A model generated the notes under the pieces. It was not told the origin of the DNA, did not search any database, and saw only the letters and a list, made by a program, of their open reading frames with translations. From Hyphochytrium catenoides (lineage: Eukaryota > Protista > Hyphochytriomycota), in contig FLMG01000366.1 of the NCBI GenBank assembly GCA_900088475.1, forward strand, positions 1 through 49,696: 49,696 nucleotides of DNA, given 5' to 3'. How positions within the stretch are numbered: the stretch's first letter is position 1; each line of letters begins with the position of its first letter. Shown piece after piece: positions 1 through 49,696 of the stretch. A program made the translations under genes and the position numbers.

Positions 1-1
1 A

Positions 2-1165
2 AGATTAAGAATCAAGGCCTATCAAAGAGTGTGCGTTCAGAATAAGCTCTCTGAGCGTAACAATTTAGTCTGCAGACTCAATCCCCAAAATAGCGTCGAC
101 TTTATGGCTCCTGTTCCTCATTCTCCTCCGCGTCTGCAGACTCCCGCAGCCAAGCGGGTCCAAACGCGGAAGTCTGCAGGCGTCAAGAAGGTCGCCATCA
201 CCACAGTGGTTCATGGTCCGCTTCGCAAGTGGCAAATGGATCTCACGATGATCCCTATAGAGTATTATAGCACCACCACGAAGCGAAGGCCATTCCATAG
301 AGCTGTGCAGCTCACAAGGAGCTTCTTGCCGCCTCCACCTTATAGACAGCAGTTCTTCTACCTCTTTAACATCATAGATGTCTCCTCCTAGTATGCGTTG
401 AGCTTTGTGATTGACAACAAGGAGGCCATTGTCATTGCTGCTATCTTGGATTATATCTTTGGCAAAGTGGTTGATATCCCCGACGAGGCAGTGGAGTTCT
501 TTATCAGTCGCTACGGCAAGCAGTTCATTAGTAGTCCTGCTTCCTTTGAAGCTTACCCGCAGGTCTACAAAGTAGCTGATGGCCGTTATAAGCTACGGAT
601 GGTTCCCACCTTGCTACTCAGTGATCAGGGCAGTGAATTTCTAAATGACTTTGTGGGAAGAGTCCTTTTACGGCATTCGGTCACTCAGTTGACGACCTTC
701 CCATACAAGCCTCTCGGTATCATCGAGAGGTTCAATAAAACATTGAAATCCAAAATGGAGAAGGTAGGGTGGCAAATTGCTAAGCTAGATGAAGTCGTAG
801 AGGAATATAATAGGACCAAGCACTCAACGACAAGTTATGCTCCCATAGAGGTTCATTTCAGTGCTCTTACGGGCCTCAAGGGACAGCTTATCGTGGCAGA
901 GGTCTACCGTCGTCTGCTAGAGATCAATAAGAAGACTAATCCTGTACCAGAGACACCCTTTCAGGAGGGCGATAAGGTCAAGCTCCATGCTGGAACTCGC
1001 TTTTACTTTATCGTCCATCAAGTGCTTAGCGACGTCATTGGTGGGCATCTCATTGTTCGCTACATACTAAGGACCCCAGCTGGTATCATTGCGAGACAGC
1101 AGAAAAGTGACGGCACCTATGTGCCTCTGAAGTACTATCATCATCAGCTAATCCGAATGCTCTAG
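2..1165 (+). mobile_element. Retroviral-like (rve) DDE integrase of Polinton/Maverick or Ginger type, interrupted by one in-frame TAG (389-391); 5' end lies outside the window
   Basis: ORFs 29-391 and 398-1165 share a frame that is open from base 2. Motifs: WQMD (D 239-241), YLFNIIDVSS*YA, LLSDQGSEF (D 623-625), IIERFNKTLK (E 725-727; D-x33-E), YNRTKHSTTSYAP, PFQEGDKVKL, and a C-terminal KYYHHQL resembling the Polinton FYxxEL end. Confidence 0.85.
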
Positions 1166-2003
1166 GGTGAACGTCGGGGGTTCGATGATATATAGCTTCT
1201 GGAGCATCAAGGTTAGTAGGGTAATCAAACTGCAAAACTGTTGGCAGTGCAGTGATAATCTGCGAGTGAGCGATCAGAATCTTGATAGAGGCCCTGTGCT
1301 TGGCGATGAGGCTAGACAGCCAGTGGGAAATTCTTACGGCAGTGACATACAAGAGTGAGTCACCGATGTTCCTGCAGCTTTACTGAGCCGCCAGGAAAGC
1401 ACTAGCAACAAGAACGATTGTCGTCCACAATTGCAATAGCTGCGACAATTCGCACGCGGTGACTGCTCGTCTTAGACCAGCCAGGCCAGCCGACAAGACA
1501 GTAATAATGGCCCTGGTAGCTCATTCGTGATAGACACATTAAAAGGTCGTATGCTGATACGAACATGAAGCGCGAACCAACAAATCTCCCGGTTTTCAGA
1601 TTTGACCCTGCAGAAGGTTAGGTTCGCGAGAGACTACGAAGCCAGAGCCCGAAGGACATGAAAGAGAAAATCGTGAACATGCCGGTGACGTTGATGATCG
1701 GCCCCGCCGCGACGACAGACTATGTCATGAGGACCAAAGACATCCATTGAGCGCGTTTTATGAAGCGATCCTTCATCTGTTCTCATTTACAATACACGGG
1801 ATAACGTTAGTGGTGGGGAGTTCTTGTGATTCTTGTGTTGGCAGCTCTGACTGATCTCTATCATCTTCCAATACCATAATTGCCCGGACTCCTTTCGCGT
1901 GTATTAGAACCGAAAGAACGTAACCGTATAGTACGACAAGTAGCAGAACGCGGCCTCTGTTCCTATACTATAGCTCCAACTGCAGAGCGCACTTTGTGAG
2001 TAT

Positions 2004-2152
2004 ATGTTTAGGTCACGTCTAAGATACTTGACTGCTATTAGCATTCTCATCTCATTGTCAAATCAAGTACAAGCTCAGAACGAACATGTTTAGGTCACGT
2101 TTCAGATAATTGACTGCTATTAGCATTGTCATCTCAAGTGTAGCTCCGAACG
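2004..2152. repeat. Imperfect tandem duplication (82-bp period) overlapping the stop and 3' UTR of the AIFM2-like gene
   Basis: atgtttaggtcacgt..agata.ttgactgctattagcatt.tcatctca begins at both 2004 and 2086. Confidence 0.85.
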
Positions 2153-3328
2153 GGTCGCTGAGGCGAGCAGGTCCTTCCCTTTGAATCCCTTAACTAACAT
2201 TGTCCCTAGCTTTCCTTTATAAGAACCGCCAATCTCTACAACTCCATCCGAAGGACCTAGTAACATGAAAGCCATGGACTGTGCTGGTGGTTTGTAACTC
2301 TTGCTAGGCTTAGTCCCAGTTGCGAGAGCTATGATATTTGCTGCCGCAATCTTGCCGTGCTCTTTGGCGCTAACTGCTAGCTTGGTCTCGGGTATATCAG
2401 TCACATCTCCGACAGCAAAAACGCAACCACCAGTTGATGAAATCTCAGAGACTTGCAGATGTCCGTTAACTTTGATCTGCTTTCCATCATTGAGCCATTG
2501 GAGAGGAAACGGTGATAGAGCACCTTTGTGAGTGGTCCCATTGCCAGTAGCGAAGAAAACAAGGTCTGCAGATAGCATAGTACCGGAAGAGGTCGTGACG
2601 GATTTATCTGCAGGGAGTACCACACCCTTTCCATCAATATCCGTCGGGGTGACGACGGACTGATTAAGAAGAACCTTGATGTTCTTAGCACGAAGTTTTG
2701 TAAGCACTGCGTCTGTGGTCTCCTTGGACAGATGAGGTGTGTAGTTTTTGAGCAGAGTATCTGCGGAACAAACGACCGTGATTTCCTTGTCTAGATAAAC
2801 ATAGCGTAGTTCTGTGGCGACCTCCAGCCCAACTGGTCCCCCTCCGACAACTACAACGTTCTTTGATGCTTTAATGGTCTCGAACAAACCCCGAATCCTC
2901 TGCGACATCGCCTCGATTGAAGTTACATCGTCAGGAACGCGAGTAGGAAACACCGTCGGTCGACTTGCGCCAGTCGCCACGACTAGGTAATCATAATCTA
3001 CAAACGTAGCTTCTCCGCCATCCTGTGTAATTAGCTCCACTCGTTTGCCCTGCACGTCGATATGCTTGACTTTGCCTACTACCAATCGGCTAGTTGGACG
3101 TTTTAGCAGTTTGTCCAGTGGAAAAGCGACGTTTGCAATCCATCCAGTCACAGCCGGTAGTCTTACACTCCCAATAGAATGGTAAAAGAAACCCTTCGGG
3201 TCAATAAGAGTGATATCAAACCCGGCTGCCTCCAATGCCCTCGTGGCGGAAACACCTCCATAGCCAGCTCCAATAACCACAACTTGTCGGTTCTGCACAG
3301 AAGCAGGAAGGATAGGCTTGTTCCCCAT
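2129..3328 (-). CDS. AIFM2/FSP1/AMID-like FAD-dependent NAD(P)H oxidoreductase (Pyr_redox_2), intronless, 399 aa
   Basis: FAD motif VVVIGAGYGG, YDYLVVATGA, NAD(P)H motif VVVVGGGPVGLE, and VFAVGD. First ATG (3328) gives MGNKP, a possible N-myristoylation site as in FSP1. Confidence 0.9.
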   Translation of the reverse strand: MGNKPILPASVQNRQVVVIGAGYGGVSATRALEAAGFDITLIDPKGFFYHSIGSVRLPAVTGWIANVAFPLDKLLKRPTSRLVVGKVKHIDVQGKRVELITQDGGEATFVDYDYLVVATGASRPTVFPTRVPDDVTSIEAMSQRIRGLFETIKASKNVVVVGGGPVGLEVATELRYVYLDKEITVVCSADTLLKNYTPHLSKETTDAVLTKLRAKNIKVLLNQSVVTPTDIDGKGVVLPADKSVTTSSGTMLSADLVFFATGNGTTHKGALSPFPLQWLNDGKQIKVNGHLQVSEISSTGGCVFAVGDVTDIPETKLAVSAKEHGKIAAANIIALATGTKPSKSYKPPAQSMAFMLLGPSDGVVEIGGSYKGKLGTMLVKGFKGKDLLASATRSELHLR

Positions 3329-4846
3329 CGTCAAAGGATCTTAAAATACTGACGAACTCGGCCAAAACAAAGAGAGGAGCGCTGTTGTCTCCGTGGTGCT
3401 GGTTACGGGGCAAGTCCAATAATGGAAAATAGAAGGCAGCCTAGCCTAAGCTTATCGGCCAATTAGAAGGCCCAAGATAGGCACATACCCCATAGCGCTC
3501 ACTCGTTCACTCGTCAATCGGTCTCATTGGCTTTGAATTTTGCCCTTAGAAACATGTGTCACGATTGAGGGTGGGCTACACCCGCTCCAACAAAGCCTCC
3601 AGATCAGTTGTTTTGACCAAATGTGAGCTTTATAAGCGGTTACCAAAGATGCCCATGACGAAGAGAGACGTTGGGCCTGCTAAGGTCAGCTCGAGAAGAG
3701 TTAGGAGTACAAGTACAGTCTTTATGCAGGTATGGCTTTGCCGGAAGCATTCCGACAGAGCATATCTGGCTTCGTTTCAAATGGACTTCCATGGACTTCG
3801 GCAAAGTATTATACAATTGCATTTCCCCGCTTATTACGAACTGGCGGTTACGCATACCCCAACACATCATTCTTCAACATCATTAATCATTGATGGGAGC
3901 TTCACAGCAAGCTACAGGGTGTTACACAAAATGGAAGTACACTGTAGACCATGATGATGCTATTGTAGTACAGCTGGACCTGAATAATGTCAGATTGCGA
4001 CAGCCTACTTGGCTATCACAGGCTGTTTATTTATGATAATAAAAGGACAGACAGATCTTGCTTTGCATGAATGGAACTTCGGTGGACTTCCGAAACCACT
4101 TGTACTTCTATTTATAAAAGCACGGCAGTTATGCTTAATATTTATTTTTGTTCGATAAAGCTAATCACTAAGGCCTTAGGAGAATGAGAAAGACAGGAGA
4201 TGGAAAGGAAACTTTTAGTTTCTTCTCCCACTACTGTGTCCCTGAAAATACGCAGAAAGAAGAGAAAACACCTTTTGTCACTTGTAACAGCTAAGGACTA
4301 TTGCCCCAAACAAGATGTCCATCTCCATGGAAACTGGTGCTCAACAATGAGAAGTTGGGACTCTAGGAAACACCTTATTGAACCGCATAGCGGAGGGCTT
4401 TCGAAGAGGTGCTAGGCGGATTGTTATCTTTCTCGGTTGCAGAACCCCCCCCTACGTCGGTAGGAACTGTGTGTGTACCCTTTACGTGAAACACGCTAAA
4501 GTGAAGTTCCTTAACTGTGAGCAATATACTTGCAGGACAAAACAAAATTATAAAAAGTGGTCCTTCCTCTGTCATACTTAATCTAGGAAAAGGCCATTAC
4601 AGCCTTAGGTATCTAGTTGTGAACCATGATCACCAGAGTTGTATTCTCATACCCTTTTTATCTCCTCTTCTTGTTCTCCCTCTCACATGATGCGAAGAAC
4701 GTTAGGGAACACGTCGTAGCTTCCTCGACAGCTAGCTCTCAGTCAGTGATCATTCTGCAAGCGCCTGAAGAAATGAAAAGTAGAAAAAAGCTAAATACTA
4801 ATCGGCCAAAATCTGCAGTCTCTCTTTCTCTCGCCCTAATAGTCAG

Positions 4847-5701
4847 ATGACGTCTGCATCTCCGTCTCTTCCCGGTCGCCTTTCCGGCACTAGTGAAAAT
4901 GTCGAAGTCATGCCCACCGTATTCATCCCTCACGGAGGAGGCCCAATGCCGATTCTCGGCGACAAAGGGCACCACCAATTAGTGAAGTTCCTGAGGGGTT
5001 TCACTGACAAACATCTGTCCAGGTACTCCCATGGTATTCCCAAAGCAATCTTGCTCATCTCAGCTCACTGGGAGGAGAGACAGCCAACCATTCAGGCCAA
5101 CCCTCAGCCCCCTCTCATCTATGATTACTATGGCTTTCCAAAGCAAGCCTACACCTTAGAGTACCCTGCTAAAGGTGATCCCCGCTTGGTCGAAAGAGTG
5201 GCAGAGCTATTGAAGCTAGCAAATATTCCGTGCAAACAGAATATCGAGAGAGGCTATGACCATGGGGTCTTTATACCACTAAAGCTGATGTTCCCAAAGG
5301 CGGTTATCCCGGTGGTACAGCTCTCTCTTCTCTCATCCCTCTCTCCTGTAGAGCATCTACGGCTTGGCCGAGCGCTGTCACCTTTGCGTAACGAAGGGGT
5401 GCTGATTGTTGGCTCTGGAATGTCATTCCACGGCGACTTTTTCCAGCCGTCATCCAAGACTCAAAGCATCAACTTCCATACATATCTACGACATGCGGTT
5501 CTAGAAACGGCACAAGGAAAAGAAAGGACAAAGCTTCTGATAGATTGGGAAGCAGGGCCAGACGCCCGTGCTTCACATCCCAGAGAGGAGCACCTTTTGC
5601 CACTCCTCACAGTTATAGGAGCAGCGGAAAATGGAAAGGCAGAAGAAGTATTCTATGACGAAGTCATGGGCATCATGGTGGCAGCCTATCTTTTCCATTG
5701 A
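4847..5701 (+). CDS. Extradiol ring-cleavage dioxygenase, LigB / 4,5-DOPA dioxygenase (YgiD/DODA) family, intronless
   Basis: Motifs FIPHGGGP, ISAHWE, YDYYGFP, RGYDHGVFIPL, PVVQLSL, GSGMSFH, HPREEHLLPL. Start is 4847 or the next ATG (MPTVF). Confidence 0.92.
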   Translation: MTSASPSLPGRLSGTSENVEVMPTVFIPHGGGPMPILGDKGHHQLVKFLRGFTDKHLSRYSHGIPKAILLISAHWEERQPTIQANPQPPLIYDYYGFPKQAYTLEYPAKGDPRLVERVAELLKLANIPCKQNIERGYDHGVFIPLKLMFPKAVIPVVQLSLLSSLSPVEHLRLGRALSPLRNEGVLIVGSGMSFHGDFFQPSSKTQSINFHTYLRHAVLETAQGKERTKLLIDWEAGPDARASHPREEHLLPLLTVIGAAENGKAEEVFYDEVMGIMVAAYLFH

Positions 5702-6257
5702 CAAGCCTAAGTCTAGTAGTACTGATTCCAATTCTAGGTTCCTTCTATTGACAGATAGAGATACGAATGACTGAAATGAATACCAACTCTCTGTCATTAG
5801 CAGTAAACCATACCAAATAACAGGAATAGCTTCCAATTATTTCTACAGAATTTTAAATAAATAAGTAAACCTCTCGTAAACAGAATACAACTCCCACATG
5901 TCATCAATAGTATTACTCATTTCACCAGTACTCGTAGGCTATGCATAACGTCTCGTATGTAGTTACTCCGCTTATTAGTTTCTCCAACTAGTAAGTAAAT
6001 AAAAGTATTACTCATTTCACCACAGATCACTAATTATGATAACAAACTCATGAAGTCATTCACGGTCAAATAATCCAATACGTGACATCAATGAGTCAAA
6101 TAAGACTTGACAAATATATAGATTACAAATAGACGTCAATACATGCTCACTTCAAATTCACAAGTAACCACAACAGCTAGAATCATAGTTTAACAACTTG
6201 TAAAAATGGGTATGATTCCAGCGAGCTAACACTGATGGCAAAGATGATCCTCTGATC

Positions 6258-6360
6258 TGCTGATTGGCTGTTCAGCCTGATTGTAGCCAATGACGACGTA
6301 GATACGGCTCTTTGCGCACTCTGATTGGTGATCTTCCTTTCCTCAGCTGCCAATCAGCGG
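6258..6360. promoter_or_regulatory. Cluster of four CCAAT boxes in both orientations; possible promoter or enhancer
   Basis: ctgattggc (~6260), agccaatg (~6286), ctgattggt (~6321), gccaatcagc (~6349). The outer pair is a 10-bp inverted repeat. Confidence 0.35.
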
Positions 6361-7138
6361 TGACTCCAGAATAGGGGGTATCTTGAGAGGGACTTTAGGG
6401 GGAACTACAGTGTTGTTCAGTTAGGACTTGTGGGGCATAAGATGTAGTTGTTAGGTCCTGTACACGCCCGTCAGTACCGATGTGTCACGATTCTTGCCTA
6501 GTATAAGGATTCTGAACGAGGATAGACATATTGACAATCCGTCAAAACCGTTACAGTATCTTGAAGCATTGCACTGACCAGCACTGACCAGAGATCTATG
6601 AGTGATGATGAAGAGATAGGCAGGGCAAGCAACAAGAGAAGGAAGGAAGAAGGGTGACGCAGCAGTTCACCACCACCCTAACGACTCGTCGCGCGGCCAC
6701 TGTGGAGAGTTGGCCCTCCTCCAGTCTGGATCGTTACGGGATGAGCTTGGCCCTGCTGCGTGGCACCGTGAAGGTACGAAGATGTATGAAGTCGGGCAGT
6801 AACGTCTTTTCTTCAGCACTCTTTCCGAGTCCCGCTTTATGTCATCCACTCTTTTGTCCTTGTGGCGGTGCTGCCAGAGGCTGAACCCGCTGATACCAAG
6901 GAGAATGGATATGGCCGGGGCGGGTAACAATACTTACAAACGCAGCAGAGGAATACAAGCCTAGTTGTTGATGACAGTTGTTTGCAGGCACTCTCATCAT
7001 CAATGATATATGGGTAGAGTAAGGCTCTTCTTCTTTACATACTTCTTGTAAGACAGTGTGGTCTCTAAATCTCTGAGAAAGGCCCTCTGCACGAAGCAAA
7101 TATCTGGTGGTGGACAGTACTATTAACAAGCACCCAGA

Positions 7139-8386
7139 ATGGGGTCAGCAACCAAGGACACAACGTCAGACGGTGTGGTGATCAGCCTGTGCCAACCCCT
7201 TATTGGCTACCTCCAGAGGCGGCCACCAGTCGGAGACTCTGCTAAGAGATGGCTGATTCATGCACGAGCAGAGATTGATAGCATGCTGCAATACAATGCC
7301 CAGGCAACGATAGCAGAGGACACTTCTGGAGGTGGTGGCCAGCAGACTCTCAGTGACATGCTTGGTCCTCCCCTTGGCAACAGTAGTAACCTGAGCCCTA
7401 GAAGCAGCAACAAGAAGAAGGCTGTAACTCCGGACTCTGCTACGGGGCCACTCACCACAGTCATAGCGAAAGCCAAGTCTACTAGAAGAAAGAAGAAACG
7501 CGCTCTTGTTGCTGTCTCTCCTTACACAGAGATGACCCCGACGGAGAGCAGCCTCACAGCGATGGAGAGAATGTTTGGAAAGCAGTTTCACCATTGGTAT
7601 TGGGCAAGGCGGAGGCTTTTCAACCCCTTGAACCTCTTGGCAACAGTAGTCATCCAAGTAGCCATGATAGCCTTCCTGCTAGCGGAAGACGAGTATATCA
7701 AGCTCGTCACGATGACAACCTACGTGCTTGCTTGCTTTTTCACTCTCTTTCACCAGACATCGATCTACAACTACTTCTTGGTGAAGAGGTGTTTAACGTC
7801 ATTTGAGGCTATCTTCCTGAGCTTGGAGCTCTTCCTCTTTGGCGTGGGGTTATGGGGCGTCCTCTGCTTCAAATCGAGTATACTTGTTATGGCGATCGCT
7901 TGCTGCCTTACCTGCTGGTCGCTGGCTTGCTTTGACGCCTTTCCTGTGAGCGTTAGGCGGGCTACTCCATACCTCTACTGCTGTTGCTGTCTATCCTACC
8001 TCTGTATCCTCACGGTATTCTACTCTCGGGCGCCAAAGGGTCTCTGTCTGTACAAAGTCGACCTTCGTCATGGCGTTGTAGAACAGGATGATCCGAGCGT
8101 CAGAGTTAGTCGACCATGGACTTTCGCCCTCTTGGACTTTGTACTCAACCGTGGATGCACGGTGCTGATGCTGACTGTCAAACTGACCTACTCTGCCTTC
8201 AGGCATCCCCAAGATTGCGTGATTGTGAAAAGTCGCTTAAAGCTCATCGAGATGCTTATACCGGTGGGGACAAACCAGACCAGGGCTTCATCAGTACCAT
8301 CAGGTGCCGAAGAAGCTACCAATCTCAGCAGCACGACGAGCCAGGATAGGCCCAGCAGCAAAGTCAGCCTGCGGGGAGAAGAATGA
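7139..8386 (+). CDS. Uncharacterised multi-pass membrane protein (~6 TM helices) with a disordered basic N-terminus, intronless
   Basis: 415-aa ATG-initiated ORF. Six hydrophobic segments lie between FNPLNLLATVV and LMLTVKLTYSAF; several are Cys-rich (YCCCCL). Confidence 0.75.
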   Translation: MGSATKDTTSDGVVISLCQPLIGYLQRRPPVGDSAKRWLIHARAEIDSMLQYNAQATIAEDTSGGGGQQTLSDMLGPPLGNSSNLSPRSSNKKKAVTPDSATGPLTTVIAKAKSTRRKKKRALVAVSPYTEMTPTESSLTAMERMFGKQFHHWYWARRRLFNPLNLLATVVIQVAMIAFLLAEDEYIKLVTMTTYVLACFFTLFHQTSIYNYFLVKRCLTSFEAIFLSLELFLFGVGLWGVLCFKSSILVMAIACCLTCWSLACFDAFPVSVRRATPYLYCCCCLSYLCILTVFYSRAPKGLCLYKVDLRHGVVEQDDPSVRVSRPWTFALLDFVLNRGCTVLMLTVKLTYSAFRHPQDCVIVKSRLKLIEMLIPVGTNQTRASSVPSGAEEATNLSSTTSQDRPSSKVSLRGEE

Positions 8387-10295
8387 TCTCTTTACGCCAT
8401 CCACCAGCAGCTTCTTACGGAAGCAACAGCCCAACAGACGCATCTACTCTGTCTGCTGAGAATAGCCCTCTTACCGCAAGGACGCCGAAGACGACGTAGT
8501 TCTTCACTAAATGTATACCATGACCGAAGGAAGAATGGAGATGAAGAAGATCGGAAAGCTAATAACTCTGTTTGCAGCACACCAGGGAGACTTAGCAGTA
8601 CGACCAAGCCATCCTGCCCCTGGTAGTGTGATGACCATATCACCATCCTATACTTATTATCTACCTCGAGGGGCGGTACGAATCCCAACCAGCAGCTTCA
8701 GGAAGTACCCGCGCCATAAGAAGCAAGCTATGCGCTGTTTTGCCGCTGAGAACGCAGTCCCGGGCTCTAGTCATCATACAGCTAATGGAAGAACGGAATG
8801 GAAACTCAACGCAGACTGATCTAACTACTTACAATAGACGCTAGTGATGGTCGGCGCATAGTCTGTCCGGTGCTGCTCCTTCTACAGAAGACAGTGAGCG
8901 GGTGGGAGGACGATGATCGATGTTATTAGGACCAAGGTTGATTAGGAGACGAAGGCTCGGCGGACGAAGAAGTGATGGACGAATATGGAACCGGATAGTA
9001 GAGAAAATAGAGAGATGAGGATAGGAACAGAGAAATACTCTCAGAAGAGGCGAAAGAGGGAGAGAAAGAAGAGACAAATGTCCTCTCTAACTCTTTCTCC
9101 CGTCCTCACCATCAACAACAAGCCGAGCCGCGCAGCACCAGCAACAAACGATTGTATATGCGCAATAATAAGTGGCCAGCAGTACTGGGCAAAGAAGCAC
9201 CTTCGCCTTCGTAAGGATCATGTCAACAACGTTCTTCATCTTCTTCCAGCCCACATCGCCACATTGATAAGGCGTCGCTTCGTTGCTGGATTGTGACTCT
9301 TCTAAGGCTCGTCCGGACATTTGAGCACAACAAATGCCGCTTCTAGCTCTCCTCACATGAGTATCTTTCTTCGGCACCCAAACGATCAGCAGCAGCAGAG
9401 CTGAAGAAGGAGTCGTCACCACGTCTCAAGCAGCAGAACAGAGAAGATTGATGGCGGGAGACCAATGGAAGAAGAGTAGGAGGGACAGAGTATGCGTGGG
9501 ATATATATTATTAGTTCTTCGTGGGCCGCTTAGAGGACGGAGGAGGATGGGACAGGCCTCCCTCACTCAAACTTGGTCGACGTCGGCAGCTCAGCCTCAG
9601 TCACCTGCTCATAATGCCAGGAAAGCTGCAAACAAGGGAAAGGGAAGACACAGGTGACTCGACCTCTGCAATGCTGCCAAGGGCAGTGGGCTCCTTCCGG
9701 CGCCTTCATGATGAAACAACCAGGAGGACAAGTTGTTGTCATGATAGGGAGTAGACAAGTGACCAGGGAGGGACTTGAAATGAAATGTGCAACAGCGTCC
9801 TACCCAGACTGCTATGAGGCTGATGGCCGGCGTCAACATAACAATAAAGCCTCTACTTTCTCCAACGAAGTTCTCCCCCGCAGAGAGTAGAAGCTGATGA
9901 GGTACATGCATATATGTAGATTATGGAAGAATCAGACACTGCTAAACGACTTCTCTTTACTGAAGACACCTATGGGCAAAGGTATTGACATGGACTCGTC
10001 TGCCTCAAAGCCGTTCCTTCTCCTCTGTTCGTCTAGGTTTTAGAGGAGATGTTCCTTCACAGAGAAAGCAATAATAAGGGGAAGGAGGATGGTGAGGTGG
10101 CAAGAGGAGGACTGGTTGCATGCAATGGCATCTCTCTGCTTTCTCCTGTCACTTCCGCCTGCCTCAAACCTTAGTAGTCCTCCCTTTCTCTGGTTAGCAT
10201 CTCCCTCACCGCCGCACCCTCCCTCTCGGCGTGCCTGGAACAACCTTCCTCTTCCCTCTCATAATCTTCCTACCTCTATCAACATGCAGCGGTGC

Positions 10296-13200
10296 CTAAG
10301 CAGTCTGGACTCCCCTTCGGGATCTGTTGTTTAAGGAGCTGACAGCAAGCCGTCCTGACGGTGGTGCATGTTTCTCATTATTTGTCCCTGTGAATTGAGC
10401 CGAAGAAGAGCCAATGAGTCCAGCAAAGGCGACAAAAAACAGTCAGAGATTAGGCAAAACCCTCTCTCTATATATATCTATGACCCACACCCACGTGCGA
10501 CAGCACTCTGCTCTTACGTGAAGTAGGAGCAGTCGTCTCTTCTTGATCTCTCGTTTTTCTGGTGGCGGCGGTGAGACCCGTCAGGCCTCGGAAGAGTCTT
10601 CCGACTCTGTTTGCTGCTTTGTTGTCATCCTGCTGACCCCTAGCGACGACAGTGAGCGGGTTACTCTCCCTAACGCCAGGGCTTCGTCATGGATGCCGGG
10701 GGACACTTACATTCCATCGCTCTCCTGCTGTCTTATTTCAGACGTTCTGGGCCTTGGCCCCTGTTCCTTTGCGAGCGGGCCTGGAGAGGATAAGAGCCGT
10801 CCCGTCCTGGGTCGACCACTGCGACCGTTCTCTACGGAGCGTCTGACTCCATCTTCTGTGTCCGGACCACGCTGAGGTCCGCCCTTCTTGTTGGTGGCAG
10901 AGGCGGCGGCGATGGACGCGGCTGAATAAGAAGGTAAGAAGTGATGCATAAGGATCGGCACCGAGAAAGGAGAGAGAGAGAGGGGCGAGCTGGTGAAGAC
11001 CTTACCTAAGCTACTGTTAGGCAGCAAGGGCGGCAAGAGCCTAGCAGCTGCACCGTCTTTCCTGGATCCTTTACCGCGCTCCTGTCGCCTTTCACTACGA
11101 AGAGGGGAAGAAGCGAAAAGAAAAAAAACAAAGTCACGTGAGTTGGCTGGCAGTCTAGAATGCTCTTTTTTCATGATCTCTCTTCCCTCTCTCTCTCTCT
11201 CTCTTCATATTCGCTCATTTATCTTTGCCTTTCCCGCCCCCTGACCAGCAGCATGTGACTGTTCTCACCTCGTGACTCCTCTCTCCGTCGCTGCTGCCTT
11301 CTTCGGCATCGCGTCTTTAGCGCGTCTTTGAGTTGCCGCTACTTCGACCTTTGACGGTGTTGTCCTTTGATTAGTGAGAATCGCTGGAGCCGGAGAAAAG
11401 CTGGCGCTTCCGGTTGTCTGCATGTCCTCCTCCGTGCTGTTTGCTAAGTAGAGACAAGAAAGACGACAACAGGAGTAGTGAGTTTGATGTGAAGCTTTCA
11501 TTACAAGCGGACAAGTGAGAGAGTAGCAGCAAACCCAACCAACCGCAAGAGAGATAAACGAGAGAGAGGTGGAAGCACCATGAGAGGTAGCAGAAAGGAC
11601 GTCCTGACCATTTAACAATGACACAGAACCAGAAGTGCCTGACTTCCTTCTTAACAGGCCCGTGGATTGCCACAGCCTCCTCGCCCGGTCCGTCTGTGCC
11701 TCCGATCGTAACCTTTCCGAACAGAGAGAGATATTCTTAGCAGCGCAGATGACGAAACATCACGCATCTGTCCTCTCCATTGTCTCGCAACGTTTCTCTT
11801 CCTTCCCTCCTCTCGCTTAGCCAGCTCTCTTGCCCTCTTTTGCTCTTCTTTCTGCTACTCTTTCTTCCCTCACTTGGGGGCTCTCCTTTCTCTATTTAGC
11901 CTCCACCCGTTTCCCTCTTTCTCAGAAGAGGCAAGTCAGACACTCACCCCACGCGTTCTGTCCGCTCATCATCCTGCTTCACAGGCTCTTCAGAAGAGGA
12001 GGTAGCGACCCGTTCGTGCCTCCCAAGCTCATCTGCTTCTTGTCCCTCGGTTGCGCTAACCGTAGAAGGAGCACCTGGAAGCCAAAGGAAGAAGGGAAGA
12101 AGCAAAATTGGTTGATGAGACAAGGGGAAGAGAGATGCTTAGGTTATTAGCATCTGAAGCGTCTCACCTTGGGAGATGGAAGGGGCTCTGTGGTCTGATC
12201 TCTCGCTGGGCCTTCTGATGATGCAAACTCCAGTGGATAGCAGCAGCCTGCTGACCCGACGCCGGGCCACTTCATCCTCCTCGTCTTGTGCGGCCCTGGA
12301 GGGGGAGAAACAGCTNNAATCTATGCACTTACCGCTTGCCCCTGGCGCTAGAGATTCTGGCCTTGTGTTGATCATTGGGCTGAGCTGCAGACACCACGGT
12401 GGCAGGAGGAGTAGCGCGCTCCGCCGGTCGGCTAGGGTTTCCTTCCTTCCTTTTCTCCTCCTCCTCCTTGGCTGCTACACCTAGCCCTATTTCAAAAACA
12501 AGCAGCCAAGTTAGACAAGAGCATTAACAGTGGCTTCTGACGACAGAGACTGTCAACAGAGGGTAACACACACACACACAAACACACAGAGCATTATGGC
12601 GACAAGAGGGCTGAAGAACTGACCATGGGAGGATAAAGGCGGTGGGGCAGGCAAGGCAACTTCTGCCTTGCGCTGCAAGAGTCCACTAGATCGCCACAGC
12701 CTTCTCGCGCGGTCCTGAGACTCCTTCTTCTGTCCACTGCCGTGAACAGGAGGGAGGACGGTCAGCAGAAGACTTTACTGGCTAGCTTGGGTCTGGTCGG
12801 AGGAGTCTCTCTCCTTCTCTCTCTCTCTTCTGCTCCAGTGCGTTCTCTCACTCTCCTTGCGCTTCCGCCGTGACCCTCACTATGGTGGCCGTCAGTCCGC
12901 TTTGCCAACGTACCTAGTGCTTTTTGCCAGCTTTTGCTTCTCAGTCACTTCTGAGGACTGCACCGTTGCTGCTGTCGTTGGCAGAGCCTCTGCTGGCGCT
13001 CTCTTCGTGTTTATACGAGGAGGAGGAAGGACAGGGGAAAGGCGTCCAGAAGCAGGACGAGAAGCGGCCAACCCTCCCTTCTCGCTCTCCTCTTTGGGGA
13101 CAGAAGGAGAATGTCTTAGAGGCGACCGCGGAGAGAGAGAGAAAACCGCTATGTCAAGCGAAGAGATCATCAAGATAATGAGAGAAATGAGGAGGAGCGA

Positions 13201-16200
13201 CGGACATAATGGAAGAAAGGTGTAAAGGAGAGAAAAAAGAGGGACAAGCAAAAGGAGATAACTGAGTAAAGACTGACCTTGGGATGGAGAAGTGGAGGCG
13301 GAGGGAGTCCGAGCCTGGATCCTCTTGCTGCTGAGCCCGCTGGCTCCCCAAAGCCTCCTAGCACGGGTCTGGATCTGCTCCCGCTCCCTGCAATCTTTGC
13401 TTAGTAGTCCGCTCGCTTTTCTTTCTCTCTCTCTCTCTCTCTCTCTCACAAGTCACTTGGCCTGTAGGTGCTCGTCCTACCGTGCGTCGTCACTGTGAGC
13501 GTTCACTCGTGGAGGTTCTCCCTGGTTCTTCCCTTGGCTGTCCGCCATCCCTTCGATTTCAGGCTCCATAGCCTCCCTCCCGCGGCTGATAAGAGAATGA
13601 GGACAAGAAAATCGAAGGTATGGAGAGAGAGAGGTGGAAGGGAGAAGGAGTTAGAAAGGAAAAAAGATGACTAGACAGGTGACTTCGATACTCCGCCTGC
13701 ATATATTGCTGTGCGCCCATCATAGACACTCTCTTTCTCTCAAAGCTTCTCTCTCTTTCTTCTCCCTCTCTTCTCTCTATACGTTCTGCTTTCATTCTCT
13801 GTTTCTAGTCGTGACCAACCTGATGCGAGAGGGCTCACTCCTCGTCTGCACGACCAGTCCAGGTGTTCTAGCAGCGCTGCCTGGAAGATAGTGGTCTGCT
13901 GCAGACGTAGAGATGGTACATAAGGCAAAGTGACAGGGATGAGAGGAGAAAGGAAGGAAAGGGCCACAAACTTAGCAGCGACAAAGAAGAGAGAAGGAGG
14001 CTCCAACTGATAGAGAGAGGTCTTGAAACAGGGGAGTAAAGCAGAGAGGGAGAGAACGACAAGGCGGAACGAGGAGGCCAACAACAAGATACTTTGAAGA
14101 GAGAGAGAGAGAGAGAGAGAGAGACCACAGACCAGAAGCTAGGGAGAGGGAGAAGGGCAAGACGATTTGAATATTGAAGCTTATGTTCAGGAGCTACCTG
14201 CAGGAAGAACAGCCACCGACAGAAGAGAAACAACGGGAGAGTCTCTTTCTTCCTTTGGGCTGCTGACACTCTTCTCCTGTCCAGCTACTTCCGTGATGGA
14301 ACCAGCACTGTGGCAGCGGGAGGAAGCGACAGATGAGACAGAGAGAGACTATGATGCGACTGACATAGGAAGCTCAGGGAACGAAGGAAAGGGAAGGACT
14401 TTACTCCTGACTTCTGCTTGTTGTGCCCTCATTCATCTCTCTCTCTCTCTCTTCTTTCGAGTTCCTTCCTTCCTGACCTCATGTTCTTACCTAGGGGGCT
14501 CATCCTTGTGATTCTCCTCTTCTGCAGCGGAAAGGCAGAGGGTACTCCCCGTCACAGAACCAGAAAGAGAGAGAGAAAGAGGGACACACGCCGCTGCAAA
14601 GGAAAGAAAGAGAGAAAGAGCGAGAGCGAGAGCGAGAGAGAGAGAGAGAGAGAGTTAAGTCAAGCGAGAGCGCAGACGAAAGACTGGCAGGGAATAACAG
14701 GATACAAGGCCTGGGATCCGGAAAGAAGAGAGAGAGGAGAGAGAGATAACGCACCTGTTGGGAGCTCGGTCACTGGGGGCGCTCCGTCTACGTGTTGCTC
14801 GGTTTCGGTGGTGCTGGTCGTCCTTTTCTCCGCCTCATCCTGGCGCTTTCTTGCTACTTGAGCAAGAACTGAGTCCAGGAACTGGACAGCCACGATCATC
14901 CTGTGGGAGCTTTGTCAACAACAGGGACATCAACTTCTCGCACAGATGACTCTCTATGTCTCTCTCTCAATCTCTCTCTCTCTCTCTCTCTCTTACTCTA
15001 CGTTACCTGTTGTTGGCAGCTTCCTCCTCTGTTGGCCCGACCGAGGACACACTAGTAGCAGTCTCTTGTGGCTTTTCCTCTTCTTTGGAAGTCTCAACTG
15101 GGTAAGACGAAAGAGGACGTTGTGTGCGTTGAGAGAGAGAGAGACAGAGAAAGAGAGAGAGAAGGGTTGTTTGAAAGATCATCAAGGAAGACAGGACAGA
15201 GAGCACAGCGCCAAGGTCGCCGCTAGGAAGTAGAGAGGGAAATCGGCTGCCAGGCCCATCTCCAGTCAGTGAAAGAAAGACAGAAACTGAGGCGCAGAGG
15301 ATTACACAGAGAGAGAGCGACAGAAGGAGAGAGAGAGAGAGAGAGAGATGGTACCTGCAGCGAGCTGGAGCACTGCGTGATTTCCTTCTTCTTGTTGCTC
15401 GCCGGTGCTGCTATTCTCCTCGCTCCCCTTTCCTTCGAGCTGCAGCCGGGTTGTGACTTCCGCGATAAGAAAGTCCAGCATTTGAGTGGCCACACTCCTC
15501 ATCCTGCCATTGTTGTGAGAGCCCCTCGCTGTCAGTGACACCAGCAGCACCAGCGATAGCGCGCTTTGCTCTCTATTTCTCTCCTCACCCTCTCTGTCGC
15601 CTGGCAGACCTCCTTTCTCTCTTTTATTCTCTGGGAATAGTTATCTTTTTGCTCCTTTCTCTCTCGCTTTCATCGCCATGTTCTCTCTCCCTCTTTCTCC
15701 ATCTTTCTTCCTACCCGTCTTCCCCGGTATTGCTTTGCTTCTCTCTCTCCCTTACAGAGCCTGATTTACCTGACGACGTCTGCTTCTTCGTCCTCCGGCG
15801 CCTTTCCCTGAGGAAAAATAGCAGCGAGAAGAGCCTGATCTGCACTCCTCTTCGATGAGATCTGTTCCGCTTGGTCTGTGCCTTGTAAAGTGAGAGCGAG
15901 ACAGAGAGTGAAAGAGGAGAAAGAGAGAGAGTGTGAGAGCTTAGAAAATGTCACTAAGCGAAAAAGTGTATGTCCGTCACCTGGTTCTCCCTCCTCGATT
16001 TGAAGCAGAAGAGATGAGGCAGCAGAAAGAGACAGATGATCCTCTTCCTTCTCAGGGCCAGCAGCAACAGCTGACAGAGATGATGGAAGGGAAAGAGAGA
16101 TTGGAGCTGTCTCTCTCTCCATTTCCGGGTCATAAGGCTCAGACTTTGTCTCCTCCTCAGCCACAGCAGCCATAGATGGAGGAGGGAGAAGGACTTGCGC

Positions 16201-18057
16201 TCTTGGGACCTCGATCACCGGTGCGTGCGGCTCAAGTTTCTTGTCCAGAAGAGAAAAGAAGAGAAGGTTCCAGCGGGACAACGCCCTCTCACTTCTTTCT
16301 CTTTTCACAGCAGCCAAGGCAGCAACTCTGTCCTTGATTTCTACGAAGAGAGGAAGACGGGAGGCTCGAGCGAAAGAGAGAGATCTGATTCTATCATCCC
16401 TGACAGCCCAGGCAGTCATTAGATCCTTCCACAGAGGAAGGGACGCCACCCACAAGCGGAGAGTCTTTCTCTCCTTTCTCAGAGCCGCCATATGGGTAGC
16501 CAGTTGCTTCAGCTCTGCGGAGAGAGAGGGAGAGAGCCTTCCCTTTGCGAAACGGTTTGCCCTTGCTTGTCTTTCTGCTGCCAGTGAGATAAGCTCTTGG
16601 AACAAAGAGAGACGTTGACATTTCCTCTTGTTCCTTTGAGAGACCATCTTTGCAGCCGCTGCAGGGAGCAGATCTGCCAAAAGAGAGCGGAGAGTCTGTT
16701 GCACTCTTTCTCTCTCCTCCGTTGTGGAAGATCGTTCCTGGTACGCTCTGCGGAGGTCTGCGGAGAGAGAGGAAGAGAGCCTTCCCTTAGCAAAAAGGTC
16801 TGCTCTTGCTTGTCTTTCTGTTGCCAGTGAGATAAGCTCCTGGAACAAAGAGAGACGTTGACATTTCCTTTTGTTCCTTTGAGAGACCATCTTTGCAGCC
16901 GCTGCAGGGAGCAGATCTGCCAAAAGAGAGCGGAGAGTCCGTTGCAATGTTTCTTTCTCCTCCCTTTGAGTGGATCGTTCATGGTATGCTCTGCGGAGAT
17001 CTGTCAANNNNNNNNNNNNNNNNNNNNNNNNNNNNNNNNNNNNNNNNNNNNNNNNNNNNNNNNNNNNNNNNNNNNNNNNNNNNNNNNNNNNNNNNNNNNN
17101 NNNNNNNNNNNNNNNNNNNNNNNNNNNNNNNNNNNNNNNNNNNNNNNNNNNNNNNNNNNNNNNNNNNNNNNNNNNNNNNNNNNNNNNNNNNNNNNNNNNN
17201 NNNNNNNNNNNNNNNNNNNNNNNNNNNNNNNNNNNNNNNNNNNNNNNNNNNNNNNNNNNNNNNNNNNNNNNNNNNNNNNNNNNNNNNNNNNNNNNNNNNN
17301 NNNNCGCTCTGCGGAGGTCTGTCAAGAGAAAACAGAGTCTTTGCCTAGTTTCTTCCTCACGCAGTCTGCGGGCAGCCCTTTCTCTTGCTACTGACATTAG
17401 ATCTTGAAAGAGAGAGAGTGTGCTCGGTTGGGAAAGGAGTCTTGCTCTCTCTTCTCTCCTGGCAATCCTAGCACTAGCTTCACGGACAACCTCTTCCAGG
17501 ACCGTCAGAGGGAGAATAAAGAGAGAGAGAACTTGCCTTCTGGCAGCTCTCTCGGCAGCAAGTGCCACCAATTCGTTGAACAAAGACACGGGCCTTGAAA
17601 GCGAGAGACGCCTTGCTCTTTCCTCTCTCCTCAGAAAGCTGTCCCTACCTGCCTGCAGAAGTTCCCTATGGAGACAGGAAGGAAATCTGACGGAGGAAAG
17701 AAGGAACAACGCTCTCTCTTCCCATCTTTCAGCCCTCCGAGCGGCAGCCTCGGCGAGTTCCAGAGAGAGACACGGTGGGAGCCGAGAGAGTGCCGAGAGA
17801 GGGATGACGTAGGTCGCTCTCCTATTCGCCCTCTCAGCCGCTGCGAGAAGGAGCTCGTCCTTGAGGGAGAGCGGCAGCCATTGTTGAAAGGTTCCTCCTC
17901 TTTGTTTGGTCTCCCGGTGCCGGTATGTCACTACCGCAAGAGTAGTGACACAAAGCGCTAGTGGAGGATAGAGCGGGGAAGATGCGATAAGGATCGCAGG
18001 GAAGACTGACTGGCAGACCGCCAGCGCTGCCTCCCGAAGGGACAGACCTCCCCTCAT
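10296..18057 (-). CDS. Large orphan 21-exon gene: N-terminal hydrophobic anchor, helical repeat array and tandem exon-pair modules (~1,530 codons including the N gap)
   Basis: Hand-spliced exons, all GT-AG and frame-consistent: 18057-15981, 15881-15770, 15503-15355, 15097-15007, 14900-14755, 14521-14491, 14307-14198, 13898-13820, 13585-13481, 13387-13278, 13148-12914, 12736-12624, 12486-12333, 12295-12168, 12074-11948, 11712-11609, 11443-11269, 11094-11006, 10921-10711, 10669-10518, 10387-10296 (TAG). Repeated peptide motifs fall in the predicted frames. The last exon and the exon 6 acceptor are least certain. Confidence 0.72.
16500..17330 (-). repeat. 243-bp (81-aa) near-identical coding tandem repeat next to a 297-N gap
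   Basis: ccagtgagataagctc..ggaacaaagagagacgttgacatttcc occurs at 16581 and 16824. Both gap flanks (Ns 17008-17304) carry gctctgcggag.tctgtcaa, consistent with collapsed extra copies. Confidence 0.9.
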
Positions 18058-19499
18058 AATATCCCTTGCTGCCTCCTAAGAGGCCAATAAGAGAGACCAA
18101 AGAAGAGATGAAGAGATGGGGAGAGATCAAGAGAGTAAAAGCGTAAAAGAGTAAAAGACCACGGCTAGAAAGACAATAAAGACGTTTAGGCCTAAAGGTT
18201 CAGAGCTTGGGAAAGCTGATCGCTATCGTCCTCCCCTACAACTCGAGCTGTAGAAGAGGGACTGCTGATCTTTGAGGAGGTCAAACTCCACGGAGACGGA
18301 AACGCGCTTCCATCCGCGGAGAGTGCGCTCTTTAGAAAGGTCGAAAGACGGCGGAGCTTTGCCAAGGGTCGCCATATCTAAGGGAAGAGCAAAGGAAAGA
18401 CACAGAGAGAGAGATAGAGAGAGTGTGAGAGCGGGAAGAAAGATACAGAGGAGGCAAGATGAGTAAGAGAGATAAGGTGACAGGGAGCGAAACAGAGAAC
18501 AGAGAGAGAGAGAGGGGAAAGGAAGAGAACGAGAGAGAAGAAGAAAAGAGCCTGGGAGAAAGAGTAAGCAAGAGAGAGAGAGAGATATGAAGAGGCTAGA
18601 GAGCGAGACGAACGCCACTGACTGTCATGAAAGATTCCCTCTGTTATCTTTCCAGATAATCGCTTCCTCGTGACCGCTCTGTCTAGTCTTAGCCTGAATG
18701 TTTCCGCTCTGCTCTTCGTTGCAACTCTCTGTGAGGGCAATCCGCCGCCTGCCGTTGGCTCCAGGGATGGATCTTTCTTTTATCTCTCCTCGCCAAGTTT
18801 GAACTTGCTACCTGATCTCGCATGGGCTCTGACTTTTGTCTTTTATAGGCTAACACCCTTCATCTTGGTCTTTCTCTCTTTGCTCTTTCTTTTTGAGTCT
18901 TGGCCCNNNNNNNNNNNNNNNNNNNNNNNNNNNNNNNNNNNNNNNNNNNNNNNNNNNNNNNNNNNNNNNNTCTCGTGGGGTATCTGTCTTCCTGGCTCTT
19001 GTGTTTCTGTCTCGGTTGTATCTCTTCTTTATGGTCTCCACCTCAGTATTTGAATTCTACTCTGTCTGGACGGCCGGTCTATCTCGTGCTACCTATCAAC
19101 CTATCTCTTCTCTCAGTCTGTCTCTCTTCCTCCTACATCAATGTCCCAAGGGTATCAGAGGTGCTGTATTCCTAACATAAATACAGCATCTCCTGCCCCT
19201 TCCTCCCCTCCCTTCCTGTCTCTCTCCTCTTGCCAGTAACCGCCCGCATAAGATCCCCACCTTATCGCCTAAATTCCCCTAAATATATGTAGGCAGTTTT
19301 AGAACCAACAACGCATTGCTCAACCTCACTCCTGGGGGAGGTCAGAAATCTCCAGCTGATACTTGTACGAAAACAAGGCGAGACTCTTTCCAACCACTTC
19401 TAGTTTACAAATTCGGTTCGTTGTGCGCAGCTTGGCAAGTGAGATACTATTTGACCGATATTAGCGCCGGTGCCGAAGATAGCTCTCTCTCCTCTGTAC

Positions 19500-20650
19500 A
19501 TAGAGTGATAGAGAGTGTAAAACAGTAGTAGAGAAAGAGGAGAAAGTCTAGGTGTGACGGTTCACTTTTCAGAACTGGCGCGAGACAGAGAAAAGGCAGG
19601 GACCAAGATTGGGTATAGAAAGAAGAAGAGCGAAGAGAGAGAGCCGACGATGGTGGAGCTGACCTATGGACAAATAAGAGACAGAGCCACTGCGAGGCAA
19701 GGAGCATACTCACGCTTGATGAGCAGAAGAGAAGACAAGAGAAAGATGACTCGCCCACGGAGCTAACGACAGACGAGCCCGGAGACTGTTATAAAAAGTA
19801 ACAAAGAAGAGTAGAGCTCTCTCTAGGGCCAGCGGTGCAGCTACCTGCTTCGTCGTCCCCTCTCTATACTGTACTCACCACAGCGCTCTCCCTGCTGTCT
19901 GGTTATCCTTTCTTCTGCCTGACTAGACTCTATGCTGTCGCAGTCTCTCCCTTTTCCTCTTTCTCTCTCACTATCCATCTCTCTATCTTATTTTCCTACC
20001 CTCAAGAAACTAATCAAGGTAATATGGCGGGTCCATACTGCTGTAGCTCGCTGTAAATCTGCTGGGAAATTTTAAGAGAGAATTTAAGAGGTTGACAGGA
20101 GCCTCTGCAAGTGGATCCGCCATACTTTCCAGCCAAACCAATCGTAGTGTCGTCGTTCTCGCACTCTGTTACTCAGTCCCTTTTTCCCCACTTTTCTCTC
20201 CTTATTACCTCATTTCGAGAATCAGCTCTTGAAGTCGAGTCTTTGTTCTCTTCTCTCTTTGCCTCTGTCTCCATCGCTCCAGTGGTTTGATCAATCTCTT
20301 CTTCTCTCTCTTTTATTGGTCTCTTTCTTGGAAGCAGTAAAAGACGTGAGTGAAGGCTTTCTTCCCAAGAGAAGACTGCCCAGGTTGTCTGCAAAGCCCA
20401 TTCTCCTCGCGATAGCTATCGTATCTTAACCTCGCTATACCTTCTCTCACTCTCTCCGTCACTATACTCACGGTAGGAACATATAGACACCGTCACAACT
20501 AAAAGTGAGGAGAGGCTACCGGACCAATATCTCACTGTCTCAATAATTGAGTGGAGCTCCTCGTCACAGTGACTAGCATGGCGAGCAGAAGAAGAGCCAC
20601 CTGGCTGTTCTCTCCCTTTGTTATGACATAACCTCAGATCTCCCGCCGGC
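19500..20650 (+). pseudogene. Decayed, truncated 5' copy of the 18057 gene plus its upstream ~1 kb
   Basis: Translates LSVTILTVGTYRHRHN*K*G and VELLVTVTSMASRRRATW, versus LCVTTLAVVTYRHRETKQRG and DELLLAAAERANRRATY in the intact gene. Contains stops and frameshifts. Confidence 0.7.
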
Positions 20651-20657
20651 GCCTACA

Positions 20658-21700
20658 TTAGTCTCTCTTCCCACTTTTTTCAGCCCTTCGAGCGGCAGCC
20701 TGACCGAAATTGAGAGAGAGGAACGCGGCTTGAACCTTGAGAAAGCCGGGAGAAATCAGATAGGGTGATCTCCTGCTCGCCGCTGCAAGGAGGAGCTCCT
20801 CCTTGAGCGAAAGTGACAGACAAGTCCGCAGCCCCCTCCTCCCTCTTGTGGTGACGTGACGGCGTCGCCAGGTTAGTGACAAAATGAGCGAGAAGAAGGG
20901 GTGACCAACCGATAGCTATTGCAGTGAGGATGGACTGGCAGATCTAGTAGGGAAGCTTCCTCTCATGTCTCTTACTGCCTTTTCCTAGAGGCCAAATAAG
21001 AGAGATAGAGAGAAGGGTTAAAGGGGAGGAGAGAGATGTGAAAGACAAAGAGATAGTAATGATTTGGTCAGAAGGCATAGTTAAGGAAGTAATGAGGAAC
21101 AGAGATGTTAGAGAGGCGAGAGGAGAAATAAACCGAGAGAGACAGCGGAAGAGAGAGAAGAAGAGGGAGGAAAACGGCAAAGAGTGAGAGAAACGATAAG
21201 AGATAGAGATTGTAAGGCACAAGTGATGAGCTGTGCTGACTTAGTGAGCGAAGCTAACGGATAACGCCGTCATGATAGATTTTCTCTCCCGAATTCCTCC
21301 CGCGGCAAATTGTTGACAGCTGCTAACCTGATTTTCCACGATACTCTTCGCTGCCATTCTCTCTGCGGACCTTTCTCTTTTCTCTCCTGACAGACCTTGA
21401 ACTTGCTGCCTAGTCTCGCATGGCTCTGCCTGTTGCCTTGTCCATTCTTTATAGACACCTCTTGATCTGCGTCTGTCTCTCTTCGCTGGTACTATTATTC
21501 CAATCTGATCCCTTCTGCTCCTCCCTGTCTCACGAGGATCCTGCGGCAGAACTGTGACCACAATCTACCGCCTCGCTCTCTACTACTTTTGACCAACACC
21601 AGAAGTCTACAGCTATCTCTTCTGAGTGGATTGTCTTGATTTCTCCTCCAGTCCCTATCACCTTCTCGTGGTACTGCTTGTGGCTTTGTCTTTCGCGGTA
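20658..21700 (-). pseudogene. Second decayed 5' copy of the 18057 gene plus upstream region
   Basis: CLSLSLKEELLLAAASRR and QAAARRAEK match WLPLSLKDELLLAAAER and EAAARRAER. Nucleotide matches: gaggccaaataagagaga (20988) vs gaggccaataagagaga (18080), and gaacttgctgcctagtctcgcatgg (21399) vs gaacttgctacctgatctcgcatgg (18801). Confidence 0.75.
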
Positions 21701-22914
21701 GCATCTGTTTGCCTGGTTACTCTTGATGTCTCCTTGTTGGATCCCATATACACTTCTCCATGTTTGTCTTCTTCTTCTTTACACTGCATGCGACTCTGAG
21801 TGATGAAGAACTATCTACGTCTTGTCTCTCGTCATCAGTGTGTAGAGTTAATAGGGCCTACGTACAGGTAACGGTTGCCCTCATTATAATGAGCCTGTTG
21901 TCATCCTTTTAGCGTTAGGCTAACGTTCTAGGTCCCGACGAAGTCGTCGATGACAGTTCAATGAGTCATCAGGGAACTGATGAGCCAACCGGTCCGTTTC
22001 TCTCTCCTTCTATTTCTCTTCTGTTGCTCTGTCTCTCTTCTCTCTTTCTGTTGTCCCGCTTTCCCTTACCAGCAATGTTCCCTTTTAGCTCTGTTCCATC
22101 CATACCTCTATCTCTATTGTTTGTCTTTCGCTGCTTGCCCATCATCACCTCCTTCGCCTCTAGCAGCCTCCGTCTTCGCCTTAATTATGATCATCGTCAT
22201 TTACACGTTCCGTGCCAGGGTCTTCCCTGAAGCAGCAGCCACAGAGAGCTGAACAAAAGAGGGAGAGGCTTGAGCTGCCTTCTCGCCAGTTGCATGTCAT
22301 CAATAACAAAAGAATTGATCAGCAAAAAGATAACGACAATAACCTTGATATCGCTCTCAGGAAAGTCGAGCTCATGATTGAAGGTCGTGAATAGGTTTAG
22401 AGAAAAACCTAGGAAGAAAAGAAGCCCAAGCGATTATTAGCCTCATGCCGCCCCATGACGCATGACGCAATGCTCTTATATAAATGGTTGGCCGGCGTGT
22501 TGGCTCAGCAGGCATTTGTTGACAATCATCTTTGTCTCTCTATGCTTTTTTTTTACTTTTATCCTAGGTTCTTAACCAATGTTTTTCCTCCCTTTGTATC
22601 TCCACTTATTTACTGGTAAGAAGATTGAGGACCTAGGAAGAACCTACAACCGCAGTACTCAAAGGATAACAAGAACAGTTCCTGACCTCTGCTGAGTTCC
22701 TCCTTGTCAATGTTCAACTCTACCTTCTGAAGCCTCCTAGTAGGTGGTCAAGAATGAAGGACACGGAGGCTACCATTAGCTCTACCATCCATGTCCTGGT
22801 GCTGGGCGGCATGACATGACAAGCTGACCAGGCAGGCAACAGGCTGGCTGGCTGGCTGGCTTGTCAACCAACATTGGCCATCAAGCCATCAAGGTTATCA
22901 TCCTCCGCCGCACC

Positions 22915-23383
22915 TGTAACGCCCAAGAGAGCCGGTAACGGGCAGGCTTGGCCTTCCCTTTTACGATCAGAGTCCAATTTCCCTCATCCCACCCACATAA
23001 TAAGGCCATTCTATTTAAGTTTAAGGGTATTATAAACACAATTGGACCACCCAGCCCTTGATTGAAGTTTGGGTGAATAGGCCAACGGCTAGAACTGATA
23101 CCAATCTTTCTAACGAAAGAAATAAACGTGTGAAAGTATCCTCCCAAGGTTTCAGTGTAATAAGTCTAGGAAATAAATATGCGGATTGTTTGCACAATGA
23201 TTTTCTCTAGGAGGAGTGAGTAGTTCCTATATCTATGCCGGGGTCACAAGGTTCATGGTGATGAACCTAGGATCCCTACCTGAAAATAGGTCTCCCGGAT
23301 CAAATAGTAGACCTGTCTTTTACTGCAGAAAGCACCTTTTCACAATCCACCGCATCAAAAGGGCTCAATTTCATAAAATGACA
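22915..23383. mobile_element. Possible solo-LTR-like insertion
   Basis: Starts TGTAACGCCC and ends ATGACA (TG...CA). Composition differs from the GA-rich right flank. No matching TSD seen. Confidence 0.25.
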
Positions 23384-24119
23384 GAGACAGATGGAAGAGA
23401 GAGGCAAGGATAGAGAGACAGAGAAGGAAGAGACAAAGACAGACTTAGCGAGCAGAAGGAAAAACCATGAAGTTGAGTAAAAGGAGCGAGACAGATCTCA
23501 GGTTAGATGAGGATCCAAGAGCCAGAATAGACAAAGAGGGGAAAAGAAGGGCAAGAGACACCACTGAGCACAATACAAAGCGAGACAACAAACTGAGGAC
23601 GANNNNNNNNNNNNNNNNNNNNNNNNNNNNNNNNNNNNNNNNNNNNNNNNNNNNNNNNNNNNNNNNNNNNNNNNNNNNNNNNNNNNNNNNNNNNNNNNNN
23701 NNNNNNNNGAGAATGAGAGAGAGCGAAAAGAGAGGGAGAGGAGAAAGAGGGAGAGGCAAAGAGGGGAAAGAGGGAAACAGTCATTGAGATGTAGCAGCCA
23801 GGGGAGCCAGGAGCTTGGTTGATGTGGAACTCACTGGAAGGAGGAAAGGACCTTAGGAGGTCTATCAGCTATCACTCCTCTTGCTCTCACGGCTCACGGG
23901 TCAGTCGTGTTCTTGCAGTTGGGAAGCGCGACACACCAGTCCGCTCCGCTCCGCATCTTTACTCTTCTCTGCCACAGCCAGAGACGGCTTCAGTCTCTGT
24001 TCCCTCCCTTCTTCCATCAGTCCGGTGACGGCGCTTTAGTAGCGTTTGCCTCTCCCGTGGAAGTCCGTCTTGGATATAATTAGTCTTCTCCGTGCCAGTA
24101 GAGGCTTCATCAGGATACA

Positions 24120-27100
24120 ATGCAGAGGATTGTTGCTGGGAGATCCATAGCCGGCCGCTTAGCGGCAAAGAAGATGGTGGCTGTGCGCGTCCAGGCTCCG
24201 GCGGGGTTCCATCTGAAGCGCTTCATGTCAGCACCTGTAAGCCCCTTGACCAACTTCGACAAGCTGCTCCTGCTTGTTCTCCGCATTCTGTCTCTGTACA
24301 CGTCGCTTTTCTGTGTAAAGCCGGGTAACATTCTTATCTGCTGTACTAGGCCGGTACAGACATTGATCAGGATGCAATTCTGCGTGAGGTGACGCAGAAG
24401 CAGTCTCGAGTTGCCAAGGATCTCGTCCCGTAAGCACATCTCTTCCAAGCGCTCATGTTTTGCGTGCTTGCATTGCTGTCGGGACTATGTCCGTCTGCGG
24501 CTATGATCTCGCCTTTACCTGACAGGAGCCAAGAACTTGGCTTGTCTTTCTAGGCTACTTGTCCTGCGTCCTCGTTGCCTTCGAACCTCTTTCTTGCTGC
24601 TACTGGAGTTCATCCTGCCCATTGCTATTCTTTTCTATCTCTTCACGCTCTAACCTGTCTCCATCTGGCAGATGGTTTATTGAGAACATGCCAGTTGCGT
24701 ACTTCCGCCAAGTCGGAGAGACCGAGCGCATTAGACACCTGACGGCAATGGTGGCCTTGAAAGATATCCAGACAGCCCCTGGACTTAGTCTTCGCGAGCC
24801 TCATCTTACTCTTCAGTCCTCAACTGGCTCAGAGGTGGCAGTCATTCGACCAGGAGGTAAGTAGTGAAGACTTTCTGGACCTGTTTTGTTCGGGGGACTC
24901 CATGGTCCGCCGCGCTTGCGCCTCTTCTTCTCTTTAGCCTTTCCTCAACAAGAAGGATGTGATTGGTGCTCGAACTCTATCCTGCGCTGTCTACACAGTG
25001 GACCTAAATATCTTGTGGCTATTAGGATCTGGTCCCGATATGTTGGCAGACATCCTTCAAGCTGTGTCAGCAGAAGAAGTGCTGGCACGCGTTAAGGTCT
25101 ATACTGCCCTGGACAGTTCTGTCTCGATCAGTACCTTCAAGTTTGGACAGCAAGGTGAGTGGATGATTCGTCTGTCTTCGTTTGGTGTACCTGGGTGCTT
25201 TGTGGACCGCCAGTGACCGGTGATAGGGCTGCTTTCCTATCTCCTACTTCTCCAATCTGTAATCTTTAAGCATGCCAGCGCCTGTCTTCGTCGGTCCTGA
25301 AATATTATAGAGAAATAATAACCCTAACCCTAATCCCTGCATCGCTGTTCTAGAACAATTCTCCGGCAAGACGCCTGCGGAGCAAGAAGCGCTAAAGAGG
25401 CTTCAAGCCTATTGCCAAGAGATCCAGCAAGGGAAGTTCAAGGATAATCCTGAGCATCCCCTTCCTGCTCCGTACTTTGAGCCAGAAGCAGGTGAGAACG
25501 TTGGTGCCTCGTTATCTCAAGTTTTCCGTTTACTTTTAAGTCTTATGCTCACTATGTCTAAATTAACTCTTTTGCCTGCCGTTCCTGCCGACTCTCTCGC
25601 TTTTGGCATATAGTGAAGGAGTTCGCGTTAAGGTGTAATGCGGAGCATATTCTCACTGGGCATCCACGCCGACTGGCAAAGCAAATGGCACTTTATCGTG
25701 CAGTCTCTGGTACACAAGTAGTCTCTCTATCTCTCCCTCCGCATGCCCATATACATTTTGATTGCGTCGTCTACCTGTTACCCTTCTATCAGACTTCTTC
25801 TCTTTCGAGTGAATACCCACTTTTCTTACCTGATTGGATTCTTGCACTATGAGGTCTTTGCCCGCTAGCTGGTCCCCAAACTTCTCTTTCCTGGCTCCTC
25901 TACTTGCTTCTTGGTGCTCAACATTCTTGTTACCTAAATAGGTACGGAGGGTGTTCTTGTTGACGTGGAGAGTTGGGACGGCAGAACAGATCAGAAGACC
26001 GGACCTCAGAGCATGATCACCGTAGCGAGCGCAAATGTCTTAACAAAAGGGTCTCTGACGAAGCATGTCAATCATCTTTCTCGATACTTTGGCTTTTCGG
26101 TTGTCCGCGCCCACTTGGATACGGTTCAGGACCCTCTCAATGGCTCTAAGGGCGACGTGACCCTGATGAGGTTGCTAGTTACACCGACTGATCCCAAAGC
26201 TGACATCGACTGGGACATGGTCGTGCGAAACGCCAGGAGACTGAAGTGGTTAGATGATAGGGTGATGAAGATGGCACACTCCCATCCTGACAAGATTGAC
26301 TTAGACCGAGCTGAGGTAAGCAGCGGTTTGGTGGGAAGACAGGTAACCTGATCTGTTCTAAGTGCATCAGTCTTTCCTCAAACTAGGTAATCTACGCGCT
26401 CTGTGGCCTTGCTCACAACGTTCTAGCCCGTAAGGAGACATACGCCTATGCTCTTCAGCGGATGCACATGATTGTCAACCACCCCAACGCCTTTCCCGTG
26501 GCGACTCGGATAGCTGATCTCTTCATGAAGGTAAGGATCCGACGCAACGAGAAGGGTCAGACTCTAGGAGCCAGTATCAAAACCAAGCTCGTTGAGTAAA
26601 CACTTATCCTGCACTGCCCGTCATTTCTGTATTTGCTACATCCACAGAGATTTGACCCTGAAGGACCAATGAGTGACAGCGCCTTTGAGGCAGCTTGCAA
26701 GAAGGTACTCCCTCGCCTTCTACTGGCAAAGTCCTGCTCTGCGACTGTGGCTGTTTGTTTTCTGGGATACTAATAAAGAGTTATTATTCTATCGTAGGGA
26801 GGATGTTCCCATGTCCATGGGTGCTGAGACTTATCCGTCTGTTTGTGCCATTCTAAGTTTTCTCGTCTCTGTGTCTGAACTATCAATTCACACTTTTGGA
26901 CTATGACGCTGTTTACAACGATCCCTTTGGCCTGTCTGCCTGCATTAGCCAATGTCACTCTGACCCTGACGTGACTCTGATCCTAACCACGTGCCTTTCA
27001 TCATCTTCCAGATTCACGCTGATATCCGTAAGTACGTGGAGACCTCTGATGCCATCACGGTGCTCGATGCACTGCTCGACGGAGTTAAGGCGACTTTGCG

Positions 27101-30100
27101 GACCAACATGTTCATTGACACAAGATACGCTCTGGCGCTGAGAGTCAACCCTGCACTTCTAGGTAAAGATCCGTTGTTATTATATCCTACTTACCGCTTA
27201 CCACTTTCCTTTGACCTCCACGTATCTTCTTTCCATTTATCTCCTAGGCCACGGCACCGTAGGCACAGACCTTCCATATGGTGTCTTCTTCGTGCATGGC
27301 CGTCGTTTCAATGGCTTCCATGTCCGTTTCCGTGATATCGCCAGAGGAGGTTTAAGGGTGGTGGCACCGACAAACATGGAGCAGCACTCTCTCGAGAGTA
27401 GCAGACAGTTCAATGAAGCTTACTCTCTCGCGTACGCCCAACAGCTGAAGAACAAGGACATTCCAGAGGTAAGATGGTCTTGCATTCTTTGACGTTTTCG
27501 CTCCTCTGGCTAAACGTCTTTACTAAATCTCTTAAGACAAAGTTCGACCATCAGGGCAGCTAGCCTGTCATCTCGATGGCTTCTACCCTGTCTTTTTCGT
27601 ACCTTGCAGCGCTGTTTGTTTGCTCTTTCTAAGTTTGCTGATATTGGTCAAAGCCACCTTCCACGGAACATGTCTATCGTTGCACTGTCTGACACTAGGC
27701 CTTCTTCTCACCTCTCCGTCGCCAAACCCCTTCTTGCTTTGCAGGGTGGCTCGAAGGCTGTTGTCCTTGTTGAGCCTAATGAGCAGGCCCAGTTCCGCAA
27801 TGACCGCGAGTTTGTCATCCGCAAGAGCGTCAAGGCCTTCTGCGATGCGATGCTTGATCTCAACACAACCCACCAAGATATTAGGGACCTTATTGTTGAC
27901 TATTACGGGAAGGAGGAGCTGATCTACTTGGGACCTGACGAGAACATCATTCCAAGTGATATCGTATGGATAATCAAGAGGTAAGGACGTAATAAAGGAG
28001 ACAGAGATGAGAGGAAGAGATGAACCGCATCAATGATAGGTTGACTACGTCGTACTGAAAAGTCGAAGTACTTGAAGAGGATCTCCGCATGCCTAGATTT
28101 TTGACTCCCTGGTCTCCGCATGCCCAGATTTTTGACTCCCTATGCGAACTTAATGCTTACTTGGCCCATCCAGCTCAAGGGGGGCTCTATAGTCTCACTC
28201 TTTTATGCTTCTTCTGTCTCGCTTACTGTACAGAGCTGGGTATCGTGGTTACCCTATCCCTACCGCTTTCATGAGCTCAAAGCCTGATGCTGGCATCAAT
28301 CACAAGGTCTACGGCGTCACCAGTGAAGGTGTCGCTGTGTTCGCTGATGTGGCACTTAACGCCTTTGGCTTCAAGCCCAAGGAGAGACCCTTCACGGTTA
28401 AGATCACAGGAGGCCCCGATGGAGATGTGGCAGGTATGTAGATCAAGGACCATCCCGAAGTTGGAGCCCGTCTGAGGTCGAAGTAAAGTGATCTCGAAAA
28501 GGATTACATCTCTCATGATTTTTATAAGCCCAAGTATTGGGCCTTCCCTGACTTCTGAATATTAGGTTGTGATCTCACTTTGGTTCCGTATGCGCCATTC
28601 GGCATCTTCCCCTTGCTTTGCAGGCAACATGATCAAGATCCTGGCCCGCGACTATGGTTCCAACGCCAAGATTCTGGGCATTTCTGACGGCTCTGGATGC
28701 GGAGAGGATCCAGATGGTCTTGACCTGGAGGTAATATTTATCTATGGTCACTATCTTTGGAACGTCTAAACGTGTGAATCTGTGCACAACAGAAACGTCT
28801 TTCCACGTCGGCCCTCCTCCGTTAGCGCTCCATATGGTTGAGTTTCCATTCACTGACTTGTCTTGCCAGCGTTGGCCACTTCCACTGGTTTTCTCTATAT
28901 CGAATGTTCTTTCTCTGTCTGTATACTGCCGCGTATGCAATCCTTTGTTCACTATTGTGCATCATTACAACGCATTCCCTTTTGTGCTTGATGTAGTTGA
29001 CATAGCACTGACCTCTTAAGTCGTGTCCAATCTTTCCGATATTCTGCCATTTTCTTTCTTGCTTTTAGGAGCTGCTCCGCCTATTCAGGGAGGGCAAGCC
29101 CATAGCCGAGTATAATAAGAAAGGACCAAAGACTGTGATTGCGCCTGCGAACACGCCTGAAGGCGTGCGTCTCAGAAACACAATGCACAACCGCATCAAG
29201 ACGGATCTCTTCATTCCAGGAGGAGGAAGACCAGCCACTATTAACGAGAGCAACTACAGGTAGACAGGAGAAAATGACTGAAGATGGCCCCTCCGCATCT
29301 CTTGCCCCTCCCCTGTTCTCATTCTGGTTCTATGGACTTCCCCTATATAAGTTAAGCGGGGTGCTTGCACAAAAGGAAAAAGACTGTCACACGCCTTCTG
29401 ACCACCTACATTCCTCAGTCAAGAAAACCACGATCTCTCTCTCTCTCTCTCTCATGGATCGGATTGACACTCTCGAAGCTCTTTCTCTACATTCCCATTT
29501 TTGTCTAACACTCTGTCGATCTCTCTTGACCGATTGCCAAAACTTGTCCTACAACGCAGAGATTTTATTGATGAAAACGGTCAGCCATCCTCTAAGTTGG
29601 TGGTTGAAGGCGCAAACCTGTTCATCACTCCTCAAGCCAGAAAGCTCCTGCATTCTGAGGCTGGTGTCGTCTTCGTGAAAGACAGCAGCGCTAACAAGTG
29701 CGGCGTTATCTGCTCTTCCTATGAGATTATTGCTAGCATGCTGCTCAAGACGGACGAGTTCATGACCATCAAGGAAGAACTGGTGGAGGATGTACTTGAA
29801 AAGCTGAGGTACCTGGCCAGAGTTGAGGCACAGCTGTTGTTCAGAGTCTATCTAAGAGGTAAGTCTCCGCTCCCATCTATCTATGTTAGTTGTCTGGCAC
29901 TTTGCCCCTTTATTTGCTATTGCCAGTCATATACTAAATTTTGCCATCTGGCCCTTCTCTCTCTTGCCGTCCCTTTCTCTGCCAGATCCTAGCGCCCACC
30001 TTCCAGATTGGTCAGAGCGTATTTCGCGCTCTATCACAAAGATCCATGACGCTCTAGTCGATGCAATCGATAACTTCCCCGAGGAGAAGAAGGAGAAACT

Positions 30101-30659
30101 TATGGATATTGTAAAGGAACATCTCCCTCATAAGCTCAGAGAGGTGGCCTACGACCGGGTGTCCAGCAGGGTACCTTGGCCTTACACTAAGGCTGTAATC
30201 GCCGCTGGTCTAGCGAGCAAGATTGTCTATAGAGAGGGTATGGTCAACTCTTCTCAACGTCCGTTCCCTTCCACTTTCTCACACTTGGGCCACGTTGGCA
30301 TCACCTCCTTACCTCTTGAGTGTCTCCTGTGCTCGCCTTTAGTTCCGATGGAACCTCTTCTTTTGCTTGAAGAGTTGTCGTCAATGGTGTTATTGTGGCA
30401 TATTTGCTACCCTCCAACCTCTGGTGATTCTTTCTGTTTTATGCAGATTTGCTAACATTCTTCTCCAAATTCAGGTATCGTCTACGCCGAGGCTCTTCCC
30501 GCTGACAATGCGGCGGCGCTTGCCCTGCGTTATCTGGAGCAAGAGCAGCGCATCAAGGATCTCGTTGAGGAAATCTTCAGCAGCAACATTAAGAACAAGG
30601 AAGAGATCGCTGATCTCCTCTCAAGAGGCGGCGTGCGTGCTGGTCTTGAGACAGCATAA
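24120..30659 (+). CDS. GDH2: Large NAD-specific glutamate dehydrogenase (GDH2 / Bac_GDH class) with a mitochondrial-type presequence, 18 exons
   Basis: Exons about 24120-24236, 24350-24429, 24672-24856, 25026-25154, 25354-25491, 25614-25709, 25942-26315, 26387-26530, 26648-26704, 27012-27162, 27248-27468, 27745-27980, 28234-28433, 28624-28730, 29069-29259, 29560-29858, 29986-30237, 30475-30659. Motifs: GFHVRFRDIARGGLR, QQLKNKDIPEGGSK, YLGPDEN, GINHKVYGVTSEG, TGGPDGDVAGN, FIPGGGRP, VEGANLF, KDSSANKCGVICSSYE. Confidence 0.95.
28082..28141. repeat. 31-bp tandem duplication inside a GDH intron
   Basis: tctccgcatgcc(t/c)agatttttgactccct appears twice. Confidence 0.85.
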
Positions 30660-30964
30660 GACCCCAAGTGTAGCTAGTGAAGAAATATAGTAGAGAATCT
30701 ATAAAGTGAGTCTACGGCAAATAAGAGGAAACATGGTAGATGCAACCACGCCGAAATCCGGTACTCGCGACGTCTAATAGGGCATCTTTATCCTCATTCA
30801 GTGCTGTTGCTAGCAGCGGCATGAGACAGAATAGGTGTTTCGCTCTGGGTCTTCTTGATATTTTGGGCTGCTCGAGAAAGGGATCTAGGATCTATACCGC
30901 GATCCCACGTAACCGTCCCGGCTTTCAATAAAACCTTCCACCGCCGTTATCGAGCCATGTATTT

Positions 30965-32176
30965 TTAGCTTACGGCGTTAACAATATACTTGTGGGTGCT
31001 GACAGCGCCGCTGATCATTCCAGCTACGCTTTGCAATCCCTCACTTTCTCCTCCTTTGAGCACTTCAGTATCACAGAGAGCCTTGGCGAAGTCGGCGCCA
31101 TACTTGAGCAAGCTGAGACGGAGGAGAAAGAGCTTCATCTGATCCAGATTGGCTTTTTCCTTCCTTTTCTCTGCCTCTTTTTTCTCTCCCTCCTTTGCTT
31201 CATAAGCAGGCCTTATTTGATTAAGAGCTTGCTTCTTCTGGCCAATCTTCAGGAAGGCACAAGCCAGGGACGTCAGACTCAACACGAGCTCACAGCAATC
31301 AGCGTAATATTCCAGCCGTGGAGGGACAATTCCCTTTGGGATGAGGCCTAACACATAGAGGTTAACGGGTAGGACAGAACTAAGAGACATCCAGACATTG
31401 CCGCCGAAGTCATAAAGACAAGGACGTCGATATAGTTTTAGCCGGTCTAGTGATCAAAGAATCGCGGAGGAAACCACTGATTATATGTGAGAGACGACCC
31501 AATAAGAGTGCGGAGACGGACATAGAAGAGCTGATCTGCTCAACACGGCTGATGTTACCTATTCTGTCTAGGGTGACAAAGTCCTGCATAGTGTCGGCGA
31601 CCATATTGCATCCGAACTCGATTAGAAGAAGTCGCCGTAGCCTCTTCTCTTTCTCTTTGAGAGCCGAGGGAAGGTCAGATTGCAGATACTGGAGCCACCG
31701 CAGTAACTTGAACAGGCGACGGCCTGGGTGAACAGCGAGAAGACAATGATTCAGGGCAGATTGACGTCGCAAGCCGGAGGCTATGACGAGAGTACAGTAC
31801 AGCCGTGCAAGGGAGTGATCTAGACTATTGTAAGGGGCCACGACGAAAAGATAGTAAACTTATCGCTCAAGAGTGTTGGCAGAGAGCGACAAGGAAGAGA
31901 TAAGATAAAGGGAGAGAGCCACCAGAGGGAGGAGACTGTGTGTGGGATTGGGAGGAGGCATCATCTTGACTCACCGGTGGAGACCGTCTTTGCTAGCTGC
32001 TTCCAGCGCTTAGCAGTGTCCTTATCTCCGCGGAGATAGTGTAGTAGGAGGAACGAGCACAGCTTGGCGGCATACTGAAGGATCTTCAGCGACTTCTCTC
32101 GCACCTGTGTTACATTTAGAAGCTTAACAACGACAGCAAGAGAGAGGTCTGCGCTTTTCTTCTGCGCTTGAGCCAT
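30965..32176 (-). CDS. PEX11: Peroxisomal biogenesis factor 11 family protein, 3 exons (32176-31975, 31723-31559, 31347-30965)
   Basis: N-terminal REKSLKILQYAAK, the amphipathic segment LAKTVSTGRRLFKLLRW, and C-terminal LLKYGADF...AGMISGAVS. GT-AG junctions stay in frame. Confidence 0.85.
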
Positions 32177-35100
32177 GCTTGCTCGTTCCTCGATCTGCCA
32201 GCAAGAGAAAGGTCTCTACCTTCCTACCACGGCTGATTCTCCTTCTTTCGTACAGAAGGAGGACACCCTAGTCCTCTTGCAGTCACCGGCCGTGTCACTG
32301 CGGTCTCCTCATCGTCCGATAAAGGTCTCCGTCTATAGATTATAGATGCTTGCGGCGGCCTGGTCGCCTGACTGATGATGACGGGACGATGACAGTGAAG
32401 AAGAAGCTGCAGGGCACTCCTGCGCCAGAGTTGAAGATCGGCCGTGTCGCCTGAGACGCCTGTGCGTGGATGTAGTTGGTAGCAGTTTGTCAGGATCTGT
32501 GTAAGCTCAAGAGTCATAATAACCTCAAAAGGCACGTATAACGCTGTCTAGTCGGCCGTTAGCGGCTGTTGTGGGAGTTTGCTTGATTCGACACTTTGCA
32601 GGTACATCACAATGAGGAATAAAGGACAGTGGTTTTCCTTTCTTCTTCTGTGCTGCTGGATCATCATCATGATATCTTCTGGAAGCGTGTGGCGGTCTTG
32701 CTGTTGGTGGTGCTTGTTCTTCTTCCGCCTTTCATTATCAACGCTACCTAGGGAAACTGACCCTGAATCTTCTATGTTTGATGATGATAGGCGGAGGAGG
32801 AGGAGGACGGCAGCCTTGCTGGAGTGAACGAAGACTTTCTGGTTGCTGCTTGTCTTCTTCTCTCTCCTTCAGGTTTTCATTATTTTTTCAACAAGTTGGT
32901 CTTTCGTTTCTTTCCTTTTTCTTATCTTATAACAGCAGTAGCGGTCAGAAGTAACTCAATAACAGAGATAGTAGAGGTAAAGAGAAGAAGGAGATGCTTC
33001 ATTACACTTAGCAATTGTTGTCGTGATCTCGGTGCCTCATCGATGTTATCTCGGTGCCTCATCATCTGGCTTTGTATGTATGTGCTCTTCTGCAGCCGCT
33101 GAAGCAGTGGTCGGCTTGATTACCGCTGGTAGAGAAGCAAGTGATAGGTCAATCGTCTTCTATCCCTGTCCTTATACAGCGGCGGAAGGAATGGTGGCTT
33201 GATTGTTGCTGGCGGAGAAGGAAATGGCAACAGGTCACAGTAGTCGTCGGATGTTGTGAAGGCTCAAACATATTGACGGCAACAATAAAATAAATTAACG
33301 ATTTGACGAATATCGTCAACAACGAAGAGAGGTCAGTGGCAAACACATCAGCAGAGAGAAAAGTAGAACATCATCTCAAATAGGTTGGACGTATGGTAGT
33401 AAAAAAATTTATAAAGCCATGGGGTTCATACTAGGATGGCTGCTTGGAGAATTGAAGCAAGATTCTCCTCATCCTCATTCAGCGGCAACAGTCCATGACT
33501 TGTGACATCAACAAGGAACTTTCTTTTTCCAAGGAGGACTTCCTCGTCGAGGGCATAAGAAGGAAAATGAGATAGAAGAGTGACCAAAGGTATTTCTGGT
33601 GCTGAGAGGGGTTGGCGCTGTTGCCTGTCCATGTGTCCGCAGCACACATCCGTAGATTTACGTTCTTCAAAGGAGAAGTCTTGAACTCTGTACTCTGTAC
33701 CCTTGTTGTCTAAAACAGTACTAGTAGAGCTTATTTCCTCAGGCTGATTGATGGTGAAGGAAGTCAATCAATCCTTGTCTCGGGTGAGCGGCGCTGAGAG
33801 ACCCCAGCTGTTCCACAAAGGCGCTGCTCTTGGCATGCAGCCCCAGGCCCCAGCCATCCTGCGCTGATAAGGCGCTGTTCAGCGAGAAAGATCTAGATTG
33901 TCCTACTTTCCATCTCTTCTAGAGAAGTGCTACAAGTAGAGGAACTATTACGGGAGTACTACTACTAGTTGTACTACTGGGTGTAGAGCAGCCTACTAGC
34001 TCCTACGAGTACTGTACCATACAGTTGAATAGCAGCCTAGCTCCTGCCACCAACCTGCCACCTGCCATGCTTATTATTACTCCGGAGTACATGCTTACTA
34101 CTTGTACACCATTAGTGCTCCTCCACCTATAGCTCTCGTAGATCACCTCATACATACTCTGCTAGTTCTACCACCTATACCTGTAGGTACCAGTAGTTCC
34201 ATTGATGTGGGGCTAGTTACAGGGACATGGCATGCTTCTTCCCTCCCTTCACGGCACAAGTAGTCAGCTACGTATTATTGTTGCTCCATGGGCATACTTC
34301 TGTCTGTACTATGGCTACTATGGGATACGGCTTATAAAGGCAGGGACTTCTGGGTCCAAAGCTCACAGCTAATAAGAGAAGACCTTTGGAGAAGACTGTA
34401 AACAATGTCAGTGGCTGGGAAATTGCGACTGGGCCAAAAGATGCCTTGTGGTTTCTATCTTTCTTGTTATATGTTTTTATACTTTGGCACCACTAGGAAT
34501 ATAAGGGGGAAAGAAGCAGGATACCTGGTAGAAATGGTAGAATGACTATCTTAGCCTCCCACCCAATTNNNNNNNNNNNNNNNNNNNNNNNNNNNNNNNN
34601 NNNNNNNNNNNNNNNNNNNNNNNNNNNNNNNNNNNNNTACCCACACCCTCCCTCCCTGCACCGTCAGAGCCAAAACACTGTCTCCCAATGTCCTCTAAAC
34701 TCCTACCCTGCGTCCTCTTTAGTGCTGCGTCCTAGAATTACACCGAAAACTATGAGGGTAGGGGGCCGTTTAAAACGCCGCGTTTTAGGGGTTGATTGAT
34801 GTTAGAATCAGGTAGACAGATACGTCTTGCCGTAGGGGCATATTGATAGAACACAGTGGCTGTGGTATAAACCTTCTTGAAGGCCTTTTAATCCCCTTTT
34901 TTGGGCGGAAGGGGAGGCTTTCCTTTCTGATTTGTAACGTTTCTTTCCGTCTTTTTCCCACAGCTCCCCGTGCCCTTCTGTCTCCTCTCTCTTTCCACTT
35001 TCCTCTCCTGACATCATGACCACGATGCATCAGCCAACTCCCCAGCATCTTTCTTCATGGTCAGTCCAGAGCCAGGAGCTCTGCCTGATGTCTGGGCATT

Positions 35101-35330
35101 GAAGTCTTGAGACCCACCACACTACTACTGTGCCACTTGCTACTGTACCAGACCCATCGTTTCTTGAAATAGAGACCGCAGCGTCCACCGTGTCGGACCA
35201 TTACTATCAAATCTTCTCTGGCACGGTGCTACGAGACGTAGCCGCCCGTATTATTGACGCGCCGCTCTCTTCTGCCGTTGCCTTGGGGGAAGAAGCTACC
35301 CTCTGTCTCAGACAACTCTACACTGGACAG

Positions 35331-36677
35331 ATGGTGCAGCTCAAACACAGCGTGCAAGCCGCGTCACCCGCGCTTGAGGTCGAAGATGAGGAGCTTTTCA
35401 GATATCGTGACACAGAGGCCTTCGTTCGAGACTGCGATCTTTCTCCTGTCCCTACCGAAAGACTGAAGAAAGTTTCCCTTGTGGAGTGCAAACTCTCACC
35501 CATGCCTGAACGAATGTCGGAGGCAAGCATAGCAGATGACCACGAAGTCTCCCCCATGCCAGAAAGGTTCACATACGGGGCGCTCCGTACCCCTATCACC
35601 GCCAGTGACATGGACGACCATGGCCCTATCAGGACGGCAGAGAGGAGCTCTGTTAGGCGAAAGTGGGTGGGAATCGTAGGCCTCGTAGCCGTAGTTGGAG
35701 CGGTCGCCACCGTTGGAGCAATCTATCTCCAGTCAGATGAAGAAGAATCATCGGTACCGGTTGCGCAGTCGCTCTTGAAGCTAGATTCAAACGGTGAAGC
35801 GGCAGGCGATGCCAGTCGCTGGTGTGTGGTGTGGGATTATGCCGAGGATAACAAGGCAGAGTGGTTCGACGGTCACAACAAACCAGTCACAGTTGATAGC
35901 CCCAAAGGCGATGAAGCACTTTTCACTCTCACTCCAGAGAGCGGGAACGGATTGCCTGACGTCCATATCAAGAAGCCTTTTAGCGGCCGCAAAGCCTTCT
36001 TTATCGAAGCAGATTGGGGAACATCCACGTCGATGGGTAGTGTTTGGCTCCTGCACGAATCAACAACCAATTGCCCCAATGGCATTTGCACACAGTTTGG
36101 AAAGAACGCATGGCCTTCAACCGGAGAAATCGATATCTTCCAAACTCTAGAAAGCTACCCAGACACCCCCAATTGGCAGGATCATGTCTACTCCTGGAGC
36201 GCCCAGCAATGCTCCGTATCCTTACAATCTTTTCCTTGGCATCGTTTTGGGGTCCCACGCTCGCGGGGCCTGCGATATCTCGTTATTGTAGACCAGCTAG
36301 AGAAAGGTGGCCAGTATTGGCAAATAGTCCTTGACCCTAAAGTGGAAGGCAGCAGCACATGCTTTGACATCAAGCAAGCGCGCGGATGGTCTGATTTCAG
36401 TAGTGCAGCTTCTAACCTTGAGTGGCCCAACAGCAAGTACATCGTCATGAACAATGGCACGTTGCACTGGGGCTCAAACAAAGAGGGTGATTGCTGGAGG
36501 AAGGCACCGGTAGCCCCAGATTATGACAAACTCAACCTCGGGCTATTGGACGAACAACCTTGTGGCTATCCGTTTTTTGGAGGCTTCAACTGGCACTTGA
36601 AGGCTACGCAGGGTTCTCTCAAGGTGAAGACAATGAAAGTCTTCCAGCCTGTGACCGGAAAGGACCAGTGCTTTTAG
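35331..36677 (+). CDS. Type II membrane protein with a C-terminal GH16-like (beta-glucanase/transglycosylase-type) domain; acid/base Glu replaced by Gln; intronless
   Basis: RRK followed by the TM helix WVGIVGLVAVVGAVATVGAIYL. GSVWLL...WPSTGEIDIFQ matches the GH16 WPxxGEIDIxE motif. First ATG is 35331, although the frame is open from 35130. Confidence 0.7.
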   Translation: MVQLKHSVQAASPALEVEDEELFRYRDTEAFVRDCDLSPVPTERLKKVSLVECKLSPMPERMSEASIADDHEVSPMPERFTYGALRTPITASDMDDHGPIRTAERSSVRRKWVGIVGLVAVVGAVATVGAIYLQSDEEESSVPVAQSLLKLDSNGEAAGDASRWCVVWDYAEDNKAEWFDGHNKPVTVDSPKGDEALFTLTPESGNGLPDVHIKKPFSGRKAFFIEADWGTSTSMGSVWLLHESTTNCPNGICTQFGKNAWPSTGEIDIFQTLESYPDTPNWQDHVYSWSAQQCSVSLQSFPWHRFGVPRSRGLRYLVIVDQLEKGGQYWQIVLDPKVEGSSTCFDIKQARGWSDFSSAASNLEWPNSKYIVMNNGTLHWGSNKEGDCWRKAPVAPDYDKLNLGLLDEQPCGYPFFGGFNWHLKATQGSLKVKTMKVFQPVTGKDQCF

Positions 36678-36858
36678 TGTTAGCCCTCTTTCTCTTCTTG
36701 ACTCTAGCCTTCACCGACCGTTTGACAATTACTCCTTATTGTGTCCCTACTTTTTCAAACGTGATAGAATTTCTATTAGGGACGGACAACACTATTATTA
36801 ATAGAACAAAGCACCCATAACTTTAGCAATAATAGTAGTGTCTAGTTTTTTTCTTGCG

Positions 36859-37335
36859 ATGCTCGTGAGGTTTTGCAGACGAAGAGCTCGACATTAGTAT
36901 CACCTTAAAAAAGACAAGCGAAGCCCCGAATGATGTAAACACCCGGGGTGCTCTTTTGTTGCCATTGACTTCGTTATGCTCGTGAGGTTTTGCAGACGAA
37001 GAGCTCGACATTAGTATCACCTTTAAAAAAAAGTAGCGAAGCCACGAATGATGTAAACACCCGGGGTGCTCTTTTGTTGGCAATGACGTCATTCTCATCA
37101 GCCCTAGGAAAATGATAGACCGAACCACTTACTGCTCTGCCTTCAAACCTCAACAACCATTGAGGCTTTTGCAGACGAAGAGCTCGACATTCGTAACAAA
37201 GGAGAAGCGAAGCCACAAATGGTATAAACACCCGGGGTGCTCCTTTGTTGCCAATGACTTCGTTCTCATCAGGCTAATCTATGAATCGAACCGCTTCCTG
37301 CTCTGCCTTCCAACCTCAACAACCATCATGTGAGG
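36859..37335. repeat. Three-copy tandem repeat (units of about 117, 185 and 175 bp)
   Basis: gagg.tttgcagacgaagagctcgacatt...gcgaagcc.c.aatg..taaacacccggggtgctc.tttgttg.ca.tgac recurs at about 36866, 36983 and 37162. Confidence 0.92.
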
Positions 37336-38269
37336 ACGAGAGGAAAGCCAGATTAATAAAAGCCAAAGACGACGAAAAGCAATAAAGATGAGAAAGGTCT
37401 TTGTCCAGCTCTTTGTCCAGCAGTATCCAAAGTCTTTGTCTTAATGTCCGCCACCACAGACAGAGCTCTGTGGAACTCTATGATCCAATGGCCCCAGTCC
37501 CTACTAATAATAGCAATAACATACAGCGGGAGGCCCAAAAGGCCAAATCAGCAATCTCTGTCTGCAGTCTTCGATGGAATAAACAGCTCATCACTTTCTG
37601 ACTGCCGCTTGATGATGATGGAGGTGAGTTGCGAACACTGCAATAGGTTTCATTATATATGTTGCTTACTTTTCCTAACTGATAACTTCCCAAGGTAGAA
37701 ATATACTATTCTTACATGAGAAATGTTTCCTTCAGAACATCCTTGTGAGAATTAGAGACTCCATTGTGGAGGGATTAGCCCTTCTATTGACTGGGACTGG
37801 CCTGTTATATTATTGCGATGTGTCTCTCATGCTTCTTCCCTCAGAGCCTTGAAGAAATCTGCAGAAATGTTTGTTATTGCCACCTTCGGCCTGCAGATGA
37901 AGATGATGTCTGAGGAGAGGATAGCGTCAGCTTCAGATAATGTTTGGAGCGCTCGCGATGCTGCTCTTGCCACTCTTTGAGATGTGCTCCTAATGAACTG
38001 TGCCTTTGATTTGCCATTGAAGTTGGACAAACTAATATAAGGAGAAGGTGAGGGGCCCTAGAGACCTCTTGGACAGGACAAGAAGGTCCCACCAATTACT
38101 GCCTTTGCTGCTCCGTTGCCCAGCAATTCTAGAACTTGACCATGGATTGTTAGTCACCGCTGCCGCCTGGCAAGGTGGCACTAACCGGGCAATTAGAGAG
38201 ACCGTCGCGCTGCGGGCTCCGGCCGGTCCTCGAGACAAATAACAGAGATAAGGAAGAAGAAGGACAGAA

Positions 38270-41200
38270 ATGCAGTCGTCTCTTCTCCCTTTGGACCGCC
38301 TACAGCCGTGTGATATCCCGGCGTTGTTCGCTTCGGATGCAGACGACTGGGAGGGCAGGTATGCAGACCTTATTGAACAGGTGTTGCACTATAGGTACGT
38401 CAGTCCACCCGAGCGCGATATGAAAGTTATTCATGTTTCACAAGCTATGTGCCGCCCCGCTGCAGATCCATACAGGGCCCAGATCATCCGAGTCCTGCCT
38501 GTTCGCTACCACTGTCGCTGTGGCTGGAGTGGATTCTATCCATTAAACTCTTGTCCCAGACAGAAGTTCAGCTCGCTATTAGGACTAGTGCTTGTGAGTG
38601 GCGTATCATGCTGCATGTACTGCTTTCGCCTTTTGACTGTGTTGCCATTCCAGCTCCTCGGATGTTTCTTGAAAGCGTTGTAGCCTCACTTCCCAAGCGC
38701 ATGTGCGGGTACTGCTTCAAGCCTGGAGACATTGCATGGAACTGTCGCACATGCCAAGCGGATGACACATGCGTCTTCTGCAATGAATGCTTCCGTAACT
38801 CTAACCACGAAGGACACGAGGTCTACTTCTATCATACACAAAGCGGCGGCTGTTGCGATTGCGGCGACCCTGAGGCTTGGCGGTATGAAGGCTTTTGCAA
38901 CAGACACCGCGGGGCTTTCGATGCAGATCCTCTGGCCTGCATCCCGCCCGGACTTTTAAGCTGTTCTACCCTCCTCCTTGCTAAACTCGAACGGTTCTTG
39001 ATAGATGCTGTGCAGCAATGCGTTGAGGGCTTTGATCTGTCGGAATCTCGTCTGATCCAAGATGGTTCGAGCTCTCGCTTTTGCCTTTTGCTGCACAACG
39101 ATGATGTACACACGATAGACGAGGTATGCGGAGCTCTGGCTAGGATAGGTTGCCACTCCGACGAAGCAATCACTAAGGCCACGGTAGCTCATGAGGAGGG
39201 CCAAGTCATTCTACAATATTTTTCTGATTACTCCCTAGGCAGACCCGCTGCTTCAGTGCTGAGGGAGCACGACCTGCTTGTTTCTTTGATCTCTGAGAGG
39301 ACCTTGAGAAGAGTGGAGATAGCCGTGGAGGCCATTACGTGGGCAACAGACATTGCCTATCTGGCCGATGGGTTCACGCGCGTTTCCTACCTAGAGCTCC
39401 TGAAGCTTCGGCCAACTTCCAACTTCCAGCCTTGGTCGCCATGCGAGAGAACGGAGTCAGCAGCCATTATCCGCTACCTAATATTAGGTCACAGCAGAAT
39501 TCCCAAGCAGCTCATGACTGCTCTACACGGTTTCTACATGGCACTCTTGGCTGACCCCAAATTCAAGGAGGCGTTTGCGACTGCTTTCACTGAAGCTTAC
39601 CGCTCAGTTTATTCGGATTATGGTAAGGACGTGAAGTAGAAGGAGTAGAAATTGGGAGAGGGGAGAGATGAGAAGTAAAGTACATCGCGGGCCAAGCGCT
39701 GCGAAAGCGGATGAAGATGGCGAGAACCTTGAAGAGGGAAGGGTCGGTATAGGCCATGCGGAGGACTGATTTTGATCAAATGGGGTTGGAACAACAATTG
39801 TCGTCTATGTAAGTCGCTCTGACACCGCCTTTTCTTACTCTTCGTGATCAGTGCGCGGAATCGGGACATTAGCGGAGACCATCATAGGTTTTGGTGTCCA
39901 ATTTCTCAATCGAGGGAGCTTTGTCTCGTATCTGATTGAACGGCACCAGCTATTTGAAGTGCTGCTCAGCTCTCTTACCATGGCATTGGCACAGGCCTGG
40001 CAAGGGCCTCAGGAGAGAGCGGAGACGGGAAGAGCACCGCACCCACAGCAGGTAGGAAGGAAGGTAGCATAGAAGCGCTTTGGGTACAAACTGTGGCCTC
40101 TCCCATCTGGTGGCTGGGCTGGACATACTCTTTCTTTCCGTTCTTCACTTCTTCCGTCGAGGGAGTTTAGCCCTCGGCACTTTGGCTTAGTGCTTTCTCT
40201 TTGGTCTCATACCTCTTTTGTCATCCTACATCGTAATAGCAACAACTGACCGATGCTGTAAGAGAAATGGAAGTAGCTGTTGGAGGTAACAGAGGGCTCC
40301 AAACTGACTTGGTTGAGGCACTGCGACAGGTGCGGAGTTAGGGAGTACTCTATGGTTATACTGCTCACATTGTCTTATTTGTTTTGTCTTATTTGTCCGA
40401 CTTGGTTCACGATTTTGCCTTCGCTGGTCAGATCACCTCACATATACTCTGTTAGCTTTTCGATCATGACATGGCATTGTTGTTCACTCTCCGCGCATGG
40501 TGCCGTCTTGTCCCCTTACAAGGCTTCTGGCTCTCAGTATCTAATGCAGCTAGGTAACGTGCAAGATGAAGTGCAGAGGGAGAGAGCTGCTGAAGGTGTG
40601 CTCTCAACCATTAGAGCGCACGCCCATCCAGATCAGGTACCACACCTCGTGTCGGTCTTCAACCAGGTTGTGGAGGCCTTTTTCTCTTCCCTTCGAAGCG
40701 ACGAAGCGAACAATGCTCACGGTACAGCCAGAGTAAGTAGTGCTCGCTCGGATTCCTCAGTGGACAGGAGCAGCACCACTTAGGACTATTGTCCTTTTGA
40801 CCCTTTCTTGGCTTTGACTGTACTTTCGTCAGATAGGCTTCATATCTGCTGGCTGGGTAGAGATGGGCGAAGTCTTCCAATTTTTTTGGTGATCTATTTC
40901 CTCTGTTCGCAGCCGTGCTGAACGACCTGATTGTTAAGGATAAAGCTATGGAGGAACACTTTGAAAGGACTCTTTACTAATCAGCTCACATTCTCTTTCA
41001 GGCAGCAGATGGACGCGGAAGAAGGTTGGATGGAGCAGACAGCGCACAGAGAAATATGGGTAGAAGACGAGGCGTTTTCAACCTGGACCATGCTGTCCTT
41101 ACTCAGCGGCGGTATCAGAACTGCATTATTGATCTTAAGTACACGCTGCAGATAGCAGGCATGCCATCCAAGTTTGTTTCAGGAGTGAGGAACAGGGGCC

Positions 41201-44200
41201 ACACCTCGGCATCTTTGCTTCCCGATGCCTCAGAAACACCTTACGCCAAATTGTTAGAGATATTGAGGATGCTGCAGGTAAGCTTCGCTGACTTCTCCAA
41301 GTGTTTCTAACGTTGGCCCCTCTTTGGGCCTCTTTCTGCCATCTGGTCCGTAGTGTCTTGTATTTATGCGCTATGTATAGTCGATGCTCCTCGAACTCGC
41401 CAATATGCTGCCGCTTCTACTTAAACTGGCGAAGCCATCGCCTGCCTCTTTAAGGACGCAATAGCGTCTACCTGCGCTACGTCAGAGTCACCGTTTTTCT
41501 GTGTTGCGGATGGTGCCTTCTGTCCCTTTGATTTGCTTCGTCAATATAAACCATTGCTGTATAGGGTATGGATGCCCAGCAACGGAAGGTGGGCCATCAT
41601 GTGGAGTACGAGAGCCGGACGTGGCTCAATGCCTTTGACCTCAGTATCCATGTGGGAGGCCTTTACTCTCTTGTTCTGAACTGTCTCATTCCTTTCAAGG
41701 ACGGGGGAGAAAGAGTAGAAGAGAGGTAAGATAGACGTAAAGGAGCGAAAGGATATCTGTTCGTATCAGGAGACAAACACACTACCCGCGTCAAAGGATA
41801 GAGAGGGCAACTCTGAAGGACATCAAGTTCCTCGAGCTAATGGTGTGAGGGAGCAGCTGAGACGGCACATGGTGTGTGATAACGAGGAGATGGAACTAAG
41901 CTTCTTAATTATAGGCGCTCATTGGAAGCTGTGGTCAACGCTGTGGGTGGAGGAATAATGCAACAGCTCTTTATGTGGCTGAGAGAGACAGAGTATGTAC
42001 CAATCACCTGTCTTTGCTCTTGTTAGCCTTGTGAATAGCCTTGTGTGTGGATAATTCCTTTCCTTTGACTTCATTAATCTTAGATCATTCTGTGAGCGGT
42101 AGCTCCATCCTTTAATTGTCTCACCACATTTTTCTCATGACTAGGCAAGACACTCCACCGCCGCTGAAGAGCTTTCCCTCGGCCGTAGGAGTGATCCAAA
42201 GTTATGAGTATGATGTCTCTCGCCGTGCCGTATCTTGCCATCTTCCTCTTCATCGATTTCTCTCACTCTTTTTGAGAGAGTGCTTGAGCATCCACGGAGC
42301 TGTAGAAATGGTGCTGAGGATGGTGTCCCGCTTCTGCCTCTCACGTGGTGAAGAGAAAGTTGGAGAATGGCTCCGTTTCTCTTTGGTAGAGTTTCCTTTG
42401 AGAGCCATGGCTCAGGCTTCCCAAGTCCGTGCGGGTATGAAAGTAGCGTTTTTCCTGTCTGTTACTTTGGCCTACTCCATTTACGTTCTGAGTTCCCCGT
42501 GAAATTTCGCCTCTTGCGGATCATCCTCCTGAATATCGGCGTTACACCGCCTATGTGGACGTAGAGTTCCTGTCATGGGCTGTCCATCATGTTAGGCCAG
42601 CCCCATTTTGCCATTTCGTTACCGCTCACTTTCGCTATCGCTCTTTTAAAGATACGGTTGGACCTTACTGTTGCTCTAAGAGCTTACCTCTGTAAGCGCT
42701 CACCCTGCGTCTAATTCTCTGTGTTCTTCAATCTTTCTGTCAACGACTGCCGCGCCATCTAGGGCTATGGAAGCGAAATGGCACCGTTATGCTGAACCAG
42801 ACTATCAACTATGCAGAACCACCTTGTTGTCGACAGATGAGGGACCTAGACCTCCTCCTTCTACAGACGGGGGTGGTCTTAGAAGGAGAGGATAAGCTCC
42901 TCCACTCTCTACTAGCACGCTATAATGTCGTCCCTCTCTTATTAGGGGAAGGAGAACCTAGACTGGAAAGCTTCAACATAGAAGGCGTAGCTGAAGAGAA
43001 CATGGTTACATTAGCAGAGGTAACGCCGTCGCCAGGAATCACTTCATAACATGCTCTCAGTTCCTAGGTTGCTGCAGTTGAAGCAACTGTTCCGCATACT
43101 TTCTCCCGCACGCTATCTTTCATAGCATCCGCCGAATGCAGCTTGCGCGCACTTACGTGGTTAGCTCTAATGCTCCTGAAATTCCTCGATCCCTTGTCAA
43201 CCAGGAATTTTTGGATCTTCTCTTACAGCTCTGTACGGAGCTTCCGCTACCTGAGTCGTCAGCGCAGATGCTCTTACTTCGTAGGGAGGTAGTTCACCGC
43301 CTAGCTTCTGGACCCTGTACGTACAGTGAGATAATGAAGACAGTCAACCTCATCTCGTTCGTGTACGGCCCGAAGTTCACTCCGCAGCAGACAAATGAGG
43401 TATGAGAAACTACTGTTTTAACTCTTGAAGAAAGTTAACCTTCCTACTTCTGTCCAGCTGCACTAGCCCCTGTCATCCGCATTGGAGAGATAGTTTGCTT
43501 ACTTTGTTTGTTTGCTGTCCTATAGGTTCTTCAGGCTGTTGCTACTCGTGAGCAATCATCGTCTGGCGGACTGGAACCTGGCCGTTTTCGCCTCCATCCG
43601 AAGTGCTACAGGGAGTATGAGCCAACATTTTTGCACCTAACCAAACATCAGCATGAGATGGCTCTAGAGCTGTGGCACCGGGTGCGTAATGCTCCTTCGT
43701 GTCCCTTGTCCTTGACTATATGTTCAGCTTTGATCTAGATTTCATTTGCCATAAGACGAGTGTTGGGCACTCCTGTGGAGCCCTTCGGCTTCCTACTATG
43801 AATTATGACTGGTGCCCTCCTGGGTTGTCTCTTGTTGCCATTTCGCTGCATGCCGTAACGCAGAGTCTTGCACTTGTGCAATGATGATAATCCTTCGACC
43901 CGTTGCCTTTGAATCAGGTGCCTGCTGCGGTAACAGCTCAACTCCTTTTCTTCCTTGTGTATTTTGTTTATTGGCTTCTTTATTTAAAGATAAGCTCAAC
44001 TCTTCTGAAGCGGTCAGGTCTAACCGTTCTGCTTCTCATTACCAGGAGCGTCGAAAGGAGGAATCAAATGGGATGAAGAGTCTTCCTCTCGCTCCCAGGC
44101 CGCCTTCCTTTGATCCTCAATTCTCTCCTTTGCGCCGGTTGCTGCTCCGCAGTGACATCTTAGTGATAGTCCACCGTCTACTAGTTAGGACGCGAGCCGC

Positions 44201-47200
44201 TGTCCAAAGAGGAAATCGAGCCAAGGGTAAGGCGATACGAGAAGCGAGAAGCAGTAGGCGATGTGCCATTTCTAGTTCTTGCCTGGTCTATTAGACTGTC
44301 CTCTTGCAACTTGTCACCCTCCCCTCGTTCGCTGCAGCTTCGATATCGTTTTTGACCATTTTTTGAATTCCTTGTTGCGCGACTTCCATGCTATTTTGCG
44401 TACCTTAACCTTGAGGGCCAGGTGGTTAACTAATGGTTGCGGTCGTTGTCTTCCTTTACGTAGGTGATGCTTTCAAGTTTCACTCCTTTGGTCTCTCGTT
44501 CCGCGCACTCTACCTGCTCACTCTTTCCATCTACTCACTGGAGGATGAACAGCTATGTCCCGGAGAGAGAAGAGAGCAATATATGAAGGAAATAGTAAAA
44601 ACGAGGCCCAACTTGGATTTTGCAGGGGATCGGACCTTGACAGAGCAGAAGGAGGAGAGCATATTCGAACTTATTCTTTCTCTTCTCGCTATTCCTGAGC
44701 AAGGTGATGAATGGACTACTAGCGTGACGTTTCCTTGTTCCCGAGTTTATCATCACCTTCCTTTCTTTCCTGTGATACCTGAATGGATTGCACTATGAGG
44801 CCGTCTCTGCCTTCCACTCTATACCTGTCACCATCTCCTCAACATTTTCATCGTGTCAAACATGGTCGGCGCCGCTTTCTCAGCACCGAGTTTTGCGAGT
44901 ATTGTCCCCTAATATATGCTTTTGTTTTTTAGAGCTCTCAAGTCCCGCTCGCACTGCGGGCCAATATCAAGAGCTTGACAGGTTGGCTCTGCAATGGCTG
45001 CTGGACCGGTGGTCCTCTTTAGATGAGGATTGTCGGAGTCTGCTAGAGAAAGAGGAGCTTAATAGAAACAGGCATAGTGAAGAGCAGCGGCAGAAGAGAA
45101 AGGTACCGGAGACCACACTGTACCATCCACAGCAACTTCCTTATCTAGGGCCTTTCTCCTGTCGTGGACTTTCCATCCCTTAGTAGACCCTACATTTAGT
45201 CGAAGATTCAGTTTGAGGTCTTATAGCCCTGTTTCCTTTTTTACTTCGGACTTTCGGGTGGACTGGGTGAATTCTTGGCATATGCACTCCTGCCACCATC
45301 AACGTGCTTCGCCATTTTCTAATACTTGCTAAACGGCCCTACAGGAAGAGCTAGAGCGAAGGAAACTGGAAGCGCAGCAAAAAGCCTTGGAAGCCATTAG
45401 AAGGCGACAAGCCAGCTTTGCAGCGCAGAATATGGACTTAGATGAGGAGGAAGAGCACAAGGAAGAGGAGGAAAAGGAGAAGGAAGAAGAGACCATGGGA
45501 TCCTTGGAAGAGTCAGATATTCAAAGTAGGCGGGGCGACAGAGGAAGTCGAAGCTCATTTGCTAGTTCAGACCGCGACAGTGACTCCAGAGCTAGAAGCA
45601 GCTCTCAGGTATCTGCTGTCTGTCCCTATGTTCTTTCTCTAGACCACTTAGTGTCGTTTGGCAAGTTTCGTCGAAGGCCCTTCCTGACCTCAACGAGAGT
45701 CATAGGCCTATGTAGGCTCCCGTCCTGTTGATCGCATCTGTCCGTACCCAAACGTTACTGTTGGGCCCATGCACAATGGCCTCCATCGGTTCTTATCCTG
45801 GACTGACATTTGTTTCTCCCTCGTGGTCCAAACTGTTGTTTGTCTCCAGACTTCATTACCTTACAATTCAGCACCAGAGTGCATTGTTTGTAGAGAGAGA
45901 AGCGACAAGCCAGTAGGACTATGTGCCTTCGCACAACGCTCTTGTGTTCTAAGGGAAGGGACAGCAGACGCCTTGGTGCCTCCTCAACAGGTACCAAGAG
46001 GTTTCCTACACGGCAATCGCGATAACGCCTTTCAGAGCTTTGAGAGGAAGAACAACGACATGGTAAGATGCGCTACTATCATTTTCTTATCTCTAGGCTT
46101 CATCAGCCTCCCGCCTTCATTTATTTTCTCCTGCTGAGCTCTGAACGTTTGCTGGTTAGGTACACCTCCGCCTGTGTGGACACGCAGTACACTTCTCTTG
46201 TTTCGAATCGTACCACTCACTTCGCCAACGTTCCCTTGGAGCCCGTGCACTGGACTTGCAGAACGCTGTGTCCGTCAGCAAGGGAGAGTTCCTTTGTCCT
46301 TTCTGCAAGACCGTTGGCAACGTTATCGTTCCTTGGGTACAGCAAAGCACTGCGCTTAAAGAAATAGGCAAAGACGGGTACGTCACTTCCTCACTTCATC
46401 CTATAGTTCAAGTTCTACCCTTATTGTCATCATTTGCCTGCTTGGGCGTTGGGGCTTCAATTTTTAATGAGCAATTCTGGTTTCCATATTGGGACCTGTC
46501 TCTCTTCCTTGTCTCATCGGATTAACTTTTCTCTTCAAACACTGGTCACTCCGTACTGTCAGACTTGAATCACCTATTCTGTCCTTCGAGCAAGATGTGA
46601 TGGGTGGACCCCTCCCTCTTCCTCTTGATTCTGAAGCCTCAGTTGAAGCCGCCCTTTCGCGTAGCTGCGAGCTGGCTGCCAAAGCCTTTGAAGGTAGGTG
46701 GTGGAAAGAAAAGATAATAGGAGTTGTGTTCACCTTCCATCCCTCCTTTATCCAGTTATCCTTCTTTAGCTGTTAGAACATTCCTACCGCGCATTATTTT
46801 GATGATACGTCAGGCAGACCGATACTATCGGGCACCCTCCGTCCTGGTCATTGTTGCTTGCCTTGCGTGCTTGATCTAATCCAGTTGCTGTGTAGGGAGC
46901 CAACGAGGTCTGGACGAATCCCTAGCCTGGTTAGGTAGCTCATTATCAACCAGATGGACTTTAGAAAGAGTAGAAGAAGGTTGCGTAGGTGCCAGAAGAC
47001 TGACAGGTGGAAGCATGAATGACATCGACCGAGGCGATAGAGGTCAACGATGGGCAGAGTGGCTGCAGGGCCTTCAGAAGTTCTGCGTGAAGCTCTACCA
47101 GGTAAACAATCGTCATTCACTGCTTTAGATGTCTCAACTGCTTTCCTTTCCCTTAGATGTCTCAACTGCTTTCCTCTTCCTTTTGCTTTCAATCATGTAT

Positions 47201-49145
47201 GCAGTTCTCGATGTTACCACTTTCAGGTCTTGCTCAAGCTTCCTTTCCTGTCATTCTTGCGTCTGCGCAATGGCTAGTGTGTCCGTTCCTCCGCATAAAT
47301 ATAGTAGGGGAATCTCAACGTGTTCTCTCACTTGTTATCAATTCCCTGTCTGCCCAGATATCTACGGACTCACTCACTCTGGATCCCAAGATGTTTCACA
47401 ACTACGTATTCATTCCCACAGCCTTCCTCACGTTAGCCTACACTTTCACTGCAGACAGAGCCTCTTGTTCTCTGTCTGCTAGGGCGGCAGAGCTCTCTCT
47501 TGACACTGTAAGGCTATTGCGTCTGTCTTTGGCGCACGCGATTATTCTCCTGTACAAATCTACCGAGTCGGCGTATAGAGTACAGTTCGCTTCTCTGTCT
47601 CTCATGGCAGATGGAGGAGACCCTCTTTCCTCATCTACGTTGGCCGTGGGAGGAGGTGGATTGCCTGCGCCTCCAGCGTCCTCGTTTAGTGATGCAGTGA
47701 CTTTCACTGCTTTCCATCGCGGTGGCGATAATAGGACCTTTGGAGAAAGGAGGGGCTCAGACGGATTTCGAGGGGATTCTCCTCCTTCTCCTACCACCTT
47801 CTCCTTTGAACCCAACCCCGATCTGTTCCCTGCAGCTCCTCCTCCCCCTCCTGCTCTTGCGTCTTCAACCGCGGCTCGGGAAAGAGAGCGGGGCACATCT
47901 CTCTCGCGCCTACTATCTGGCTCCCCTCTGTTGCCCCGGAAGCCTCTCCTGCAAACCAACCTAATGGAGCCTCTCTCCTCACTCTTACTCTCCCTCCCTA
48001 CATCGTCAGAAGCTGTTCAAGCGGCAAGAATTCTCTGTGTAGCACGGATAGCTCAAATACTTCTTACCACTTGTGGCCCTGGAGGCAATACCACGGCTTC
48101 AGTGTTCCAAGAACTCCATCGTGAGGGTGGAAGAGGAGCTGAAAGAGTGGAGGAACAGAGAGCGATTGAAGGTGACGAAGGTGCCTGGGAAGCCAAGAAT
48201 TGCAGTAGAGAATGGCGGAAGGAATGGGAAAGAAGTATCTTCCATCTCCGAGGTCTTCTGGCGGATGCTGCTGGCATTCAAGTATCCGAGAAGGCTGCGG
48301 AAGGCCCAGCTCTCTTCGTGTCTGTTTGTACAGCGCTAGAGCCCTTCCTCGTCCTCTCCAGTTGGCTCCTGGTCACTCGCTTCCCCTCTATCTTGGAGAA
48401 CGGAGGCATTCGAAAGGAAACCAGTGCACAACATGACACCTCGTTTCCTGCTGTATATAGTGGTGTACATAGCATGCTATCGACTGTGCTTCAATTGCCC
48501 TCTATTCCCCACCTTTTGAAGCACAGCGCAACTTTAGAGCTCATGAAGAAGTGGGCTAGGGCTGCAGGGGCGGCCTATCATCCTGTACTCTCCTCTGCTT
48601 CTCTGAGCCAATCCTCTCCCATTGATCTTACTTCACTCCTTCTGCAAGATGTATCCGCTGCAGCTGGCTGGCTAGGGCGAAGCCTTTCCCTCTTCTCCCT
48701 ACCTCACAGCTATACAGAGCTCTACTCCCAGCTTACGCTTAGAGTCTGTCCTTACTGTGGCAAGTTCCCTACTCGGCCTGCTCTCTGTCTTCTGTGTGGC
48801 TCGCTTCTATGCGCAGCCAGCAGCTGTCCTCGACACAAGGGAAGCAGGAGCAGAGGCGGATGCACTGAGCATGCGATTAGCTGCGGGCTAGGCATTGGAC
48901 TCTTCTTCCTTGTGATGGAAGGCACTGCCCTTCTCATGAGAGGGCTAACTTCTGCTTACTTCCCATCTCCGTACGTGGACGAGTATGGAGAAGAGCACAG
49001 AGAAACACAACGGGGACGGCCTCTGTTTCTTAACGCAAAGAGGATGGAGAAGCTGCAGCAACTGTGGGTCTGCCACCAAGTGGCTAGCGAGGTGGTACGG
49101 ATCAGGAACTCCTCAGAAAGGGTGATCAGGGAGGGATATTATTGA
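38270..49145 (+). CDS. UBR1: UBR1/UBR2-type N-recognin E3 ubiquitin ligase (N-degron pathway), about 21 exons
   Basis: UBR box CGYCFKPGDIAWNCRTCQADDTCVFCNECF..HEGH..GGCCDCGDPEAW. ClpS-like N-domain LLHNDDVHTIDEV. Also VSCHLPLHRFL and GLWKRNG. RING-H2 spread over exons: CIVC...LCGHAVHFSC...EFLCPFCK. C-terminal PALCLLCG..HAISCG..SPYVDEYGE..RGRPLFL. Confidence 0.93.
47125..47177. repeat. Short direct repeat in a UBR intron
   Basis: ttagatgtctcaactgctttcct occurs twice, about 28 bp apart. Confidence 0.8.
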
Positions 49146-49696
49146 ACGAGGAGGTGCAAGGGAAGATTCTGGAGAGGCACCTTCCGCCATTGGGCGCTGC
49201 AGTACCAATAAAGCAACGGCGAGGCAGATAGTGGATGCGACTTGTCCGTAGCAGAAGAGCGGCAAGTAGCCTCAAGCGCATTATCCACTGCCCTTGGTCC
49301 ATTTGTTGGGATGTGAATGGTACGTACGCAAACGATAAGTCTGTAAGAAGGAATACCAAGCGCTGTAAAAGACGAGACCGTCTGACCGAGACACAGTGTC
49401 AGCAGGAGTTCTGTAGCCTTGTGTACGATCCACCTAAGCTATTGCAATGTGAAGCTATTGCGAGGTAAGGTAGCGTCGCTCTGCGAAGCAGTTCACCCTG
49501 ACGAGTCGAGGACGGCACTCGGCTTTGGCTGTTAAGAGCATGGATAACCGAGGACAAATAATAGTCAGCCGTAGCGACATATATCTCGGGTAATAAGCTT
49601 CCTAGCAGATAATATTCACTCAAAAGTTAGGACCGCAAACAGTCCTAAACCTTCGCTATCTAGTGGACTTGCTTCTTGCCCAACTGATGTCGTCAC

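Follow-up and report, generated by a model that had tools for sequence, protein, structure and literature searches.

In tropoelastin (ELN), two kinds of short exon alternate, one encoding functional peptide and the other spacer, with regular intron phase and exons that can be dropped with the frame kept, and alternative splicing of elastin is documented. In gene architecture, the closest analogue of the locus described here is the kringle IV type 2 (KIV-2) array of the human apolipoprotein(a) gene (LPA), the likeness being a tandemly copied, frame-neutral unit of two exons. The KIV-2 exons are 160 and 182 bp long (PMC6314250). As these lengths are 1 and 2 modulo 3, the phases must alternate and the unit is frame-neutral. 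Unequal crossing-over of entire exon-intron units is how LPA grows, and copying of a multi-exon unit is a known route of gene growth that involves no new mechanism.

The window, the whole 49,696 nt stretch of Hyphochytrium catenoides DNA that was analysed, contains on its minus strand a chain of 21 exons and 20 GT-AG introns that was rebuilt from the sequence as one open frame (1,500 codons), which opens with an ATG at 18057 and closes with a stop whose last position is 10296. The intron phases in order are 1,2,1,2,1,2,1,2,2,1,2 and so on to a final 1. None is phase 0, and the only symmetric (2-2) exon is found at 13585-13481. In each pair made up of a 2→1 and a 1→2 exon the summed length is divisible by 3; from exon 3 onward the sums are 240, 177, 189, 288, 267, 255, 279 and 300 nt. 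A sequence-only reading of this DNA had proposed a stop-free minus-strand frame of 21 exons joined by GT-AG introns only, which matched the rebuilt chain exactly, and the phase pattern that it described, with one 2-2 exon and no phase-0 intron, was also recovered. We put the probability that the region from about 18057 to 10296 is one lineage-specific, minus-strand protein-coding gene of 20-21 predicted exons at roughly 0.7. That the predicted 21-exon gene of this soil protist is real, with a product that has no known relatives, is the most likely interpretation. If it is confirmed, a soil stramenopile that has been sampled poorly gains an orphan gene missing from its annotation.

Chance could by itself yield a chain free of stops but not these splice signals, and the chain is therefore more than a chance assembly. 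With every other GT or AG in the region as background, G was found at donor position -1 in 18 of 20 cases (0.19 in the background, P=1e-11) and at +5 in 15 of 20 (P=5e-6). A pyrimidine occupied acceptor position -3 in 16 of 20 (P=1e-5), and pyrimidine content upstream of the acceptors was 0.73 versus 0.36 (P=3e-11). Leave-one-out donor scores were at least 6 bits for 16 of the 20 model donors compared with 6 of 252 other GT sites on the minus strand and 11 of 260 on the plus strand. The weakest acceptor of the chain is that of exon 10 (-3.7 bits, leave-one-out). The splice model trained on the predicted gene also picked a frame-consistent intron (39623-39851) in a Pfam-supported UBR gene elsewhere in the window. 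A codon score trained on four Pfam-backed ORFs in the same window was best in the model frame for 16 of the 21 exons, the exceptions being exons 8, 10, 16, 18 and 21; for exon 1 it was 0.27 in the model frame versus 0.01 and 0.08 in the two others.

Exon 1 (15981-18057) begins at the first ATG, seven codons past an in-frame stop. Its product has a hydrophobic N-terminus (about residues 10-45), followed by a Leu/Ala/Arg/Glu-rich helical region made up of 27-33-residue units of the type LSLFxELxxLAAERAARR and then an acidic tail. AlphaFold2, run on a single sequence of 342 residues of this exon, returned long helices only, at low confidence (pLDDT 53, pTM 0.21), a model too poor to support a fold search. 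A tandem repeat on the minus strand (16514-17003), consisting of two 243-bp (81-codon) copies that are 91% identical (TRF score 831), adjoins an assembly gap of 297 N within the exon (17008-17304). Both flanks of the gap read LTDLRRA, with 19 of 21 nt identical, and have in common TTGACAGA, which is absent from repeat copy 2. In DNA contigs from X1 and X2, 16999 is followed directly by 17318, with 318 nt omitted, and an 821-nt X3 contig (about 88% identical) bridges the gap likewise. The gap is probably a spurious one, arising from a 21-nt overlap of contig ends, and as the omitted 318 nt equal 3x106 the frame of exon 1 holds across it. A match of exon 1 to the sorting nexin family Nexin_C (PF08628) was rejected, as its 26.9 bits (cut-off 22.3) are the sum of two near-identical tandem copies; a single copy covers profile positions 60-100 of 110 and scores 15.9-17.0 bits, below the gathering threshold. 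PX and PXA domains were not found when exon 1 and ten single-exon peptides were examined with Pfam.

The exons that follow exon 1 are small. Exon 4 (15007-15097, 91 nt, 1→2) encodes an acidic linker containing KEEEK. Higher-scoring in-frame acceptors are available for both exon 5 (14755-14900, 146 nt, 2→1; alternative at 14909) and exon 6 (14491-14521, 31 nt, 1→2; alternative at 14593), while exon 7 (14198-14307, 110 nt, 2→1) ranks first among the frame-keeping solutions. Exon 8 (13820-13898, 79 nt, 1→2) is followed by the symmetric 2→2 exon, exon 9 (13481-13585, 105 nt).

From exon 10 onward a peptide, DRARRLWxSxGL(L), recurs in the 2→1 exons. It is found in exon 10 (13278-13387, 110 nt) as TRARRLWGASGL at 13336-13365, in exon 12 (12624-12736, 113 nt) as DRARRLWRSSGLLQRK at 12682-12711 and in exon 16 (11609-11712, 104 nt) as DRARRLWQSTGLLRRK at 11658-11687. 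Degenerate copies are found in exon 14 (12168-12295, 128 nt; RRRVSRLLLSTG) and in exon 20 (10518-10639, 122 nt; NRVGRLFRGLTGL at 10576-10608), and in exon 18 (11006-11094, 89 nt, 2→1) the motif is very degenerate or lost. In a six-frame translation of the window the motif was not found elsewhere, and it is confined to these exons and this frame. The intervening 1→2 exons encode linkers: exon 11 (12914-13091, 178 nt), with the words SRPASGRL and ATV, exon 13 (12333-12486, 154 nt; KEEEEKRKEGNPSRPA), exon 15 (11948-12074, 127 nt), exon 17 (11269-11443, 175 nt) and exon 19 (10711-10921, 211 nt; RSGRPRTGRL). Words of the SRPA and GRL type do recur across them, as had been noted previously. The intron between exons 13 and 14 is only 37 nt and includes NN at 12316-12317. 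The last coding exon, exon 21 (10296-10387), has a weak codon score.

The sequence comparisons indicate that the rear half of the gene (exons 10-20) was built by repeated copying of a two-exon unit. Exons 12 and 16 match by BLASTP with E=5e-9, and the motif core and the 3' ends of the exons with their donors make up DNA repeat families (D8, to which exon 14 belongs, and D16). What can be aligned between units is a motif core of about 40 nt (64-79% identity) and the exon ends; the introns themselves give no alignment. Between the most similar motif copies, pN was 0.28-0.38 versus pS of 0.65-0.69, indicating that synonymous sites are saturated and the amino acids kept, and the same RARRL residues are encoded by different codons. 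Exon-module duplication, proposed earlier for the gene, thus holds for exons 10, 12, 14, 16 and 20, which are paralogous, but not demonstrably for exons 3-9, where phase and intron composition follow the same pattern but no significant sequence similarity was found that would show module homology (exon 3 versus exon 5, for example, gave no significant similarity by BLASTP).

The introns carry a second regularity. Phase-2 introns begin GA-rich and those of phase 1 are rich in CT; purines make up 0.49-0.85 of the 5' half in the former versus 0.18-0.62 in the latter (P=3e-4). This phase-linked composition is new here and fits the copying of whole exon-intron units. The putative unit would consist, in order, of a motif exon (2→1), a CT-rich intron, a linker exon (1→2) and an intron that starts GA-rich, and would have been copied in tandem several times, long ago. 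Unequal crossing-over may have used short homologies within the GA/CT microsatellite-like introns. Copying of a two-exon unit would automatically give rise to phases that alternate and to a lack of phase-0 introns. In LPA the copy number varies within the species, and the units, which are near-identical, each specify a folded kringle domain. The units here are old, with about 40 nt still aligning, and specify a short linear peptide and a probably disordered linker, in a protein that has no known relatives. In ELN single exons are frame-neutral, but in the predicted gene only pairs are. If confirmed, this would be a clean non-animal case in which intron phases, exon types and intron base composition all alternate along a gene.

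The open frame might also result from the freedom to choose between numerous GT and AG sites, since between 5 and 322 frame-keeping donor-acceptor solutions are available per intron for introns 1-19. In that event the chain would be partly over-fitted and some of the small exons unreal; otherwise, the gene could be decaying or unexpressed. No RNA run was listed among the public sequencing runs queried with 13400-16900, and a query with exon 1 for runs of any kind listed DNA or unclassified ones. Among the differences listed from public DNA contigs, the 24 exonic substitutions comprise 8 synonymous and 16 replacement changes between strains or alleles, a ratio barely better than neutral; constraint on those listed is weak, the sample is too small to be decisive, and no stop is created. 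The listed indels in exon 1 (+5+1; -1+1) sum to multiples of 3, that at the start of exon 3 (-3) is in frame, and those of -1, -2 and -3 cluster in intron 10. The exception is a variant contig of equal depth in which the listed changes in 15842-16149 sum to -178 nt, and would shift the frame. However, the splice sites are enriched for consensus features that played no part in building the chain, the motif has been kept at the protein level despite synonymous turnover, and no stop interrupts the 21 exons, so that we give over-fitting or decay very little credence. The donors are robust to the alternatives and hence so are the phases, and read depth over the module region is at the single-copy baseline. 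The place where the predicted single gene could most readily be divided is the putative join of exon 1 to the remainder, which would be tied to it by strand, adjacency and frame only, across one uncertain intron. Intron 1 (15882-15980, 99 nt, phase 1; donor 7.2 bits, acceptor 6.2 bits) is CT-rich, in frame and stop-free and its retention would therefore not break the frame; 147 nt that span it (15843-15989) are missing from a variant DNA contig. Exon 2 (15770-15881, 112 nt, 1→2) leads to the TAA at 15768-15766 that ends the long ORF. Here two neighbouring genes could follow one another on one strand, the first of one or two exons stopping at this in-frame TAA and the second, of about 19 exons, starting at an ATG in what we call exon 3 (about 15500) and carrying the duplicated pairs. 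The acceptor needed for continuation is weak, as that given previously for exon 3 (15355-15524, 2→1), gag|g at 15524, scores -7.9 bits, below the background mean, and did not hold up. The in-frame replacement at 15503 is mediocre (4.4 bits), and an acceptor at 15528 (3.1 bits, phase 1) fits only the donor at 15981, the combination with the donor at 15770 being ruled out because it breaks the frame. Exon 3 also includes in-frame Met codons, intron 2 is GA-rich throughout without a clear CT-rich 3' part, and an HMM of the eleven exon-1 units had no significant match in the downstream exons. Against this, the TAA falls inside a consensus donor (CAG|GTAAAT, 7.5 bits), joining 15769 to 15503 ranks first of 50 frame-keeping solutions, and the putative start lies no more than about 245-265 nt from the stop, when other intergenic distances in the window are about 1.5 kb or more. 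Two genes, whether in respect of an early end to the first or a separate start for the second, are on balance rather unlikely.

A different use for the same architecture would be the skipping of frame-neutral pairs in varying combinations, generating many isoforms, with pairing of GA and CT introns perhaps programming the choice. Each pair does sum to a multiple of 3, GA-rich and CT-rich introns do alternate with phase, and in RNA a (GA)n tract is complementary to a (UC)n tract. However, unit duplication would give both the frame-neutral pairs and the matched intron composition with no function needed. The alternating phases are an automatic outcome of unit copying and so are no evidence for a skipping mechanism, and most of the splice sites are strong, as is typical of constitutive exons. 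Regulated skipping is accordingly improbable, and isoforms made in this way are purely conjectural. It is less probable still, and in our view highly unlikely, that defined exons or exon pairs are looped out by base pairing in the pre-mRNA between (GA)n and (UC)n tracts of neighbouring introns, as an RNA-duplex-guided splicing code; if it were true, intron pairing would lead to programmed isoforms or exon circles that differ in the number of RARRLW docking sites.

The preferred single gene was suspected to belong to no recognisable family, and none was found by Pfam, PDB or the other searches run. With 413 residues of exon 1 as query, phmmer gave 0 matches among 1.84 billion protein representatives, the best ESM Atlas score (0.64) was meaningless, and Pfam recognised no family in exon 1 or the ten single-exon peptides. 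No homologue was found among PDB sequences or in two scans of metagenome contigs. The neighbouring ORF (7139-8386) has no homologues either, and hence there was no related locus for synteny. As no homologue was found in the databases searched, the coding frame is without conservation support.

With the gap collapsed, the predicted protein would be about 1,395 residues long. Its hydrophobic N-terminal segment may be a membrane tether, and would be followed by about 550 residues of long Leu/Ala/Arg/Glu-rich helices in 27-33-residue units, including the recent 81-residue tandem duplication. An acidic hinge would separate this part from a tail of about 800 residues that is rich in Ser, Pro, Ala, Glu and Arg and probably disordered. 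In this tail the peptide D-R-A-R-R-L-W-x-S-x-G-L-L-x-R-K would be present in five copies about 90-200 residues apart. This suggests a multivalent scaffold in which each peptide copy may dock one copy of the same partner, which could be a protein or an acidic membrane surface.

The peptide resembles the calmodulin-binding peptide of smooth-muscle MLCK in having a basic stretch, a Trp, small residues and a Gly (ARRxWQxTG in MLCK, ARRLWQSTG here). In the calmodulin 1-8-14 criterion, bulky hydrophobic residues occupy positions 1, 8 and 14 of a basic helix. An MLCK-type calmodulin site was rejected, as with the Trp at position 1 of the RARRLW peptide, positions 8 and 14 hold Q/A in exon 12, R/S in exon 16 and S/R in exon 10; a conserved Gly is at position 5. 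A search of PDB chains found no calmodulin target, and Sfi1-type centrin repeats were ruled out by the spacing of the hydrophobic residues. DRARRLWxSxGLL, conserved in its five copies, may be a short docking motif of a new kind, a concrete candidate that can be tested.

The minus-strand locus at 18057-10296 is, on sequence grounds, most likely a real orphan gene that has grown in an already known way. The 21-exon chain proposed by the sequence-only reading was reproduced: its 20 introns are all GT-AG, and its single open frame begins with an ATG at 18057 and closes with a stop whose last base is 10296. The intron phases also followed the order claimed (1,2,1,2,1,2,1,2,2,1,…,1), the sole symmetric exon being that at 13585-13481. 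A first model, drawn by eye on the minus strand with pyrimidine tracts, acceptors of the YAG type and GTRAG donors as guides and with phases ignored, recovered the same exons for exons 4-21 and broke the frame only at the joins from exon 1 to exon 3. When the boundaries implied by the earlier reading were used, the exact chain was obtained throughout.

A stop-free GT-AG chain alone is no better than chance, because every one of introns 1-19 allowed between 5 and 322 frame-keeping donor-acceptor solutions; for intron 20 none was returned, which was put down to the search bounds of the script. The splice and codon features that were left out of chain building are decisive for the chain being more than chance. 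The base at donor position -1 was G in 18 of the 20 introns, compared with a frequency of 0.19 at the remaining GT sites (P=1e-11), and A at -2, R at +3, A at +4 and G at +5 were each enriched in the 20 model donors. Acceptor position -3 was a pyrimidine in 16 of 20 introns, and the pyrimidine content upstream of the model acceptors was 0.73 versus 0.36 (P=3e-11). With leave-one-out scoring, 16/20 model donors reached at least 6 bits, compared with 6 of the 252 remaining GT sites on the minus strand and 11 of 260 on the plus strand. Among introns 1-19, the best-ranked solution included the model donor in every case but intron 1, and the phases are therefore robust despite the in-frame alternatives available for eight acceptors. 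When the exons were scored by codon usage, with four Pfam-backed ORFs of the window as the training set, the model frame came out best in 16 of the 21.

The stop codon of the long ORF (TAA, 15768-15766) sits inside a consensus donor, CAG/GTAAAT (7.5 bits), at the end of exon 2 (15881-15770). The acceptor originally placed at 15524 (gag/g) for exon 3 did not hold up, scoring only -7.9 bits, while an in-frame acceptor at 15503 (gcag/g) scored 4.4 bits and was the first of 50 solutions. The strongest acceptor locally, at 15528, is in phase 1 and so fits only the donor at 15981, in which case exon 2 would become intron sequence. Intron 1 (99 nt) is in frame and contains no stops, so its retention would be harmless.

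Exon 1 (18057-15981) includes an unread stretch of 297 N adjoining a 243-bp (81-codon) tandem repeat. Both flanks of this gap translate to LTDLRRA, with 19 of 21 nt identical, and have in common TTGACAGA, which is absent from the next repeat copy. When the gap was tested against the DNA contigs of three public sequencing runs (X1, X2 and X3), a direct join across it was supported, with the caveat that tandem units can be collapsed by short-word assemblies. In the X1 and X2 contigs 16999 is joined to 17318, and the 318 nt skipped, made up of the 297 N and a 21-nt duplicate, equal 3×106, so the frame is kept. An 821-nt X3 contig, which represents a ~88% identical copy other than the window's own haplotype, matches 17734-17305 and then, after 42 nt, 16944-16757, a spacing that gives the same join. 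The frame would also survive any whole number of 243-nt units in the gap. With the gap collapsed, the predicted protein would be about 1,395 residues long.

Public runs matching exon 1 were all DNA or unclassified, and a search for RNA runs at 13400-16900 listed none. A second version of exon 1 was found in the public DNA runs at about equal depth (15842-16149, 17305-17744 and 17832-18126). It is 87-88% identical, with in-frame deletions of 147 nt and 33 nt as well as small indels, and may represent either a diverged haplotype or a paralogous copy. One variant contig of equal depth is without 15843-15989 (147 nt) and has more indels, and its changes among those listed sum to -178 nt, which would shift the frame. 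The listed substitutions that separate the window from the public contigs included 8 synonymous and 16 replacement changes and 0 stops. In intron 10 (13092-13277), the X1 and X2 contigs differ from the window by ten substitutions and indels of -1, -2 and -3 within about 50 nt, a cluster denser than the changes in the flanking exons. A 151-nt contig from a 2025 soil metagenome (X4) was 97% identical to exon 1 at 16096-16246, indicating that the organism or a close relative was present in that soil.

The exon-module duplication proposed earlier was upheld for the motif exons, flanked by phase 2 and phase 1 introns, among exons 10-20, but in exons 3-9 sequence similarity was insignificant and repetition was limited to the phase pattern and intron composition. 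The motif (T/D)RARRLWxSxGL was found in exons 10, 12 and 16, with degenerate copies in exons 14 and 20, and is lost or very degenerate in exon 18; across all six frames of the window it occurs in no place outside the motif exons. Exons 12 and 16 aligned with E=5e-9. At the DNA level, a 39-nt core (family D8) and the 3' ends of the exons together with the adjoining donors (D16) are all that can still be aligned; the introns did not align. The closest motif-exon pairs had pS of 0.65-0.69 and pN of 0.28-0.38, and different codons are used between copies for the motif's Arg, Ala and Leu, which shows selection on the peptide in the model frame. The recurring words reported for the linker exons were also recovered (G..SRPA.GRL and AT.V.S), though they are weaker than the motif.

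The purine content of the intron 5' half tracks phase (0.49-0.85 for phase 2 and 0.18-0.62 for phase 1; Mann-Whitney P=3e-4), and the repeating unit is therefore a motif exon, a CT-rich intron, a linker exon and a GA-starting intron. This is most simply read as copying of entire units, with intron composition inherited along with them; unequal crossing-over may have used the microsatellite-like tracts as its substrates. This two-exon unit matches the gene architecture of LPA, where the KIV-2 unit has exons of 160 and 182 bp (PMC6314250). The 37-nt intron 13 contains NN at 12316-12317, so its true length is uncertain.

As in the earlier reading, no family was recognised for the predicted protein: no relatives were found with exon 1 and ten single-exon peptides in Pfam, with 413 residues of exon 1 among 1.84 billion protein representatives, or in the ESM Atlas, the PDB or metagenomes. 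A Nexin_C match above threshold was rejected because its score was the sum of two repeat copies. Exon 1 is rich in Leu (17%), Ala (14%), Arg (13.5%) and Glu (9%), is predicted with low confidence to form long helices, and encodes a hydrophobic stretch in its first ~45 residues (highest 19-residue Kyte-Doolittle mean 1.69). In the tail, Ser, Ala, Arg, Glu, Thr, Pro and Gly are abundant. From these features, we read the protein as a helical stalk, possibly membrane-tethered, with a disordered tail that would present five copies of one putative docking peptide of the DRARRLWQSTGLLRRK type. The motif was also considered as a calmodulin site, a reading that was rejected when the 1-8-14 spacing test failed and the PDB gave no support.

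The window has a G+C content of about 49%. Genes for a Pyr_redox_2 flavoprotein oxidoreductase (2129-3334, minus strand) and a LigB-type extradiol dioxygenase (4847-5701, plus strand) are apparently intron-free, in sharp contrast to the neighbouring 20-intron gene. Two long plus-strand ORFs without a Pfam family, of 415 codons (7139-8386) and 515 codons (35130-36677), may be more orphans or chance ORFs; no homologue of the former was found among 5.8 billion proteins. Further unread stretches lie at 18907-18970, 23603-23708 and 34569-34637, the first, of 64 N, being some 850 nt upstream of where translation of the 21-exon gene is predicted to start. A multi-exon UBR1/PRT6-type N-recognin occupies 38395-49145 on the plus strand, with zf-UBR and ClpS in the ORF at 38449-39639 and PRT6_C in that at 47157-49145, and the Atlas cluster nearest to it is most frequent in Zoopagomycota. 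The splice model trained on the 21-exon gene picked a frame-consistent intron in it at 39623-39851.
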